Source: a virus. Taken from it: 64,000 bases of DNA. Below, piece by piece: positions 1 to 64,000 of the stretch; position 1 is the first letter of the stretch; every line of letters starts with the position of its first letter. Under the pieces are notes generated by a model that did no database searches, had not been told where the DNA came from, and saw nothing but the letters and a program-made list of their open reading frames with translations. The DNA lies in IMG/VR virus record IMGVR_UViG_3300007623_000006, positions 1 through 64,000 of that record. The stretch is one strand, 5' to 3'. Both the position numbers and the translations under genes were made by a program.

Positions 1-939
1 AAACTAGGTGATGTTGTATCAGTAAAAGATGATGCAAATGACATTACATTCTGGTTATCATTACAAGATAATAACAGAAATGTTACTATACCTAATACAG
101 ATTGGTGGCAAGAAGTAACAGGATATATTGATAGAGGTGATACTTCATTTTATGAAGAATATGTAGATAGAACTAGGTTAGGTGAAGGTCCTACTAATCC
201 TGCTTTAAGTCCTACTCATATAAAAATTGATAATCCTTATGCAAGTGATGGTGTATTTTGGCTTAAACCTAATGGAGTAGCAGAAGCATTCCCTTGTTAT
301 TGTAAGTTTGATAAGTATGGTGCATGGGCATTGGTATGGTCAAACTTAAGAGGATTTAGAAATAGACCTACTACAGGTATAACTTATAATAGTGCTACTA
401 ATGGTACAGCCCCATTATGGAATATACCAAGTGGAATAGGTTTAGTAGATGAAAATGGTAATCCTCTTATCAATGGAAACAAAGAACTTTGGGAAGTATA
501 TACACCTCTAAATCTTTGGAATAAATTAATGGGTGACAAAAAAGGTAAATTGCAATACGAGTGGAGACATAACTATGGGTCTAAAATTGATAAAATGCTT
601 GTATGTGATATTGACCCATTTAATAGTAGTGACTTATACAGATTGAACATATCTAATGCAAAAACAGGTACACAAGCAGGTTTATGGAGTTATCATAGAG
701 GTAGAAGATTTTCTACATATGATAGTGATAATAATGGTGGAGTGCATAATTGTGCATCATACTATTCTAACACACCTTGGTGGTATGGTTACTGTTGGTC
801 AGGGTCTATTAATGGTGGTGGAGAAAATAATGGACACTCATATTATAATGGTGCATATTGGTACTCATCTTGTAGACACTGGGGAGTTTCTTCAGGTCAT
901 GGAGCAGGTAATGGATGGTTGTATATCCAGTTCACATAA
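1..939 (+). CDS. Fibrinogen C-terminal (FReD)-like domain protein, 5'-truncated by window edge; likely virion/adhesin
   Basis: Frame 1 is open from base 1 (KLGDVV...). FReD-like motifs DGVFWLKP..FPCYC..GAWALV and YHRGRRFSTYDSDNN..CA..PWWYGYCWSGSING. Confidence 0.75.
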   Translation, partial: KLGDVVSVKDDANDITFWLSLQDNNRNVTIPNTDWWQEVTGYIDRGDTSFYEEYVDRTRLGEGPTNPALSPTHIKIDNPYASDGVFWLKPNGVAEAFPCYCKFDKYGAWALVWSNLRGFRNRPTTGITYNSATNGTAPLWNIPSGIGLVDENGNPLINGNKELWEVYTPLNLWNKLMGDKKGKLQYEWRHNYGSKIDKMLVCDIDPFNSSDLYRLNISNAKTGTQAGLWSYHRGRRFSTYDSDNNGGVHNCASYYSNTPWWYGYCWSGSINGGGENNGHSYYNGAYWYSSCRHWGVSSGHGAGNGWLYIQFT

Positions 940-942
940 ATA
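935..942 (+). promoter_or_regulatory. Possible T4-type late promoter variant (CATAAATA) upstream of the U32/radical SAM cluster
   Basis: One mismatch to TATAAATA, 30 nt before ATG 973. Confidence 0.35.
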
Positions 943-972
943 TTAATATAACTTAAACCCGAAAGGTCAAAA

Positions 973-1974
973 ATGATTAAATTATCAGTAGCGTACACAA
1001 ATCAACTGTACCCTATTTTAAGAAAATACAAAGAGCATATCAATGATATCTACTTTAGCGATGGTGAGTTTGACTCAGCTAGAGGTAGTACATCATTCGA
1101 TGAAGGTGAACACTTATCTATTGAAGAGTTAAAAGAAATTAAATCGTTAGGTATAAAGCTTAACTATGTTCTTAACTCTCCTTACTTACCAAATAGGTTG
1201 TTAAACAAACACAAAGATATTACAGAACATTTACTTTCTCTTAAAGAAGAAGGATTAGTAGATATTATCACTGTTAATAATCTTATTTTAGCAAATAATA
1301 AGCATTTTATGAAAACTTTAAATGAGAACTTTGAAGTTAAAAATAGTGTTAATAATCATATTAATAGTGCTTTAAAAACTAAAGAAATTTGTGAAAGATT
1401 TCCTACAATTGATAATATTATTGTAGATAGAAGTGTTAACAGAAATCCGGAACTAATCAAAGAAATGGCAGACATTTGTCACTCATACGGCAAAAAAATA
1501 ACTGTTCTTATTAACGAAGGTTGTTTATATAACTGTATTTTTAAAAGAGATTGTGACTTAACATTTAGTAGTCAAGATAGTGTTGGTAGTGAAGATAATG
1601 GTATTTTCAACTGTTATAAAGAAAACTTCAAAAAACATAACGACAGATACCTTAAGTCTCCTTGGATGACTGCTGAGGGTGTTGAAATGTTAGAAGGTGT
1701 CGTTGACATATTTAAGATTAGTGGTAGATATGACCCACCAGATGAAATAGAAAAAAGAATTAGATATTACTTATACAATGACAGAGATGTTATGTTAAGA
1801 CATATACTTGATAAAGTTTTAAATGAAAAATATGATGAAATTTATAACTTAAGTATGATGGAATTATCAGTTTGGGGTATGTCAAGAACATTAACTAATT
1901 GTAAAAATGATTGTATGAATTGTGATAAGTGTGATGTGTTCTTAGAAAAATATAAGGAAGATAAAAATGACTGA
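973..1974 (+). CDS. Peptidase U32-family Fe-S protein (copy 1)
   Basis: LNYVLNS, LINEGCLYNC..C, DIFKISGR, C-terminal CKNDCMNCDKC. Confidence 0.75.
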   Translation: MIKLSVAYTNQLYPILRKYKEHINDIYFSDGEFDSARGSTSFDEGEHLSIEELKEIKSLGIKLNYVLNSPYLPNRLLNKHKDITEHLLSLKEEGLVDIITVNNLILANNKHFMKTLNENFEVKNSVNNHINSALKTKEICERFPTIDNIIVDRSVNRNPELIKEMADICHSYGKKITVLINEGCLYNCIFKRDCDLTFSSQDSVGSEDNGIFNCYKENFKKHNDRYLKSPWMTAEGVEMLEGVVDIFKISGRYDPPDEIEKRIRYYLYNDRDVMLRHILDKVLNEKYDEIYNLSMMELSVWGMSRTLTNCKNDCMNCDKCDVFLEKYKEDKND

Positions 1975-2668
1975 TTTAAACGAAAACCCGTTTTTAACTG
2001 CTATTATTAGACAAAAACAAGAAATCGAATTATTAAGAAATGAGTATGATGTGGCAGAAGATAGATTTGACCACATATTCACTATTAAAAAATTCAAATT
2101 AGATAATCAAATTCTTAGTTATATGGCTATGCCATTTGACTATGAACCTGAACTTGAGAAAAAAGAAATTGAAGCTAATGAATTGGATATTGTTAAACTT
2201 GGATTAATTACTAATGAACAAGTATACATTCTTAATGACTTAGATGTACAAGACCCTGGTCAGACTGTTATGTACGATGAAGAAACAGGTGAAGTATGGG
2301 AAATCAGAATAAAAGTTGAGTGTTTAATAGATGGTTCATATTTTGATGAAAATAAAAAAACTTGGATTTTACCTAAAGGTACTAAAGAAGCTAAGTTTCA
2401 TATTTACCCAATAAAAAACCAAAAAGAGCATTTCGACTTTTCTGAGTTTCACGAGTTTTCAATCAAGTCTATGGAAAAAATGACTAACTACATGATGTTA
2501 AACGACGAAGAAGGTCAAATAAAACTATACTTAGAAAAAGAACCACAAGATATTAAAGCAAACATTATTCAAGATTATTGGGAGCAAGTAATTAGAGTTA
2601 AACTTATCACTAAAGAAGGTGCTAAGAAATGGTTAACTCACTACATTTGTTTTAAAACTAAGGATTGA
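1967..2668 (+). CDS. Hypothetical protein, U32 partner copy 1 (paralog of 3623..4294)
   Basis: Overlaps U32 stop; C-terminal FDFSEFHEFSIKSM..EQVIRVKL..WLTHYI matches the second copy. Confidence 0.7.
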   Translation: MTDLNENPFLTAIIRQKQEIELLRNEYDVAEDRFDHIFTIKKFKLDNQILSYMAMPFDYEPELEKKEIEANELDIVKLGLITNEQVYILNDLDVQDPGQTVMYDEETGEVWEIRIKVECLIDGSYFDENKKTWILPKGTKEAKFHIYPIKNQKEHFDFSEFHEFSIKSMEKMTNYMMLNDEEGQIKLYLEKEPQDIKANIIQDYWEQVIRVKLITKEGAKKWLTHYICFKTKD

Positions 2669-2669
2669 T

Positions 2670-3626
2670 ATGAAATTATCAATTCCTTATGTTAGAGGTA
2701 TATCTAAAATAATTAAAGAATATAAAAATAACATTTATGATGTTTATTTTACAGATGATGTACTTCAATCTGCTAGACCCAGAACTACACATAACACTGA
2801 ATATATGAACTTATATAAAGAAATGGAAGAAATAAGAGTACAAGGTGTTAAAAGAACTTTTCTTCTTAACTCTATAATGATTAATGACCCATCACTAAAA
2901 GATTTAAGAAGTGACCCAGTTAGAAAAACAGTTAATCATTTAGCAAGAATTAAGGATAAATATGATATAATAACTGTAAACAACTTAATGTATCTGTACG
3001 ACCCTGATTTTATAGAAGTTACTCAAGGTAAAAAATTAAAAAATTCAGTTAATAATAAAATTGACAGTTTATATAAACTGGAAGAATGTTTTAAAATTAC
3101 CGATTGGGATGCTATTAATATAGATAGAAGAATCAACAGAAACAATAAACTTATTAATCAAATGTGCAAAGCCGTTAGAGATAAGGGTGCAGTTTCATAT
3201 GTATTAGTAAATGAAGGTTGTCATTGGGACTGTATATTTAAAGAATATTGTGATATTTCTATGACAGACCGTAACCAAATGACATCATTTAGTTGTTTAG
3301 AACACTATAATATAGGTAAACCTGAAAGTTACCTTAAGACTCCATTATTATTTCATGATAATGTTCAACATATAGATGCAGATGTATTTAAAATAAGTGG
3401 TAGATTCAATCCTGTCGATATTATAGAAAAAAGAATAAGACATTACTTGTATGGTGAAAATATTACTTTAGGTGAATTAATTGATAAACCTTTTGAAGAA
3501 GGTGACCCAGTTGAGCATATGGACTATAAAACATTAAATAAATATAGTATGACAGAATACTTATACGATTGTAAAAATAACTGTTTAAATTGTAGTAAGT
3601 GTGACAATATAAGGAATATTTTATGA
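2670..3626 (+). CDS. Peptidase U32-family Fe-S protein (copy 2)
   Basis: Collinear with copy 1: KNSVNN, IDRRINRN, LVNEGCHWDC..C, DVFKISGR, CKNNCLNCSKC. Confidence 0.75.
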   Translation: MKLSIPYVRGISKIIKEYKNNIYDVYFTDDVLQSARPRTTHNTEYMNLYKEMEEIRVQGVKRTFLLNSIMINDPSLKDLRSDPVRKTVNHLARIKDKYDIITVNNLMYLYDPDFIEVTQGKKLKNSVNNKIDSLYKLEECFKITDWDAINIDRRINRNNKLINQMCKAVRDKGAVSYVLVNEGCHWDCIFKEYCDISMTDRNQMTSFSCLEHYNIGKPESYLKTPLLFHDNVQHIDADVFKISGRFNPVDIIEKRIRHYLYGENITLGELIDKPFEEGDPVEHMDYKTLNKYSMTEYLYDCKNNCLNCSKCDNIRNIL

Positions 3627-4294
3627 TACCATTAACTAGAAAATTTTATAACTCTATAGTTTATCACAGGAAAGCAATTAACAGGTCAATGCCTATACTA
3701 ACTAGTGATTTTAATACTATCTCATTTATATACCACAAAGCGTCTGGTGTTGTTGAAAGTTTATCTTCAACACCACTATCACTAAGTGCAGATAATCAAT
3801 TTTTATATGAAGCCGTTAATCTTACAGAATTTACACCAGAAACAAAAGAACTAATAAGAAACTACAAACATACATTTGGTAAGAGTCAACTTATATGGGA
3901 CAGTGAAAAGAAAGAGTTTGATGTGTTAACATTAAACTACAATGTAAGAAAGTATACAAGATTTATAGAAGAAATTAATTTGTATGATGTAGACTATGAT
4001 AATGAATTTATTATAGATTTTAGTGTTACTAATCTTAAAGGAGAGGAAATTGATTTATCAAATTTTAGTGAAGTTTCACTAAAAAATATGGGTGATAAAG
4101 ATAAAAAGAATGATATGTCAATAAATAACATAAGCGGAAAGGAAACAATCCAGCTACCAAAAGAAAATGACCAATGGTTTAGAGTAACTATAAATGACTT
4201 TAACGAGGAAAATGTAGTTAGAGTAAAAATTAAACATATTGAACATCAAACTTTATGGCTTACGGCCTTTATAGCTCTTAGAGCAAACAAATAA
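3623..4294 (+). CDS. Hypothetical protein, U32 partner copy 2
   Basis: ATGA overlap with U32 copy 2; IDLSNFSEVSLKNM..ENVVRVKI..WLTAFI. Confidence 0.7.
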   Translation: MIPLTRKFYNSIVYHRKAINRSMPILTSDFNTISFIYHKASGVVESLSSTPLSLSADNQFLYEAVNLTEFTPETKELIRNYKHTFGKSQLIWDSEKKEFDVLTLNYNVRKYTRFIEEINLYDVDYDNEFIIDFSVTNLKGEEIDLSNFSEVSLKNMGDKDKKNDMSINNISGKETIQLPKENDQWFRVTINDFNEENVVRVKIKHIEHQTLWLTAFIALRANK

Positions 4295-4307
4295 CGAAAG
4301 GAATTAT

Positions 4308-5471
4308 ATGGTTTTTGATATTAATGTTACAAGTAGATGTAATCTTGCTTGTACTTATTGTTCAGAAGGTAATGAGTGTGGGTTGAGTTCAATTCAATCT
4401 GCTAACACGCAAGTCGATGTATTTGACTTATATAAATTTATAGACAAGTTTCCAGAGGAAGAAACATTTGAATTATTCTTCTGGGGTGGTGAACCAATGC
4501 TAAATTGGGCTTACTGTAAAGAGGTAATTGACCATTATATAGATGATAAAAGATTTGGTTTTTATTTTTATACTAACGGTATGTACATAGATAGATACTG
4601 GGATGATATTTTAGAATTACACAAAAAAACAAAATACCAAAATCATGGTGGAAAAGGTAGATTACACTTCCAAATTTCTTACGATGGTGACCCTATTAAT
4701 GAGATTGAAAGAATTGATAAAAAAGGTAAAACTGTTTCTTGGAAAGTTAAAGAAAACTATGAAAAATTAAGACAGGAAGGTATATCAACTTCTCTTAAGT
4801 CTGTTATTGTTGCAAGAAGTTTTAAACACATTTATGAAGCATATTTAGATGTATCTGCTATCAACTTTAACTATTCTCCTACACCAGATTCATTTTCACA
4901 AATGACAGAAGAAGAGTTTCAACCATTCTTAGATGAATTAGGTGAAGGACTAAAAAATATTGCTAAACACATATATGACAATAATTTACCACCTGAAACA
5001 TTTGCTTGGTTCCAAGATAGTAAAAAGTTATGTGGTGCAGGTAAAGGGTACTACTCAATCGACCTTAATGGAGACTTAAGTCCTTGTCATGGTTGTATGT
5101 ATAGAGACACCGATACACATAAAGTTGGTAATGTAAATGAAATCCTTGCAGATGATATTAATATTAAAGACTACTTAGAAACTGTTAGTCAAGCATACAA
5201 AGAAGGACACCATAAAACAAATGAGTGTTTATCGTGTGACGCACTTTATTGTTTAAAATGTCCAGTTGGGTGTTTTGACAAGTCTGACAAAGGACAAAGT
5301 GATAAGGCAAATGACGAATTGAGATTTACTGACCCTGAATATTTTGAAAAATGGTCAGATGCAAATGCAAATTGGCAAATGTGTAAAGTGTTTAAGCTTT
5401 CAGACAAATACCATAAAGCACTTAGATATGCACTTAACTTAAGAGCACAAAAATTACAAAATGTTAAATAA
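4308..5471 (+). CDS. Radical SAM/SPASM-domain maturase 1
   Basis: CNLACTYC, FWGGEP, YTNG, ISYDG; SPASM-like CGAG..SPCHGC..CLSC..C..CPVGC..C. Confidence 0.92.
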   Translation: MVFDINVTSRCNLACTYCSEGNECGLSSIQSANTQVDVFDLYKFIDKFPEEETFELFFWGGEPMLNWAYCKEVIDHYIDDKRFGFYFYTNGMYIDRYWDDILELHKKTKYQNHGGKGRLHFQISYDGDPINEIERIDKKGKTVSWKVKENYEKLRQEGISTSLKSVIVARSFKHIYEAYLDVSAINFNYSPTPDSFSQMTEEEFQPFLDELGEGLKNIAKHIYDNNLPPETFAWFQDSKKLCGAGKGYYSIDLNGDLSPCHGCMYRDTDTHKVGNVNEILADDINIKDYLETVSQAYKEGHHKTNECLSCDALYCLKCPVGCFDKSDKGQSDKANDELRFTDPEYFEKWSDANANWQMCKVFKLSDKYHKALRYALNLRAQKLQNVK

Positions 5472-5491
5472 GACTTTTTTGGTCTTATTTA
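5465..5491 (+). other. Hairpin across the rSAM1 stop codon, followed by AATAAATA late-promoter-like octamer (5492-5499)
   Basis: TAAATAAGAC-N7-GTCTTATTTA perfect 10-bp stem. Confidence 0.5.
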
Positions 5492-5519
5492 AATAAATAA
5501 AAATAAATTATAAAGGATT

Positions 5520-6614
5520 TTGATGTTTACATTAGAATTACTAGTTACAGAAAAGTGTAACTTAGGTTGTCCTTATTGTTATGTTGCTAATAAAAACAAG
5601 TTTATGACAAAAGAGACATTTGACAAAAAGTTTGACCAATTACATGACCTTGTTAGAAGAACAGGTGAGAAAGATTATCATATTTCTTTCTTTGGTGGTG
5701 AACCATTATTAAATTGGGAATTGATAGAGCACGCTGTTCCTAAATTTAAAGCAGACCCTCTTTGTAAAGGTATCGTTATTATTTCTAACTTTACACTAAT
5801 TGACCAAGAGAAATCTGACTTTTTATTAAAGAACGGTGTAGGTGTATCATGGTCATTTGATGGTATTACATCAAACGAAACTAGACCTCTTATTAAAACT
5901 CCCGAAAATGATGGTTACTACGGTACACCTGAAGGTATCCTTAAAATGTACGAAGATAAAAAGGACTTAATCCTACGGCATGTACAAGGTTGTAAATTTA
6001 TGGTATGGCCTGGTAATAGTCAATTAATGACAGAAAACTTAGAATTCTTTGCTGATTGGGGTATACCTTTCCCTGACTATTCACTTGTAAGAGATGATGT
6101 ATGGTCAATTGAGGATATTAAAAACTTTAAAACTGACTTAAGAGCACTAGGTGATAGAACTATTAAGTACCTTATGGAAGAAGAAAAAATGGTTATGCCT
6201 GGTTTCTTTAGTTTATCTATTATGGATTCTATGTTAGGACTATCTAAAGGTAAAAGACCATTTGGATGTTTTGCAGGTTGTAGAGGTGTTGCTATTATGC
6301 CTGATGGTGAGGTATACCCTTGTGCTAGATTTGGGTCTAAAAGAATTATGGAAATTGATGAAAATTATGATTTCTCATATTACCAAAGTAAGTTTAAACC
6401 TGAGAATTATGATAAATGTAAAACTTGTGACATTGAAAAAATATGTAATGCTGGTTGTACATACAGTCAGGTAAGAAACGACAACAAACCGTTAGACAGT
6501 ATTTGTGAATTATTTCACATTATTACAGAAGAAAGTTACAGAGTACTAGACGAGTGTAAAGACAGTCCGTTATTACAACAGTATTTCTTAAACGCATTTA
6601 ACAATATAGGATAA
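5520..6614 (+). CDS. Radical SAM/SPASM-domain maturase 2
   Basis: CNLGCPYC, FFGGEP, WSFDG; SPASM CFAG..YPC..CKTC....CNAGC..C. Confidence 0.93.
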   Translation: MMFTLELLVTEKCNLGCPYCYVANKNKFMTKETFDKKFDQLHDLVRRTGEKDYHISFFGGEPLLNWELIEHAVPKFKADPLCKGIVIISNFTLIDQEKSDFLLKNGVGVSWSFDGITSNETRPLIKTPENDGYYGTPEGILKMYEDKKDLILRHVQGCKFMVWPGNSQLMTENLEFFADWGIPFPDYSLVRDDVWSIEDIKNFKTDLRALGDRTIKYLMEEEKMVMPGFFSLSIMDSMLGLSKGKRPFGCFAGCRGVAIMPDGEVYPCARFGSKRIMEIDENYDFSYYQSKFKPENYDKCKTCDIEKICNAGCTYSQVRNDNKPLDSICELFHIITEESYRVLDECKDSPLLQQYFLNAFNNIG

Positions 6615-6618
6615 TATT

Positions 6619-6828
6619 ATGGCTGGAATGACTATTAAAGAATTAGAAGACGCATTAGAAACTGCTAAAGTACAAATGGCTAAAGTTGACAGTGAATATG
6701 TTAATTATGACCACAGAGGTCACTTGTTTGATTATGATATAGATTATGTTAAATTTATTAATAATATAGCATATGTTATTAAAGAAGGTACTAGAAAAGG
6801 TCTAGACTTTAAAAATCAAGGAAGATAA
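6619..6828 (+). CDS. Small hypothetical protein within the rSAM cluster
   Basis: AGGA SD, tightly packed between two rSAM genes. Confidence 0.6.
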   Translation: MAGMTIKELEDALETAKVQMAKVDSEYVNYDHRGHLFDYDIDYVKFINNIAYVIKEGTRKGLDFKNQGR

Positions 6829-7671
6829 ATGAAACAAGAGGAAAACAACAAACCTACCGAAAATGGTAATGTTAACATTTTGTATTTTACTACAAAATGT
6901 AACCTCGATTGTACATACTGCTATGAAGATTTAGGTAATAAAGAGAAAAAATCTACTTCTTTAGAAGACTTAAAAAAACAAGTCGATGAGATTATAGCAA
7001 CTGAACCAATTGATACTCAGACATTATTTGTATTATTTGGTGGTGAACCTACTTTAGAATGGGATAATGTTAAAGGTGTAGTAGATTATGCTTACAGTAA
7101 AAAACAAAATGTATTCTTTAATTTAGAAACAAATGGAATAAAATTTTTAGACCAAACTTTTCTAGATGATTACTTAGATTTTTTTAAAAATAAACCACAT
7201 TCACTTGATATATCATTTGATGGTATAGGCAATCACTTAAGACAAGACCATAAAGGTAATGATAGCACTCAACAACTATTAGATGTGCTACATATTTTTA
7301 AAGAATTACCTTGGGTTAATTGGAGAATACGATACACTATAACTAAAGCAAACTTTAAAGATTTTGCAAGTGATGTAGTTAAACTAGGTAAATCATTTGG
7401 ACCTAGAAGAATAATTACAAGTGAAGATAGTGACTCATTTACCCAAGCTGATTATTATCATATAAATAAACAAAAGACTGTTTTAAAACATCTTTGGGAT
7501 ACAGATAAGTTAGATATACCAATATGTAATATTTTCTGTGATAACTGTACAGGGTGTGAAAGCTCTAAAGCAAACAAAAGATATTACAAAGATGGTCAAA
7601 TGGTTGACAGTATTGAAGTCAAAGATAATCAAGGTGAGTTCTCACACTTTAAAACAAAAAAAGGCAAATAA
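6829..7671 (+). CDS. Radical SAM protein 3 with a short Cys-rich C-terminus
   Basis: CNLDCTYC, LFGGEP, ETNG, ISFDG; C-terminal CNIFCDNCTGC instead of a full SPASM. Confidence 0.9.
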   Translation: MKQEENNKPTENGNVNILYFTTKCNLDCTYCYEDLGNKEKKSTSLEDLKKQVDEIIATEPIDTQTLFVLFGGEPTLEWDNVKGVVDYAYSKKQNVFFNLETNGIKFLDQTFLDDYLDFFKNKPHSLDISFDGIGNHLRQDHKGNDSTQQLLDVLHIFKELPWVNWRIRYTITKANFKDFASDVVKLGKSFGPRRIITSEDSDSFTQADYYHINKQKTVLKHLWDTDKLDIPICNIFCDNCTGCESSKANKRYYKDGQMVDSIEVKDNQGEFSHFKTKKGK

Positions 7672-8174
7672 TGAAAGAAAGCGAATACAAAGAACTTATA
7701 CAAGAAAAGTTTTATGATGTAATGTCTAAATCTGCAATTGTACAAGAAAAAAATCCTGAAATAGGTGAAGTTTTACAAGATATGACTGAGTTATTAGTGT
7801 TACTTTTTGAAAGACATTCAGAAGCATTTAAACACTTTGACAATAATATTATGGGGTTATCTGGTGATGTAGCACAATTACACCAAGAAGTACAAAATGC
7901 TAGTTCATGCTGTGGTACAGGTACTTGTGGTACAGGTTCAACTCAACCAGCAACACTTCAAGGAATGGAACAAGAAATGTCTGGAGAAATGTTTGACCTT
8001 GCTGCTGACATTATGGGTGGTGATAATGATAATAATGGATATGTTCAATATATAAATAATAAAAGAAAAGAAGTTAAAGAGTATGTTACTAAAGGTGAAG
8101 AAGTTGAGAATGAAACTCAATTAGATGCTGATATAGCAACACTAGGTAACTTTATAGATAAAAAATTGAGGTAG
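7671..8174 (+). CDS. Hypothetical helical protein with central SSCCGTGTCGTGS motif
   Basis: Translationally coupled to rSAM3. Confidence 0.7.
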   Translation: MKESEYKELIQEKFYDVMSKSAIVQEKNPEIGEVLQDMTELLVLLFERHSEAFKHFDNNIMGLSGDVAQLHQEVQNASSCCGTGTCGTGSTQPATLQGMEQEMSGEMFDLAADIMGGDNDNNGYVQYINNKRKEVKEYVTKGEEVENETQLDADIATLGNFIDKKLR

Positions 8175-8177
8175 ACA

Positions 8178-8762
8178 ATGATTTCATTAGACACAATACT
8201 TTACAAAATAAACCTTATGGTTAAAAAAGAAAAATACGATGATGCAATATTAGTATTAGAAAATGCAATTGAAGATGACTTAGTTAATACAGAAGATGAA
8301 AAAACACTTAGTATTAAATATTTACAATTGTTACTTTTAAGAAAAACACCTGAAGATATCCAAAACTTTAGAGAATGGTGTGAAAAGTTAAAAAAAGAAG
8401 AATTTGACCCTAAAATGTCAGAATATGTTTATAACTTTGTTTCTTATTTACTAACTTATGGTGAATTAACTTATACAGACGAAGAATATAAATTGTATAA
8501 GGAAATTATTAGTTGGAACAAAAAACACTTCTTTTATATTACTCTTGTATTAAATGAAATTTCATTTTTACATGAAAATCCAGAAGAAAGATTTGAAGCA
8601 CAGGTAACTGCAATGGAAGAGTTTTTTGAAGGATTAACTGACGAAGAAGAAGAATTAGCAAAAGAGTACTTTGGTGAGATTAAAGCTAAAATTCAATCTA
8701 AACCTGAATTAAATTCAGATGATACAAGAATGTTAGAATTATTTTACATTCTAGATATATAG
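8178..8762 (+). CDS. Hypothetical alpha-helical (TPR-like) protein
   Basis: KYDDAILVLENAI TPR-like helix; GAGG SD. Confidence 0.55.
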   Translation: MISLDTILYKINLMVKKEKYDDAILVLENAIEDDLVNTEDEKTLSIKYLQLLLLRKTPEDIQNFREWCEKLKKEEFDPKMSEYVYNFVSYLLTYGELTYTDEEYKLYKEIISWNKKHFFYITLVLNEISFLHENPEERFEAQVTAMEEFFEGLTDEEEELAKEYFGEIKAKIQSKPELNSDDTRMLELFYILDI

Positions 8763-8771
8763 GAAATTATT

Positions 8772-9917
8772 ATGGCAGTAAGTAAAGCATTATTAGACAA
8801 ATATATTAAATTATTCAAACTGCCTGCTGGGTCTACTTGGGATGATGTTCTAGCTGAAAGACAAAGAAGAAAAGATAATAGTAATCCTTGTTACACAAAT
8901 GCTACAAACTTTGACTACTCTGCTCAATTAACAGATGAACAAATCATTGAAAATATGAGAGATTCAATTGAAAGAGAAAAGAAAAGAAGAGCAGTCCAAT
9001 GGGATTACGAAGCATACTCTAGTTGGGAAGAAATCAAAGAATTAGCATACCCCGATAAACAAGAAACTGATATGACTGAAGTAGACAAAAAATATGTCGT
9101 TAGGTCAGAAGCAATTAGAGAGTTAATATCTAGAATTAATGCACTTGGGTCGTTTTCAGTACCTAATCCTGAGTCATACGAACCAGGACAAGTAATTAGT
9201 AAAGATAAAGTTAAAGTACTTGGTAAGACAATTAATGACAACGAAATAGCATGTCTTTGTGATTGTAACTACTGTACTTGTGATTGTAACTACTGTACTT
9301 GTGATTGTAACTACTGTACTTGTGATTGTAACTACCACGATAATTTAGTTAAGTCTTCATATTTTGGAACTACAACGGATTATGGAGATTCAGGTACTAA
9401 AAATAGAGGTAAAACAAGTGTAGATGATAAAACAGTTTGGGATAAAAGTGTAAACACAACAGATGGCACTATTTGGGCAATTGATTGGTGTAACTGTGAT
9501 TGTAACTACTGTACTTGTAATTGTAACTATTGTACTTGTGATTGTAACTACTGTACTTGTGATTGTAATTATTGTACTTGTGATTGTAACTACTGTACTT
9601 GTGATTGTAACTACTGTACTTGTGATTGTAACTATAAAAACGCTATGTATAGATATTGGTTCAGAGCAAACCCATACGACAGTACAAAATATGATGGTAC
9701 ACAATATGCGTATGGTTCAAGAAGTTCTAGCGGTAGTGTAAGTTCATACTGTACTTGTGATTGTAACTATTGTACTTGTGATTGTAACTATTGTACTTGT
9801 AACTGTAACTATTGTACTTGTAACTGTAACTACTGTACTTGTGACTGTAACTATTGTACTTGTGACTGTAACCAGTGTGTTGTATTCTACTACGGTAGAT
9901 GTAGAGCTTGGGGTTAA
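8772..9917 (+). CDS. Cys-rich repeat protein, putative radical SAM modification target
   Basis: ~160-aa Cys-poor N-terminus, then 17 heptads C-x-C-[DN]-C-N-[YQ] in blocks of 4, 7 and 6; AGGA SD. Confidence 0.85.
   Translation: MAVSKALLDKYIKLFKLPAGSTWDDVLAERQRRKDNSNPCYTNATNFDYSAQLTDEQIIENMRDSIEREKKRRAVQWDYEAYSSWEEIKELAYPDKQETDMTEVDKKYVVRSEAIRELISRINALGSFSVPNPESYEPGQVISKDKVKVLGKTINDNEIACLCDCNYCTCDCNYCTCDCNYCTCDCNYHDNLVKSSYFGTTTDYGDSGTKNRGKTSVDDKTVWDKSVNTTDGTIWAIDWCNCDCNYCTCNCNYCTCDCNYCTCDCNYCTCDCNYCTCDCNYCTCDCNYKNAMYRYWFRANPYDSTKYDGTQYAYGSRSSSGSVSSYCTCDCNYCTCDCNYCTCNCNYCTCNCNYCTCDCNYCTCDCNQCVVFYYGRCRAWG
9252..9335 (+). repeat. 21-nt coding tandem repeat block 1 (4 units)
   Basis: TGTACTTGTGATTGTAACTAC consensus unit. 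Confidence 0.95.
9489..9635 (+). repeat. 21-nt coding tandem repeat block 2 (7 units)
   Basis: Same unit with synonymous and D/N variation. Confidence 0.95.
9750..9875 (+). repeat. 21-nt coding tandem repeat block 3 (6 units)
   Basis: Same unit; last one ends in Gln. Confidence 0.95.
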
Positions 9918-9933
9918 TTTAAAGGAGATTTAA

Positions 9934-10926
9934 GTGAATATAATTTATTATAATTTTGATTATGAATATTTCACAAATATTTTATCGTTAAAAATGGAAG
10001 TGAGAGACGGAGGTCTTTCACTATATGAAAGTTTATTTAGTAGACTTTATGGTATTGGTGCTATAGATAGAACTAAAAAGTTACCTAAGTCTATTAATAC
10101 AGTATCTAAATTCCCTATTCCTAGTGTAATAACAGATTTACCTAGTTATAGTGAAATAGTAGAAGAAAATGCACAGAAAATTAAAAGTTCTTTTGTAGAT
10201 GATTTACCTGCAATAATGTATTACGACGGTTCAATTGATGCAACAGTTGCTTTATTAGCTATGGTTGATGTTGATGTAAAACCTGTTTTAAATGTGTCTG
10301 AGAGCGTCTACAACACACAAAAAGATTTAATTAGTAGTCTGGGTTTAGAAACTGTGATAAACGAAAAGAGAGAGTACGGAGAAGACATTAAACACTATAA
10401 TATTATTAATTATGCTTTAGGTAAAGTTATAAATGATTGTGATTATGCGTATTCTGTATCAAATGAAGATAGTTATTTAAATTTGGGTGTAGATGAATTT
10501 AAAACATACTTAGAGTCTTTATTAGTTAGCGATACATTAATTAATACATTAGATGAGCAATTTAACGCAATTATAAGCATATCACCGGTAGATTTAAATA
10601 CAGTATATAGTGTAATAAAATGGACATCTTTTAATTTTGCGTACCAAGGTCTAACTTTTGATAAATGGTACGACAATAAAACTGTATGGAGAGCAAATCA
10701 AACAGTACATAATTTTTATAATACTGATAAGTTTCAAAGATATAGTTTAAATAATATTAATAAAGAAATTAGCGTAGATAATTTTAAGATTGATGCTCTA
10801 GACTATATAAAATCTAAAACTGATAAGTTTGCAGGAAAAGGATTAGTGTACATAGATGATACTAAAACTGCTTTAAGATTTATTAGTGATGAATATAAAC
10901 CATTTAGAGACATTGGATTTGATTAA
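9934..10926 (+). CDS. Hypothetical protein, possible degenerate adenine-nucleotide alpha-hydrolase (PP-loop) fold
   Basis: GGAG SD with GTG start; IMYYDGSIDATVALL resembles the SGGxDST PP-loop. Confidence 0.4.
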   Translation: MNIIYYNFDYEYFTNILSLKMEVRDGGLSLYESLFSRLYGIGAIDRTKKLPKSINTVSKFPIPSVITDLPSYSEIVEENAQKIKSSFVDDLPAIMYYDGSIDATVALLAMVDVDVKPVLNVSESVYNTQKDLISSLGLETVINEKREYGEDIKHYNIINYALGKVINDCDYAYSVSNEDSYLNLGVDEFKTYLESLLVSDTLINTLDEQFNAIISISPVDLNTVYSVIKWTSFNFAYQGLTFDKWYDNKTVWRANQTVHNFYNTDKFQRYSLNNINKEISVDNFKIDALDYIKSKTDKFAGKGLVYIDDTKTALRFISDEYKPFRDIGFD

Positions 10927-11165
10927 TCCTTTGTCTTTATAATGTGATTATCTTTTATTTTAAATCCTAAATTATTTAAAAATTGTTTTTTTGCTAGCAT
11001 ATCACCAACACTCACAGGTACAAAATAAATATCACCATTATCAATCCCAAAGTCTTTAACTTTAACTACCTTTTCAATTAATAATATATATGTGTCTATT
11101 TTAGATGACGAGTCTATAGAAAACCCATCATCATTTATTTCACTTTTATATGTATCTTTAAGCAT
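10923..11165 (-). CDS. Hypothetical protein
   Basis: Overlaps uvsX stop, same operon. Confidence 0.6.
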   Translation of the reverse strand: MLKDTYKSEINDDGFSIDSSSKIDTYILLIEKVVKVKDFGIDNGDIYFVPVSVGDMLAKKQFLNNLGFKIKDNHIIKTKD

Positions 11166-12198
11166 CAGCTTGTTCTATATCATCCCATGAAAAATCTTCA
11201 TCGGCAATTTCTGAATGTTCAAATGTGTACTTTTTCTCAACATACCATTTAAAATCTGTATTAGAAATAATAGGACCCCAAAATTCTTTAGTGTAAATAT
11301 CCTTTTCTCTCCACTTTTTATCGTTTTCAACTGATGGTCTACTATACCAACCCATAGATGGCTTTTCTACATATCCACCTTCTAAAGCATCTTCTAACAT
11401 ACCATAGAATGGAGAGATACCACCATCATAATTAATTAAATACTTAAGTTTAGAGTTTTCTTTAGCAAATCTACTCTTTTTAGTACTAGCAGTTACAATT
11501 GCTCCAGTAATATCACCTGAACTTTCTTTATTTTTTGCTTTACTTGAACCTAATACAATACTAGATGAAGCAAAATATATACCTCTACCACCACCGATAG
11601 CAAGTGGGTCATATTGATTCATTGAATCATAAACTTGATTAATTACAAATACTGTGAAACCTAAACCTGTTAATAATCTAGCAAACGAATTCTTTTTCTT
11701 TGAAATTGTCATATCTGATACATCTTTACCAGATGTAGCATCGTCTACTGTTTTACTAGTAACTAAACCACCCCAAGAGTCAATAACAAGTAATATTTTA
11801 CTTCTTTCTTCTTTTTCAACTTCACTTGCAATTTGCATAACTGTTTGTTGTAATGACTCAATTTGATTGTCTTGTATAACTAACATATTTTTTTCATCAA
11901 TACCAACATTTTCAGCAAATGCAGGGTCGTATGCAAACTCACTATCTAAATAGATAACTTCTAAACCTTTCTTTTGTGCGTTTTTAGCAACTTTCATACC
12001 AATAAACGACTTACCTAATGATGATGGTGCAGCTATTTGATTTACTTTTCCAATTGGAATACCACCATCTAATTTTCCACTGAATAATACATTAAGTGTT
12101 AAACAACCAGTGTTAATAAAATCTTTTGGTGTCGCTTCTTCTTTAAATATATACTCTGCTATTTTTTTATTTTTAGAGATTTTGTCTAAAATACCCAT
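11158..12198 (-). CDS. uvsX: RecA-like recombinase UvsX
   Basis: TGCLTLNVLFSGKLDGG, APSSLGKS Walker A, YLDSE, VIDSWG, FVINQ, GGGRG. Confidence 0.92.
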   Translation of the reverse strand: MGILDKISKNKKIAEYIFKEEATPKDFINTGCLTLNVLFSGKLDGGIPIGKVNQIAAPSSLGKSFIGMKVAKNAQKKGLEVIYLDSEFAYDPAFAENVGIDEKNMLVIQDNQIESLQQTVMQIASEVEKEERSKILLVIDSWGGLVTSKTVDDATSGKDVSDMTISKKKNSFARLLTGLGFTVFVINQVYDSMNQYDPLAIGGGRGIYFASSSIVLGSSKAKNKESSGDITGAIVTASTKKSRFAKENSKLKYLINYDGGISPFYGMLEDALEGGYVEKPSMGWYSRPSVENDKKWREKDIYTKEFWGPIISNTDFKWYVEKKYTFEHSEIADEDFSWDDIEQADA

Positions 12199-12545
12199 TA
12201 GTTTCCTTTCTGAAATTCTTCTATATTTGTTCTTAGTATACTATAGTTTTTCTTAATTTTCTTATATTGATTAATAAAATCTACAAAGTCAGTCTTTGGT
12301 ATAATAACTGTTTCATTACCATCAGATGATAATTTATAACCTGTTATTTGATTTGTTTCAGTATCTATAACTACTCTTAATTTTTCAATTTTAACATTGT
12401 TGATATTGTATTCTTCAACTGGTTTAAATTCCTCTATTGGAAATTTTGGACAAGGTTTATCTATATATTCTGTTTGAACTATTGTTTTTGTTGTACAACC
12501 TGATAGTAATAATATACTAAACAGTAATAGTGTTATTTTTCCCAT
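12198..12545 (-). CDS. Outer-membrane lipoprotein, putative o-spanin (Rz1-like)
   Basis: Signal peptide with lipobox LLSGC, Pro-containing segment after it, overlaps the upstream membrane coiled-coil gene. Confidence 0.65.
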   Translation of the reverse strand: MGKITLLLFSILLLSGCTTKTIVQTEYIDKPCPKFPIEEFKPVEEYNINNVKIEKLRVVIDTETNQITGYKLSSDGNETVIIPKTDFVDFINQYKKIKKNYSILRTNIEEFQKGN

Positions 12546-12831
12546 TTTCTACATCCTTTATTTGATTTTCAAGTTCAGATATTTTGTCTGTATCCTCTTT
12601 GTTACCAATCTCTTTTAAAACTTTTATTTTAGTTTCTAACTCTTTTTTAGTAGCATCACCTTTTGCTTGTTCTACTCGTTTAGCAGTTTCCACTTCTGCA
12701 TCTTGTATCTGGTCTTTAACTGATTCCAATTCTTCTTCTGCTACTTTTCTATCATGATTGTTCTTCCAAATAAAAAAACCTATAATAGCACTAACAATAC
12801 CCATTAACCATAATTTTATTGTATCAAACAT
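12517..12831 (-). CDS. Putative i-spanin (Rz-like)
   Basis: Single N-terminal TM helix followed by coiled coil; overlaps the lipoprotein gene. Confidence 0.65.
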   Translation of the reverse strand: MFDTIKLWLMGIVSAIIGFFIWKNNHDRKVAEEELESVKDQIQDAEVETAKRVEQAKGDATKKELETKIKVLKEIGNKEDTDKISELENQIKDVENGKNNTITV

Positions 12832-12849
12832 TTGTTTCTCCTTTACATA

Positions 12850-13641
12850 TTATTGACATTTTTCAATATACCATCCAATATATTTTATATTACCGCTTTT
12901 TTGATGTTTTATAATATCGTTTGGTCTACATTTGCTATACAATCTTTTATCTTTTCTTGCTTTTAATAATCCATTAGGTAAATTATTATCTTTTATAAAA
13001 TCACTTAACTTATAACCATTAATAATATTATATATTATATTATCATCTTTGTTTTTTATACAGTATGAATATAACCATTTAGTGGAATCAATACCAATTT
13101 TAGAATCTACACAGTAATAACCATTTGTTTTTTTATCTCTTTTATTATATATAGGCATACCATAATTATCAGCAGATTTTTTAATATTAGTGTAACATAT
13201 ACCAATATCTTTTGATTTCTTTACATAATCACCATTACATTCAGCAATAATATTATGATTATTGTCATATATTGTTATTGTCCTTGCTCTACCATTATCA
13301 GAACCGAAATTTTTTGTAGGTGTAAAATCGTGTATCTTAGATATAGTATCACCTCCATCACCACCAATAGTCATATTATACCCATTATTAAATGTATTAT
13401 AATATTTTATCCAATACTCTTCCCTAATATCAATATTTTCATCACTTATATTGTCTTCTAATATACTAGTTTCAAAATTATCAATTCCATATTTTCTTAA
13501 TGCTCGGTGAAATACATTATTAGACCCATTATTACTACTTCTTATGTGTTGATTTAATCTATAATCTACTTTATTTTTTGTTTTTCCTATATAAGATTTT
13601 CCATTTATTTTATTAGTATGTTTATATATTTTATTTCTCAT
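12850..13641 (-). mobile_element. Free-standing GIY-YIG (Seg-like) homing endonuclease
   Basis: IYKHTNKINGKSYIGKT..RLNQH..KYGIDNF..E..I..YNTFNNGYN. Confidence 0.88.
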
Positions 13642-13670
13642 ACTTTATTTATTGACTTTAAAAATCAAAG

Positions 13671-14381
13671 TTATTGTGGGTTACAATGTTTCCCTTTATA
13701 ATCACACCAATCACATAGTCTTGTCGGGTTTTTATTAAATTCAGTTTCTGACTCTATTTTCTTAATCTTTTGAGCATACAGTTGACTATAATTATTATAA
13801 TTATTTCTACTAAACTCAAACCTATGTCTTTCTCCGTGCTCTACATAAACATAATCTGCTTTAACTGTATCAATATCAGCAAAAGTATTAAAAACCCATA
13901 TAGCATAAAGTATAACTTGGTCATTACTCATATATGCTTGGTCTTTTACTTTACCACTTTTCCAGTCTACTACTGTACCTACATTACCTTCTTTAATAAA
14001 AAAATCTATTTTACCTCTTAGCATAGCATTTTTATTATAGTAATTACAAGGTAGCAGTTTAGTAGTTAGACCAAATTCTATTTCGTGTCCTATAGCACCA
14101 TCATTTAGTAAGTATGATTGGCCCAGTTCACTATCAATAAAATCTAATGCAAGCTGTTCACATTCTTTTTGTTCATTTTCATCAAGTAGTTTATATTCAA
14201 ATAATGGTAAAGTTTTAGAATATGGATTATATAACTCAATTATCTGGTGTATCCTAGTACCTTTTTCCAATGCTTTATTTTCTGTAAATACTTTAATTTT
14301 ATCAATATAATTAAGTTTAAATTTATAAGGACAGTCAAATGTAGAAAGTTTACTATAAGAATATGGAGTGTATTTAAGCAT
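13671..14381 (-). CDS. PD-(D/E)XK exonuclease, Cas4/RecB-like
   Basis: SYSKL..CP, GTRIH, E..GKIDF..VVDWKSG, QVILYA, CDWCDYKGKHC. Confidence 0.85.
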   Translation of the reverse strand: MLKYTPYSYSKLSTFDCPYKFKLNYIDKIKVFTENKALEKGTRIHQIIELYNPYSKTLPLFEYKLLDENEQKECEQLALDFIDSELGQSYLLNDGAIGHEIEFGLTTKLLPCNYYNKNAMLRGKIDFFIKEGNVGTVVDWKSGKVKDQAYMSNDQVILYAIWVFNTFADIDTVKADYVYVEHGERHRFEFSRNNYNNYSQLYAQKIKKIESETEFNKNPTRLCDWCDYKGKHCNPQ

Positions 14382-14655
14382 CTATATCCTTTATCTTATC
14401 TTTTGAATATGATGGAATGGCCTTTCTAAGTCCGGAAAGTTGCCCTTTTTCATTAATAAAAACTCTTCTTATATCACCAAAAGCAAATAACTCAAACTCT
14501 TCGTCTGCATTTCTTTTTACTTCCATATAGATACCAAAGTCCTTAAACCTATATCTTTTTTTAACATTATTAACATTTTTACTAAAAGAACCATCTCTAT
14601 TGTTTTTAGTAAAATTGTTTTTTCTTAAAAAGTTATGTATCTTGTTTAGTTCCAT
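14374..14655 (-). CDS. Hypothetical protein
   Basis: Coupled between dnaJ and exonuclease; GGAG SD. Confidence 0.6.
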   Translation of the reverse strand: MELNKIHNFLRKNNFTKNNRDGSFSKNVNNVKKRYRFKDFGIYMEVKRNADEEFELFAFGDIRRVFINEKGQLSGLRKAIPSYSKDKIKDIDA

Positions 14656-15421
14656 TTTGTTCTCCGTTAATATAACTATTTATTTCGTCTACTAGTGTAT
14701 TAGGCAAATCATCTACTTTTGGAGTTTCAACTATTAATTTTACATATAAATCACCTGAAGTGTTATATCTAGAGTTTGGTAGTCCTTTACCTTTTAGTCT
14801 TATTCTCTTTGATGAATCAATTCCACCACCCAATTTAACTTTACCTATTACATTATCCCATAATTTTATATCAAGTGTAGTACCTAAAATTAATTCAAAA
14901 ACATTTACTTTTTGTTCTATTTCTAAATCAAGTAAATCAACTTTTTTTATATTATCATCATTTTTTACAAATATAGTAAATATAAGGTCACCAACTCTAC
15001 CAGTTTGTTTACTTTTGACACCCTTTCCTTGAAATACTATTTTAGTACCAGATTGTAATCCTTTAGGTACAACCAATTCTTCTATTTGATTTGAATATAC
15101 TTCAACAAATACTTTAGCACCTTCGTATGTATCTCTTAATGAAACTGTAACATTTCTTTGTATGTCTAAGTTTTCTTTAAAATGTTTATGAAAATTGTGG
15201 AAATTGTCAAATGGATTATTTTTACTGTTTAATGTAAAGTCGTATTGTTTTCTCTTTTTGTCGTCTGAAAGAGTTGAGTATGCTTCGTTAATCTGTTTAA
15301 AAGTCTCTTCACATCCATCCTGAGTGTCAGGATGATGTTTTTTAGCGAGTCTTCTATATGATTGTTTAATATCCGCCGAAGTGGCTTGTTGATTTATTTC
15401 AAGTGTTTCGTAATGTGTCAT
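14633..15421 (-). CDS. dnaJ: DnaJ-class co-chaperone (CbpA-like, no Zn finger)
   Basis: J-domain HYETL..YRRLAKKHHPD..FKQINEAYSTLSD; C-terminal GDL repeats, IRLKGKGLP. Confidence 0.9.
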   Translation of the reverse strand: MTHYETLEINQQATSADIKQSYRRLAKKHHPDTQDGCEETFKQINEAYSTLSDDKKRKQYDFTLNSKNNPFDNFHNFHKHFKENLDIQRNVTVSLRDTYEGAKVFVEVYSNQIEELVVPKGLQSGTKIVFQGKGVKSKQTGRVGDLIFTIFVKNDDNIKKVDLLDLEIEQKVNVFELILGTTLDIKLWDNVIGKVKLGGGIDSSKRIRLKGKGLPNSRYNTSGDLYVKLIVETPKVDDLPNTLVDEINSYINGEQNGTKQDT

Positions 15422-15441
15422 ATAAAATCTTTTTTTGATTT

Positions 15442-15463
15442 ATTATACAACACTTTTACTTAA
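15442..15463 (-). promoter_or_regulatory. Host sigma70-type early promoter TTAAGT-N10-TATAAT
   Basis: Exact motif upstream of dnaJ; recurs at 8 other sites. Confidence 0.7.
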
Positions 15464-15465
15464 AT

Positions 15466-16773
15466 TTAACTTATACTGATAGTACCATCACCATTATCTA
15501 CAACAGAACCAACAATTGTTGAATCTTGTCTACCATATTTTTCATTGTCAAGTGTATACATAGTATCTATTAAGTTTGAGAATGTTGTGCTTTCTGTACC
15601 TAAATATTTCCATCCATTAACAAAAATGTCATATTTAATACCAATTGAGAAATCTAATACAGGGAAATCTAAATTAATATCAAAATTAATATCTTCAATA
15701 ATAACATTTCTAGTATCAAATACTCCTTTAGTCATATCTAGTTCTAATTCAGAAACTTCGTCATATGTAGCACCTACTGGTCTTCTGTTCATTAATAACC
15801 CTCTTGGTGAATAATGTAATTTGTTAACATCTGTTTTAAATCTTTGCATTTTACTGTACTTAACCACTTCATAACCATTTGTATCTTTCATTACAAGTTT
15901 ACCAACAACATAAACTTTTTTAGATTTAGTTAATAAAGCAACATAATTATCACCAGCAATAGCAGTATTAATAATAGTATCTGAATCGTATTTATCACCT
16001 GCATTTGGTAAAAATTTATTTAATAATACCCATTGATGTGTCGCATAACCTATATTATCAGTAAATTGATGATTTAAGTTTGAACCACATGCCCATACAT
16101 TGTTATTTTTTCTAATTATAGTGAAATCATTCCCACATGCTACTTCATATACATTAGCACCGTCGTATGAATTTCCATCAAAATCAACCCCTACTAAAGA
16201 AGCTTCAACTGAATATATTCCTCTATTCATTGATGATGTAAAGTTTGTATTAGATAATTCAGAAACAGGAGTATATATATTTCTATCAGCATAATCACTT
16301 AAATCAGTGAATACTACTTTTTTTGGTACATAAACGATGTCATTTACACCACTTACTCTAGAATCGTTCAATACTCCACATTGACCATAAGAGTTATCAC
16401 CCCATAACCATACATCCCCTTTACTATCTAAAGCTACATTGTGGTTTAATCCAGCATCAACTGAAACTATATTAACATTCTCAGGGAATGTAACATATGC
16501 AGGGCTGTATCCGTTTTCAATCGAGTGTGTATTCGACCAACCTAATTGACCTTTAGAGTTGTCACCAAATGTCATAACTCTATTATCCATTGTTAAAACG
16601 ATAGTATGGTTTAAACCTGTTGCCACTTGTCTAACACTATCCATAATCTTTTTTTGTTCTTTAGAAAAACTAGTAGTGTCAGTACTAATACCTAACTGAC
16701 CATATGTATTACTTCCAACTCCATATAAACCACTGTTTTCATCTATGAACATAGCGTGATATGATAAAATCAT
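15466..16773 (-). CDS. RCC1/BLIP-II repeat beta-propeller protein
   Basis: Repeats GSNTYGQLG, VATGLNHT, GDNSKGQLG, AGLNHN, WGDNSYGQCG, VACGNDFT. Confidence 0.85.
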   Translation of the reverse strand: MILSYHAMFIDENSGLYGVGSNTYGQLGISTDTTSFSKEQKKIMDSVRQVATGLNHTIVLTMDNRVMTFGDNSKGQLGWSNTHSIENGYSPAYVTFPENVNIVSVDAGLNHNVALDSKGDVWLWGDNSYGQCGVLNDSRVSGVNDIVYVPKKVVFTDLSDYADRNIYTPVSELSNTNFTSSMNRGIYSVEASLVGVDFDGNSYDGANVYEVACGNDFTIIRKNNNVWACGSNLNHQFTDNIGYATHQWVLLNKFLPNAGDKYDSDTIINTAIAGDNYVALLTKSKKVYVVGKLVMKDTNGYEVVKYSKMQRFKTDVNKLHYSPRGLLMNRRPVGATYDEVSELELDMTKGVFDTRNVIIEDINFDINLDFPVLDFSIGIKYDIFVNGWKYLGTESTTFSNLIDTMYTLDNEKYGRQDSTIVGSVVDNGDGTISIS

Positions 16774-16795
16774 ATGTTTCTCCTTTTTTATTATA

Positions 16796-18322
16796 CTATA
16801 ATTTACAAATATTTATATATATTGTATTTATGTCATACACAAATAAACCTAAATCATCTACTGTTAGATGATACTCTCTTGGTAATGTTTCAATAAGTTC
16901 GCTTCTTTTTATATACATAGGACTAAGGTATGTTAAACCTGTATCCTTAGAACTTAATACTATATTTTTTGTTATATCAATTTCATTTACACTTCTTTCT
17001 AAATAATCTGTAAATGTTTTTGAAAAATAAGGACCATCTATACTATTTTTTAATTTACCAGTATTCCAAGTACTTGCCCTTGCTGTCATAATAGCACTTT
17101 TAATAGGTGAATTTAAAATAAATCTTTGATTATTAACAGTCCTATAACTATTAGTTCTAGGTCTCATTGTAATATTATCAATTGCTGTAACTTTATCACT
17201 TGAAACTGTTAATATATTACTAGGACCACCTTTACCCATATAATAATAAACAATACCTTTCATATTATTGTCTTTTACTGTAGTTTGGTGAGCACTATCC
17301 ATATGACTTAAGTCTTCTGAATTTAAATAGTTAATTAATCTTAAATATGTGTTTGTAGAAGATGACATAATCCAAATATGTCTATATTTGTAATCACAAT
17401 ATATTTTAGTATTTAAATCAACTGAAATAGATGATGTAAAGTCAGTGTACCCAATTTCAGACAAAACTCTACCGTCACTTGAAGATAAAATTCTTATATT
17501 ATTAGGTGTAACATTAACAAAATCTGTTATACTAGTACCATCTGTTACTTCTGCTATACTTAAATTAGTAACATCATCTGGTAAAATACCTTCAGTTACA
17601 TTGTATTGAGTACCATCAAGATTAACAGTGATAAACTGATTTAAAGCAGTGTCACTTTTAAACCATATCATAACTTGATTTGAAACTTTTTGTACTTTTT
17701 TTATACTTAAATTTGGATGTGTAATTGTTATTTTTTGTGATTGTCTAGATGTTAGTCTAAAAAATGTTATAGTTTCCCCTTGTTTATAAGCAAATACGGC
17801 ATTACTCGACTCATTGTCTACAAATGTTTCACCCCAACCAATCATAGTTGGACTGTTCATAACTTCTACTGTATTATCAGGATGTTTTTTTATGTCTAGT
17901 ACAGATTCTCTTGGAGTATTATATAAATCTCCTATGTATCTATAAACATATACATTATTACCATCATCATCGATATGTGAAAGTTTTTTCTGTTCTATAA
18001 CATTAGCAATTAATCCGTTGTAATATTCAGGCTTACCAGGAAATACTCTTAAAGGTTCATACTCGTGTCCCATAAAATCATGTTGTCTACCCATATAAAG
18101 AGATTTTATCATTGGTGTATAATTTATTTTAATAGGACTTTCAAAAAAACTATTTGGTCTATTCATAGTCGAAACTCTAAGGTTACCTGCACCTACTGTT
18201 TGCGAGTCATAATTTAATAAATCTACGCTGTTAGTATCACCACTAGGGTCTAGAAATATTTGTTTTGAAAATCTGTTTATTTCTCCTACTGCAGGTACAT
18301 TAAAATCGTTTATTGTTAACAT
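16796..18322 (-). CDS. Hypothetical beta-rich protein (possible virion component)
   Basis: 508-aa ORF between two RCC1 genes. Confidence 0.6.
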   Translation of the reverse strand: MLTINDFNVPAVGEINRFSKQIFLDPSGDTNSVDLLNYDSQTVGAGNLRVSTMNRPNSFFESPIKINYTPMIKSLYMGRQHDFMGHEYEPLRVFPGKPEYYNGLIANVIEQKKLSHIDDDGNNVYVYRYIGDLYNTPRESVLDIKKHPDNTVEVMNSPTMIGWGETFVDNESSNAVFAYKQGETITFFRLTSRQSQKITITHPNLSIKKVQKVSNQVMIWFKSDTALNQFITVNLDGTQYNVTEGILPDDVTNLSIAEVTDGTSITDFVNVTPNNIRILSSSDGRVLSEIGYTDFTSSISVDLNTKIYCDYKYRHIWIMSSSTNTYLRLINYLNSEDLSHMDSAHQTTVKDNNMKGIVYYYMGKGGPSNILTVSSDKVTAIDNITMRPRTNSYRTVNNQRFILNSPIKSAIMTARASTWNTGKLKNSIDGPYFSKTFTDYLERSVNEIDITKNIVLSSKDTGLTYLSPMYIKRSELIETLPREYHLTVDDLGLFVYDINTIYINICKL

Positions 18323-19197
18323 TTGTTTCCATCTCCTTCAACCCATAATGGTTTTTCATATATTGAATTTCCCATTACTACAATAAGTTTCTTTTGGTCT
18401 TTACTAATACTTATATCAGTTATACCTTTATCAAGTCTAACACCTGCACTTGTCTGACAGTAACCTTTAAACTGTGGTTGTTGACCATACATAATAACAC
18501 TAATTTCACCTAAGTTTTCAGATTTAGTACTTTCTGTAATCATAAAAAGATTGTCTCTTGTTGGTATTATTTTTTTAATATCTTCACCATATACTTCAAT
18601 AGAACCAAAGTGAGTATCACCATCTTCCATTTTTGTTGCTGGCATATTGTATTTTGCCCAATCACCTTGTATATAAAGTTTACTTGTACCTTCTAAAATG
18701 TTTTTTAACATATATACCATTACAGTTTCACCCATTGCTACATATGTAACTTTATTGTATGGTGTTATATAATCTCTAATTGTGTTAGGGTATTTAACAA
18801 ATTCAGTTTTCGATGAGTTGTACATTTTACCTAAAAACATAGCAACACCATTTTTAAAATAAAGTGTTGACACCGGACCACAAACAAAATCTTCAACATC
18901 ATTATCTATAAGTGTAGCACCTTCTAAATAAGGACCTCTTGATGGACCAATTTGACCGTATTCATTATTACCAAATCCATATAAATTTCCACTTTCGTCT
19001 AAATAACAAGTATGAAAATATCCATAATCGTATCTAACAGCAGCTTCAGCTACAATAATTTTTTTAGTTTCAGGGATATACATATCAGTATTTTTAAACC
19101 CTAGTCCGTGATGAACATTTGAACCATATATGTATAATTCATTCCAAGGACTTAGATAATGTGTCATTTGATATATTTCATTATCGTTGTATTTCAT
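18316..19197 (-). CDS. RCC1-repeat protein
   Basis: GSNVHHGLG, GYFHTCYLDESGNLYGFGNNEYGQIG, FVCG. Confidence 0.8.
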   Translation of the reverse strand: MKYNDNEIYQMTHYLSPWNELYIYGSNVHHGLGFKNTDMYIPETKKIIVAEAAVRYDYGYFHTCYLDESGNLYGFGNNEYGQIGPSRGPYLEGATLIDNDVEDFVCGPVSTLYFKNGVAMFLGKMYNSSKTEFVKYPNTIRDYITPYNKVTYVAMGETVMVYMLKNILEGTSKLYIQGDWAKYNMPATKMEDGDTHFGSIEVYGEDIKKIIPTRDNLFMITESTKSENLGEISVIMYGQQPQFKGYCQTSAGVRLDKGITDISISKDQKKLIVVMGNSIYEKPLWVEGDGNKC

Positions 19198-19207
19198 TAC
19201 TTACCAC

Positions 19208-19654
19208 CTATTTTGTAGTATTTTCCTCTAAGAGGTTCTTTAACTTATTTATACTCATCTTTGATGGGTTTAAATCCATAAATTTATCAATCAAACAATA
19301 TTGTAAAAATTTTGTAATCAATTCAACATCATACCACTTATTTTCATCTTGAAACCCAAGACCTAACCATTGACCTAAAGTAGCACCAAAATAATCAAAT
19401 TTTTTGCCAACTTGCTTGTCTAAAAATCTTTGGACTTTATTCATAATAAATGTATTTTGAACTTCAATATCAATAAATTCCCACTTATCTTTATCATAAG
19501 TTTTTCTTATAATATTTACACCATCTTTAGGGGTGATAGAGTATATTTTTGAATTAACTATAATCTCAACTCTTGAATATCCTGATGTATATTTTCTTAA
19601 ACTTTCCTTAAAAGAGTCAGCACCTCGATAAAATGCTATTCTGACTGTTCTCAT
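19208..19654 (-). CDS. Permuted papain-like (NlpC/P60, YiiX-like) protein, apparently inactive
   Basis: YSRVEI..GKKFDYFG..KWYDVEL aligns with the family pattern YSHxE..GxxYD..KWFCSEL. Confidence 0.6.
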   Translation of the reverse strand: MRTVRIAFYRGADSFKESLRKYTSGYSRVEIIVNSKIYSITPKDGVNIIRKTYDKDKWEFIDIEVQNTFIMNKVQRFLDKQVGKKFDYFGATLGQWLGLGFQDENKWYDVELITKFLQYCLIDKFMDLNPSKMSINKLKNLLEENTTK

Positions 19655-19667
19655 AGTTTTCCTTTTA

Positions 19668-19689
19668 TATAAATATTACTATATTTATA
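19668..19689. promoter_or_regulatory. Pair of oppositely oriented T4 late promoters
   Basis: TATAAATA (+) 19668-19675 for gp14 and TATTTATA (-) 19682-19689 for the leftward operon. Confidence 0.7.
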
Positions 19690-19703
19690 ACTTAGGATAA
19701 AAG

Positions 19704-20411
19704 ATGGCTTGGAACTTAAATAACTATAGCAACGAATACGAATTGTTTAACTCACAAACAGAAGAAAATATATCTATGTTTGGACTTACTGTTACTTATA
19801 TAAAATCTGAAGGACAAAATTTAGATAATATATTTGGTGAGTACTCACATAAAAAGTTAAATCAAGGCAATGTATTTAAAGATGTACCAGTACTACCTGA
19901 GAATAATGAAGATTTTGATATGTTAGGAAATACTTTCTCAAAGTTTGGGTTTGTGCAAACTGAAACATTTCACTGTTACATATCAGCAAATGAAGCAGAT
20001 AAATTAGGATATACTGATTTTAGAAGAGAAGCAGTAGGAGACTTAATACTACTACCTAACAATAAAAAGTTTGAAATTACATTTGTAGACCATGAAGTAG
20101 TAGGTACAAATAATATGTTCCCTTATACTAATAATAAAAATGTATATATGCTAAAAACTCAAATATGGTCATACAATGGTGATGATAAAGAAGAGGGTAA
20201 TAAAGTAACTGATGAAAATGGTGTTGAAACTATCGATGATAAATTAGATAACTTAAACTTTACTAGTTTAGATGAACTGTTTAATACAGATGAAAGTAAT
20301 GATGATATACCAGTAGAAGAAAAAGTTACAACTGAAAATAAAACAAACCAACAAGAAGAGGCTTCTAAAATAAATGTTCAGAAACCTAGTCCTTTTGGTG
20401 ATTGGGATTAA
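19704..20411 (+). CDS. Neck protein gp14-like
   Basis: E.I.MFG..V.YI, D.IFGE, FSKFG, GDLILLP..FEITFV..E pattern of T4 gp14. Confidence 0.8.
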   Translation: MAWNLNNYSNEYELFNSQTEENISMFGLTVTYIKSEGQNLDNIFGEYSHKKLNQGNVFKDVPVLPENNEDFDMLGNTFSKFGFVQTETFHCYISANEADKLGYTDFRREAVGDLILLPNNKKFEITFVDHEVVGTNNMFPYTNNKNVYMLKTQIWSYNGDDKEEGNKVTDENGVETIDDKLDNLNFTSLDELFNTDESNDDIPVEEKVTTENKTNQQEEASKINVQKPSPFGDWD

Positions 20412-22150
20412 CCAAACGGGTCATTTGGGTCTTTGTTACTATCAATATTATATTCATTGAAATTGTTGTAATCAAGACCTGTAGTTTTTTCAAAAAACTC
20501 TTTACTATAAGGATTTGTGTATTGTTCATCTGAATGGTCTTCAAATGCACCAATTCTTAACATTTCCTTAAGTTCAACTTGTTTATACTGTTCTTCAGAA
20601 TTATTTCTTCTAGATTGTAACTGTTTAACATACTTATCCATATCCTCAAAACTTTTAACATTATTTAAAAATGATACACATATACCTAAACACATAACAA
20701 GGTCATCGTGATACCCTTCATCTGCTTGAAACTTACCTTTAATTTCTAGGAAGTGAAAAAACTCTTCTTGTGTTTCTTTGTCTCTTACAATCAAATTTTC
20801 AGATTCTATAAGTGCTTTTAATTGTGTTAGCATAAGTTTTCTAGTTTTTATTGTTGTTCTATAACCATAAAACTTCTTTTCTTTGTCTTTATATAAATTT
20901 TCATATTCATAAACATTCCAAAGCATATCATTAATAGATTGTCCTGCTCCTTCATTATTTTCAATAATTACAAATGCTTCGTTATATTCTAAACCTAAGT
21001 TGTATATCGGTAATGCTAAGTCTAAGTAGTTCATTTGTAAATTAGCACTTAACACTTGTTTAAATGGTAATCTCGTAACATCAACTATTTGTATAGCAAA
21101 GTAGTCTAATCCGTCTTTAGCAGGGTCTACACCTATAACATAGTTGTGTCCTTCTATTGGTTGCTCAAATACTCTCATACCATGAACACCTACTTTAGAA
21201 TACTTTATAGGGTCCATTACTGGTAAGTTCTTTAATGTATGAGTATCAATAAGAGTAGTACTAGACCCTAAAAACTCATTACCAAAGTTTTGGTTAAAGT
21301 ATTGAATACTATTACCGGCAATTATTTCTTCTTTCCATTTTTCATCTCTACCTGGAACTTCCCACCATTGCATTTCATTGTACTTATAACCAGAAACATT
21401 ATTTTTAGCACCTTTAACCATTTGGTAAAAGTGATTCAGGCCGTTAGCAGTTGAAGTAATGATAATCTGAGAACCTTCAATAGCAGATACAGTAGGGAAA
21501 ACTGAATCTTCAAACTCTTTCCAAGTACTTCCAGCAATAAATGCACACTCATCCACATATAGTATGTGAAGTGAGTAACCCCTAAATGAGTCACCATTTG
21601 TAGCAGATGTCATAACTCTACAACCATTTTCAAACTCAACATTTCTCTTATTCCATACTTTAACACCTTGACTTAACCATATAGGTAAGTTTAAGAATAT
21701 GTTTTTCATTTTATCAAGAATTTCAACTGAAAGTCCAAGTTTGTTGGCAGCAATACCAATGTTCTCTTCTTTACCAAATAAACTTCTCCATAACAAATAT
21801 GTAGCAATTGTAACTGTTTTACCTGACTGTCTAGACCATAATGCTATTATTCTATGATGATTAATAAGGTCATCACATAGTCTACCCTGATAATCTCTTG
21901 GTTCAACATAATCGTAACCATGTTTAGTAAGAATAATACAATAATTGTCTCTAAAATATTCAAAATCTTGTGCACATCTAACAATTTCTTTTATATGACC
22001 TTCAGTTAAGGGCATTCTAGTAAATGCTCTTTTTAAAGTTCTAATACCATTAAATGTAATTCTTTTTCCGTAAGCGTCTAAGTAGTAGTCTTCTTCATCT
22101 TTTGGTATCTCTAATGACTGCTTTAATTCATCAATGTCATCTCGTCTCAA
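20408..22150 (-). CDS. terL: Terminase large subunit gp17
   Basis: SRQSGKT Walker A, LYVDECAF, ITSTANG, GVDPA, GYHDDLVM. Confidence 0.95.
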   Translation of the reverse strand: MRRDDIDELKQSLEIPKDEEDYYLDAYGKRITFNGIRTLKRAFTRMPLTEGHIKEIVRCAQDFEYFRDNYCIILTKHGYDYVEPRDYQGRLCDDLINHHRIIALWSRQSGKTVTIATYLLWRSLFGKEENIGIAANKLGLSVEILDKMKNIFLNLPIWLSQGVKVWNKRNVEFENGCRVMTSATNGDSFRGYSLHILYVDECAFIAGSTWKEFEDSVFPTVSAIEGSQIIITSTANGLNHFYQMVKGAKNNVSGYKYNEMQWWEVPGRDEKWKEEIIAGNSIQYFNQNFGNEFLGSSTTLIDTHTLKNLPVMDPIKYSKVGVHGMRVFEQPIEGHNYVIGVDPAKDGLDYFAIQIVDVTRLPFKQVLSANLQMNYLDLALPIYNLGLEYNEAFVIIENNEGAGQSINDMLWNVYEYENLYKDKEKKFYGYRTTIKTRKLMLTQLKALIESENLIVRDKETQEEFFHFLEIKGKFQADEGYHDDLVMCLGICVSFLNNVKSFEDMDKYVKQLQSRRNNSEEQYKQVELKEMLRIGAFEDHSDEQYTNPYSKEFFEKTTGLDYNNFNEYNIDSNKDPNDPFG

Positions 22151-22187
22151 AAAAATCCTTTATGTTATAGTAGGGTTAAATGCCCTA

Positions 22188-25100
22188 CTATATAAATCTA
22201 TTAATATATAATTTACCATCATCACCTTTATACCCTAATGTATAATTATCTGAGTCTTTTGGTGGATTTGTTATATAATCGTTCATAGTATTATAGTATG
22301 TAATTGTTTTACCTAATACAATATATTCTATAGTATTTATTGTATAATACTCTCTATCGTTAAATAATACCTTTGTAACTTCAATTTTATCTGGCTCACC
22401 AAATGAAATTTCAGCCTTTTCCTCATCTGTAAAAATGTGTATAGTTTCAAATATATTATCAACTGCCTCTTGTCCTACTGTTATTAAGAAATCTTTTTCA
22501 ATTTGACTATTTATAGTAACTGTTTCTTTTTCATGCACTTTATCAAAGTTATAAGCAGGTAAACCGTTGTATGTAAAGTCGGTAAATGTATACTGAATAC
22601 ACTTATTTTTGTACTGGTTTTGGATTTCTTCTACACTTAACTCACCATTTACAATTGACTGTGCTTGATATTTTGATAAATTATACACTTTGTAATAAAA
22701 TAAGTTAGACATAATACTATACTCTTGTAAATTTTCAGGGTCTATATTAACTTGTATATTAGACCAATCAAACTCAGTAAAGTTAGGTACTGATACCATA
22801 TCAATCATATTTTCTTCATCATAAACCTTAAATATAACTGAACTTTCTCCAGCGTTTGGTCCAAATGAAACCTCTAAATCACCACTACCTAAATCAGTAA
22901 ATCCTATAACATTTGTACCTGTTACATCAAATACTAAATTTTCAGTTGCAGTTTCTAAATCTTCTGCTGCTACATTTATAATTTGTGTCTTATTTTGTGT
23001 ACTCATGATTTTTTCAGGTAAACTAGTAAAATATGGTTTATCATTAACAGATTGTATTGTTAATGTTGCTGTATAATTATTCTCACTATCATCAGTACCA
23101 TCATTTACTTTAAATGTAAATGTATCAGTACCATACCAGTTTTCATCCGGGTCATATGTAAAACTACCATCAGAATCCAACAATAATGTACCATTAGCAA
23201 CATCATCTACTAATATATATGTAGTAACTGTACTACTAGATTCATTTGCAACATCACTTGATGTTAATTGACCTACAAGTTGTGCGTCTTCTGTACCTAA
23301 GAAATCTTGGTCAGTTGATAATGGTTTGTCATTAACTGCCTTAACATTAACCTTAAATGTATAGTTAGTTGATAATTGCCCATCTTGTACTTGTAATGTA
23401 ACATCTGTCTGACCAAATTGGTTAAGTATAGGTGTTACTGTAATAACATTTCCTTCTTTTGAATAAGATAAAAGACTACTGTTATATGATGTTAGAATAT
23501 AATTTGGTTCATTATTTTCTTCGTCTCCACCTGTAATAGTGATAGTAAATGGTGTATCTTCATCGATATTAAATTCAGGTAACGCTTCTAAGTCTCTGAT
23601 ATTATATTCTGTACCATCAATATCCACATATGCAACAAAAGGTGAATTATTTACAGGGTTTGCAGTATATGTGTAAACAAAAGGTTCAATATCAGTGTTT
23701 GTTATAGGTTCTCTTAATACAACTTTAACATCTGAAACAATTTGCTCAGGTAAATTTTTATTTGTAACTAATGTAACAGTTTTAGTTGAATCTTTACCTA
23801 TATAATCTAATTGAGGAGCTTGTATAGTTTTATCTTCCATATCATCAGTAATATCTTGGTCTAATGTAACAATATCAGTTACAACTTTACACGACTCACC
23901 TTCAATATAATAAGGAGTAACAAATGTTTCATCAATTATACCCATACAATAATTTGTTTCACCCTCAGGTACAGTGTATTCTAGGTCAAATGTTTCTGCA
24001 CCACTACCTTCATGAGTATAAATGTCAGAAATAAAAACTATATTGTTATTCTCTATATTAAAAACTATAAAATAAAAGTTTCCAGAAGCTTTAGTGTCAT
24101 ACATGAACTGTTTTATCGTAAAGTTTTCAGGTAATTTCCTAGAAGTTGCAATCCTAGTTAAATGTTCAGTCTCTAAACTAAATATTTCTTTACTATTAGC
24201 ACTATAATTAGAAACTTTTTCTTTGTATGCTTTACCAAGTCTTTCATCATCAACAATAATATCTACAATATCAAATGACATATTAGTCGAACCATTAGGT
24301 GGTGTAAATTGATGTGTCTGACCTTCAACAACTGTAGCACTTTGAACTGGTGTAATGTTGTTCAACATAGGGAAAGAAATTGTACCTTTTATTTCATCAC
24401 CATTTTCATCTGTAATTTTCTGTAAATCTAAATCTAATGGATATGTTATCCTATATTCACTCTCAGGTCCATCAAACCCATTTTGATTACCAGACCAATA
24501 GTAACAATTTATATAAACTTTATCTTGGTTACCATCTGTACAATTAATTTGGCTCTTATAGTCAAATTGAGGATATATAGTTTCGTCTGATAAGTCAATC
24601 TCTTCCCAAGTTTCAGTATCAATTGTCATTCTATGAACTATTTTAGCGTTTAAACTGTCTGTTGCGTATAAGTAAGTATCATTAGCATCACATTGAATAC
24701 CAACACCATTATTAGGTTTATCTAAATCCTTAATAACTTCTTTAGTGTTTTTATCTATAATAAGTAGTTTGTTACCTATAAAATAAAAAACTTTATCTGT
24801 GTTTGAACATACTGGGTTTAAACTGTTAATCATAACATTACCATAGTATGAATCTAAATTTATATGATATTGAGTTTGATTACCAATCATTACTAACCTA
24901 GTGTATGAGTTTCTTATATTTCTCATTACAACATATCCATAATTATCGTCTTGATAGTGTCTGTTTATGTGTTCCCAACCATTATAGTCTATATAGTCTT
25001 CTTTTTTAAAATTAAATACATCTGTTTCAGGATTATCGTTTTTAAAGTGATGAACAAATGAACCTCTATAACTTTCAGTGTTTCTTTCATACATATACAT

Positions 25101-25406
25101 ATCATTTTCTGTTATGAAAGCTTTAGTAGTACCATCCCAATGATATGCACCATATGACCAATTATATTGCCACTGATTATACACTCTAACTATAGAGTCT
25201 AAAACAGGAGTATGAGTTTCATCTTCAGATAAGTATTTTTTCTTGTAGTATTCAACTAAATTATTCTTTATTTCTGTAATCTCACTCCAATCTTGACCAC
25301 CTCTCCTATACCCGTTAAGCGGTGTTGTAACTATACCAGGATAAGGAGTGCCCATATCTCCTATGTATTTGTGGAAATTATTTTCTAATATATAAGTATT
25401 TCTCAT
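22188..25406 (-). CDS. Large virion/adhesin-like protein with cadherin/Ig-like (tandem-95/Big_9-type) repeats
   Basis: VNDKP, DGSFTYDPDENWYGTDTFTFKVNDG, TVTPILNQFGQTDVTLQVQDG. Confidence 0.7.
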   Translation of the reverse strand: MRNTYILENNFHKYIGDMGTPYPGIVTTPLNGYRRGGQDWSEITEIKNNLVEYYKKKYLSEDETHTPVLDSIVRVYNQWQYNWSYGAYHWDGTTKAFITENDMYMYERNTESYRGSFVHHFKNDNPETDVFNFKKEDYIDYNGWEHINRHYQDDNYGYVVMRNIRNSYTRLVMIGNQTQYHINLDSYYGNVMINSLNPVCSNTDKVFYFIGNKLLIIDKNTKEVIKDLDKPNNGVGIQCDANDTYLYATDSLNAKIVHRMTIDTETWEEIDLSDETIYPQFDYKSQINCTDGNQDKVYINCYYWSGNQNGFDGPESEYRITYPLDLDLQKITDENGDEIKGTISFPMLNNITPVQSATVVEGQTHQFTPPNGSTNMSFDIVDIIVDDERLGKAYKEKVSNYSANSKEIFSLETEHLTRIATSRKLPENFTIKQFMYDTKASGNFYFIVFNIENNNIVFISDIYTHEGSGAETFDLEYTVPEGETNYCMGIIDETFVTPYYIEGESCKVVTDIVTLDQDITDDMEDKTIQAPQLDYIGKDSTKTVTLVTNKNLPEQIVSDVKVVLREPITNTDIEPFVYTYTANPVNNSPFVAYVDIDGTEYNIRDLEALPEFNIDEDTPFTITITGGDEENNEPNYILTSYNSSLLSYSKEGNVITVTPILNQFGQTDVTLQVQDGQLSTNYTFKVNVKAVNDKPLSTDQDFLGTEDAQLVGQLTSSDVANESSSTVTTYILVDDVANGTLLLDSDGSFTYDPDENWYGTDTFTFKVNDGTDDSENNYTATLTIQSVNDKPYFTSLPEKIMSTQNKTQIINVAAEDLETATENLVFDVTGTNVIGFTDLGSGDLEVSFGPNAGESSVIFKVYDEENMIDMVSVPNFTEFDWSNIQVNIDPENLQEYSIMSNLFYYKVYNLSKYQAQSIVNGELSVEEIQNQYKNKCIQYTFTDFTYNGLPAYNFDKVHEKETVTINSQIEKDFLITVGQEAVDNIFETIHIFTDEEKAEISFGEPDKIEVTKVLFNDREYYTINTIEYIVLGKTITYYNTMNDYITNPPKDSDNYTLGYKGDDGKLYINRFI

Positions 25407-25750
25407 TTATAATACCTTTTTTGTTAATTTAAAGTATTTATGTATGTTATAATAATGATGGAATATATATGGTTTTGAAGTATTTTTAGTGTGTGCTTTA
25501 TGGTTAACAATCTAAAAAAACATGAAATTTTTTTATTTTGTTTAGACAAAGTCACTTTTTGTGAGATTGTAACATAGTATCTTTTTTCGTAAAGAACTAT
25601 AAAAACCGTTTAAATTGCTTCCTGAGTAATTGTCACACTTAACAAACTAACCTGTCTGATACTGTTAAGCAGTTTTATTCAAGATTGTCATAGACTCGAT
25701 TATGACACAAAGACACAATTTAAAGATGATATATCTTATTAATTATACTG

Positions 25751-25758
25751 TATTTATA
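25751..25758 (-). promoter_or_regulatory. T4 late promoter
   Basis: TATAAATA on minus strand just after the clpP stop. Confidence 0.55.
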
Positions 25759-25763
25759 GTAGG

Positions 25764-26345
25764 TTAATTCCCTACTATTTCATCTATAAGACCATATTCA
25801 AGTGCTTCTTCTGCACTCATAAAAAAGTCTCTATCTGTGTCTTTTTCGATAACTGATATGTCTTTACCTGTTTGTTCAGATAATTTACCGTTTAATATGT
25901 CTTTAAGTCTTTGAATTTCTTTATATTGAATTTCAATTTCTGTTGCTTGACCTTGAGCACCACCTAAAGGCTGATGTATCATAATTCTTGAACTTGGTAA
26001 TGATACTCTTTTACCTGGTTCACCAGCTGATAATAAAAATGCACCCATTGATGCTGCTTGACCAATACATACAGTTTTTACAGGTGATGTAATAAAGTTC
26101 ATTGTATCATATATAGCCATACCACTTGTAATAACTCCACCTGGAGAGTTAATCCATAATTGAATCTCTTTACCTGGGTCTGTAGTCTCTAAAAATAACA
26201 TTTGTGCAACAATTGAATTTGCTACATCATCATTAATCTCAGTACCTAAAAATATAATTCTATCTTTAACTAATCTAGAGTAGATGTCGTATGTTTTTTC
26301 GACACTTCCACTCTTCTCTATAACTGTTGGTAAGTAATAACTCAT
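25764..26345 (-). CDS. clpP: ATP-dependent Clp protease proteolytic subunit
   Basis: DIYSRL, INSPGG, GQAASMG (Ser), MIHQP (His), DRD (Asp), EALEYGLID. Confidence 0.97.
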
Positions 26346-27610
26346 TAATTTCCTTTTTCTACTAAAGTTGGTAACTCTTTACCTTTTTTACTTAGGGACA
26401 TTATAACATTATCTTTGTTAATTTTAATGTCACTAGTATCACCTATATTATACATATATGGTGTTAATATTTTTTCCATAATTTTCTTTAACCCTCTAGC
26501 ACCTACATTTGTACTTATAGCCTCTTCAGCAATACCTTCTACTGCTAGTTTGTCAAAAGATAAATCAACATTATCTACACTAAATAATGACTTATATTGT
26601 TCTATAAGACTGTTTTTAGTATTTAATAATACACTTACTAAGTCTTCTTTTTTAAGTGTGTCTAATGTAACTTGTACTGGTACTCTACCTAAAAATTCTT
26701 GTAAAAATCCAAATTCGATTAAGTCTTCTGTTGTTAATTCATCTAACCAATCTTCATTTTCTTTTGTAATTTTAGTATGTCTATCTTTATCAAATGAAAT
26801 AACTTTATCATCTTGTCTTTCTTTGATAATGTCAATTAGTCCATCAAAAACTCCTGACATAATAAAAAGAATATTACTTGTATCAATTTCAATCATTTTT
26901 TGGTCATGTGGATTTTTTACAAAATCAGGTGGAACTTGAATTTTATTACCTTCAATCATTTTAAGTAAATTTTGTTGAACACCTTCACCTGTACTGTCTT
27001 TACCATTTTTTTCAGGTTTTTTGGCAATTTTATCAACTTCATCAATAAAAATGATACCTCTTTCAGTTTTTCTAATATCTTTACCCGACTCTATATAAAG
27101 TTGAGTTAACATACTTTCAACATCTGAACCAATATACCCTGTTTGTGTAAGACTAGTTGCATCTGAAATAACAATAGGTACATCCATTATTTCTGCTAAT
27201 TTTTTACTAATAAATGTTTTACCAGACCCTGATGGTCCAATCATCATAATATTAGATTTGTCTACAGTAATATTTTTTGATTTTTTTAATGCTAATCTTT
27301 TATAATGATTGTGAATAGCAGTAGTTAAAACAATTTTTGCTCTATCTTGTCCTATAACATGCTCATTTAATTCGTTGTGTATTTCTCTTGGCTTTTTAAG
27401 TTTAGCAGCAATATCATCTATATCACCGTCAAATTCATCTTTAGCCTTAGGACCATCTCTTCTCTCTTGTTTCTTTTCCGTTATTACTTCGTTAGCTGAT
27501 TCAACACAAATCTTACAAATATTGATTTCGTCTTGCTCATCTAGAACAGAAGTTAACATTGGATTTAGTGGAGTTTCTCTTTTTCCACAAAAACTACATT
27601 TTTTAAACAT
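26345..27610 (-). CDS. clpX: Clp protease ATP-binding subunit
   Basis: CSFCG..CKIC Zn domain, [36 protein letters not shown]. Confidence 0.95.
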
Positions 27611-27640
27611 AAGTACCTCTTGTTTTATTCTTTATGTAAT

Positions 27641-27662
27641 ATTATACATTAACATCACTTAA
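27641..27662 (-). promoter_or_regulatory. Early promoter TTAAGT-N10-TATAAT
   Basis: Exact motif upstream of clpX. Confidence 0.7.
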
Positions 27663-27664
27663 TT

Positions 27665-30355
27665 TTATATAAAATATTTAAAATATTTCTGGACATCACT
27701 GTTTATAACAGTTCTACTGTGCTTTCTTTCGTACCCAATCTTTCTTAAAAAAGACTTAAAATCATTTAGTTTATATGTCTCTTGTATTTCTTTTATTTGT
27801 TTATCTGAATACCAATTTTCTAACTTAACATTGAACATTTTAATTACATCTCTATAAAAATTATGTTGTTCTTTAAATTCTGAGTTTTTAACACCTGACG
27901 ATATTAAGTTATCAATGTAGTTACTAATAAATATTAAATCTTTCTTATATAATAATATAAGATTATTTATTTTATTAATCATTTTGTTGTCGCTTAATAT
28001 TTCCGCTTTTGATATTTCTGCTATTGTCTCATTATCTCTTACTCTGACCATTTGGCTAATTTTGTACATTTGTAATTTTACTAATTCACTGTCGTTTAAA
28101 GACCTTGTAGTGTTTACATATGATTCACTATCACTTATATCTTCGTTCTTATTAACTTCAATTAAGTCAAGTGTTTGTTTCTTTAGTTTATCTTTAGTTC
28201 TCTTTATACACTCTTTAAAATTTAAATTAACTTTTGTAGTTATCTCGTTTTTTTGTTTAAACTTAAATTGTTCACCTAATAGAATATTAAAAGATAGTCT
28301 GTGATTATTTTCTAATCTATTTTGAAATGCTTGTATTTTGTTCATAAACTTACCAACTGGACTTAGAACAAAATTCGAATTTTCGTCTATTTGTATTGTA
28401 ACTGTATTAACAGCACCCTTAAAATATCTTTCTAAGTTTTGACTAAATAAATCATTCAATGTACCTTCATCTGTAGGCTCTAGTTTAACTCTTTCTTGTA
28501 AAAATAAATGTAAATGTTTCATTTTTCTTGTTCTTTTAACCATTTGTAATGAACTGATAACATCTGCAGCATTACCCGTATCATAATGGAAATGATGTGT
28601 ACAGTTATTCATATTACTAACACCTACTGTAAGTGTAGGTGAATACAATAATAAATCCCACTTATCATTTTCATTATTTTCAAATAGTTTATAAATCAAC
28701 TTTTTTGCTTCTTCACTTGTATTAGCAGTTAGTTTAAACACTTTATGACCTTGCATTTCTGCTAAATCATAAATGGCATTAATTACATTGTTACTCATTA
28801 CACTAGCAGTTACAGTTTCATTGTCTTTTTTTGTTTGAAGCACTTTTAATATTTTTGACACAAATGTATCTCTTTTATCATAATATGAAATATCTATTTC
28901 GTCTCTATAATTATTTTGTACATAATATATTTTTTTATTTTCATAAAAACTATCTTCATACCCACTTAAAAACGCATCTGCCATTACTATTTTTTTATTT
29001 TTAAGTATATGGAAAAATTTAGCAGAGTTAAAAGGTCTCATATTGTCTTTCATACTGTTAATAGACTGGAACATAAGCGACACAAACTCATCTAGTATCA
29101 CCATATCAAAATCTCTTAAATCATACTTGTATAAACTATCCATCTGTACAATTAAGTCTTCACCTGGAACCCATCCGTTGTCATCTTGTCTGTAAGTTTT
29201 TATGTTATATTTGTTAGCATAGTCATCTGCTACTGAAATTCTATTAGATACTAATAGGATTTTATAATCCATATCTCTTGCTTCACTTATAATAAAGTCT
29301 ATTATCTTAGATTTACCTGTACCCATTGCACTTTTAACTTTTAATACATCACCAACACTTAAGAACTTTTTAAGGAATTTATCTAATTTAGGTTCTTTTA
29401 TGTCTATAAATTGTTGATTAATATATAATTCATTATCATAAAGTTTCTTATGCTCTTCGAATTGTTTTTTAAGTTCATATGCAGTTTGTTCTTTAATAAA
29501 TTCTTTACCCTCTTTAGTCTGCCTTATTTCATTAAATATATTAATTGACTTTTCTTTATTATGGTGGTGCATAATATGTGGTGATTCTATATATGTAAAA
29601 TATCCACCTGGTGACTTTACTTCATTTGGATGTTGCCAATTAATAGTTTTACCTCTACTTGCAATAACAGAAAACCCTTTTTTTCTATAAATGTCGTAAC
29701 ATATATTAATCATTTTACTAGTATCAACATTTTGTATAAAGTCGTTTTCTTTTTTAGTTTTAATGTATTTTTCATTAATAGTAATAAAATCATTATCAAC
29801 TGGAGTATCACTATCTAGTTTAGTTAACAATATTTCATTTCTAAATAATGGGGCTTGTAATGACACATCACTTGCAGCATTTGTATCAATTTTACCATAA
29901 CCACCTAATTGTTCATTTAATATAGTAAGGAATTTATGTGTGTTTAATTTTGTGTGTTCGTAATTTGTTTCTATAAACCCTTTAAGGTTAAATTTAGTTT
30001 CACCGTCCCAATTTTTAGACTTTCCTAATATAACATTATAATCAGACTTTTTAAAAAAATCTAAAACTTTTTTCATGTTATCGTAAGATACAATATCATC
30101 TACATCTAGTGTAGTATATCCTGAATTTTTACATCTAAATTGTTTTAAATATTCTTCTTTTCTTTCAGATAATATAGGCTCTGATATATCTAGTGGATTT
30201 GACAATACCCATTCTTGTGTTAATATTTCAAAGCATTCTTTTATTGAACTTACTTCGTGTGTAGTGAATGTAAAACTTTTATGATTTGGTTCACTATATG
30301 GTGATGTAGGTCTTTTATTTCTGTTTTTAATAGCATTGAATGTAGTTATTTTCAC
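27665..30355 (-). CDS. SF2 helicase of the origin-binding-protein (UL9-like) type with N-terminal extension (possible primase-like domain)
   Basis: KSAMGTGKS, VSNRIS, VQMDSL, ILDEF, MADA, YSPTLTVGVS, QMVKRTR; N-terminal TLDVD. Confidence 0.7.
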   Translation of the reverse strand: MKITTFNAIKNRNKRPTSPYSEPNHKSFTFTTHEVSSIKECFEILTQEWVLSNPLDISEPILSERKEEYLKQFRCKNSGYTTLDVDDIVSYDNMKKVLDFFKKSDYNVILGKSKNWDGETKFNLKGFIETNYEHTKLNTHKFLTILNEQLGGYGKIDTNAASDVSLQAPLFRNEILLTKLDSDTPVDNDFITINEKYIKTKKENDFIQNVDTSKMINICYDIYRKKGFSVIASRGKTINWQHPNEVKSPGGYFTYIESPHIMHHHNKEKSINIFNEIRQTKEGKEFIKEQTAYELKKQFEEHKKLYDNELYINQQFIDIKEPKLDKFLKKFLSVGDVLKVKSAMGTGKSKIIDFIISEARDMDYKILLVSNRISVADDYANKYNIKTYRQDDNGWVPGEDLIVQMDSLYKYDLRDFDMVILDEFVSLMFQSINSMKDNMRPFNSAKFFHILKNKKIVMADAFLSGYEDSFYENKKIYYVQNNYRDEIDISYYDKRDTFVSKILKVLQTKKDNETVTASVMSNNVINAIYDLAEMQGHKVFKLTANTSEEAKKLIYKLFENNENDKWDLLLYSPTLTVGVSNMNNCTHHFHYDTGNAADVISSLQMVKRTRKMKHLHLFLQERVKLEPTDEGTLNDLFSQNLERYFKGAVNTVTIQIDENSNFVLSPVGKFMNKIQAFQNRLENNHRLSFNILLGEQFKFKQKNEITTKVNLNFKECIKRTKDKLKKQTLDLIEVNKNEDISDSESYVNTTRSLNDSELVKLQMYKISQMVRVRDNETIAEISKAEILSDNKMINKINNLILLYKKDLIFISNYIDNLISSGVKNSEFKEQHNFYRDVIKMFNVKLENWYSDKQIKEIQETYKLNDFKSFLRKIGYERKHSRTVINSDVQKYFKYFI

Positions 30356-30379
30356 ACATTTCCTTCATATTTTTTTTGA

Positions 30380-30401
30380 ATTTTATAATAAATTTGCTTA
30401 A
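30380..30401 (-). promoter_or_regulatory. Early promoter variant TTAAGC-N10-TAAAAT
   Basis: Same spacing as the consensus. Confidence 0.55.
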
Positions 30402-30404
30402 TAG

Positions 30405-30797
30405 TTACATATTTTTAAAATATGGTGCCAAATAATCACTATATTCGTCTCTATTATCGTTTGTTGTAGTTTTCATATATTCTTTTTTTGTGATTTGTGT
30501 GTTGTGACCTTTAACATACTTGATTTTATATCCTAATTCTTTTAAAGGTTTGATAATTTTGTTTAAGTCTTTTTTATTAAAATTGATAGAGTATGACCCA
30601 CCATTGTTACCAAGTTCAAAATATTTACCACCAGTAAATGTATTGTTTGAGTATAAATTAAATGTTTTTGATATACTGTACCAACCATCTGATACAAACA
30701 TTTGAGAGTCTTTTGTTGTATTAAACCAAATCTGTTCTGATTTGTCTTTGTGTATACTTATTCTTATTTCTTTTTGTGTATCTTCATAAAAGTTCAT
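30405..30797 (-). CDS. Hypothetical protein
   Basis: AAGGA SD and own promoter. Confidence 0.7.
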   Translation of the reverse strand: MNFYEDTQKEIRISIHKDKSEQIWFNTTKDSQMFVSDGWYSISKTFNLYSNNTFTGGKYFELGNNGGSYSINFNKKDLNKIIKPLKELGYKIKYVKGHNTQITKKEYMKTTTNDNRDEYSDYLAPYFKNM

Positions 30798-30822
30798 TTA
30801 TCATTCCTTTTTGTATAATAAT

Positions 30823-30844
30823 ATTATAACAAAAGAACACTTAA
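30823..30844 (-). promoter_or_regulatory. Early promoter TTAAGT-N10-TATAAT
   Basis: Exact motif, with an extra TTAAGT one helical turn upstream. Confidence 0.7.
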
Positions 30845-30860
30845 AATGAACTTAAATGAA

Positions 30861-31586
30861 TTAACCTACAGTAATACCTAATGGAGGAGACCATCTAGTT
30901 AATAATTCTTCGTCAAGTCTTTCAATATCTGCTTGACCTTCACTTTTCATATCACTGTAATTGATAGTATTTCCATTGATAAGTGTACCCGAATATTTTC
31001 CTACATTATTACCCCATTGGTATCTACATTTTGCTAATGTCATTTCTTTAATCCAAGGGTGGTTAAAAATACCATCGACTTCACCTGGTTCATACTCAAG
31101 TGCTACCTGAATAAGTGCTTGGTGATGCCTACTCATATCTTCGTGAAATGTAAGTATTGAGTTATTAGAGTTAAATGTATAAGCAGGTGATACATCAAAC
31201 ATATAATCAAACTTAGAGTATCTAGCAAGTGTAGTTTCGTAATCTGCTAAACTTAATGATGATGCAGATGTTTGTGATGAAACAGTATACCCGTCAGGTA
31301 TACTGAATGCAGCCACTGGATTTAATGAGTTACTCAAACTGTTTACTTTAAGTTCTATAATACTAGCTATTCTACTATCTATTTTATATTCTTTTACGCC
31401 TTCAAAAATAGGAACAACCATATATCTTATATCTTGACCATCATAAGCAAATTCTGAAAATTTTTCAATAACACTATCAATTATTAGTTCAATTTGTTTA
31501 TCAGTTAGTTCTACTGTAATAACAGGTTCACCTAACATAGTTCTTACATAATCTATTAATAACTCTTTAGTGTTAATCTTTGCCAT
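30861..31586 (-). CDS. Neck protein gp13-like
   Basis: LIDY..LGEPVITVELTDKQI, WIKE..A..QWG.N..KY.G....G..IN, PP...VG. Confidence 0.88.
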   Translation of the reverse strand: MAKINTKELLIDYVRTMLGEPVITVELTDKQIELIIDSVIEKFSEFAYDGQDIRYMVVPIFEGVKEYKIDSRIASIIELKVNSLSNSLNPVAAFSIPDGYTVSSQTSASSLSLADYETTLARYSKFDYMFDVSPAYTFNSNNSILTFHEDMSRHHQALIQVALEYEPGEVDGIFNHPWIKEMTLAKCRYQWGNNVGKYSGTLINGNTINYSDMKSEGQADIERLDEELLTRWSPPLGITVG

Positions 31587-31598
31587 TTTTTAATCCTA

Positions 31599-32027
31599 TT
31601 ATGCTTTTAAATGTGCTTCTAAATCTTTAACCATATTTCTTAAAGATTTTTGTTTGTTTAAGTCAATACCATAAACTAAACCAAACTCTTCTAATTCAGC
31701 TTTTGTTTTAATTGCTCTTGCTTCGTTGATTATGTCAGTAACAGATTTAGTTTCTTCTACTTCCTCTTCAACAGTTTCTTCAACAGTTTCTTCTACTTCC
31801 TCTTCAACTGGTGCTTCAACAGTTTCTTCAACAGTTTTTTCAGCTGGTGCTTCTACTTTCTCTTCAACAGTTTCTTCAACTATTTCTTTAAAGAATTGTG
31901 GATATGTTGCAGTTAACACACCTTCTTTAATAATTTGTCCGTGAGTTAAATTCCAATTGAAATCGTTCACAAAAAGTGTCTTATGTTTAACACCAGTACC
32001 ACTTAAGTCTACTTTGAATTTTTTCAT
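31599..32027 (-). CDS. Acidic low-complexity protein (EETVEE repeats) with C-terminal helical domain
   Basis: Repeated GAAGAAACTGTT-type units at ~31750-31885; KAELEEFG..GIDL tail. Confidence 0.7.
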   Translation of the reverse strand: MKKFKVDLSGTGVKHKTLFVNDFNWNLTHGQIIKEGVLTATYPQFFKEIVEETVEEKVEAPAEKTVEETVEAPVEEEVEETVEETVEEEVEETKSVTDIINEARAIKTKAELEEFGLVYGIDLNKQKSLRNMVKDLEAHLKA

Positions 32028-32038
32028 TTTAATTCCTT

Positions 32039-32350
32039 TTATATTTCTTGATTTGTAGTTTCTATGATAACATCATTTGTTTCATTTTCGTTTGTATTTA
32101 TACTTTCTGAAAAATCATCTATAGATGTTTTTTTTGTTTCAGTTGATTTAGGTTCAACCACCTTTTCTTCCACCTTTTCAATTACAGGTGGTTTATAATA
32201 TGCTTTAGGGACAAAATATCTAGGGTAAAATTTATATATAGGAGAATCACCCTCATATACATCACCCTCTTTTAAAAGAAACATACTTCCTCTAAAATTA
32301 ATTGAAATTGAATTTTGCCCATTTAATGATACTACATACATTCTCATCAA
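32039..32350 (-). CDS. Hypothetical late protein
   Basis: AGGA SD; downstream of late promoter. Confidence 0.6.
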   Translation of the reverse strand: MMRMYVVSLNGQNSISINFRGSMFLLKEGDVYEGDSPIYKFYPRYFVPKAYYKPPVIEKVEEKVVEPKSTETKKTSIDDFSESINTNENETNDVIIETTNQEI

Positions 32351-32372
32351 TTTCCTTTCTTATGATTTTAAG

Positions 32373-32384
32373 TATTTATAAATA
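32373..32384. promoter_or_regulatory. Palindromic bidirectional late promoter TATTTATAAATA
   Basis: TATAAATA on both strands between divergent late operons. Confidence 0.75.
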
Positions 32385-32418
32385 CAATAAAAATAAACTT
32401 ATTAATAGGAGAAAAACT

Positions 32419-34398
32419 ATGGCAATGTTAAGTCCAGGTGTAGAAGTAAAAGAAATTGACTTATCAATCAGAGTTCCAGAAGTATCAAAAGCAATCGCTT
32501 GTTTTGGTGGTGTTTTCAACAAGGGACCTGTAGATGAGAAAATGTTAATGACAAATGTAGATGATTTTATCTCATTTTTTGGTGAGCCATCACATTCAAA
32601 TTATAATGATTGGTTCCAAGTATACAACTTTTTACAGTATGCTAATAAAATATATGTAACAAGAGCGTTTAATGATGAGTGTGCAAATTCACACGGTTTC
32701 GTAACAGTAAGAAGTGAGGAGTTACCAACAATTACATTAGGTACAAATGATAAAGTTTTTATTAAAAATCCAGATGATTTTGAACAAATGTATTTAAGTA
32801 AGCCACCAGCTGATGTATTAAGTAGAAGACCGGCATTCAAAGACAAATCAAAATTATTATTTGTTGCTCAAACTTTTGGTGCGTGGGGAGATAATGTTTC
32901 AGTAGGTATTGCTACTAAAACTGATTTTGTAAGAGGTGCTAAAGTTGGTGGATACACATTCTCTAACTTATTTGAATACCACCCTGGTACAGAGGTAGTA
33001 TACACAAATATTGAACCAGAATCAACTGTTGCTGAATTTACTGTAGAAATTACAGGTAACATTCCTGAGCAAGTAGGTGACCAAATTGATATGGAAATCA
33101 CAGATGCTGAAGGTGTTAAATCTTATATTACAGGTACAATTACTACTAAAGATGTAGCAATTAATGACCCAATTTTAGGAAACTCGGCACAAATGGTAAT
33201 TGATGTATCTACATCTAACTTAGAAGCAGTACCTGCAAGAATTACATTAATTCCTGAATCAATGGAAATTGGTGTTGTAATTTTAGAAAACGGTAAACCA
33301 GTAGAAACATATATTGTATCTATGGATGAAAACGCTAAAGATTATACAAACAAATCAACATATATTGAAGAAGTTATTAACAGAAAATCTCAATATGTAT
33401 ATGTAAAAGTTAACCAAAGTGCAACAGAGTACTTACCAAGTGGGTGTAATGACACTGATGGTTTATTAAAATTAAGAAACTATTTCCAACCAGCTACTGA
33501 TGATTTAGGTGCTGTTGTTGCTGATTGTTATGCAACATCTGCTGATAATGGTATTTTCTCTAATAAAGAAGAATTTGATGTAGACTTAGTTATTGCTAAT
33601 GAAAGAGCACAAGTTGCTGCTATAAGTTTAGCAAGAGACAGAGGTGACTGTATTGCATTCTTAGGTGCAAAAGAAGAAGATGTTGTATGTGCTAAATCTG
33701 CTATTGCAGTTAATAATTTAGTTGAATATGTAACAATGGGTGAATTAAATGTTGAATCATCATACGCGGCATTCTTTGGTAACTACAAATACCAATATGA
33801 CAAATGGAATGACACTTATAGATGGGTAAACTTAGCAGGTGATGTTGCTGGATTAAGAGCAGACACTAACACTAGAAGAGATGTATGGTGGGCGTCAGCA
33901 GGTATTGATAGAGGACAAATTAGAAACGCTATTAAATTAGCATTCAATCCTAACCAAGGTGAAAGAGATATCCTTTACAAAACTAAAATCAATCCAATCG
34001 TTTCATTCCCTGGTCAAGGAAATGCAATTGTATGGGGTCAAAAAACATTACAATCTAAACCATCAGCATTTGATAGAATTAATGTAAGAGGTTTATTTAA
34101 TACATTAGAAAGAGCAATTTCAAGAATGGCTAAGTACTATGTATTTGAGATTAATGATGAGTTCACAAGAAATAGATTTAAAGCAACTATTGAACCATTC
34201 TTAAGAAATGTTAAAGCAAATAGAGGTATTTATGACTTCTATGTTAGATGTGATGAAACTAACAATACACCATATGTTATTGATGCTAACCAATTCATTG
34301 CAGATATCGCAATTAAACCTGCTAGAACAGCAGAGTTCTTAACACTTAACTTTATCGCAGTTTCGACTGGTGTTGAGTTTAGTGAAATTTTCGCTTAA
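32419..34398 (+). CDS. Tail sheath protein gp18
   Basis: MLSPGVEVKEIDL, W.SAG..RGQI, WGQKT..SAFDRINVR, CDETNNT; start moved to ATG 32419 (AGGAG SD). Confidence 0.95.
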   Translation: MAMLSPGVEVKEIDLSIRVPEVSKAIACFGGVFNKGPVDEKMLMTNVDDFISFFGEPSHSNYNDWFQVYNFLQYANKIYVTRAFNDECANSHGFVTVRSEELPTITLGTNDKVFIKNPDDFEQMYLSKPPADVLSRRPAFKDKSKLLFVAQTFGAWGDNVSVGIATKTDFVRGAKVGGYTFSNLFEYHPGTEVVYTNIEPESTVAEFTVEITGNIPEQVGDQIDMEITDAEGVKSYITGTITTKDVAINDPILGNSAQMVIDVSTSNLEAVPARITLIPESMEIGVVILENGKPVETYIVSMDENAKDYTNKSTYIEEVINRKSQYVYVKVNQSATEYLPSGCNDTDGLLKLRNYFQPATDDLGAVVADCYATSADNGIFSNKEEFDVDLVIANERAQVAAISLARDRGDCIAFLGAKEEDVVCAKSAIAVNNLVEYVTMGELNVESSYAAFFGNYKYQYDKWNDTYRWVNLAGDVAGLRADTNTRRDVWWASAGIDRGQIRNAIKLAFNPNQGERDILYKTKINPIVSFPGQGNAIVWGQKTLQSKPSAFDRINVRGLFNTLERAISRMAKYYVFEINDEFTRNRFKATIEPFLRNVKANRGIYDFYVRCDETNNTPYVIDANQFIADIAIKPARTAEFLTLNFIAVSTGVEFSEIFA

Positions 34399-34414
34399 TC
34401 TTAAGTGAAACTTA

Positions 34415-34435
34415 AACAAGGGTAACTCCCTTGTT
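34415..34435 (+). terminator. Hairpin after gp18
   Basis: AACAAGGG-TAACT-CCCTTGTT. Confidence 0.6.
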
Positions 34436-34454
34436 AACCTACCTACAACCTACA

Positions 34455-34462
34455 TATAAATA
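34455..34462 (+). promoter_or_regulatory. T4 late promoter
   Basis: TATAAATA before portal gene. Confidence 0.75.
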
Positions 34463-34487
34463 CAATTAAAATAGAAAGGTAACTTAT

Positions 34488-36053
34488 ATGGCTGAAAATT
34501 TATTCGAGGCCTTGAAAACTAGATTATTCAAGGATAAAGAACCTCAAACATATACTGATTATGAAGATGATAAAGTAACCATCGACAAATCAATCAAAGT
34601 TGACCACGAAACTATAAATCCACCTGTTGGTTTTTTTGATGACCAAGATGAAAAAAACAGTGGATGGTTTTCAAACAGTGCAAAAAGTGGAGCACTAGTA
34701 CAACAAGCAGATTTAATTGCTGAGTACAGAAGAGTAGCACAATCACCAGAAGGTAGGCTAGCAATTGATGAAATTGTTAACGAAGCAATTTTTGTACCTG
34801 GAAGTGATGATACTTTAAAAATAGATGTAGATTCAGGTAAACTGACTGAAAAAACTTGTGAAGTAATTATTGAAACATTTAATGAATTATCTGACATTAT
34901 GGATATTGAAATGAACATAGGTTACTTATTTGAAAAATGGTACACTGATGGTCAGTTAGTATTACAAGTTATATATGATAACAATGATTTAAGTAAAGGT
35001 ATCACTGGGTTTAATGTCCTAGACCCTGCTTTTTTAACATACAATAAAAAAGACAACGAATGGACATATGCTAAACAAGTGACTAATTCTTATACACAAA
35101 GAAAAGAAATCAAGTACGATGGTCAAAGAAAATATTCATCTGAGGAAATTATTTTTATTTCATCAGAATTATTTGAAAAAGCATTATCTGATATTAACGG
35201 TGATGGTATAAAAATTATAAAATCACACTTACATAATGCTATAAAAGTTTTTAACCAGTTAACATCACTTGAAGATATGTTAATACCTATGAGATTCTCT
35301 AGGTCTGTATCGAGAAGAGTATTTAATGTGGATGTAGGTGATTTACCAGCAAGTAAAGCAGAAGCTGCACTTAATAGAATTAAAGATAAATTTAAGTACA
35401 AAAAGTTTTATGATGTTGATAAAGGAACAATTTCTAATCAAATGCATATTGCTTCATTAGTTGAAGATTATTGGTTTCAAAATAGAGATGGTTCAAAAGG
35501 TACACAAGTTGATACATTAGATGAATCTGGTAACTTAGGTGAGTTAGGTGATATTACATACTTTAGAAAAAAATTATTTGGTGCGTTAAAAATACCAATG
35601 AGTAGAGTATTAGACGAAGTTGAAGGTCAACAATCAGAGTTTGATTATGGTGCTTCAGCAGTAAGTAGAGAAGAAATTAAATTTTTTGCATTTATTCAAA
35701 AATTAAGAAGACAATTTTTAAGAATATTTAGAGAAGCAATGAAAAGACATATGCTTTACAAAGGTATTATTGCCGATGAAAATGAGTGGAATAATATTAG
35801 AAAACATATTAAAATATCATTTACAAAAGAAAATATTTTCTTAGAAACTATGGATGTTGAGTTACTTACTCAAAAAATAGGGTTATATGGTGATATTGAA
35901 GAGATGATTGGAAAAGAGTTTTCTAAAGAATGGGTAAGAAAAAAAGTTCTTAAATTATCTGATGAAGAAATAAAAGAAATGAAAGACCAAATTGCTAAAG
36001 AAAAAGCAGAGGGTGAGTATGAAACTAGTGAAGATTCAAATTCACGGTGGTAA
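34488..36053 (+). CDS. Portal vertex protein gp20
   Basis: AIDEIVNEA, NQL..LED, RRVFNVDVG.LP..KAE, EDYW...RDG.KGT.V.TL, L..ALKIP.SR. Confidence 0.95.
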   Translation: MAENLFEALKTRLFKDKEPQTYTDYEDDKVTIDKSIKVDHETINPPVGFFDDQDEKNSGWFSNSAKSGALVQQADLIAEYRRVAQSPEGRLAIDEIVNEAIFVPGSDDTLKIDVDSGKLTEKTCEVIIETFNELSDIMDIEMNIGYLFEKWYTDGQLVLQVIYDNNDLSKGITGFNVLDPAFLTYNKKDNEWTYAKQVTNSYTQRKEIKYDGQRKYSSEEIIFISSELFEKALSDINGDGIKIIKSHLHNAIKVFNQLTSLEDMLIPMRFSRSVSRRVFNVDVGDLPASKAEAALNRIKDKFKYKKFYDVDKGTISNQMHIASLVEDYWFQNRDGSKGTQVDTLDESGNLGELGDITYFRKKLFGALKIPMSRVLDEVEGQQSEFDYGASAVSREEIKFFAFIQKLRRQFLRIFREAMKRHMLYKGIIADENEWNNIRKHIKISFTKENIFLETMDVELLTQKIGLYGDIEEMIGKEFSKEWVRKKVLKLSDEEIKEMKDQIAKEKAEGEYETSEDSNSRW

Positions 36054-36091
36054 TAAATACATATGATAAAACAAATTATGAAAGGCAAAAA

Positions 36092-36367
36092 ATGGATAAA
36101 ACAGTATTAGATTTAGCAAAAAATAAAAAAATTGCTGATTTTGCTGATGTTGTAAAGGCTGAACTAAAGAAAAAAGTTTTAGATAATGAGTACATTAAAT
36201 CTAAGGCCGGTGAAGTTGAACAATATCAAAAAATCTCAAACGCTATGGCAGAGTTAAATAAATCTACTGAACCTGAAAAGGATGTTGATACATCTAAATC
36301 AGAAGAAACTGACACAAAGGAAGTTCAATCAGCAGACAATAACACTGATACTGATGAGGAGAAATAA
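36092..36367 (+). CDS. Small prohead core-type protein (gp67/68 position)
   Basis: Between portal and protease; AAGG SD before ATG 36092; acidic tail. Confidence 0.5.
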   Translation: MDKTVLDLAKNKKIADFADVVKAELKKKVLDNEYIKSKAGEVEQYQKISNAMAELNKSTEPEKDVDTSKSEETDTKEVQSADNNTDTDEEK

Positions 36368-37122
36368 TGATGAAGTTAATATTAGAAGACGAAAACTTAG
36401 ACTTAAGTAGTCAGGTAGTTGAGTCTGTTAATGAAGCAACTGGTGCTAAGAAAAAAGAATATTTTTTAAGTGGTGTGTTCTCAACAGCAGGTGTTAAAAA
36501 TGGTAACGGTAGAGTTTACCCTAGAGACATTTGGGAAAGAGAAGTTGCAGCATACCAATTAAAAATAAACGAAAATCATATGCATACTTTAGGTGAATGG
36601 GAACACCCTGCGAGAGCAGATGTAGACCCAATGAAGGCAGTAATCAAAATTACTGAATTAAAACTTGAAGGTGATTATGTATACGGAAAAGCAAAAGTTT
36701 TAGACAATCCAGAAGGAAATAGACTAAAGACACTTATTGATGAGGGTATCAAAATTGATATTTCTAGTAGAGGTGTAGGTAGTGTAGGAAAAAATGGTAT
36801 TGTTGAAGAATTTAAACTTATTACATATGATTTAGTTTCTAAAGCAAGTAATCCTGGTAGTCATTTAACTGGTATAGTTGAAGGACAATCATACATGGTT
36901 AATGAAAGTGGTGACATTGTTGAATACAAAGAAGACACTAAAGTGACACAAGATATGATTATTGAAACTGAAACTAATATTAAATCTGATGAAGATGATA
37001 ATAAAGATACAGTAAAAAGTACTAGTAGTATACAAAATGACACATTAAATGAAACTGAAAAAATGAACATTAAAGATGTTCAAAAAACATTAGTAGAAGA
37101 GTTTAAAAAACTTTTTAAATAA
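36367..37122 (+). CDS. Prohead protease gp21
   Basis: KNGNGRVYP, LGEWEHP, ISSRGVGS, DLV...S. Confidence 0.92.
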   Translation: MMKLILEDENLDLSSQVVESVNEATGAKKKEYFLSGVFSTAGVKNGNGRVYPRDIWEREVAAYQLKINENHMHTLGEWEHPARADVDPMKAVIKITELKLEGDYVYGKAKVLDNPEGNRLKTLIDEGIKIDISSRGVGSVGKNGIVEEFKLITYDLVSKASNPGSHLTGIVEGQSYMVNESGDIVEYKEDTKVTQDMIIETETNIKSDEDDNKDTVKSTSSIQNDTLNETEKMNIKDVQKTLVEEFKKLFK

Positions 37123-37128
37123 AACGAT

Positions 37129-37136
37129 TATAAATA
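37129..37136 (+). promoter_or_regulatory. T4 late promoter
   Basis: TATAAATA before gp22. Confidence 0.75.
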
Positions 37137-37163
37137 CAATAAATTATATAGGAGACATATACA

Positions 37164-37982
37164 ATGGAAGAAATTTTAAAGAAAATTAATTCTGATATTT
37201 TAACTGAATCAGTTATATCTGAATTAAAAGAAGCTTTTGACGCTGCTGTTGCTGCTGAAAAAGAGTCACTTTTAGAAACTTACGATGCTAAGTTAGAAGA
37301 ATTTAAAAAATCTGAAATGATTGCTGAAAGTGAAAAAATCCTAGATAAATATGATGCTAAATTTGAAGAATTCAAATCACAGTTATCAGAATCTAAGGAA
37401 AAAGAACTTGAGGAATACAAATCTGAGTTAGTTGAAGCATTAGATAGTTATCTAGAAGTGGTTGTAGACGAATTTTTAAAAGAAAATAAAGTTGCAATCG
37501 AAAACGAAGTAAAATCAATGAAATCTGATGCTATTTTAGAGGCATTTGATACAATTTTAGTTACAGCTGGTGTAGAAGTTGCTAGAATCGTTGAGTCAAA
37601 AGAAGAGAAACAAGTTGAAATTTCTGAATCTGAAGCAGAAAAAGTTGCTAAGATGGAAGAAAGATACAACAAACTTTTAGATGAGTCTAAAGAGTTGAAG
37701 GCTAAAAATCAAGAGTTATTTGAAATGGGTTTAAAGGCTGAGTTATGTGAAGGACTTTCTGTAGTACAGAAAGACAAATTCAATAAATTAGCAGAACTAG
37801 TTGAAAGCACTGATGATAGAAAAGCATTATTAACAAAATTAGAAGCTATCAAAGAGTCAGTTTTAGGTGATAAAGTTGTTGCAGAATCTAAAGTTGAAGA
37901 GAAATCTGAAACTAAAGACAAGGTAATTACAGAATCTGTGGTTGAGCAAAGTGTAAAAGCCGACAGCTCAAGATTTTTTTAA
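37164..37982 (+). CDS. Prohead core scaffold gp22
   Basis: Acidic coiled coil, LDSYLE.VV.EF..EN..AI, GLS..QKDKF..L.E; synteny. Confidence 0.85.
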   Translation: MEEILKKINSDILTESVISELKEAFDAAVAAEKESLLETYDAKLEEFKKSEMIAESEKILDKYDAKFEEFKSQLSESKEKELEEYKSELVEALDSYLEVVVDEFLKENKVAIENEVKSMKSDAILEAFDTILVTAGVEVARIVESKEEKQVEISESEAEKVAKMEERYNKLLDESKELKAKNQELFEMGLKAELCEGLSVVQKDKFNKLAELVESTDDRKALLTKLEAIKESVLGDKVVAESKVEEKSETKDKVITESVVEQSVKADSSRFF

Positions 37983-37984
37983 TA

Positions 37985-37992
37985 TATAAATA
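37985..37992 (+). promoter_or_regulatory. T4 late promoter
   Basis: TATAAATA before gp23. Confidence 0.75.
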
Positions 37993-38024
37993 AACTAAAT
38001 AATATAAAACAGGAGAAAATAAAA

Positions 38025-39377
38025 ATGTTATTAACTGAAAAGTTCGAAAAAGAATTATTAAGTGAAAAATACGCTCCTATATCAAGAAATGATATGAGCA
38101 CAATGGCACTTATTTTAGAAAACCAAGAAAAGGCAATTGAAACTATGGTATCAGAAGGTACAGTAGCTTCAGATATTCAAGGATTTACAAATATCCTTTT
38201 ACCATTAACAAGAAGAGTATACGCAAAATTAATTGCTAATGAGTTATTAGGTGTACAACCAATGACTGGTCCTACTGGATTCATCTATGCTATGAAATAT
38301 AGATATACTGGTACTTCACACTTAGTTGATGGTGAAGTTAATATTGCACCTGCTAACAGAGGTCAAATTTTAGTTGTTGATAATGTTGCTGGATTAGTTA
38401 AAGGTACTAACTTAACTGGTTCTGGAGACAATGGTGCTTATGATGTTACTATTGCATATGTTGAAGGTAACAAAGTTTTAGTTAAACATAACGATGGTGC
38501 GTCTCAATCTGCTACAGTTATTCCAGGTGATACTTTCACTGTTGGTGAAGCAACTGTTACTGTTTCTTCTGCATTCTCTAACGAAGCAGGATTCAAACAA
38601 ATCTTAAAGAACTACACTGGACCTGTATCAACTGCAGCTGGTGAAAGATTAGCTGGTGATATGGCTGAAGTTGGTTTCACAATCGAAAGAAAATCTATCG
38701 AAGCGAAAACTAGAAAATTAAAAGGTGAGTACACTTTAGAAATGTACCAAGACTTAAAAGCTCAACACGGTATGAATGCTGATGATGAAATTATGTCTTT
38801 AATGTCTCAAGAAATGATGATGGAAATGCATAGAGAGATTGTTGATTTTGTTAACGGTCAAGCTACACAAACTCCAGACTTAAACATCAAAGATGCTGAT
38901 GGTAGATGGGAAATTGAAAAATACAGAATGTTAGCAATCAGAATTGCTAATGAAGCTAGAGAAATCGGAAGATTAACTAGAAAAGGTGCTGGTAATATCT
39001 TATTAGTATCACCAAAAGTTGCTGTTGCTTTAGAAACTTTAGGTTCATTCACAAGTGCACCAGTTGCATCTGATGTTGATGGTGTATCTGCAGGTGTTGT
39101 AGTTGCTGGAACATTTGATTCAAGATTCAAAGTAGTTGTAGACCAATTTGCTGATTCTGAGTACTGTACAGTACTTTACAAAGGTCAAGACAGAAGAGAT
39201 GCTATGGGATTCTTTGCTCCATATGTACCTGCTGCATTCCAAAAAGTTTCACATGAAATGAGTGGTCAACCAGCGATTATCTTAACTCAAAGATATGGTT
39301 TAGATACTAATCCATTAAATCCTGAGCACTACGCAAGAAGTTTCGCAGTTAACTTTAACAACACAATCTTAGGATAA
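38025..39377 (+). CDS. Major capsid protein gp23
   Basis: LENQ, GVQPMTGPTGFIYAM, AKTRKLK..YT.E..QDLKA.HG, FFAPY, RYGL..NP. Confidence 0.96.
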   Translation: MLLTEKFEKELLSEKYAPISRNDMSTMALILENQEKAIETMVSEGTVASDIQGFTNILLPLTRRVYAKLIANELLGVQPMTGPTGFIYAMKYRYTGTSHLVDGEVNIAPANRGQILVVDNVAGLVKGTNLTGSGDNGAYDVTIAYVEGNKVLVKHNDGASQSATVIPGDTFTVGEATVTVSSAFSNEAGFKQILKNYTGPVSTAAGERLAGDMAEVGFTIERKSIEAKTRKLKGEYTLEMYQDLKAQHGMNADDEIMSLMSQEMMMEMHREIVDFVNGQATQTPDLNIKDADGRWEIEKYRMLAIRIANEAREIGRLTRKGAGNILLVSPKVAVALETLGSFTSAPVASDVDGVSAGVVVAGTFDSRFKVVVDQFADSEYCTVLYKGQDRRDAMGFFAPYVPAAFQKVSHEMSGQPAIILTQRYGLDTNPLNPEHYARSFAVNFNNTILG

Positions 39378-39411
39378 TCTCCTAAGACTGTTTAGTTTAA
39401 AAACTGTCCTC

Positions 39412-39445
39412 AAAAAGTAAGTCATTTTAGACTTACTTTTTTTTT
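39412..39445 (+). terminator. Rho-independent terminator after gp23
   Basis: AAAAGTAAGTC-ATTTTA-GACTTACTTTT followed by a T run. Confidence 0.8.
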
Positions 39446-39472
39446 GCTCAAATTTTTCCAATTCAACTCTTT

Positions 39473-39502
39473 CTAAGCTATTTTGTAGTATACTTATAAA
39501 TA
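39473..39502 (+). promoter_or_regulatory. Early-type promoter variant CTAAGC-N10-TATACT adjoining late promoter TATAAATA
   Basis: Both motifs upstream of 39522. Confidence 0.5.
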
Positions 39503-39521
39503 AATTAAAAGGAAACTTACT

Positions 39522-39755
39522 ATGAAATTCACTGAAATTGTAAATGAATCATACTCAAAATCACAAGGATATAATAAAGCAGACGCTGCTATTAACACAT
39601 TAGTTAATTTATTAGACCCTAACAGTACATTATGTAAAAATATATCAAAAGAAATGGGTGAAGGATACAAAAAAGACTTTAAAGAAATGTATGAAAAAAT
39701 TGAAGACATTTACACTATATGGTCTGAAATTGATATGGATATTTCACATCAATAA
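39522..39755 (+). CDS. Hypothetical protein
   Basis: AAGGA SD; MKFTEIVNES N-terminus typical of T4-like internal head proteins. Confidence 0.65.
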   Translation: MKFTEIVNESYSKSQGYNKADAAINTLVNLLDPNSTLCKNISKEMGEGYKKDFKEMYEKIEDIYTIWSEIDMDISHQ

Positions 39756-39758
39756 AAA

Positions 39759-39780
39759 TTAAGTAAAAAAATATTATAAT
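39759..39780 (+). promoter_or_regulatory. Early promoter TTAAGT-N10-TATAAT
   Basis: Exact motif. Confidence 0.7.
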
Positions 39781-39807
39781 TATCCTAAATAAAAATTAGG
39801 AGTTATA

Positions 39808-40005
39808 ATGCTTACAAATGATGAAAGAACACAAATTGAAGAATTTGTGAAATTACTAAACAACTCACCTTGGAATGTAGACAATAAAATTGATGTATAT
39901 AAAGTTACAGAGATTGCTATTATCGAAGGTGTTGATGTAGTACTTGACAGATATAGAGAAGAGGACTTACAAAAGGAACAAGAGTATATAGATGCTCAAT
40001 CATAA
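39808..40005 (+). CDS. Hypothetical protein
   Basis: AGGAG SD. Confidence 0.65.
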   Translation: MLTNDERTQIEEFVKLLNNSPWNVDNKIDVYKVTEIAIIEGVDVVLDRYREEDLQKEQEYIDAQS

Positions 40006-40014
40006 AGGAAAGAA

Positions 40015-41334
40015 GTGTTAACAGAACATCAACAAGATATTTTTAATAATATTATACAAGATATTGAAACCATTGTATCACAAGGTGGACAATGGGATAA
40101 TGTTGTATCTTTAATTGGTGCTGCTGGTGTAGGAAAGACATTTAGTACAGTACAAATTATAAAGAAACTAATAAAAAATAATAGAAAAGTTATGTTTACA
40201 ACTCCGACACATAAAGCATTAAAAGTTGCTAAAGATATGATGGAGAATGAAGGTATACAGATTGACTGTAGTACAATACATTCTTTTCTTAACTTAAAAC
40301 TTAAACCAAACTTTGATAATGGACTACAAGAGTTAATAGCAGAAGAATTTAATAAAAACAAAAAAAGATGTGATGTTCTTATTGTAGATGAAAGTTCTAT
40401 GGTAAGTGCTGAATTATTTGCACATATTGAACAGTCTATTAGATACAGAAGAGCAAAAGTGGTATTATTTGTAGGTGACTATTTCCAACTTCCTCCAGTT
40501 GATGGTGAGGTTAACCCAGTATTTGAAATGAAATCACAATATGAGTTAACTGAAATTGTAAGACAAGCAAAAGACAATCCTATTATAACACTTGCTACAG
40601 ATATAAGAAATAGAATTGAAACTCAAGATTTTATACCAATCAATGATATAGTTCAAAAACATAAATGTGATGTTATACAAGTTATACCAGATGGAAATAA
40701 TTTTATGAAAGATTATTTTTCTAATGAAGATGGTCCTTGGTATGAAAATGATACTATAATTGGTGCTTACACAAATGGTACAGTAGATGCTTATAATAGA
40801 GCAGTAAGAAAAAAGTACTGGAACGACCAAGGTGTAACTGAATTTGAGTATTTAAGAGAAGGTGACACTGTAATATTCCAAGAACCACATATAGAAGATG
40901 ATGTTGTTATACACGCAAACAATGATATAGTTAAGTTAGAAAGTGCCAAAAAGTTACTAGATGAAAATATATATTGTTGGTATTGGGAATGTGTAGACGA
41001 GGAAGGTGATAAATTTAAAGTTATTGACCCTATCAGTACACAAAAGTTTGAAAAGTATCTAAAATCTATTGCTGACAGTGCAAACAAAGCAAGTAAAGGT
41101 TATGATAAGAAAATATTATGGCAAAAGTATTATCAAGAAAAAAGTGAATATCAAACTATAAAATATGCATTTGCTAGTACAGTGCATAAGTTACAAGGAA
41201 GTACATTTGAGACTGCATATATAGATATGAGAGAAATGAAAAAATATTATGAGTTTCAGGAACCTGAATTTATATATAGACTTATGTATGTAGCAGTAAC
41301 AAGAGCAAGTAAAGATATAAAAATATTAATTTAA
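40015..41334 (+). CDS. dda: Dda-like SF1B DNA helicase
   Basis: LTEHQ, GAAGVGKT, PTHKA, STIHS, VDESSM, GD..QLPPV, STVHKLQGST, YVAVTRA. Confidence 0.92.
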   Translation: MLTEHQQDIFNNIIQDIETIVSQGGQWDNVVSLIGAAGVGKTFSTVQIIKKLIKNNRKVMFTTPTHKALKVAKDMMENEGIQIDCSTIHSFLNLKLKPNFDNGLQELIAEEFNKNKKRCDVLIVDESSMVSAELFAHIEQSIRYRRAKVVLFVGDYFQLPPVDGEVNPVFEMKSQYELTEIVRQAKDNPIITLATDIRNRIETQDFIPINDIVQKHKCDVIQVIPDGNNFMKDYFSNEDGPWYENDTIIGAYTNGTVDAYNRAVRKKYWNDQGVTEFEYLREGDTVIFQEPHIEDDVVIHANNDIVKLESAKKLLDENIYCWYWECVDEEGDKFKVIDPISTQKFEKYLKSIADSANKASKGYDKKILWQKYYQEKSEYQTIKYAFASTVHKLQGSTFETAYIDMREMKKYYEFQEPEFIYRLMYVAVTRASKDIKILI

Positions 41335-41342
41335 GGTTATAA

Positions 41343-41786
41343 ATGGACAAGTGGGATGAAAGATATTTTAATATAGCAAAAGAAACTGCTAGATGGTCAA
41401 AGGACCCTAGTAGAAAGATAGGTGCTGTTATTATAGGTAGTATGGGGCAAATTAAATCTCAAGGATACAATGGTTTTCCTAGAGGTGTGGACGACTCAGA
41501 TGAAAGATATAACGATAGACCAACAAAATACAAATATGTAGTACATGCTGAAGCAAACGCAGTATATAATGCACTTCATAATGGGGCAAATGTTAATGGT
41601 GATACTCTTTATGTAACTGGGTTACCAGTATGTCATGAATGTGCTAAAGCGATTATACAAAGTGGAATTAAACACATAAAATATGATACTGCTATTTTAC
41701 CAGATGATAGTTGGAGTGATAGTTGTAATTTAGCATTAAGTATGTTTAATGAATCAGGTGTTAGTTATGAACTTGTCCATAATTAA
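41343..41786 (+). CDS. cd: dCMP deaminase
   Basis: SKDP, GYNGFP, HAEANA, VCHECAK. Confidence 0.92.
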   Translation: MDKWDERYFNIAKETARWSKDPSRKIGAVIIGSMGQIKSQGYNGFPRGVDDSDERYNDRPTKYKYVVHAEANAVYNALHNGANVNGDTLYVTGLPVCHECAKAIIQSGIKHIKYDTAILPDDSWSDSCNLALSMFNESGVSYELVHN

Positions 41787-41804
41787 TCTTTTTGGTAGTA
41801 TAAT
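41783..41804 (+). promoter_or_regulatory. Early promoter variant TTAATC-N10-TATAAT
   Basis: Consensus spacing, upstream of the polymerase operon. Confidence 0.55.
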
Positions 41805-41835
41805 ATGAATATAAAAAATAAAAAGAGAAATTAAT

Positions 41836-42108
41836 ATGAACAATGACACAAAGATAATTTATTCTGCAATGAAAGAATGTTACGATAACGATATAGAAGT
41901 TTTTGAGCAATGTCAGTATGTTGGTGATGATGAAAATGATGTTTATGTAGATATAAAACTAAACAAAGTTTTTTTTAATATGCTTAAAGAAAGATTAAGT
42001 GTAGACGAGAATTACATTAATACTTGCGTTAGTAACATAGTATTAAACGACTTAGCTGATATGATAGTAGTAGACAATGTACCAAAGGAAATATGTGAAG
42101 CAATATGA
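41836..42108 (+). CDS. Hypothetical protein
   Basis: ORF overlapping the polymerase start. Confidence 0.6.
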   Translation: MNNDTKIIYSAMKECYDNDIEVFEQCQYVGDDENDVYVDIKLNKVFFNMLKERLSVDENYINTCVSNIVLNDLADMIVVDNVPKEICEAI

Positions 42109-43129
42109 GAATATATTTAGTGTAAAATCAGATGTATATGAAAGATTATTTGATACAGAAACAAAAAAATCTGAATATAACAAAATAGAACTTAAACCTA
42201 GTGTTTATGTTAAAGGTAGTGGTGAATATAGATATTTTCTTGATAAATCTGTAACATTACAAGAAAAGAAATTTGACGATGTCCAAGGTATGAATGCTTG
42301 GTGTAAAAGTATGGATGATATGGGTATGGAGTACTATGGTAAAACTACACCTAAATATCAATATTTAAAAGACACATATTATTTTGATAAAGATAAACAA
42401 TATGTTAACAATGACCATGATATGCGAACTTGGTATATAGATATTGAGGTTAGTCAAGAGTTTGGATTTCCATTTCCTAATGAAGCAAAAGCACCTGTTA
42501 CACTTATACAACTTTATGATTCTTTTGATGACAAGTATTATGTTATTGGATATGAAGATATTGAAGGACATGAAAACCCTAAAGATTTAGCTAGAGTTAA
42601 AGAGTATAATAGTAAATATGAATTTCCTGACAAAACTACATATTTAAGAGTATCTGATGAAATTGAAATGTACAGATATTTTATGAAACTTATTAAAGCT
42701 AAAAATCCTGCTATTATGACTGCTTGGAATGGGGAACTGTTTGACTTTCCATATTTAGTTAATAGAGCAAAAAATATTGGGTTAAATGCTAATGATTTAT
42801 CACCTGTACAGTATTGTAAATGTGAATATAAAAAAATTGGTAATAGTGATGTTTATAACACAACTATAGGTGGTGTATACTTACTAGACCTTATGGAGCT
42901 TTACAAGAAGTTTATCTTTACACCACAAACTAGTTATTCATTGAACAACATTGCGTCGGTTGAGTTAGGTAGTGAAAAAGTATTATATGAAGAATACTCT
43001 AACTTAGATGAACTAATGAACGGAAATATAGACAATTATAACAAGAGTGGCAATGACGAAGTAATGGATAGTTTATATGATGAAATATGTGATATAGATA
43101 GAGAATTAGAAAGAAGAGGTTTATTATAA
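42095..43129 (+). CDS. DNA polymerase gp43, N-terminal fragment (N domain plus ExoI/ExoII)
   Basis: YIDIEV, AWNGELFDFPYL.NR, LDLMELYKK, SYSL..IA..ELG; GTG 42095 with AAGGA SD preferred over ATG 42077. Confidence 0.9.
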   Translation: MKQYENIFSVKSDVYERLFDTETKKSEYNKIELKPSVYVKGSGEYRYFLDKSVTLQEKKFDDVQGMNAWCKSMDDMGMEYYGKTTPKYQYLKDTYYFDKDKQYVNNDHDMRTWYIDIEVSQEFGFPFPNEAKAPVTLIQLYDSFDDKYYVIGYEDIEGHENPKDLARVKEYNSKYEFPDKTTYLRVSDEIEMYRYFMKLIKAKNPAIMTAWNGELFDFPYLVNRAKNIGLNANDLSPVQYCKCEYKKIGNSDVYNTTIGGVYLLDLMELYKKFIFTPQTSYSLNNIASVELGSEKVLYEEYSNLDELMNGNIDNYNKSGNDEVMDSLYDEICDIDRELERRGLL

Positions 43130-43162
43130 ACATACTAAGTACAAATTACACATCTATAATAC

Positions 43163-43198
43163 CATACTATAAATATACATAAAAAGGTATACAGTATG
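43163..43198 (+). promoter_or_regulatory. Late promoter (TATAAATA 43168-43175) embedded in a hairpin that covers the SD/AUG of the GIY-YIG gene
   Basis: CATACT(43163-68)/AGTATG(43193-98) and TATAC/GTATA pairing. Confidence 0.6.
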
Positions 43199-43903
43199 AT
43201 TAAAATATACAAAATAACAAATCATAAAAATGGAAAATTGTACTTTGGTATAACCAAACAAGAACTTAATGATAGATTTAACCAACATTATTACAAAAAA
43301 ACTAGTCATATATCTACTGCTATGAGAAAATATGGTAGAGAAAATTTTAGTATAGAACTTATAGATGAAACTGATACTAAAGAAAAAGCGGGTAAAATTG
43401 AGAAAACCTTAATAGAAGAGTATAATACTAGAGATAGAAAAATTGGGTATAATAAACAAAAAGGTGGACAGTATACTGAACCTGATAAACATCCAAATAG
43501 AATAGGTATGTTAGGGAAAAAACATACAAATGAATCAAAAAAACTTATGTCTATCAATCATGCAGATGTATCTAAAGAAAAAAACCCTTTTTATGGAAAA
43601 AATCATAGCAATGAAACTAAGAAAAAAATATCAAATTCAAATAAAGGTATAAAACGAACAAATGAGTTTAAAAAACAAAGAAGTGAACGATATTTAGGTA
43701 AAAATAATCCAAACTCTAAAGTAATAATTTTGTATAATAATAAAGATGAAATTATAGATATTATAGAGGGTGGAATAAGAAGTTACTTAAAAGATAATAA
43801 ATTACCACCATCATTAGAAAAAACTTATAGACACAACACAACTATTAAAAACGGTGATTATGTTGGATGGTATTGTAGAATAAAGGAAAAAAATGGATTA
43901 TAG
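43196..43903 (+). mobile_element. GIY-YIG homing endonuclease with NUMOD3 motifs inserted in gene 43
   Basis: IYKITN..NGKLYFGIT..RFNQH, KYGRENF, GYN; GKKHTNESK..MS, NPFYGKNHSNETKKKIS. Confidence 0.9.
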
Positions 43904-45881
43904 TCAACTTACAGATGAACAATTGTTAAAGTTAAAAGAAGAGAAAACAAACGAATTTAAGAAACTATCTTATATAAAATTTACCCGATATGGTATCATT
44001 GATGTACAACTTATTAAGGAAATTGACGAGAAACTGAACTTAATTAACCTTGTTAAATCGATTGCATATAAAATGGGTATTTGTTTAGATGATGCTCTTG
44101 GTACAGTTAAACCTTGGGGTACATATATTACAAACATTGCATATTCTTTAGGATTTATACTTCCAAATGATGGTTCTTTTGCTGGTGGTGACGCTGGTAT
44201 TAAAGGTGCTTGGGTTGCTGACCCTGAAGTAGGAAAACACAATTGGATTGTATCATTTGACTGGGCATCTCTATATCCTTCAATTATTAGATGGAACAAT
44301 TTTTCACCTGAAACATACATTAATTCAAGTGAGTTGCCGCAAGAGTTAAAGGAAATTAGACAGAAAGTATTTGTAGATAATGAAGATTTATTAATTGGTA
44401 AAGTCGACGAAATAATTGAAAAAGTTACACCTGTATTAGAAAAATATAATGTGTCTGCTGGTATAAATGGTTCTTTTTATAAAAGAGATGAAGTTGGGTT
44501 AATTCCACAGTTGATTAAACAATTGTATGCAGAAAGAAAATCTGATAAAAAACAAATGTTTGTACATACACAAAAAATACAAGATTTAAAGAATAACGGT
44601 GGTACTGAAGCAGAAATAAAAGAGCAAGAAAACTTAGAAGCATTTTGGGATACTGCTCAAATGACAAAGAAAATCTTACTTAACTCACTTTATGGTGCAC
44701 TAGGTAATAAGTACTTTGTATTATTCAACAATGAGATTGCTGCTGCGATTACAGGTAATGGTAGATTTACTAATAAAAGTATGGCAATTGCTGTAGATAA
44801 TATGTTAAAGCAAAAGGTACCAAGTAAAAATCCTTATTTAGTGTATGGTGATACTGATTCATTTTACTTAACTATTGATGAATTTGTTAAAGCAAAAGAG
44901 TCTAAAGTTGAAATGAGTTTTGAGGATAAGATTAATTTCTGTGACAATGTATGTGAAAAAATTATTCAACCATATGTTAATGATATGACACATAAGATTG
45001 GTAAATCTTTAAATGTACTTGAAGCTGATGCTATGGCAATGGATAGAGAGATTATTGCTGATAGTGGTATTTTCATTGCTAAAAAAAGATATATTGCTAG
45101 AGTACTTGATAATGAAGGTGTTCGGTTAAAAGAGCCTAAGAAAAAAGTAATGGGTTTAGAATTAGTTAGAAGTTCAACTCCTACATTTTGTAGAAAGTAT
45201 CTTAAAGAGAGTATTGACATTCTGCTTGATGGTGATGAGTCTACATTACAAGATTGGGCAAGTGATGTTAAACAAAAATTTATGTCTGCTCCTATAGAAG
45301 ATGTTAGTAGAGTTACGGGTGTTAATAAAGTATCGTTTGACTTTAAAACTAAAGATGGTGACAGAAAATGGCCTGCTTTAAGTTTACAAGAAGAGGCAAG
45401 TCTTAAAAACTCTAAAGATGAGTATGTTATGAAAAGAATTAAATATCAAACTAAACAAATGTTTAAAGACTTTAATTCAATATATCCTGATATGAGTACA
45501 AAAGAAATAGGTTACAGATTTTACAATCACCCGCTTTATTTTGATAGTCCAGATGGTGTTGCCGAGTGTACTCCTATTGCTATTAACAGTAGGGCTGCAA
45601 CTGTACATAATATGTCTATTTTAGTAAATGATTTACAGAAGGAATATTCGTTTATTAATGAAAAAGATAAAATGAAATATTGTATTTTGAAATTACCAAA
45701 TCCTACTAACTCTGAAGTGTTTGGTTATCAAAATCCTTCTATTCTAAGTAAAGTTAGTCTTGAAAACTATATTAATAGAGATGATATGTGGGATAGATTT
45801 TTTATCCAAGCATTGGATATTATGATTGGACCTCTTAATTGGTCACATAAAAAGAAAATTACAGTAGATGAGTGGTTTTAA
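43893..45881 (+). CDS. DNA polymerase gp43, C-terminal fragment (ExoIII plus polymerase domain)
   Basis: YGIIDV (ExoIII), SFDWASLYPS, KILLNSLYG, YGDTDS, KKRY, MGLE..RSSTP. Confidence 0.93.
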   Translation: MDYSQLTDEQLLKLKEEKTNEFKKLSYIKFTRYGIIDVQLIKEIDEKLNLINLVKSIAYKMGICLDDALGTVKPWGTYITNIAYSLGFILPNDGSFAGGDAGIKGAWVADPEVGKHNWIVSFDWASLYPSIIRWNNFSPETYINSSELPQELKEIRQKVFVDNEDLLIGKVDEIIEKVTPVLEKYNVSAGINGSFYKRDEVGLIPQLIKQLYAERKSDKKQMFVHTQKIQDLKNNGGTEAEIKEQENLEAFWDTAQMTKKILLNSLYGALGNKYFVLFNNEIAAAITGNGRFTNKSMAIAVDNMLKQKVPSKNPYLVYGDTDSFYLTIDEFVKAKESKVEMSFEDKINFCDNVCEKIIQPYVNDMTHKIGKSLNVLEADAMAMDREIIADSGIFIAKKRYIARVLDNEGVRLKEPKKKVMGLELVRSSTPTFCRKYLKESIDILLDGDESTLQDWASDVKQKFMSAPIEDVSRVTGVNKVSFDFKTKDGDRKWPALSLQEEASLKNSKDEYVMKRIKYQTKQMFKDFNSIYPDMSTKEIGYRFYNHPLYFDSPDGVAECTPIAINSRAATVHNMSILVNDLQKEYSFINEKDKMKYCILKLPNPTNSEVFGYQNPSILSKVSLENYINRDDMWDRFFIQALDIMIGPLNWSHKKKITVDEWF

Positions 45882-46411
45882 ATCACTGTCTCATCTGCTT
45901 CAGGTTCTTGCACTTCTGTAGGAACCTCTATGTCTAGTGCTACATTTTCTGCATCATTTAATGATGTGATTTCTTCAATTGTATAATAATCATACACCAA
46001 CTCCATATCAAATGTAAGTTCTGTATTTTCACCTGTTGAAGAATACTGAATGTCACCTACTGCTACTGGTAAAATATTTCTATAAGTTATTTTTTGTTTT
46101 GTTTTACCAGTCGAGTCTTGTAATATAATCCATCCATCAGAAAGAGAGTCTAAATTTTTCATTGAAAGCACATCTTTAACTAAACCTGACCATATTTCCA
46201 TATCTTCGTCACATAGTATTGTAATTGTTAAAGGATTGTATTCTAGATTTCTACCTGCTGTTTTACCATTTAGCACATCATATCTACTTGGTACTTCAGA
46301 GTACCCTAATGATACACCTGGTAAGTTAACAGTTTGTACTGAATATGTAGTTTCATACCCAAATAAATCAGTTCCAAAAATTATATTACTATCTAAAGCT
46401 TGATTTGCCAT
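45878..46411 (-). CDS. Tail tube/terminator-family protein (gp3/gp19-like)
   Basis: VQTVNLPGVSLG, LEYNPLTITILCDEDM, F..ELVYDYY; late promoter TATAAATA at 46450-46457 (-). Confidence 0.7.
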   Translation of the reverse strand: MANQALDSNIIFGTDLFGYETTYSVQTVNLPGVSLGYSEVPSRYDVLNGKTAGRNLEYNPLTITILCDEDMEIWSGLVKDVLSMKNLDSLSDGWIILQDSTGKTKQKITYRNILPVAVGDIQYSSTGENTELTFDMELVYDYYTIEEITSLNDAENVALDIEVPTEVQEPEADETVI

Positions 46412-46425
46412 TATTGTTCCTAAAA

Positions 46426-46447
46426 TTAAGTAAATTTTTATTATAAT
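46426..46447 (+). promoter_or_regulatory. Early promoter TTAAGT-N10-TATAAT
   Basis: Exact motif upstream of gp55. Confidence 0.7.
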
Positions 46448-46475
46448 AGTATTTATAAAAACAAAAAGGTTATAT

Positions 46476-47237
46476 ATGGCACAAACTAATTATCTTGACA
46501 AAGAGGAACTTTTACAAGAGATAATTAATATACAAACTAACCCTAACGCCGACAAAACAAAGTTTGCTACACAATGTATGTTAATTATCAATAACTTAAA
46601 AAAGAGACCACAGTTTAGTGGTTACACATCAAATTGGACAGAAGATTATGTATCTAATTCAATATATAAAATGTTAAAATACATTCATAATTTTGACCAT
46701 ACAAGAATATCAAAAATAACAAATGAACCAGTATCACCATTTGCATATTTGACACAGATTGCAAAGGCTGCATTCTTTGAAGTAATTAACAAAAGAAAAC
46801 GAGAAGATGGTTACATAAAGGAAACTGTACAATACCAAGAACTAGAAGATTTAGTACAGCATGCTTATAGAAATATCGAAGATATAAAAACAAATGAGCA
46901 AATTGAAAGAATAAAGTTAGAAAACGAAGTTATATCTTATAACTTAAGAAAACTTGAAATTGACGGTAATAGATTTGAAACTATTAGAGATATGCTACAG
47001 TACTTATGGGACAAAGGTGAAAGAAAAATTAAAATTGAGTACCCTAAAAAATATAATATTTCACTAGAAGAGTATGATGCTATTGGTAAAATTGGACATT
47101 TTGATTATTTAAACCTAACAAAGAAAACTTATAAACAAAAGAAAAAAGAAGAAGAACCTGAGTTAGAAGACATTGAAGAATTAATTAAGACTGATATTGA
47201 TGATTGGTCGGATGACCCATTTGACTTAGAGGTATAA
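46476..47237 (+). CDS. Late-transcription sigma factor gp55
   Basis: NYLDKEEL, RPQFSGYT..W.ED, YIHNFD, PFAYLTQI...AF; precedes gp47/46. Confidence 0.88.
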   Translation: MAQTNYLDKEELLQEIINIQTNPNADKTKFATQCMLIINNLKKRPQFSGYTSNWTEDYVSNSIYKMLKYIHNFDHTRISKITNEPVSPFAYLTQIAKAAFFEVINKRKREDGYIKETVQYQELEDLVQHAYRNIEDIKTNEQIERIKLENEVISYNLRKLEIDGNRFETIRDMLQYLWDKGERKIKIEYPKKYNISLEEYDAIGKIGHFDYLNLTKKTYKQKKKEEEPELEDIEELIKTDIDDWSDDPFDLEV

Positions 47238-47238
47238 T

Positions 47239-48363
47239 ATGACTATAATCAACCCAGATAAAATTATTTTACTAGGTGATTTACACTTTGGTAAAAATAA
47301 GTTTTCACACCAAACACTTGACTCACAGATGAGATTTTTTGATGAGCAATTGTTTCCTTATATGGAAAATGAAGGGTGTGACACTATTATTCAAGTAGGT
47401 GATGTATTTGACAATAGAATTGTAATAGATATAGAATACTTACAATTAATACTTAAGAGATTTTTTGATAAACTTAAAGAAAAAAATATAACATTTATTT
47501 GTATTGTTGGTAACCATGATATATATCATAAAACTAGTAGAGAGTACACTATATTAAGTGTAATTGATAGATTATATGATAATGTTACTGTTATAAATGA
47601 TAGAAAAGAAATTCTTATAAATGATAAAAGATGTTATTTTGTTCCTTGGATATTACCAGATGAAACCTTAACTAGTGATGAGTTAACAGGAATGAATTAT
47701 GTATTTGGCCACTTTGAGATTAGAAACTTTGAAATGACTAAAGGTCATATAGATGAGCATTCTATGTTAAGTCCTGAATTTTTTAAGAAAAAAAGAAACT
47801 TAAAAAAAGTATACAGTGGACACTATCATATTAAAAGTGATAAAGAAAAAATCACATACCTAGGTACACCTTATTGGTTAGATTGGGGTGACTATGCTAC
47901 TACTAGAGGATTTTATGTATTAGATAAAGATTTTAATGAGTCATATGTTGAAAATGAAAAAAGTACTAGATTTATTAAACTTAAGTACAGTGATAGTCAA
48001 GAGAAGCCATTAGATATAACAGGTCTTTATTATAAAAAAACTGTGACTATAGACAGTGATGATATTGAAACGGTTGCACCTGCTTTAAAAGGACATAAAC
48101 TTAAATTGTTTATTAATGAGAGTTCTGATAATAAACATGAAGAGTATATCTATATGTTAAAACAGCAAGGACTAGACTTTGAAATTACAAATAATGTAGA
48201 GATAAGTAATATTATTGGTGAAAGTTATATTGAAGATATTGAGGATAGTACAATGACTATACCATCAACATCTAAAGGTCTTATCACTGAAACAATTAAA
48301 AAGAAACATCCAACATTAGTACCATTAGTGGAAGAGTTGTTTAGAGAGATTGAGGAAGTTTAA
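47239..48363 (+). CDS. Recombination endonuclease subunit gp47 (Mre11-like)
   Basis: GDLHFG, GDVFDNR, GNHD, GHFE, SGHYH. Confidence 0.92.
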   Translation: MTIINPDKIILLGDLHFGKNKFSHQTLDSQMRFFDEQLFPYMENEGCDTIIQVGDVFDNRIVIDIEYLQLILKRFFDKLKEKNITFICIVGNHDIYHKTSREYTILSVIDRLYDNVTVINDRKEILINDKRCYFVPWILPDETLTSDELTGMNYVFGHFEIRNFEMTKGHIDEHSMLSPEFFKKKRNLKKVYSGHYHIKSDKEKITYLGTPYWLDWGDYATTRGFYVLDKDFNESYVENEKSTRFIKLKYSDSQEKPLDITGLYYKKTVTIDSDDIETVAPALKGHKLKLFINESSDNKHEEYIYMLKQQGLDFEITNNVEISNIIGESYIEDIEDSTMTIPSTSKGLITETIKKKHPTLVPLVEELFREIEEV

Positions 48364-50117
48364 TGAAAATAGATTTTTTAACTATTGAGTTTAAGAATGT
48401 TTTAAGTTATGGAAATACACCTACAACATTTGAGTTTAAAGATGGTATTGATTTAATTAATGCTAAAAATGGTGCTGGTAAGAGTTCTTTTATTGATGCT
48501 CTTACTTATGGGTTGTATGGTAAGGCTTTTAGAAAAATTAAGTTAGGTTCACTTATTAACCACCATAATAATAAAGAAATGTTAGTTAAAGTGACATTTC
48601 AAGTAGAAAATATGGGATACTTTCAAGTAGTAAGAGGAATGAAACCTGCAGTATTTAAAGTGTTTCATAATAAAAAGAATTGTGATTTTGAGGATAAACA
48701 TCTTTTACCTGAAAAGGCAACAACTAGTGAATATCAGAGTATGTTAGAAGATGAAATTCTACATATGAGTGAAAATGTATATAGACAGTTAATTGTATTA
48801 GGTGCAAATATTTCAACTAGTAAGAATTTTATGGACTTAAGTGCTAAAGAAAAAGAAGAAGTTTTCCAAATTATTACTGATACAAGTATATTTAATGATT
48901 TAAGAAGTATACTAAAGAAAAAAATATCTGTTGTTAATACCTATATATATGAACATGAATACAAAGTAAGTATTCTTAATAATACTTTAGAAACTGAAGA
49001 AAGAAATATTGCATCACTTGAGCAACAAAATGAAGTTATAAAACACGATAAAAATAGAATACTAACTGAATTGGAGACTGAACTAGAAGATAGAAGGTCA
49101 AAGGTACCTGAGTATGAAAGAGCAGTTGAAAAGTTAAAAGAGTTAAAAGAACTTTACGAACAAGAAAAACTTGAGTTACAAGAAAAAGAAAAATGTTACA
49201 GTGATTTATTAACACAACAAAGAGCTTTAAGCGATGAAATACATCATATTGAAAGAGCAAAAGCAGGTGTAGTTGTATGTGATGAATGTGATAATCACAT
49301 TAATTTAACAGAAATTGACATATCACCGGAAAGAGAGTCAAAAGTTAATGAAGATTATGTTATAATTACTCAAAGAATAAAAGAAAAAGAGCAATATATT
49401 TCGGAGATAAAAGAATCAAGTTCAGTAAAATATGAAAAGTTATTAAATTCTAAAAGAATAATTCAAAACCAAAAAGAAAATTTGGACAGAATAGATGCTA
49501 TTATATCTGATATTGAAACTAAAAAGCAATGGAAAGAGTTGGATATTGACTATTCATCAATTAATAAACTAAAAGATGAATTAGAAGAAGAAAAACAAGA
49601 GATATTATCTCTTAAAGAAAAAGTAAATCAATACAACACACTTTCTACTATTGTTGGTGATGATGAATTAAAGGGTTATACTTTAAATCAACAAATACCA
49701 GTATTAAACAGATATATAAATCAATTTATTGAAAGATTTAATGCGTTTGATTATAACTTTGTTATTGATACTAACTTCAAAGAAAGAATTATATCAAGAA
49801 ATGAAGAAAAGGAATTTAATGCTATGAGTAATGGACAGAAACAAAGATTTACATTCTCTATATTATTTGCATTCTTAAAATTAGTTGAGGAAAAAAATGG
49901 TATTACTACAAACTTGTTAATACTAGATGAGGTATTAGACAGTTCGAGTGATACTGAGGGTAAATTTGAGTTGATTAAAATTTTAACTGATGATTTTTCT
50001 AAGTCAAAAAATGTTATAATTATATCACATAACCCTGATATTGTTCAAAATGTAGAAGAGTTTAACAGAATAATTCAAGTTGAGCATGATAATTATTCAA
50101 AAATGATAGTGGAGTAG
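48363..50117 (+). CDS. Recombination ATPase gp46 (Rad50-like)
   Basis: NGAGKS, CDEC Zn hook, MSNGQKQR, LILDEVLD, IISH. Confidence 0.93.
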   Translation: MKIDFLTIEFKNVLSYGNTPTTFEFKDGIDLINAKNGAGKSSFIDALTYGLYGKAFRKIKLGSLINHHNNKEMLVKVTFQVENMGYFQVVRGMKPAVFKVFHNKKNCDFEDKHLLPEKATTSEYQSMLEDEILHMSENVYRQLIVLGANISTSKNFMDLSAKEKEEVFQIITDTSIFNDLRSILKKKISVVNTYIYEHEYKVSILNNTLETEERNIASLEQQNEVIKHDKNRILTELETELEDRRSKVPEYERAVEKLKELKELYEQEKLELQEKEKCYSDLLTQQRALSDEIHHIERAKAGVVVCDECDNHINLTEIDISPERESKVNEDYVIITQRIKEKEQYISEIKESSSVKYEKLLNSKRIIQNQKENLDRIDAIISDIETKKQWKELDIDYSSINKLKDELEEEKQEILSLKEKVNQYNTLSTIVGDDELKGYTLNQQIPVLNRYINQFIERFNAFDYNFVIDTNFKERIISRNEEKEFNAMSNGQKQRFTFSILFAFLKLVEEKNGITTNLLILDEVLDSSSDTEGKFELIKILTDDFSKSKNVIIISHNPDIVQNVEEFNRIIQVEHDNYSKMIVE

Positions 50118-50120
50118 ATA

Positions 50121-50375
50121 ATGGCGGAAAGAGCACCTGATGATTTTAATGAGGTTTTAGATGGTATACATAGACTTAAGCAACATAAAGACATGACTTG
50201 GATGGACTCTATTTTAGAGTTCTGTGAGTTGAATGATTATAGAGTTGAGGATGTTGGTTTTATGTTAAAAGAAAATAAAAATTTTTTAAAAATTTTAGAA
50301 GATGATTTTAAAAGAAATAAACATATCAGAGGGTATGTTGAAGAAAAAATATCATTTTTAGAAGATTGGATTTAA
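50121..50375 (+). CDS. Late transcription co-activator gp33-like
   Basis: MTWMDSILEFCE.N....EDV pattern. Confidence 0.65.
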   Translation: MAERAPDDFNEVLDGIHRLKQHKDMTWMDSILEFCELNDYRVEDVGFMLKENKNFLKILEDDFKRNKHIRGYVEEKISFLEDWI

Positions 50376-50376
50376 T

Positions 50377-50961
50377 ATGTTACAGTTTAATGAGCAATAT
50401 AATGTCTTGCACGGTATTTATATAACATTTACTAATAATTCTAATCATAGAATCTTAGTATCTAAACACAAAGCAGCAGCAAGAGATAAAGTGAAGTCTA
50501 TATATCCTTATAGAAGATATGAGTCATGGACAAAGGAAAACTTAATACTTTTAGGTCTTAGTATTATGTTAGAACAAAAACCTAGTTCTTTTCAAGGAAT
50601 GTTACAAGAACTTATATCTGAAGATACCGATGAAAAAGTTAAGCGTTTTAAGGATATAATTATGAACTATAAAAGTTATATCACAGAAGATGTTAACATG
50701 ATTATTGAAAACTATGGTGAAAAGCCGTCATTTGATGATATGTTTAAACTTTATACAGACAAAAAGATTAAATTTTATACACTTTGGTGGTATTTAAAGT
50801 TTACAGGTGCTGACATAGACAAAATTTGTACTATGAGAGTTAAAGGTAATATTATAAAAAGAATAAAACAAATGTCGTTATTTTTGACATTTAAAGAAAG
50901 TAATTTAATAAAAATAAAAGAAATGTTAAATGAAAAGTTAGATTTAAGTACAGATTTATAG
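50377..50961 (+). CDS. Hypothetical protein (possibly gp59 helicase-loader-like)
   Basis: Size and position after gp33; weak similarity only. Confidence 0.4.
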   Translation: MLQFNEQYNVLHGIYITFTNNSNHRILVSKHKAAARDKVKSIYPYRRYESWTKENLILLGLSIMLEQKPSSFQGMLQELISEDTDEKVKRFKDIIMNYKSYITEDVNMIIENYGEKPSFDDMFKLYTDKKIKFYTLWWYLKFTGADIDKICTMRVKGNIIKRIKQMSLFLTFKESNLIKIKEMLNEKLDLSTDL

Positions 50962-50971
50962 GAGAAAGATA

Positions 50972-51934
50972 GTGAAAATTGTAGATAATAAACATTATAT
51001 TTGGGCAGAGAAATATAGACCACAGTGTATTGAGGATTTAATTATCCCTGATAGTATGAAAAAGCAACTGTTAGACTGGATTAAAGATGGTGAAATACCT
51101 AACTTAGGTATTTGGGGTAACACACCAGGACTAGGTAAAACATCACTAACTACTGCGTTAACTAAAGAAATAGGTGCTTCTGTACTTTGGAAAAATGCAT
51201 CAGGTGAAGGTGGAATTGAAATGATGAGAGAAGAGATTCCTCCATTTGCATCGACTGTATCTATGGACGGTAGACCTAAAATTGTTGTACTTGATGAAGC
51301 AGATAACTTAACTGCTGTACAAAATGGTGCACAATATAACTTAAGAGGTTCAATTGAAAAGTATGCTAAAAACTGTAGATTTATTCTTACAGGTAACTAT
51401 AAAGAAAAAGTTATTAAACCTATTTTAAATAGATTAAGTAATTTTGACTTTGATGAAATTTTCGCTAATCATAAAAAAGAGTTAGGTGCTTCTATTTACC
51501 AAAGACTATCTTGGATTTTAGATAATGAAAACATTGAGTATGAAAAGGGTGATGTACAAAAAGTACTAAAAAACTTCTACCCTTCAATTAGAGAAATGAC
51601 TATGTTTATGCAAAAGTCTGTAGTTGATGGTAAACTTGTTATTGATAGTAAGTATATTGAAATTGATAAGTTAAAAGAAGAAGTTATGGCTACAATTAAA
51701 GCAAAAGATTTTAAAGCGATGATGAAAGCGACTAATGACTTAACAGACCCTAGTTCTTTACTTACATATATTCATAAACATATGGAAGATTATTTTCCAG
51801 ATGAAAGTGTACCAAGAGTAATATTACTATTATCTGATTATATGGATTTAGCAAGTAGATGTAGAGATGAGCATATTAATATCGCTGCATTTTGTACAAA
51901 AATGATGATGGATATGAACATTAAATTTAAATAA
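50972..51934 (+). CDS. Clamp loader large subunit gp44
   Basis: WAEKYRP, PGLGKTS, LDEAD, CRFILT.N. Confidence 0.93.
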   Translation: MKIVDNKHYIWAEKYRPQCIEDLIIPDSMKKQLLDWIKDGEIPNLGIWGNTPGLGKTSLTTALTKEIGASVLWKNASGEGGIEMMREEIPPFASTVSMDGRPKIVVLDEADNLTAVQNGAQYNLRGSIEKYAKNCRFILTGNYKEKVIKPILNRLSNFDFDEIFANHKKELGASIYQRLSWILDNENIEYEKGDVQKVLKNFYPSIREMTMFMQKSVVDGKLVIDSKYIEIDKLKEEVMATIKAKDFKAMMKATNDLTDPSSLLTYIHKHMEDYFPDESVPRVILLLSDYMDLASRCRDEHINIAAFCTKMMMDMNIKFK

Positions 51935-51938
51935 AAGG

Positions 51939-53132
51939 TTGATTATGGGTAATTCAAAAATTAATATGGTTTGTGACAGTTATGTATCTCTTGAAGATGC
52001 AATGTTACAAAACTATATCGCAGATAGTTATTCTTTTCCGATTGTTAATGTAGCAATTAAAGATGAAAAGTTTGACGATTTTGTATCTGATTTAAAACAA
52101 AAGTTTTCAGATATTGTTGTTAGTGCTATAGATATAAGTACAACATCTAAGTTTGTATATGTTGAAAACAAAGAAAAGTTTTTTATGGAACTTGTATGGG
52201 ATTATAAGAATAAATCTTATAGTGTTAATATTTATGGTAAAACATACGATTACTCAAATGATGTGTGGCAAATCGTTAAACAATATGAGCCAGGTGGAAG
52301 TGGTATATTTTTAGAAGTTGATAACTACACAATGTCTGATAATGGTGCTTTAAATATAAGAAAAGATTTTAAAGAACTTGGTGATATATATGATGCGTCA
52401 GATGATTATTACCCTTACTTAGATACTGATATGTTATTTAAAAAGTTTGCACTAAGTTCTGAAAATATACTATTACTTGTTGGGCAACCTGGTGTAGGTA
52501 AAACTAAGTTAGTTGCATTGTATGAAAAATATATGTTTAAATACCCTGAATTATTTAATGTAAATAAAGATTTAATGTCAGAAGAGTCTTATTTTAAAAT
52601 TGCTTATGTTAAAAATGAAGATATTTTAGCAAAAGATTCATTTTGGGAAGATTTAAATAAAAATAATTATAATCTTATTTTCTTAGATGATGCAGATAAT
52701 TGCCTATTACCAAGAGATAGTGAAGTGTATACAACTGAAGATGCAAACAGAAAGAAATTTATTTCACAACTATTATCTTTTACTGATGGGATTTCAGAGA
52801 GTAGTACAAAACTTATAATTACTACAAACAGAAGTGTTGATAATATTGATGTTGCTGTATTAAGAAGAGGAAGAACATTTGATATTTTAGAGTTACAACC
52901 TTTATCACACGATGAAGCATTACTTATTTGGGAAAAGGCTGAGTTAGAATCTGATGAATTTAACGAGTTATTTAAGGATAAACATGATATAATACCAAGT
53001 GAATTAGGTGCAGAAATTTCAATTAGAAAGAAAATGAGTGAAAATGGTGATGAAATTGGTGAATACTTAAAAAGAGATGGTATATCATTAATACATTCAT
53101 TTAGAAACAGAAAAAGAAGTATAGGATTATAA
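51939..53132 (+). CDS. AAA+ ATPase
   Basis: GQPGVGKT, FLDDAD, LLSFTDG, ITTN, D.AVLRRGR. Confidence 0.8.
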   Translation: MIMGNSKINMVCDSYVSLEDAMLQNYIADSYSFPIVNVAIKDEKFDDFVSDLKQKFSDIVVSAIDISTTSKFVYVENKEKFFMELVWDYKNKSYSVNIYGKTYDYSNDVWQIVKQYEPGGSGIFLEVDNYTMSDNGALNIRKDFKELGDIYDASDDYYPYLDTDMLFKKFALSSENILLLVGQPGVGKTKLVALYEKYMFKYPELFNVNKDLMSEESYFKIAYVKNEDILAKDSFWEDLNKNNYNLIFLDDADNCLLPRDSEVYTTEDANRKKFISQLLSFTDGISESSTKLIITTNRSVDNIDVAVLRRGRTFDILELQPLSHDEALLIWEKAELESDEFNELFKDKHDIIPSELGAEISIRKKMSENGDEIGEYLKRDGISLIHSFRNRKRSIGL

Positions 53133-53133
53133 A

Positions 53134-53610
53134 ATGATGGACGATTGGGGATTGGGTGTTAAACAGACAACAGTCGAAGAAAAAGTAAAATTAGAAGCAG
53201 AGGAAATTAAAGTAGAGAAAAAATCTCAAGAGCATAATGTGTTTCACATTATTTCCTCTGCTGTAGATAGAAAGTTTGTTCCTAGAGAGGAAGAATATGA
53301 TAAGATTCCACCTTATTTATTTTTAAGATACTTTGCCAATGACCCAAACGGACTTATTATTGTAAGTGAGTTAAATGTAAGAAAAAACATACCTAAAAAA
53401 TGGGAATATTGGTTTATGAGACTTATGATGCCAAAGAGTACTAGATTTATTAGATTTAATAAAAAAGAAAAGTTTGACGATGAACAGTTTTTAGAAAATC
53501 TTAAACATTACTACAAATGCAATGAAAGACAAGCATTAGAATACTTAAAACTTTTACCTGAAAGTGAAGTTAACCGAATAAAAAATATTTATAAGCACGG
53601 TTCTATGTAA
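53134..53610 (+). CDS. Clamp loader small subunit gp62-like
   Basis: L..YYKCNERQALEYLKLL motif; near gp44. Confidence 0.7.
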   Translation: MMDDWGLGVKQTTVEEKVKLEAEEIKVEKKSQEHNVFHIISSAVDRKFVPREEEYDKIPPYLFLRYFANDPNGLIIVSELNVRKNIPKKWEYWFMRLMMPKSTRFIRFNKKEKFDDEQFLENLKHYYKCNERQALEYLKLLPESEVNRIKNIYKHGSM

Positions 53611-53653
53611 ACTCAGTCTCTATAAATACATTAAATTATTACAAAGAAGATTT

Positions 53654-54592
53654 ATGGAGACTTTCAAACCTATCATATCAATAACTCACAACGACCTAGA
53701 TGGGTTAGGTTGTCAACTAGTTTTAAAGTGGGTTCACCAAGATGTACACTATCATTCTACATCATATAATACATTATTAAACACACTTATAGAACTTGAA
53801 GATTTATTAAAATACGATAGAAGTAAAACACTTATAGTAATAAGTGATTTGTCAGTAAAAGATGACGAAGCAAAAGTATTAAAACGGATTGTTACTGATA
53901 ATCCTGAAGTAAAGTTTATATATGCTGACCATCACTTAAGAACAACTGAAATGACAATTTTTTTAAAAAAATTACCAAAAAACTTTATAGATTTATATAA
54001 CACAAAAATGTGTTCCGCTAGTATACTGTATTATTATTATAATATACAAATGCCAAAATTAAAAGAGAATATTGATAAAATTAATGCATATGATATGTGG
54101 TTAACAGAATCTAGATTTTTTAAAGATGGTTTAGTGTTAAACGAAATATATGAGTCTTTAGGACACAATAATTTTTTTAATTCTATATCAAACTACGGTA
54201 ACTTAACAGAAACAATTACAAGAAAAATTAATAAAACAAATACCAAGATAGAGAATTTTATTAATCAAATAGATTCAAACTCATTCATTTATTATGATGA
54301 TTTAATAGTAGTTGCGCAGATAGATAAGTATAAGTCAATATTACAATATTATTTAAGTCGACCTATAAGTATAATTATAAGTTCAAATTTTAATTTTAGT
54401 ATTAGACTATCAAATGAACTCAAAGACATTGAAGTAGAAAAATATACTCAATTATTTTTTGAATACTTTAAAGAAAATAATATAGAGTATTATTATGCTC
54501 ATAGGCAAGTTTTCGGGTTTAATTCAACTAACTACAATATATTAGAGGATTTTGATACATTTTTATCATTTATTTCATCAAAAATTAACTAA
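53654..54592 (+). CDS. DHH-family phosphoesterase
   Basis: THNDLDG, ISDL, ADHH, CSA, YDMW; late promoter TATAAATA 53621-53628. Confidence 0.8.
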   Translation: METFKPIISITHNDLDGLGCQLVLKWVHQDVHYHSTSYNTLLNTLIELEDLLKYDRSKTLIVISDLSVKDDEAKVLKRIVTDNPEVKFIYADHHLRTTEMTIFLKKLPKNFIDLYNTKMCSASILYYYYNIQMPKLKENIDKINAYDMWLTESRFFKDGLVLNEIYESLGHNNFFNSISNYGNLTETITRKINKTNTKIENFINQIDSNSFIYYDDLIVVAQIDKYKSILQYYLSRPISIIISSNFNFSIRLSNELKDIEVEKYTQLFFEYFKENNIEYYYAHRQVFGFNSTNYNILEDFDTFLSFISSKIN

Positions 54593-54606
54593 AAAATCGT
54601 TATAAT
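54585..54606 (+). promoter_or_regulatory. Early promoter variant TTAACT-N10-TATAAT
   Basis: Consensus spacing upstream of gp41. Confidence 0.6.
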
Positions 54607-54634
54607 ACTATTACTACTCAACAAAAGGATATAA

Positions 54635-56038
54635 ATGCAAGATATAATTCTTAGGAATTTATTAGATGATAACGACTACTACAGAAAAGTTTTTCCATAT
54701 TTAACAAGAAAACATTTCCAAAGTATTGAAGCACAAGAGTTGTTTGAACTAATTAAATCTTATTCTACTGAATTTAGCCAGAAACCTAATAAAAAAGAGT
54801 TAGGTTTATTGATTAAAAATAACTCTAAACTTGGGGACAAAGTAAAGGAAGGTGTACTAACATTTTATAAACAAGTGTTAACAGACGATAAAGTAGATAA
54901 TAAAGAATTTCTTATCCAAGAAACTGAAAAATATATTCAGAAAGTTGAAATGACAGATGCAGTGTTAAAATCTGCTTATATGATTCAAAAAGGTGATGGT
55001 GAATTTGAAAAAGTTTTAGGGTTTGTTAGTGATGCACTAAAAGTTAGATTTGATACTGACATTGGTATGAATTATAATGAATCGTTAGAACATAGACTTG
55101 AGTATTATCACAAGAAAAACTTTGGTCTTACAAGTGGTATGGAAAGTATTGATAAAATATTAGGTGGTGGATTTAAACCTAAAACGCTTAATGTACTAGG
55201 TGCTCCATCTCATGTTGGTAAGTCAATGGGTCTTATATCGGTTGCTGCTGCACTTGCATTAAAGAAAAAGAAAGTACTGTTTATTCCACTTGAGATGAGT
55301 GAAGAAGAGATAGGTAAAAGAATGGATAGTAATATTCTTGATGTTAACTCAAATGAGATTAAGGATTTATCACTAGAAGTTTTTAGAGAAAAATTTAATT
55401 CAATTAAAGAATACTTAGGTGATACTATTATTAAAGAGTTTCCTGCTGGTGTACTAAACTCGTTCAAAATTGAAGGTTTACTTGACGATTTGGCAATGAA
55501 TGAATCTTTTATACCTGATATTATTGTTATTGACTACTTAACACTTATGAGTTCAAGTAGAGTAACAATGGCACAGGCAGGTGGTGGGTATGCTTTCTAC
55601 AAAGCAATTGCTGAAGAGTTACACGCCTTATCAAAAAAATACAATGTACCTGTTTTAACAGCTGCACAGTTAAATAGAAGTGCTTATGGAAATAAGGAAG
55701 CAGGTTTAGAAACTATTGCTGATTCGCTTGGTATTGTACAAACAGCAGATGTGTTTGTTGCTATGATTACAGATGATGTGTTAAAAGAAAATGGTAGAAT
55801 GTATTGGAAGTTCCTAAAGAACAGAAATACTGGTATGTTAAAAAGTCAACTGGTTGGTATTGATTATACTAGAGCAAGATTTTATGATGTGGAAGAGGAT
55901 ACTGAGGCTGCCGCTAATATCACAAGTAGTTTTACAAATCCAACAGAAACAAATGTAGGGTTAGACACATTAAGTAATAAAGGTCAAGAAAATAGTCTAG
56001 ACTTTAGTGTATTAAATTTTGGAGGTTCAAATGGTTGA
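54635..56038 (+). CDS. Replicative helicase gp41 (DnaB-like)
   Basis: APSHVGKS, LEMSEE, IKEFP, VIDYL, IAEEL, TAAQLNR, LKNR. Confidence 0.93.
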   Translation: MQDIILRNLLDDNDYYRKVFPYLTRKHFQSIEAQELFELIKSYSTEFSQKPNKKELGLLIKNNSKLGDKVKEGVLTFYKQVLTDDKVDNKEFLIQETEKYIQKVEMTDAVLKSAYMIQKGDGEFEKVLGFVSDALKVRFDTDIGMNYNESLEHRLEYYHKKNFGLTSGMESIDKILGGGFKPKTLNVLGAPSHVGKSMGLISVAAALALKKKKVLFIPLEMSEEEIGKRMDSNILDVNSNEIKDLSLEVFREKFNSIKEYLGDTIIKEFPAGVLNSFKIEGLLDDLAMNESFIPDIIVIDYLTLMSSSRVTMAQAGGGYAFYKAIAEELHALSKKYNVPVLTAAQLNRSAYGNKEAGLETIADSLGIVQTADVFVAMITDDVLKENGRMYWKFLKNRNTGMLKSQLVGIDYTRARFYDVEEDTEAAANITSSFTNPTETNVGLDTLSNKGQENSLDFSVLNFGGSNG

Positions 56039-56465
56039 TTTTGATGTAGAGTTTGACGAGCAGTGTCTTTTGTGTTTATATGATAATGATAGAATTTATT
56101 ATACAATTGTTCAGAGGGAACCTGAGTTAAGACATACTGGAGTGAGTGTTATCAGAAGAATTTTAAATAATAAACATAAGTTTATAGGAGACTTTTATGC
56201 AACTCAAGGTCATTTTAGTATTGTTTACATTGATGATGAAAATATTAAGATGAATAAAGAATTTGCAGGTGCAGACAGAAACGAACTTACATTAAATGAG
56301 TTAGACGAATATTTAACTGAAGATATATTTAATTACATATATGTATATGATGTTGCTAGAGACTGTATAATTATTAAAGAACCAAATCAAGATTTATATA
56401 CTTTAGATTTCCACAATAGAGAAGATGTTGAAAAATTTATTAACGAAATAACTAATTATAAATAA
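56019..56465 (+). CDS. Hypothetical protein (start may be ATG 56031)
   Basis: GGAGG SD precedes the internal ATG. Confidence 0.6.
   Translation: MEVQMVDFDVEFDEQCLLCLYDNDRIYYTIVQREPELRHTGVSVIRRILNNKHKFIGDFYATQGHFSIVYIDDENIKMNKEFAGADRNELTLNELDEYLTEDIFNYIYVYDVARDCIIIKEPNQDLYTLDFHNREDVEKFINEITNYK
56457..56464 (+). promoter_or_regulatory. T4 late promoter
   Basis: TATAAATA heading the structural-like gene run. Confidence 0.65.
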
Positions 56466-56492
56466 TACAGTAAGAAAAATTAGGAGTAGTTA

Positions 56493-57056
56493 ATGGACGC
56501 TATACCAGTATCACAAATTGATTTAAAAGGACTTGACATAGATGCTTATAGAACATCTGTTTCAGGTAACGCTTATATATCAGGTGGTGCTTTACTTGAC
56601 TTAACAACAGGTAGAGCATATGTAGTTAAAGAGCAGGTAGTAGATTTACCTAACTTAGGTTTAAACTACATATATTATGACATTTCACAAGAAAAATATG
56701 AAGTATCTGATATGTTATTAAAGAATCTTGGAAACAGAAAACTATTGTTTATTATTAATAAAAGAGAAAATGGTTCATTAGATTCTATAATCAACGCAAC
56801 TGATATTAAAAATAGAGACCTTACACTTCCTAATATTTCAGACCAAGTTTATTCAACTGATACAGAATATAAACTAACAATTGTTGGTGATACTGTAACT
56901 GTTAACAACCACGACATTAAGAGAGTTGAAGAGTTTTATATTCATGGAGTAGGGGTAGTTTTATCAAAGTCTATTTTAGCAGTTCAAGGAAAGCAAATTA
57001 TATTAGACGGTGACGAAATGGATGGTAAACTTTGTGATGTATCTTATTTTTGGTAA
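56493..57056 (+). CDS. Hypothetical late (virion-like) protein
   Basis: Late promoter, AGGAG SD, beta-rich. Confidence 0.6.
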   Translation: MDAIPVSQIDLKGLDIDAYRTSVSGNAYISGGALLDLTTGRAYVVKEQVVDLPNLGLNYIYYDISQEKYEVSDMLLKNLGNRKLLFIINKRENGSLDSIINATDIKNRDLTLPNISDQVYSTDTEYKLTIVGDTVTVNNHDIKRVEEFYIHGVGVVLSKSILAVQGKQIILDGDEMDGKLCDVSYFW

Positions 57057-57102
57057 TTAATAAATATAATAAACTTAATAAAAAATTATAGAGGAAAAAG
57101 AT

Positions 57103-57855
57103 ATGGCTATAGAAACACAACAAATATCAGCTGACAATGTCGTAGAAACCGACCTTAGGGTATTTGCACACCCTGACGACTTAGGTAAGTTAGATTTATT
57201 ACAAATCACTGCACCTACAGATATAGATTATTTACTAAACAAGGTAGATAGTATTCAAAACCCAATACAAGATATGGGAGAATTTGACCCGACAATTGAT
57301 GGTATGTTCCCTGAAGGTGCTATGTCAGGTTGGTTGTACAGAGTTGCAAATGATGGTGATATAGGTTCTATGTCTCTATCAGCAGGTGACACAATTTTCG
57401 CTATTGCAGATGTAGTAGATAGAACTGACCCTAGCCTATGGGTAAAAATTGATAATACAGAAGGTAACGATATCCTTAGAACTAATGATATTGATACTGA
57501 CCCAACAATGCTTAATGCAACAGATGAAACAATTGGTTCTGCTTTAGCTGTTAAGTCATATGTTGACACTATGGTTATGGACTTAAACACTACTTTAATG
57601 ACAGAAATTGAAGCAGCTGGACAGTCTAGTACATCTGCAATCAAAGTAACTGATTGGGTGGATATAGTTGAAGATGGAACAGACTCACTTATGGTGATGA
57701 TTGAGCCACCTGCAGGTATTGTAAGAATTTACATTGAAGCATGGGGAGATATAGTTGACGGATGGACAATTACACCAGGTATTCCAGAAGTTAGATTTAC
57801 TGATGATGTTGAGCACATTGGTAAAAGAGTAAAAATCACTTATCTAGTAAACTAA
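57103..57855 (+). CDS. Acidic virion/tail-fibre-associated protein
   Basis: G..YRV...G......AGD....W.KIDNT and SALAVKSYVD motifs common in phage fibre proteins. Confidence 0.55.
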   Translation: MAIETQQISADNVVETDLRVFAHPDDLGKLDLLQITAPTDIDYLLNKVDSIQNPIQDMGEFDPTIDGMFPEGAMSGWLYRVANDGDIGSMSLSAGDTIFAIADVVDRTDPSLWVKIDNTEGNDILRTNDIDTDPTMLNATDETIGSALAVKSYVDTMVMDLNTTLMTEIEAAGQSSTSAIKVTDWVDIVEDGTDSLMVMIEPPAGIVRIYIEAWGDIVDGWTITPGIPEVRFTDDVEHIGKRVKITYLVN

Positions 57856-57949
57856 TTAATTTTAGTTTACTGATATAACCTTTACCCTACTTTATGTAGG
57901 AGATATTTTTAATTTACCCTCTTAATGAGGAGTCCTTAGAAGGTTAATA

Positions 57950-58132
57950 ATGGTATTAGTATACAATAAAAATGGAGAGACTACAGAACCATGTAGCAAC
58001 AAAATTGCTAGGCTACTGTTAAAAGAAGATAAAGCAACTGTAAAGTCTTACAGACCATTTACTATACAACTTAAATTCAACTTAGATGAATTGTATAAAA
58101 AATTTATTGAAGATAAAGCAGGTGACAAATAA
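57950..58132 (+). CDS. Stand-alone RRXRR/PLMP-like micro-protein (N-terminal domain of IscB)
   Basis: VLVYNKNG.TTEPC...ARLLLK..KA.V..YRPFTIQL matches the V.VL..NG.PLMP...AR.LLK.GKA.V...PFTIQL pattern. Confidence 0.75.
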   Translation: MVLVYNKNGETTEPCSNKIARLLLKEDKATVKSYRPFTIQLKFNLDELYKKFIEDKAGDK

Positions 58133-58806
58133 TGGCACTATTATTCAATGAAATACAATCATCATACATTTTACTTAAAAATACCTTTAATAATGTTCTA
58201 AAGGACAGTAAAAATGCACAAGAAGCATTTGAAAGATTAGACTCATTACTTGTACCTGCTACACAAGAAAAAGATGGTTTATTTGCTGCAAGTGATAAAT
58301 TAAAACTTGACACATTACAAGACACTGTAGAAGATGGTGGTATTGGTCATATTTCACTTACAAGTGGGTACGGAACATACTCATTTGAGTCTAACACTAT
58401 AGAGGACACATATACAATACACCACAACCTAAATTCTTTCAATTTGACTGTGACAGTTATGTTTATGAATGATGAAGGTTATTGGGAAAATGCAGTATTC
58501 CCTATGAAATACCTAGACGAGAACACTATTTTTATAGAACTTATAGAACCAAGAGAAGTTATTGTACATATAAATGCAGTTGAGTATTTTTTCTCATTCT
58601 CATATGAAAATAATAATTCACAATTAGTACACGAAATAACTCACAATTTAAATTCGTTTAATTTACTGTATAACATTATGATTTATGACATTGAAGAAGC
58701 AGTTTGGAAAAACGACCTTGCTAAATTTGTTTATAAAGATGAAAATAACTGCATTTTAACTTTAACTGATGCTTCACCATGTAGAGTGAACTTTATTAGA
58801 CTTTAG
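58132..58806 (+). CDS. Virion-like protein with two HNLNS domains
   Basis: ATQEKDGLFAASDKLKLD fibre motif; two I.HNLNSFNL repeats. Confidence 0.6.
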   Translation: MALLFNEIQSSYILLKNTFNNVLKDSKNAQEAFERLDSLLVPATQEKDGLFAASDKLKLDTLQDTVEDGGIGHISLTSGYGTYSFESNTIEDTYTIHHNLNSFNLTVTVMFMNDEGYWENAVFPMKYLDENTIFIELIEPREVIVHINAVEYFFSFSYENNNSQLVHEITHNLNSFNLLYNIMIYDIEEAVWKNDLAKFVYKDENNCILTLTDASPCRVNFIRL

Positions 58807-58888
58807 AATTTCGTTTAAATAAATATATATGAAATTAAGAAGACTAAAATCTTTTTAATATGCATATTAAATAAAAACGGAGAAAAAA

Positions 58889-61030
58889 ATGGCAAATTTT
58901 ATTAAAGCACACGGATTATCTATCGCTAATGGTGGATATGTTGAGAATGCTATAATTGAAACATTAACTACTGCACCAGCATCATTAGAAGTTGGTAGAT
59001 TGTATTACGATTCAACTGCTTCAGAATTAAAGTATGTTAAAGCTGATGGTGGTGTTGCTACTGTTAAGACTTTCGCTACAAAAGAAGATGCTGATGCATT
59101 TAAAGCGTTATTAGATTCAACTGATGGAGCTGCAGAAGTTGGTGTTACTGGTGTTACTGGTGTTAATGGTGAGTTTAGTATTACTGACGGTGATGTTCAA
59201 GTTTCTGTAGATGCAATTGTTGCTGCTATTGATGCTGAAATTAAAGCAAGAAAAAATGCTATCACAACTGAAGCAAATGCTAGAACTGCAGCTGATACTG
59301 CAATTACAACTGCTTATGAAGCGGCTGATACTGCAATTACAACTGCTTATGAAGCGGCTGATACTGCAATTAATGCAACAATTACTGCATTAAAAGATGG
59401 TTCTGAATCAACAATCGCTGACTTAGATGGAGCTGATGCTGCACAAGTTGCAAGATTAGTTGCGTTAGAAGATTTAGTTGATGGTGATATGGGTGACATG
59501 ACAACATTAACTACAGACCATAAGGACACATTAGTTGGAGCAATTAACGAAGTTGATGCAAACGCTGATGCTACTGCTGCTGATTTAGCACAAGAAATCT
59601 CTGATAGAGAAACTGCTATTACTGATTTAACTACTTACACTGATACAAACTTTGTAAACAAAACTACTTCATCATTACAATCAATTGTTGCTGATGTTAA
59701 TATGGGTGGTTCTTTAACAGTTACTGGTGACTTAACAGTTAACGGTGGTAACTTTGTTACTGAAGCTGAAGTTGTTACTTTTGCTGACAATGTTTTAACA
59801 TTAAACTCTAATGTTACAACTGGTGCACCAACTGAAAACGCTGGTTTAGAAGTTTCAAGAGGTGATGAGGGTACATTATCTATCTTCACATTCAATGAGT
59901 TAAATGATTATGTTACTATTCCTGTATGGGATGCTACTGCAAATGAAGGTGCTGGTGCGTTTGTTCAAGACGAAATCGCTGGTAAAACATGGGCTGGTGC
60001 TGAATTCTTAAGAATTGAAGATGCTACTGCTGCATTAGGTGCTGATTTACAAGCTGAATTAGACCTTAGTCAAGCTAGTGCTGGATTAACTGTAGACGGT
60101 GAGTATGTTGTTGCAACATCTGCTAACTACATCGCTACTGCTACAACTTTACACAATGCTACAGTATTATTAGATACACAAGCTAAAACAACTGCTGACG
60201 CTTTAGCACAAGAAATTTCTGACAGAGAATCTGCTGTAACAGCTGAAGAAACTGCAAGAATTGCTGCTGATACTGCTGAAGAAACTGCAAGAATTGCAGG
60301 TGATGACGCTTTAGACGCAAGAGTTACTACAGTTGAAGAACAAGTAAATGGTAAAATTGGTGAATTATCTACATTAACTAATACTGATAATGACACTGGT
60401 TTAGTTGCTGAAAATATTGTTGATGCTATCAATGATGTTGATGCTGATTTAAGTGCTGAAGTTTCTAGAGCAACTGGTGCTGAAGCTGCTATTTCAGGTG
60501 TAATTACTGCATTAAAAGATGGTTCAACTTCTACAATTAAAAATTTAGATGATGCAATCGCTTTAAATACAACTAACTTAAACCAAGAAATTTCTGATAG
60601 ACAAGCTGCAATCACTGCTGAGCAAACTGCTAGAGAAAATGCTGATTCTGCAATCAACTCTACTATCACTGCATTAAAAGACGGTTCTACTTCAACTATT
60701 GCTGATTTAGATACTGCTATTGCTGATGAAGTAACTAGAGCAACTGGTGCTGAAGCGACTATCAATACTACAATTTCAACAATGAAAACTGATATTAATG
60801 CAATGTACTACACATTCACTGCAGATGTAGCTGGTTCTACATTCAATATTGCACATAACTTAAATTCTGAATTTGTTTCAGTACAAGTATGGGTATATGA
60901 TGATGCTACTACTAAATGGAAAAATGACATTGTTGCTATCGAAATCGTAGATAACGCAAACTTAAACATTTACTTAACTGAATCTAGAAAAGTTAAAGTA
61001 ATCGTTTCTAAAATCGCTAACTTAGCGTAA
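58889..61030 (+). CDS. Long Ala/Thr/Asp-rich coiled-coil tail fibre-like protein
   Basis: E...R..AD repeats, TLVGAINEV, LTVTGDLTVNG, NAGLEV.RG, C-terminal HNLNS domain; highly biased codon use. Confidence 0.7.
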   Translation: MANFIKAHGLSIANGGYVENAIIETLTTAPASLEVGRLYYDSTASELKYVKADGGVATVKTFATKEDADAFKALLDSTDGAAEVGVTGVTGVNGEFSITDGDVQVSVDAIVAAIDAEIKARKNAITTEANARTAADTAITTAYEAADTAITTAYEAADTAINATITALKDGSESTIADLDGADAAQVARLVALEDLVDGDMGDMTTLTTDHKDTLVGAINEVDANADATAADLAQEISDRETAITDLTTYTDTNFVNKTTSSLQSIVADVNMGGSLTVTGDLTVNGGNFVTEAEVVTFADNVLTLNSNVTTGAPTENAGLEVSRGDEGTLSIFTFNELNDYVTIPVWDATANEGAGAFVQDEIAGKTWAGAEFLRIEDATAALGADLQAELDLSQASAGLTVDGEYVVATSANYIATATTLHNATVLLDTQAKTTADALAQEISDRESAVTAEETARIAADTAEETARIAGDDALDARVTTVEEQVNGKIGELSTLTNTDNDTGLVAENIVDAINDVDADLSAEVSRATGAEAAISGVITALKDGSTSTIKNLDDAIALNTTNLNQEISDRQAAITAEQTARENADSAINSTITALKDGSTSTIADLDTAIADEVTRATGAEATINTTISTMKTDINAMYYTFTADVAGSTFNIAHNLNSEFVSVQVWVYDDATTKWKNDIVAIEIVDNANLNIYLTESRKVKVIVSKIANLA
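59291..59372 (+). repeat. 33-nt coding tandem repeat, 2.5 copies (ADTAITTAYEA)
   Basis: GCTGATACTGCAATTACAACTGCTTATGAAGCG exact duplication. Confidence 0.9.
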
Positions 61031-61098
61031 GTTTTAGAATTTATATAGAGGTCACTGACCTCTATATTCTAATAAAAATATTATAATAAAGGATTATT

Positions 61099-61326
61099 GT
61101 GGAAACACAAAAAACACCTGAAGAATTTCAGACCGAAATACTAACAAAACTTAAAAATCTAACCAATTATGTTAATAGACTTGATAATGTCATTTCCGAA
61201 ATGGATTTAATGAAACCTAAAGAAAATATAGAATCACTTGAAAATCACATATTAATGATACAAGCACAGAAAGAGTTTGTTAAAATGGCACTACAAGAGA
61301 TGAAGGACACATATGGAAACAGTTGA
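61099..61326 (+). CDS. Small coiled-coil hypothetical protein
   Basis: AAGGA SD, GTG start. Confidence 0.6.
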   Translation: METQKTPEEFQTEILTKLKNLTNYVNRLDNVISEMDLMKPKENIESLENHILMIQAQKEFVKMALQEMKDTYGNS

Positions 61327-61546
61327 AATGAAAAAACAACTTCTTGAAAAATGGTTTAAGAGAGTGCATGAACAGATAAATTTATTAGAGTATAGAGTAA
61401 GACACTTAGACTTAAAAGACCCTGCTAACAATCATTATGATTTAATTATAAATGAAGTTGAAACTCAGTTTGAAAATATCAAAGTAATAAGGAAAGTCCT
61501 TAAAAATGACGCATTTATTAGAGGATTTGATTTCAAAGAATTATAA
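61313..61546 (+). CDS. Small coiled-coil hypothetical protein (possible paralog of 61099)
   Basis: AAGGA SD; shared N.L..(V/I)...DL..P pattern. Confidence 0.6.
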   Translation: METVEMKKQLLEKWFKRVHEQINLLEYRVRHLDLKDPANNHYDLIINEVETQFENIKVIRKVLKNDAFIRGFDFKEL

Positions 61547-61642
61547 ATACAGTAGATTAATAAGTTGTTAATCGATAGTCATAAAAAAGAGAGGGATGAC
61601 TACCCTCGGCAACCCTATAAAAATAAAAAAGAGGTAATAACA

Positions 61643-61846
61643 ATGGCAAAAATAGACGGATTTTCAGTAGAAAAAAACGGTAAAATAGTAAGAATGGTAA
61701 AATTACAATGCGATGAGTGTGGTTTTGAATGTGTAGCAGCTGAAGCTGGTATGAAAAAATTAGAAAACATTTATGCTGGGCATGTATGTAATAACTGTAT
61801 TGCTAAGAAAAATGTAGCTGTAGGTTCTAAGTGGAAAAAAGCATAA
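61643..61846 (+). CDS. Small Zn-ribbon protein
   Basis: CDECG..CNNC; GAGG SD before ATG 61643; late promoter TATAAATA 61542-61549. Confidence 0.65.
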   Translation: MAKIDGFSVEKNGKIVRMVKLQCDECGFECVAAEAGMKKLENIYAGHVCNNCIAKKNVAVGSKWKKA

Positions 61847-61866
61847 TCTTATTTTAGGAGATTAAC

Positions 61867-61986
61867 ATGACACTTTATGAAAAAGGCAGAGAAAGAAAAT
61901 TAGCATTAAAAACAAGAGTTGAGCTAATCAAGTCTAAACAAAGAGAAAAGACTGCTAGACTAAATCTTAAAAGAATTGGTTTATAA
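61867..61986 (+). CDS. 39-aa basic peptide (below ORF-track cutoff)
   Basis: AGGAG SD; MTLYEKGRERKLALKTRVELIKSKQREKTARLNLKRIGL*. Confidence 0.55.
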   Translation: MTLYEKGRERKLALKTRVELIKSKQREKTARLNLKRIGL

Positions 61987-62007
61987 AGTCTGATAACAGG
62001 AGATAAT

Positions 62008-62511
62008 ATGGCAGATATTAATGTATTTAGTGACCTTAATATGAAGAGTTCAGCTTTTAGGCTGCATTCTTATGCTGGTTTCCCTACTAACCCAACACCA
62101 GGAGAGTTAACTGTCGCAGATGGTGCGCTTTTCTGTTACACTGAGTTAGAAGGTCAACTGCAATGGTTACCATTAACAAATAAAAGAGAGTTTCATACAC
62201 ACAAACAAGAGACTGCATCAAGTACATGGTTAGTTGAACACAATTTAGGTACAACTGATTTTATTTTTGCAGTATATGATGTGAATAATATGTTACAATT
62301 AGCAAATGCAACACCAATTACTGTTGATTCTATACAAGTTGAATTAACACACGAAATGATAGGTAAATGTGTTGTAATAGGTGCGAGTAATAAATTCGCC
62401 GGGTATCAATCATGTTCGGATACACAGTCTTTGACTGAAACTATTACATATGGTACTGAAGAACCAACAGGTGAAGAGGATAGTGTCCTTTATTTTCAAG
62501 TAGGAGTTTAA
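62008..62511 (+). CDS. Virion-like protein with HNL domain
   Basis: FPTNPTPGE, HKQETASSTWLVEHNLG. Confidence 0.6.
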   Translation: MADINVFSDLNMKSSAFRLHSYAGFPTNPTPGELTVADGALFCYTELEGQLQWLPLTNKREFHTHKQETASSTWLVEHNLGTTDFIFAVYDVNNMLQLANATPITVDSIQVELTHEMIGKCVVIGASNKFAGYQSCSDTQSLTETITYGTEEPTGEEDSVLYFQVGV

Positions 62512-62512
62512 T

Positions 62513-64000
62513 ATGTTAAACATAAAGACCTCTCAAGGCTTTACACCTCCACAAAACATATTTTATAAAAATGGAGAAGACTTTTTACAAGTTAAAAAGG
62601 TTTTCTCTAACCCGGTGATTTTAGAAAGAAATGTACTATGTTCTTGTGAAACTGGAACATCTGTTCTTGTTAAGCAACTTGTAGGTTATATGAATACTCT
62701 TTTAGAATTACAAAAGTATGAAACACCAGAAGAACAAGCAGCTCTACAAACAGAAATTGCTTCATTATCAAATGAAATTGAATCATTAAAAATTGAACAA
62801 ATTATATTAAATCAGCAAATTGAAATAATAGATAATAATAGACATCTTATTAACAATGTCAATACTACTGCTGACGCATTAGAAAAAATTACAAAATATG
62901 TTTTACAAGACGATTCTGACCCTCAGATAGCTATTAAAATTGTTACTGGTTCTGGAACAAAAAATCCAGATGTACAATTTAGCCCTTTACCAGATGATAT
63001 GTTTAAATATGAAGGTAACTATTATTATATAGCAAGTCAAAGTAATCAAACAACTGCATTACAATATTTAACTGATATATTTGGTGAAGGAAAAGTATCT
63101 CTAGAAGTGTTTTCGTCAAACCAGATAACTACAAAAATTAGAGAAAGTCTGAAACAATATGTTGATATAAATCTTGGTTCTTTAGAAAAGATTAAAAATC
63201 AACAAATTATTATAGATAAAAAAATAGAGGCAAGAAAACAAATAATTTCTATTGACCCGTCATTAGAAACAGAACATACAGATACATTTATTAAAGAATT
63301 TTATGAAGTTTCATCTTTATTAGAAATAGACTCAACATATTCTAGTAATCTTTTACAAAATACAAGTTTAAGAGCGGACAATTTATATAATTATTCAAGA
63401 ATAGATACTAAAAGCCCTTTATTTCCATATGTTTATGAAAGTTTAAATAATAATGCTAGCGATATTCAATCTAGTATTAATACAGTTAAATCTATTAATA
63501 TAAGTAATAAAATTTCACCTTTAAGCCCTGTACAAGAATATACAAGTTCAGATATACATGAATTTAAATTTAACAAATTAGGGGCATATACAACTGGTGT
63601 TGATTCTATCTATATAGATGGTGTTACTACATTAGAAGAAACTAACGAACATACAAGAATTATTTCTGAAACAGATGATACTGTTCATAATATAAGTACT
63701 CTGAATATTAATGCAACAACTGACAATCATGTAAATATTGTTACACCAGTTGATACATATAGTTACTATGATTTAGGTGAAAATGTTACTGTTACTTCAG
63801 GTTTAGTTGATATAATTTCTGAGAATGGTGACACACTATATCCAATTGAAGCTGTTAATACAATAGCATATTCAGGTGTTGAGGAAAGTGGTAATTTAGA
63901 GATTGATGTTAAAAGTTTAGGTAGTGTTGGTACAACAATGCCAATACCATCAGAATGGGGAAATGAATTTTATGTATCATACACAATTCCGTCTTCTGGT
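62513..64000 (+). CDS. Large hypothetical protein, 3'-truncated by window edge
   Basis: AGGAG SD, ATG 62513 (MLNIKTSQG...); frame appears open to the end (...YTIPSSG). Confidence 0.7.
   Translation, partial: MLNIKTSQGFTPPQNIFYKNGEDFLQVKKVFSNPVILERNVLCSCETGTSVLVKQLVGYMNTLLELQKYETPEEQAALQTEIASLSNEIESLKIEQIILNQQIEIIDNNRHLINNVNTTADALEKITKYVLQDDSDPQIAIKIVTGSGTKNPDVQFSPLPDDMFKYEGNYYYIASQSNQTTALQYLTDIFGEGKVSLEVFSSNQITTKIRESLKQYVDINLGSLEKIKNQQIIIDKKIEARKQIISIDPSLETEHTDTFIKEFYEVSSLLEIDSTYSSNLLQNTSLRADNLYNYSRIDTKSPLFPYVYESLNNNASDIQSSINTVKSINISNKISPLSPVQEYTSSDIHEFKFNKLGAYTTGVDSIYIDGVTTLEETNEHTRIISETDDTVHNISTLNINATTDNHVNIVTPVDTYSYYDLGENVTVTSGLVDIISENGDTLYPIEAVNTIAYSGVEESGNLEIDVKSLGSVGTTMPIPSEWGNEFYVSYTIPSSG

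Follow-up and report, generated by a model that had tools for sequence, protein, structure and literature searches.

A putative radical SAM system for cross-linking a cysteine-heptad fibre protein, and a separate U32-like module, in an uncultured T4-like phage

A gene set composed of radical SAM (rSAM) enzymes and a protein of cysteine-rich heptads occurs in many phages, where it probably cross-links a fibre of the virus particle. It is described here from a 64,000-nucleotide stretch of DNA (the window) of an uncultured freshwater T4-like phage, in which positions 973-10926 comprise two separable modules for the tailoring of phage appendages, designated A and B, and one orphan gene, o12. In the reading that best explains the whole, to which we give a probability of about 0.6, Module B (4308-9917, plus strand) would staple a fibre protein of the virion through its heptads, Module A (973-4294, plus strand) would be a separate fibre-linked unit, and o12 an unrelated or lineage-specific gene. 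No paper describing either module was found in the literature.

The general layout of the region agreed with the original prediction, made from the DNA sequence, in that twelve co-oriented genes (o1 to o12, all on the plus strand) are tightly packed, with gaps of at most 48 nucleotides or small overlaps, directly downstream of a fibrinogen-domain gene. This upstream gene, o0 (1..939, plus strand), is open at the contig start, which lies within it; its 3' part encodes 312 amino acids with a C-terminal fibrinogen globular domain (PF00147, Fibrinogen_C; 3.9e-8 in Pfam) and found no match in a PHROG search. Its product is presumed to be a fibre or receptor-binding protein ahead of Module A. Late-promoter-like octamers had also been predicted at 935 and 5492, and these did not hold up: the sequences there, CATAAATA at 935 and AAATAAATA near 5492, are not exact matches to the T4-type late promoter TATAAATA, which is itself not enriched in the window (22 occurrences versus 20.2 expected).

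The presumed target of Module B is o11 (8772..9917; 381 amino acids), in which a helical N-terminal part (residues 1-160) is followed by three heptad blocks, located at residues 161-188 (nucleotides 9252-9335; four heptads), 240-288 (9489-9635; seven heptads) and 327-368 (9750-9875; six heptads). Counting confirmed the predicted number of repeats, since o11 contains exactly 17 in-register Cys-x-Cys-x-Cys-Asn-Tyr heptads, made up of 11 CTCDCNY, three CTCNCNY and three single variants, which together hold 51 of its 54 cysteines. The reversed heptad pattern, used as control, had no match in 44 phage records. The exact 381-residue protein was recorded from four contigs and matched phrog_26958 (3e-44, PHROG); its structure model was unusable (pLDDT 41), and short-read contigs break within the repeat array.

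Three enzymes of Module B, o5 (4308..5471; 387 amino acids), o6 (5520..6614; 364 amino acids) and o8 (6829..7671; 280 amino acids), belong to the radical SAM superfamily, as documented by their Pfam scores (PF04055; 41.1, 42.0 and 63.3 bits, respectively, with a cut-off of 29.5, and E = 4e-17 for o8) and by the N-terminal CX3CX2C cluster motif, which lies within the first 31 residues of each (cysteines 11/15/18, 13/17/20 and 24/28/31). The predicted division into two rSAM/SPASM enzymes and a short third rSAM was also reproduced: o5 and o6 matched the C-terminal Cys-rich SPASM domain (PF13186 / TIGR04085), which accommodates two auxiliary 4Fe-4S clusters (24.3 and 21.6 bits for PF13186, cut-off 21.5), and o6 has a canonical CX2CX5CX3C at 300-313 (cysteines 300/303/309/313), plus cysteines 250, 268 and 329, whereas o8 had no SPASM match in Pfam and carries only a C-terminal CX3CX2CX2C at 233-243, possibly the motif of one auxiliary cluster. 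The top-scoring NCBIfam profiles for all three were those of the PapB, SCIFF, nif11 and QhpD maturases, headed by PapB (NF047865; 81.4, 130.4 and 83.1 bits for o5, o6 and o8), and the closest solved structure was that of CteB (PDB 5WGG; E = 1.4e-12 for o6 and 6.5e-14 for o8). Membership in the PapB family was rejected, as these scores are well below its curated whole-protein cut-off of 340 bits. The alignments to CteB begin only at its residue 100-101, past its RRE, which indicates that all three enzymes are devoid of an N-terminal RRE; this, together with scores of 55-73 bits against a cut-off of 425 (TIGR03974), also eliminated a CteB-type SCIFF maturase. Overall, these similarities support the view, held in the original prediction, that o5, o6 and o8 are of the peptide- or protein-maturase kind rather than nucleotide- or cofactor-modifying enzymes, with the thioether-forming maturases as apparent closest relatives. 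Nonetheless, since all three fall far short of every curated cut-off, the reaction could differ from thioether formation.

The small genes of the module are conserved to various degrees. The product of o7 (6619..6828; 69 amino acids), a small conserved helper, belongs to a family of about 70-100 residues encoded between the o6-type and o8-type genes of other phages (49.2 bits and E = 4.6e-16 against the family HMM, supported by an alignment). The gene o9 (7671..8174; 167 amino acids, with a CCGTGTC motif and no family assigned) occupies the position of a gene of about 130 codons that precedes the heptad gene elsewhere, and its similarity to that family is weak (10.6 bits by HMM; hhalign probability 2%). 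The lineage-specific o10 (8178..8762; 194 amino acids) had no family match in Pfam-type searches, and neither o9 nor o10 has a counterpart at other heptad loci.

Module A, which in the window adjoins Module B in the same orientation, consists of two tandem copies of a gene pair that encodes a divergent U32-superfamily Fe-S protein and a beta-sandwich partner: o1 (973..1974; 333 amino acids) is paired with o2 (1967..2668; 233 amino acids), and o3 (2670..3626; 318 amino acids) with o4 (3623..4294; 223 amino acids). The proteins o1 and o3 are paralogues with 35% identity over their full length, and o2 and o4 are weaker paralogues (jackhmmer, 1.7e-37). The prediction that Module A contains two U32-family proteins with partners stood at the superfamily level, although not as a direct match, as neither o1 nor o3 matched PF01136 or any other Pfam or NCBIfam family, even at E<=10. 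The kinship was instead obtained transitively and by profile: PF01136 was matched by 25 of 57 aligned o1-family homologues (best 3.3e-12), the o1-family profile matched the U32 structure 5d88 (2e-8), and the Atlas neighbours of o3 include a PF01136 cluster; homologous clusters of o1 number 380. In o1, cysteines C184, C188 and C214 are invariant and C194 nearly so, and a C-terminal CX3CX2CX2C is formed by C310/314/317/320. By this homology, o1 and o3 are distant members of the U32 superfamily, with cysteines that might hold a 4Fe-4S cluster. When 33 partner proteins from viruses were combined into an HMM, it recovered o2 at 19.9 bits and o4 at 15.6 bits, with noise below 3, and o2 has in common with this family a C-terminal R.K...WL..Y motif. 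The AF2 model of o2 (pLDDT 76) consists of two tandem beta-sandwich domains, the fold of which matched only generic Ig/PapD-like structures (Z<=8.1).

The original prediction had treated all twelve genes as one complete pathway, in which the U32-like enzymes (as hydroxylases, for example) and the PP-loop-like o12 would also tailor the heptad protein. The tight packing and common orientation of the genes speak for this, as do an rSAM gene located directly 3' of a U32-like gene at locus L019 and two other contigs (that of L002/L059 and that of L014) bearing both modules. The wider survey nonetheless makes it unlikely, because 14 of the 16 records with heptads had no U32-like gene, among them all three complete genomes of heptad-bearing Campylobacter phages; conversely, none of the 47 records carrying a U32-like gene had the heptad pattern and only three had rSAM genes. 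Thus, the predicted co-occurrence of the enzymes with the Cys-repeat gene in other genomes applied to the rSAM enzymes, as detailed below, and failed for the U32-like ones. Across 58 viral loci, a gene of 198-241 codons almost invariably comes next after the U32-like gene, and the pair adjoins ordinary tail-fibre genes: it is directly next to tail-fibre PHROGs in L053, L041, L038, L032, L029, L059 and L068, and about 50 other phage contigs, all devoid of heptads, have it behind genes for tail fibres. Module A is, therefore, an independent two-gene module linked to tail fibres and separate from Module B. Most likely, it would act on the neighbouring fibre or help assemble it, the fibre here being the fibrinogen-domain protein; by analogy to characterized U32 proteins it may be an oxygen-independent hydroxylase. 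The heptad protein is probably not its substrate, although some functional link between the adjoining modules may exist in this lineage.

The gene o12 (9934..10926; 330 amino acids), which is likewise without equivalent at the other loci with heptads, is probably either unrelated to the cassette or an addition peculiar to this lineage. Its designation as PP-loop-like survived as a lead at the level of the fold, i.e., a possible Asn-synthetase/QueC-like fold suggested by Atlas structure neighbours (TM 0.63-0.73, with Asn_synthase proteins at 0.63-0.67), but gained no support from Pfam, NCBIfam or PDB sequence searches, in which there was no match, or from the loci. The relevant motif reads DGSIDA, a degenerate version of the PP-loop SGGxDS, and only seven close homologues were found.

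An argument for a functional relation between the rSAM enzymes and the heptads came from their association across phages, as rSAM genes were present in 55 of 60 heptad-bearing viral records, usually adjacent to the heptad gene, against 3 of 47 control phage records. Among these, 44 heptad records had been sampled by the DNA pattern alone, and every one of them contained PF04055 genes above cut-off (2-18 each); the other 11 positive records were reached through relatives of o11. Of 58 sequence chunks around the heptad gene, 36 had an o8-type gene within 6 kb of it, 33 an o5-type and 31 an o6-type gene, and 22 had all three types. The orthologues adjoining heptad genes are 29-48% (o5), 36-58% (o6) and 25-44% (o8) identical to the enzymes of the window, and in L137-L142 the order o5-o6-small-o8-small-target is the same as here, with 42-58% identity. 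The five heptad records that contained no rSAM gene are fragments, 7-33% complete, and the rSAM enzyme genes of CP220, of which gp023 is 37% identical to o6, are dispersed; thus, the link between heptads and rSAM genes is not obligatory in cis.

An alternative in which the rSAM enzymes have another substrate must also be considered, namely that the array forms a rod that binds metal or Fe-S, its free cysteines ligating ions along the axis of a trimer. An analogy is offered by the tip of the T4 long fibre, in which His-x-His motifs bind iron. The three cysteines of each heptad are at alternating positions, such that they would share one face of a beta-strand, and the five records free of rSAM genes would be natural in such a scheme; CrpA, a cellular Cys-repeat protein, is also suspected by its authors to bind metals (PMC13692751). 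We nonetheless consider this reading decidedly improbable, since the adjacency of heptad and rSAM genes, seen in those 55 of 60 records, extends over very diverse phages with the gene order kept, and since the enzymes resemble peptide maturases and not those acting on nucleotides or cofactors. An array that is cross-linked in part could, however, also bind metal.

The heptad proteins are also related to fibres of the virion. The S74 intramolecular-chaperone domain is a mark of trimeric fibres, and Peptidase_S74 (PF13884) closes the target at L137-L143 and was found in 29 of the 120 listed among the 354 homologues of o11; the pre-repeat region of o11 is common to such S74-type proteins. Moreover, the product of IBB_35 gene 3-9 (60,318 Da), a heptad protein 94% identical to CP220 gp140, is listed among Campylobacter phage virion proteins by published MS/MS, with a coverage of only 2.6%. 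These findings uphold the earlier preference for a virion component over a secreted peptide, and o11 is probably a fibre-type virion protein, to which trimeric status may be extended from its relatives. A classical RiPP cluster, in which o11 would be the precursor and its three blocks would be excised as small cross-linked peptides, such as a toxin or signal toward competitors or the host, can be dismissed as very improbable, for even though the blocks are split by spacers behind a leader-like N-terminus and the enzymes are of RiPP-maturase type, Pfam and NCBIfam searches of the twelve products found no protease, transporter or immunity gene (the absence of a transporter and leader peptidase having been predicted), the same repeat ends S74-chaperone fibre proteins, a homologue was detected in virions at its full predicted size class, and the targets are large (381 amino acids in o11, 170-534 in general).

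We consider it most likely that o5, o6 and o8 staple the heptad repeats within a fibre protein of the virion, through a putative thioether-forming chemistry. After translation and before assembly, the three enzymes, being without an RRE domain, would dock directly on the conserved part of o11 that precedes its repeats, and 5'-deoxyadenosyl radicals would join cysteine sulfurs to carbons of nearby residues (Thr, Asp/Asn or Tyr). Each rSAM might serve one of the three cysteine positions per heptad, in which case up to 51 thioether links would be formed, and the result would be a rigid, reduction-resistant rod, built into the virion, where it would probably form a fibre of three chains.

The closest known system to the phage cassette is CrpC/CrpA of Methanococcus voltae, in which CrpC was shown to install ranthionine (thioether) links on a protein of Cys repeats (Dieter et al. 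2026, PMC13692751). In both, an rSAM/SPASM gene adjoins the gene of a large protein in which Cys motifs are arrayed in tandem behind a leader-like N-terminal part, a pairing that is kept across phages, and the modified product is a protein and not a peptide, as predicted for the phage. However, CrpC/CrpA is archaeal and cellular, with one RRE-containing enzyme, a C-x-x-Q/D motif and repeats of 17 residues, whereas the phage set has three enzymes without RRE, a 7-residue repeat of three cysteines and a virion-fibre context; the CrpC family, TIGR04463, was not among the best 25 of the 57-74 NCBIfam families matched by o5, o6 and o8. PapB/PapA (freyrasin) and CteB/CteA share with the phage set the SPASM architecture, Cys-rich targets and Asp, Asn or Thr acceptors, and differ in having an N-terminal RRE and export or cleavage machinery, and the phage enzymes, as noted, score far below the family cut-offs; ranthipeptide and SCIFF targets are also peptides of about 50 amino acids, in contrast to the fibre-type phage targets with up to 28 heptads. 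QhpD, also among the top NCBIfam matches (TIGR03906), is an rSAM/SPASM enzyme that makes Cys-to-Asp/Glu thioethers inside QhpC, a structural subunit of quinohemoprotein amine dehydrogenase; the links there number three and lie in a small subunit of an enzyme, without an array of repeats and outside any phage, and the phage scores are far under its cut-off.

For Module A, the nearest relatives are the U32 proteins (UbiU/UbiV, TrhP, RlhA and Mk0906, PDB 5d88), which have the N-terminal barrel region and a conserved Cys cluster in common with o1 and o3, and UbiU/UbiV also resemble it in the coupling of a U32-like gene to a fixed partner gene. The partner here is, however, a double beta-sandwich protein and not a second U32 protein, the C-terminal CX3CX2CX2C is additional, and the context is that of phage tail fibres in place of quinone or RNA modification. 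Lastly, compared with the S74-chaperone fibres and spikes, o11, which had no Pfam match and has no C-terminal Peptidase_S74 domain, has CVVFYYGRCRAWG as its end and contains three heptad blocks in place of one, whereas in many heptad proteins, including those whose genes adjoin the nearest orthologues of o5, o6 and o8, the S74 domain directly follows the heptads.

The block at 973-10926 was confirmed as originally observed: twelve + strand ORFs fill it, no gap between them exceeding 48 nt, and rSAM/SPASM domains and a Cys-heptad protein are encoded. Comparative genomics and one published proteome lend good support to the core of our interpretation, namely that the radical SAM (rSAM) genes constitute a phage cassette for the heptad protein, which is of the fibre type and probably belongs to the virion.

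In Pfam searches, o5 (4308-5471) and o6 (5520-6614) each matched both Radical_SAM and SPASM; the only match of o8 (6829-7671) was to Radical_SAM. The top NCBIfam profile for all three enzymes was the PapB ranthipeptide maturase, followed by SCIFF, nif11, QhpD and anSME, and all of these maturase profiles, PapB included, were matched far under their cut-offs. The nearest solved structure for each was that of the SCIFF maturase CteB, the alignment beginning at CteB residue 100-101, past the N-terminal recognition element (RRE). The alternative grouping, with nucleotide- and cofactor-type rSAM families, was not seen, such families scoring lower than the maturase profiles, and the maturase-type assignment of the original prediction therefore stands. 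The rSAM similarity in PADLOC was generic, at the viperin level only.

The candidate target, o11 (8772-9917), contains 17 heptads, all in register, in blocks of 4, 7 and 6; the sequence CTCDCNY accounts for 11 of them, and 51 of the 54 Cys residues of the protein lie within heptads. At the DNA level the heptads occur in 10 distinct versions, which differ mostly by synonymous changes. Four contigs have yielded records of the identical 381-aa protein; it is to be noted that in all three metagenome runs the short-read contigs end at 9286 and restart at 9761, within the array, so that the repeat number of o11 is assembly-sensitive. The AF2 model of o11 (pLDDT 41) was unusable. The Peptidase_S74 domain (S74; PF13884) is present in 29 of the 120 o11 homologues listed, and the pre-repeat region is common to o11 and an S74-type heptad protein. 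The S74 chaperone mediates the folding of trimeric fibres and spikes, after which it is cleaved off. The o11 spacer after the first heptad block (9336-9488, aa 189-239) starts with HDNLVKSSYFGT; in BLASTP this aligned to SDSRLKENITFIGT, where the S74 chaperone domain begins in a heptad-S74 protein, and in close relatives it reads SDSVIKSTYFGL. Judged by this resemblance, the spacer may be what remains of a decayed chaperone; that would suggest an origin of o11 by the joining of heptad-S74 units.

In viral contigs, relatives of o11 were found directly behind orthologues of o6, o8 and o5. When viral contigs were sampled solely by the heptad DNA pattern (59 stretches, 44 new records), rSAM genes above the Pfam cut-off were present in all 44 new records, 2-18 in each, and the listed positions adjoin the heptads; rSAM genes passing this cut-off were found in only 3 of the 47 control phage records, picked for a U32-like gene. 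Counting the 11 found through o11 relatives, 55 of 60 heptad records carry rSAM genes, and the five that do not are every one a fragment. Within 6 kb of the heptad gene, the o8 type was found in 36, the o5 type in 33, the o6 type in 31 and all three in 22 of 58 sequence chunks. The closest loci (L137-L142) keep the gene order of the window, o5-o6-small-o8-small-target, with protein identities of 46-48% (o5), 56-58% (o6) and 42-44% (o8), and their target consists of about four heptads followed immediately by the S74 intramolecular chaperone domain. The helper o7 (6619-6828) is homologous to the small gene that separates the o6 and o8 types in other loci (49 bits). In profile comparisons, no significant similarity was found between o10 (8178-8762) and the post-heptad family, or between o9 (7671-8174) or o10 and the pre-heptad family; by this measure, counterparts of o9 and o10 in other heptad loci are not convincing.

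Variations on this arrangement were also observed. At two loci (L092, L102), a single o5-o6-o8 set is followed by a tandem series of three or four paralogous genes, each for a four-heptad protein. Up to 18 rSAM genes were counted in one heptad record (G090, behind L113) and 16 in another (G084, behind L106), far above the three that adjoin the heptad gene. At L004-L007, which represent one phage type, the heptad protein lies behind a collagen-repeat protein (1535-2007 aa; PF01391, 2e-105) and a gene of 106 aa; as rSAM genes are missing from these fragments, the heptad array may be used there independently of rSAM enzymes.

The link to the virion comes from cultured Campylobacter phages, in which the system is directly testable. 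The 534-aa gp140 of phage CP220, in which 21-bp repeats have been noted (PMC2853527), contains the heptads; an o5-type rSAM gene is located 2 kb from gp140, and an o6-type gene elsewhere in the genome. Gene 3-9 of phage IBB_35 (1605 bp; 60,318 Da), between the Cpn10-like and RnlA genes, is a gp140 homologue (94% identical) and appears in Table S2 of its published proteome as a virion protein identified by MS/MS, at 2.6% coverage (PMC3322345). In both papers (PMC2853527; PMC3322345), the rSAM genes are interpreted as metabolic, and no connection with the heptad protein is drawn. In phages CP21 (HE815464.1 / NC_019507.1 CP21_105) and vB_CjeM_WX1 (OP654737.1), the heptad protein is annotated as a 'putative N-acetylneuraminate pyruvate lyase', a name for which this analysis found no support.

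As to the chemistry, the odds are about even that the cassette enzymes would staple the heptads by thioether links. Radical-SAM thioether chemistry is familiar from small antibiotic-like peptides. The first whole-protein case was reported only in 2026, in which the rSAM/SPASM enzyme CrpC places ranthionine links on a 28.8-kDa Cys-repeat protein, CrpA (PMC13692751); in logic, CrpC/CrpA is the closest characterised analogue of the cassette. If phages apply such chemistry to their own particle proteins, it would be a new viral means to harden or shape the structures that contact the host, and would account for the up to 18 rSAM genes of some phages, until now taken as 'metabolic' or 'antibiotic'. 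The heptad arrays would then provide a natural scaffold, encoded as a repeat, for cross-linked protein rods of great stability.

The remaining question was whether all twelve genes form one pathway, as originally proposed. Upstream of the cassette, behind a gene ending in a fibrinogen C domain (o0, 1-939), lie the paralogues o1 (973-1974) and o3 (2670-3626), each with a partner, o2 (1967-2668) and o4 (3623-4294), which are likewise paralogous. No direct U32 match of o1 or o3 was found in Pfam, NCBIfam or PHROGs. An exhaustive HMMER search retrieved 380 related clusters; 25 of 57 aligned members matched PF01136 (best E 3.3e-12), the family profile matched the U32 structure 5d88 (2e-8), and the Atlas neighbours include a U32 cluster. 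Together with the conserved Cys residues, these results uphold the U32 assignment at the superfamily level. The invariant Cys 184, 188 and 214 and a C-terminal CX3CX2CX2C suggest that o1 and o3 would bind one or two Fe-S clusters. With o1 as the sole query, no related locus was found; an alignment of its close relatives found 58 viral loci, in which a gene of 198-241 aa is nearly always next after the U32-like gene. A profile of 33 such partner proteins singled out o2 and o4 among the proteins of the window, and the partner family has a C-terminal motif in common; the o2 model (pLDDT 76) has two beta-sandwich domains with generic fold matches only. In seven synteny classes, the genes directly adjoining the U32-like pair matched tail-fibre PHROGs. 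The heptad pattern occurred in none of 47 records with the pair, and the U32-like gene occurred in only 2 of 16 heptad records and in none of three complete Campylobacter phages. The U32-like pairs are thus a second, independent, tail-fibre-linked module, and the original interpretation is supported in part, for the rSAM cassette but not for the single pathway. Occasional coupling exists, since at one locus (L019) an rSAM gene comes right after the U32-like gene.

Taking the two modules together, our fullest reading, to which we assign a probability of roughly one in three, is that three dedicated, position-specific rSAMs turn a fibre of the virion into a ladder of thioether welds (up to 3 links per heptad, about 51 in o11), and that in this lineage a duplicated, oxygen-independent U32-type pair tailors the neighbouring receptor-binding fibre as well. 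If true, the ladder would represent a kind of virus-particle protein, cross-linked by enzymes, that is new, and the two modules together an anaerobic chemistry toolkit for phage appendages. The U32-like pair behind tail fibres is a second unstudied enzyme family, of candidate oxygen-independent fibre modifiers. A literature search found no publication describing either module, none linking phage rSAM genes with Cys-heptad proteins, and none linking U32 genes with tail fibres. A distant class of U32-like genes (408-441 aa; L062, L063, L067, L069-L076) is followed by a protein of about 200 aa with an HxD...H motif of the 2-oxoglutarate-oxygenase type, and most of these loci have a tryptophan-halogenase-like gene nearby (phrog_2928, E 1e-150); this looks like a different tailoring cassette.

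The last gene, o12 (9934-10926), was originally called PP-loop-like; its Atlas fold neighbours are indeed Asn-synthetase/QueC-type proteins (TM 0.63-0.73), but the motif is degenerate, and sequence methods gave neither support nor a PDB match. Its close homologues number only seven, and other heptad loci have no counterpart of it. The claimed late-promoter octamers were not exact matches, and TATAAATA showed no enrichment in the window. The 48-nt gap between o5 and o6, the sole sizeable one, holds a small hairpin (AAGAC-TTTTTTG-GTCTT) and then a T-rich run (5470-5492), too A+T-rich to be called by the terminator scan.

The virus contig is 111 kb long, the window being its first 64 kb (about 29% G+C), and comparison of its ends found no continuation into o0. 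Neither the region in megablast nor o11 in tblastn had a match in the phage collection, which is explained by distance and the low-complexity filter. Among named phages, the closest relatives are Campylobacter phages of the genus Firehammervirus, whose protein identity for one enzyme is just 37%. Three freshwater metagenome runs, one of them possibly the source, contain near-identical DNA, and no RNA run is listed with it; the contigs of these runs over the window break at the repeat array only and show no informative variants. One contig, possibly from the source sample, lacks a base at 2460, inside o2, which would shift the frame; this may reflect either a variant or faulty assembly. The T4-type genes of the window include UvsX (11158-12198), just past which lies a free-standing GIY-YIG endonuclease gene (12850-13641, - strand; PF01541, 2.1e-8).

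Follow-up and report, generated by a model that had tools for sequence, protein, structure and literature searches.

The sequence analyzed here, referred to as the window, is a 64,000-nucleotide stretch of DNA from an uncultured T4-like phage (positions 1 to 64,000 of IMG/VR record IMGVR_UViG_3300007623_000006, itself 111 kb long). Near its left end, three genes for radical-SAM (rSAM) enzymes, here called R1, R2 and R3, are followed by two genes without recognizable family membership and then by a gene for a 381-residue protein dominated by cysteine-rich heptad repeats. The genes and their features are as follows.

4308..5471, plus strand: R1, 387 aa, radical SAM domain plus a variant SPASM domain (PF04055 and PF13186), no RRE domain, CX3CX2C motif at residue 11.
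5520..6614, plus strand: R2, 364 aa, radical SAM domain plus a canonical 7-Cys SPASM domain (PF04055 and PF13186; CX9-15GX4C and CX2CX5CX3C motifs), no RRE domain.
6829..7671, plus strand: R3, 280 aa, radical SAM core (PF04055, E 4e-17) with a short C-terminal CX3CX2CX2C, probably one auxiliary cluster.
7671..8174, plus strand: acidic protein of 167 aa with a CCGTGTCGTG motif, no Pfam or NCBIfam family and no homologue in related loci; its membership in the system is uncertain.
8178..8762, plus strand: protein of 194 aa directly upstream of the repeat gene, no family in Pfam, NCBIfam or PHROG searches and no homologue in related loci; its membership in the system is likewise uncertain.
8772..9917, plus strand: Cys-heptad repeat protein, 381 aa, 54 Cys, the proposed substrate and a probable virion or fibre-type protein.
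8772..9185, plus strand: N-terminal domain of the repeat protein, residues 1–138, specific to this subfamily, with the motif IEREKKRRAV and helix 112–125, conserved in the closest relatives (P0002–P0006).
9186..9251, plus strand: pre-repeat helix, residues 139–160 (GQVISKDKVKVLGKTINDNEIA), which could nucleate a coiled coil or serve as an enzyme-docking element.
9252..9335, plus strand: repeat block 1, 4 heptads, residues 161–188.
9336..9488, plus strand: spacer 1, residues 189–239, rich in G, S, T, Y, D and K and conserved in the subfamily (YFG..NYG...TIW).
9489..9635, plus strand: repeat block 2, 7 heptads, residues 240–288; the number of units varies among close relatives.
9636..9749, plus strand: spacer 2, residues 289–326, containing YAYGSR..G.V.SY.
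9750..9875, plus strand: repeat block 3, 6 heptads, residues 327–368.
9876..9917, plus strand: C-terminal cap CVVFYYGRCRAWG and the stop codon, standing where most relatives carry the S74 tag SDxRLK.
9934..10926, plus strand: protein of 330 aa directly downstream, preceded by a strong AAGGAG, with a predicted PP-loop or Asn-synthase-like fold (Atlas structure matches at TM 0.63–0.73 to Asn_synthase, QueC and NAD_synthase clusters); it is absent from 38 related records and is not part of the conserved core.

The initial annotation described 17 units of the form C-[TLN]-C-[DN]-C-N-[YQ] in blocks of 4, 7 and 6, about 54 cysteines, and the C-terminal sequence given above, and this observation is confirmed. 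The unit types are CTCDCNY (11 copies), CTCNCNY (3 copies) and one copy each of CLCDCNY, CNCDCNY and CTCDCNQ. Of the 54 cysteines (14.2% of residues), 51 are in the repeats and the others are C40, C369 and C377. The pattern is not a chance occurrence, as (C.C.C..)x2 is found nowhere else in any of the six frames of the window, and a reversed-pattern control gave 0 hits in 33 related records. Open reading frames in other frames over the repeats (9390–9704 on the minus strand, 9463–9741 on the plus strand, and similar) were considered and rejected as by-products of the repeat. The gene has an AGGA 8 nt before the ATG and lies 9 nt after the preceding gene. The T4 late-promoter motif TATAAATA gave 22 matches compared to 20 expected, with none in front of the cassette, and a scan for sigma-70 promoters and terminators was uninformative.

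Two details of the initial annotation require correction or refinement. Synonymous codon variation between units had been taken to indicate selection on the peptide, but within this gene the variation is modest: all 51 repeat Cys codons are TGT and all 15 Thr codons are ACT, only the D, N and Y codons vary, and there are 10 distinct 21-mers among the 17 units, which constitutes weak evidence on its own. The strong evidence comes from other phages, where in 512 units from 94 distinct blocks TGT/TGC, ACT/ACA/ACC, AAT/AAC and TAT/TAC are all used freely while the residues stay fixed. The two N-terminal helices that had been proposed are also found in an AF2 model (residues 112–125 and 144–161), and the second matches a family-wide consensus, G..I.A..IN.LI..IN.AGAV followed by CLCNCNY, found in 118 relatives. 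Residues 139–163 fit this consensus at G, I, V/I, L, I-N and A, and the first unit is CLC.

The protein belongs to a large, unnamed phage family (PHROG 26958, E 3e-44) with 354 homologues and the consensus C-T-C-[ND]-C-N-Y. Over 639 units, positions 1, 3 and 5 are C in 100%, position 6 is N in 94% and position 7 is Y in 92%. About two thirds of the listed relatives run directly from the last repeat (...CNCNY-SDxRLK) into a Peptidase_S74 self-cleaving fibre chaperone; PF13884 was confirmed in the relatives P0015 and P0031. This tail is common in the family but not universal, and no PF13884 match was found in the window protein or anywhere in the 111-kb record. In L003 and L005, two of the related loci, the gene follows giant collagen-like ORFs. 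Gene 3-9 of Campylobacter phage IBB_35, the 534-aa relative, is listed among 38 virion proteins found by ESI-MS/MS (PMC3322345, supplement), although this is a single protein at 2.6% sequence coverage in a distant relative that shares mainly the repeats and the pre-repeat helix with the window protein. The family therefore looks like a virion or fibre protein and not a small RiPP precursor.

Other searches with the repeat protein returned little. Pfam and NCBIfam searches found no family (no model, Fe-S scaffold models included, at E ≤ 0.1), and a PDB sequence search gave no hit at E ≤ 1. The N-terminal region, searched as residues 1–160 against 1.84 billion representatives, hit only P0004 and a spurious 2,444-aa coiled-coil protein, and an hhalign comparison with the N-domains of the S74-type relatives was weak (probability 53%, E 1.4e-4). 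An AF2 model built with 6 sequences had a mean pLDDT of 41, with the repeats at 21–39, and gave no usable fold. A complex prediction with three copies of residues 105–290 scored 0.00, which is not evidence either way. For the S74-type relative P0015, modeled with 44 sequences, AF2 was confident for three N-terminal helices and for the S74 domain (pLDDT 91–97 for the latter), whereas the repeats again scored 33–40; Foldseek against the PDB found no match at E ≤ 0.001.

All three enzymes have the PapB ranthipeptide maturase as their best NCBIfam match, followed by the SCIFF, QhpD and nif11 maturases; they belong to the SPASM/twitch peptide-maturase branch. The PapB model matched R1 at E 6.7e-23, R2 at E 8e-38 and R3 at E 2e-23, but the scores (81.4, 130.4 and 83.1 bits) are far below the curated PapB cut-off of 340 bits (NF047865), as they are for every curated family. 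The enzymes are not equivalogs of PapB, thioether formation is inferred from similarity alone, and anSME-like oxidation is also compatible with their RRE-less architecture. None has an RRE domain that could read a leader: the CX3CX2C motif lies at residues 11, 13 and 24 of the three enzymes, and the alignments start at residue 100 of CteB and at profile positions 79–101 of RRE-bearing maturase models.

The relationship between the enzymes and the repeat gene was examined in several datasets. The R1, R2 and R3 orthologues score 215–497 bits to their own type and 52 or less to the others, and they lie beside the Cys gene in three gene orders. PF04055 is present in 33 of 33 further viral records that carry the repeat and in 35 of 38 overall; one related record (L002) has no rSAM gene in the 43.8 kb covered. 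Of 26 metagenome loci of 5 kb or more, 25 have at least one orthologue next to the repeat gene and about 19 have all three. Searches of 50,697 cultured phage records by tblastn and megablast with the target and the cluster found no match, probably because of low-complexity masking and divergence, and succeeded only through the homologue P0033 and the rSAM enzymes. In these searches the Cys protein, R1 and R2 each match 15 records, all of Campylobacter Firehammervirus phages, and R3 matches the same phages plus two weaker faecal-phage fragments. In phage CP220 the 534-aa relative is YP_009169314, and the neighboring R1-type gene is YP_009169318. In the Campylobacter phages, however, R2 and R3 are tens of kb from the Cys gene, and related records carry 7–16 rSAM genes, indicating that some rSAM enzymes have other jobs. 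The record of the window itself holds exactly three rSAM genes and exactly one Cys-heptad gene.

The interpretation offered in the initial annotation, a leader-like N-terminus followed by three separable cores modified by rSAM enzymes, or alternatively a metallothionein-like or Fe-S storage protein, is partly supported. The link to rSAM enzymes holds, as the three upstream genes are of the thioether-maturase type, their orthologues accompany Cys-heptad genes in nearly every related locus, and the heptad contains C-x-x-D/N twice (C1 to D/N4 and C3 to N6), a spacing known from rSAM thioether substrates (PMC13692751). This Cys donor and acceptor arrangement is a sequence feature only. The RiPP-style picture is not supported given the size of the protein, the absence of an RRE, the absence of a recognized protease or exporter family in Pfam, PHROG and NCBIfam searches of ORFs 973–10926 (several of which have no assigned family), the fibre-type relatives, and the virion detection of one relative. 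The metallothionein-like or Fe-S storage alternative is not excluded, but it explains neither the S74 tails nor the virion detection.

These results lead us to propose, with moderate confidence, that the repeat gene encodes a structural, probably fibre-type and probably virion-borne protein whose 17 heptads are the substrate of R1, R2 and R3. The analysis itself establishes that the repeat family exists and is under selection on the peptide, that the three enzyme orthogroups co-occur with the repeat gene, usually as direct neighbors, that the enzymes are RRE-less members of the maturase branch, that most relatives end in the S74 chaperone, and that one relative was detected in virions. The remainder is inference, including any enzymatic modification: after translation the three enzymes would act on the repeat cysteines, most likely forming Cys-S to carbon thioether links (ranthionine or sactionine-type) within each unit, for example C1 to D/N4 and C3 to N6, with C5 going to Y7 or to the next unit. 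One enzyme may serve each of the three Cys positions, the result would be a covalently stapled, reduction-proof rod, and the conserved helix before the repeats would set the register or dock the enzymes. In this phage the protein is an unusual long form, with three blocks, its own N-terminal domain and a short two-Cys cap in place of the S74 tail.

In its most far-reaching form, which we regard as possible but unlikely, the phage would build a new protein material, a virion fibre whose shaft is a ladder of enzyme-made thioether staples, three per seven residues, with each of three dedicated RRE-less enzymes installing one of the three links. This would be the first radical-SAM cross-linked structural protein of any virus. 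Radical-SAM thioether stapling is known for small RiPP peptides and, since 2026, for one archaeal protein, CrpA; here the same type of enzyme is tied by co-occurrence to a widespread family of phage proteins that look like particle fibres. Literature searches on the repeat motif, on SPASM enzymes and cysteine-rich proteins of phages, on phage-encoded RiPPs and on CXXX repeats found nothing on this system, and we found no paper describing it in viruses. If the chemistry is confirmed, it would show that viruses use RiPP-type enzymes to harden their own particles, it would explain the long-noted puzzle of the many radical-SAM genes in Campylobacter phages (Timms 2010, PMC2853527), or at least three of them, and it would provide leader-independent Cys-stapling enzymes and a compact seven-residue substrate tag for protein engineering. 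The presence of all four genes in cultured Campylobacter phages makes the question directly testable.

Among the alternatives, all of which we consider unlikely, the one that survives best is a metal-binding or disulfide-laddered fibre shaft that the rSAM enzymes do not touch, with the neighboring enzymes serving another purpose. In a beta-strand the alternating Cys of C-x-C-x-C face one side, and in a trimer they could line the axis and bind Fe or Zn, as the HxH motifs of T4 gp37 bind iron, or they could form inter-chain disulfides. The S74 tails of relatives point to a trimeric fibre, the failure of AF2 to fold the repeats as a monomer is expected if folding needs partners or cofactors, and related phages carry many rSAM enzymes of unknown role. 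However, this scenario does not explain why three specific rSAM orthogroups follow the repeat gene through three different gene orders and across very divergent phages, or why strong matches to all four genes fall in the same Campylobacter phages among the cultured records. The near-invariant N6 and Y7 and the D/N at position 4 are also not metal ligands of choice.

It is slightly less likely that the enzymes modify the repeats by a different chemistry, such as anSME-like oxidation of Cys to formylglycine, epimerization, C-C or C-O aromatic links to Tyr7, or methylation. R1 aligns end to end with the anaerobic sulfatase maturase model (residues 7–334 against 7–336 of 363, E 4.7e-11), anSMEs are not known to carry an RRE and have the same size and layout, cyclophane and darobactin-type maturases are among the hits, and Tyr is well conserved at position 7. 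On the other hand, the PapB, SCIFF and QhpD thioether families score higher for all three enzymes, the heptad lacks the C/S-x-P/A-x-R sulfatase motif, and three Cys per unit fits Cys-donor chemistry best. Still more doubtful is an Fe-S cluster or iron-and-sulfur scaffold or store that supplies the phage's many cluster-hungry rSAM enzymes during infection and is not their substrate. The 51 closely spaced Cys, the association with enzymes that each need 1–3 [4Fe-4S] clusters and the link of CrpA expression to iron and sulfur supply in M. voltae are consistent with it, but the S74 tails, the position behind collagen-like fibre genes and the virion detection do not fit a cytoplasmic cofactor store. 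The least likely is a true RiPP precursor with a 160-residue leader and three blocks cut out as secreted or host-directed peptides, for which the three spaced blocks, the adjacent maturase-type enzymes and an Atlas neighbor cluster with PF27846 (the rSAM-target Cxxx-repeat family) in 24% of members (score 0.83, a lead only) could be cited, but which we rejected on the grounds given above and because relatives have one block fused to an S74 domain and the number of blocks and units varies freely among close relatives.

Comparisons with known systems place these findings in context. Metallothioneins share the high density of C-x-C motifs but are small and lack aromatic residues, and we rejected this identity because the protein has 381 aa, Tyr in 16 of 17 units, no Pfam metallothionein match and fibre-type relatives. 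In Peptidase_S74 (PF13884) intramolecular-chaperone tail fibres and spikes, such as the K1F endosialidase and the T5 L-shaped fibre, the region before the chaperone is normally a trimeric shaft, which is where the repeat sits in most relatives; no S74 fibre is known to have a Cys-heptad shaft or rSAM partners. The CXXX-repeat rSAM target system (TIGR04115 maturase, PF27846 target) is a bioinformatically defined pair of a SPASM rSAM and a tandem Cys-repeat target. TIGR04115 hits R2 (E 4e-18) and R1 (E 2e-8), but far below the cut-off (66 against 350 bits), and its repeat register is C-x-x-x and not C-x-C-x-C-x-x. QhpD, an rSAM/SPASM enzyme, makes Cys-to-Asp/Glu thioethers inside QhpC, a subunit of quinohemoprotein amine dehydrogenase (cited as QHNDH in PMC13692751), and its model (TIGR03906) hits R2 at E 2e-22, also far below the cut-off; QhpC is a small enzyme subunit with three links, neither a repeat protein nor viral. 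The SCIFF maturase CteB (PDB 5WGG/5WHY) is the closest solved structure to R2 (5WGG, E 1.4e-12) and has the same rSAM plus SPASM core, but the phage enzyme lacks its N-terminal RRE, and the SCIFF substrate is a peptide of about 45 residues with six Cys.

PapB of the PapB/PapA (freyrasin) system makes Cys-to-Asp beta-carbon thioethers and accepts C-Xn-D with n = 0–6 (PMC9413430), and the heptad offers C-x-x-D and C-D; PapA, however, is a short leader-dependent peptide with C-X3-D. The closest precedent is CrpC/CrpA of Methanococcus voltae (PMC13692751, 2026). TIGR04463, the CrpC-type model, is not among the 22 families matching R1 at E ≤ 1e-6, nor among the 25 best-matching families for R2 and R3. 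CrpA has a 17-residue repeat, a single enzyme with an RRE and a 47-residue leader-like N-terminus, and it is archaeal and cellular, whereas the phage system has a 7-residue repeat with three Cys, three RRE-less enzymes and fibre-type relatives, and its chemistry remains a hypothesis. In both cases a SPASM radical-SAM enzyme is encoded next to a large protein made of tandem Cys-rich repeats, with C-x-x-D/Q motifs in CrpA and C-x-x-D/N here, and in M. voltae CrpC installs ranthionine links on the 28.8-kDa CrpA at C-x-x-D-type motifs, the product being a modified protein and not a peptide.

The ORF at 8772-9917 (+) encodes a protein of 381 aa with 17 in-register heptads arranged in three blocks, at residues 161-188 (4 units), 240-288 (7 units) and 327-368 (6 units). 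The unit types are CTCDCNY (11 copies), CTCNCNY (3 copies) and three single variants. The protein contains 54 Cys, and its C-terminus is CVVFYYGRCRAWG. The pattern occurs nowhere else in the six reading frames of the window, and a reversed-pattern control found nothing in 33 related records. The repeat protein described in the initial annotation is therefore real. Codon variation within the gene is small, as all repeat Cys are encoded by TGT and all Thr by ACT. However, across 94 distinct repeat blocks from 72 loci every position uses its synonymous codons freely while the residues stay fixed, indicating that selection acts on the peptide. The gene has a Shine-Dalgarno-like AGGA and lies 9 nt after the previous gene and 16 nt before the next.

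The window is part of a 111-kb IMG/VR virus record, about 64% complete, from a T4-like phage with 29% G+C. The repeat gene is the only Cys-heptad gene in the record. Three radical-SAM (rSAM) genes, the only ones in the record, lie upstream of it on the same strand. The genes discussed here, together with the other features noted in the window, are as follows.
1-939 (+), open at the 5' end: ORF with a Fibrinogen_C globular domain (E 3.9e-8), which may be a receptor-binding fibre tip just upstream of the cluster
973-4294 (+): four co-oriented ORFs upstream of R1 with no Pfam match at E <= 0.01
4308-5471 (+): R1, rSAM plus a variant SPASM domain
5520-6614 (+): R2, rSAM plus a canonical seven-Cys SPASM domain
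6829-7671 (+): R3, an rSAM core plus a short CX3CX2CX2C tail
7671-8174 (+): acidic 167-aa protein with a CCGTGTCGTG motif, between R3 and the repeat gene
8178-8762 (+): 194-aa protein, between R3 and the repeat gene
8772-9917 (+): Cys-heptad repeat protein
9934-10926 (+): 330-aa protein directly downstream, with a strong AAGGAG
11158-12198 (-): UvsX
12850-13641 (-): GIY-YIG domain protein (E 2e-8) near uvsX, probably a homing endonuclease
15466-16773 (-) and 18316-19197 (-): two proteins matching PHROGs labelled as RCC1-like "regulator of chromosome condensation" repeats, probably beta-propeller structural or adhesin proteins

A U32-family reading proposed in a separate initial annotation of this window was not reproduced for the ORFs at 973-4294. 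No family was found for the proteins at 7671-8174 and 8178-8762 in Pfam or NCBIfam searches. The predicted structure of the 330-aa protein resembles the PP-loop enzymes Asn-synthase, QueC and NAD-synthase (TM 0.63-0.73). Because the repeats of the window protein are unusually Asp-rich at position 4 (14 of 17 units, compared with 37% in the family), a carboxylate-activating enzyme acting on Asp4 is conceivable, although this notion is unsupported.

All three rSAM enzymes have the PapB ranthipeptide maturase model as their best NCBIfam hit, followed by the SCIFF, QhpD, nif11 and other peptide-maturase models, in each case far below the curated cut-offs. The closest solved structure to R2 is CteB. 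The CX3CX2C motifs of the three enzymes start at residues 11-24, and alignments begin about 80-100 residues into RRE-bearing maturases. The enzymes therefore have no leader-recognition domain.

A search of 5.8 billion proteins with the repeat protein gave 354 hits. Five clusters (P0002-P0006, 50-62% identity) share the whole architecture of the window protein with different unit numbers, whereas all the others share the repeat and a conserved helix just before it. Over 639 units, positions 1, 3 and 5 are Cys in 100%, position 2 is T in 78%, position 4 is N in 56% and D in 37%, position 6 is N in 94%, and position 7 is Y in 92%. The pre-repeat consensus is G..I.A..IN.LI..IN.AGAV-CLCNCNY, and the window protein fits it. 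Units of eight residues also occur, for example in the related viral locus L002, where the gene at 10262-11020 has about 17 eight-residue variants (x-CTCDCNY). Two otherwise matching relatives of 534 and 499 aa (P0008 and P0011) differ by five heptads, and unit number appears to change by slippage. The family has no Pfam or NCBIfam model, and its only library match is PHROG 26958, of unknown function.

About two thirds of the 120 listed hits continue from the last unit straight into SDxRLK, the start of the Peptidase_S74 intramolecular chaperone of tail fibres and spikes, which appears either as a full domain of about 80 residues or as a 20-residue tag. PF13884 was confirmed for the two relatives P0015 and P0031, and AF2 models that domain at pLDDT 91-97. 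In two further hits, P0010 and P0078, the Cys repeats are followed by a Hint-like domain instead of S74 (for P0078 Hint_2 scores E 5.7e-6, just under the cut-off), which would represent a second kind of self-processing C-terminus on the same repeat. In two related loci, L003 and L005, the Cys gene directly follows giant collagen-like GSAGSA ORFs of 1,535-2,007 aa (L003 3916-9939; L005 5298-9905).

Among cultured phages, the 534-aa relative P0033 is the protein of the Campylobacter Firehammervirus phages CP220, CPt10, CP21, IBB_35 and others, 15 records in all. In CP220 its 21-bp repeats are annotated only as "Repetitive region x", with six such units inside the gene (CP220 locus L059, 9877-10002). 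In two records, CP21 (CP21_105) and vB_CjeM_WX1, the protein is annotated as "putative N-acetylneuraminate pyruvate lyase"; no Pfam family matched P0033 at E <= 0.01. In IBB_35 it is gene 3-9 (60.3 kDa), and the published virion ESI-MS/MS table lists gene 3-9 among 38 particle proteins at 2.6% coverage (PMC3322345 supplement). This is the only experimental evidence on the family that we found, and it is thin.

The repeat gene and the rSAM genes occur together. In 11 of 16 viral loci found through the protein, rSAM orthologues lie within 10 kb. A DNA-pattern scan for two heptads found 39 viral stretches, and all 33 further records examined carry PF04055 genes, 3-16 each, clustered around the repeat gene. 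Most of these related records (G006-G038) carry 7-16 rSAM genes, far more than the three found here. Overall, 35 of 38 related records have PF04055 genes, and the three without are 13-33% fragments. L002 has no rSAM gene in 43.8 kb of sequence. Best-hit typing shows three clean orthogroups, with scores of 215-497 bits to their own type and 52 or less to the others. They occur in three gene orders: R1-R2-R3-Cys (as here), R2-R3-R1-Cys and Cys-R1-R2-R3. Of 26 metagenome loci of 5 kb or more, 25 have at least one orthologue and about 19 have all three. The apparent exceptions L003-L006 are cut at the contig end, and their near relatives L088, L110 and L082 have the enzymes about 3 kb downstream. 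Among 50,697 cultured phage records, R1 (E <= 1e-10) and R2 (E <= 1e-20) each match 15 records, all of the same Campylobacter phages that hold the Cys protein, while R3 matches those phages plus two weaker faecal-phage fragments. The other genes of the window cluster (973-4294, 7671-8762 and 9934-10926) have no homologue in any related locus or record, the last being absent from 38 related records. The conserved core therefore consists of three enzymes plus the repeat protein.

The analysis establishes a repeat family under selection on the peptide, its strict association with three SPASM/twitch-type rSAM orthogroups, fibre-type tails in most members, and the detection of one member in virions. 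That the enzymes modify the repeat Cys, and by what chemistry, is inferred from sequence and gene context alone. The most likely chemistry is thioether formation, because the best-matching families (PapB, SCIFF/CteB, QhpD) all make Cys-S to carbon links. Each heptad contains C1-x-x-D/N4 and C3-x-x-N6, which is the spacing seen in CrpA (C-x-x-D/Q; PMC13692751) and lies within the tolerance of PapB (C-Xn-D, n = 0-6; PMC9413430). Three Cys per unit and three conserved enzymes suggest one enzyme per Cys position, although this is a guess. With no RRE present, recognition may rest on the repeat itself or on the conserved pre-repeat helix. The tolerance of 7- and 8-residue units suggests that each unit is self-contained. 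AF2 could not fold the repeats, either as a monomer with 6 sequences or with 44 sequences, which fits a fold that depends on partners, cofactors or cross-links but proves nothing. The interpretation in the initial annotation, which pictured a leader-like N-terminus and separable cores acted on by rSAM enzymes or alternatively a metallothionein-like or Fe-S storage protein, is only partly supported.

Other scenarios are possible but less likely. A metal- or disulfide-stabilised trimeric shaft that the enzymes do not touch is the strongest of them, though doubtful, and other rSAM chemistry on the same substrate, such as anSME-like oxidation or Tyr cross-links, is slightly less likely again. An Fe-S scaffold for the enzymes is improbable, and a true multi-core RiPP precursor is the least probable of the four.

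Our search of the literature library available to us found nothing on this system in viruses. The 2010 and 2012 Campylobacter phage papers noted the many rSAM genes but did not connect them to this protein. Within the family, the window protein is a rare long form with three blocks, no S74 tail and its own N-domain, which was found in only one other cluster among 1.84 billion representatives, and it occurs in a minimal setting of exactly three enzymes and one proposed substrate. The closest known system is CrpC/CrpA (2026), in which a SPASM rSAM staples a 28.8-kDa Cys-repeat protein. The enzymes of the phage system do not meet any curated family cut-off, and the system differs from CrpC/CrpA in repeat length, in the number of enzymes, in the lack of an RRE, and in its viral, fibre-type context.
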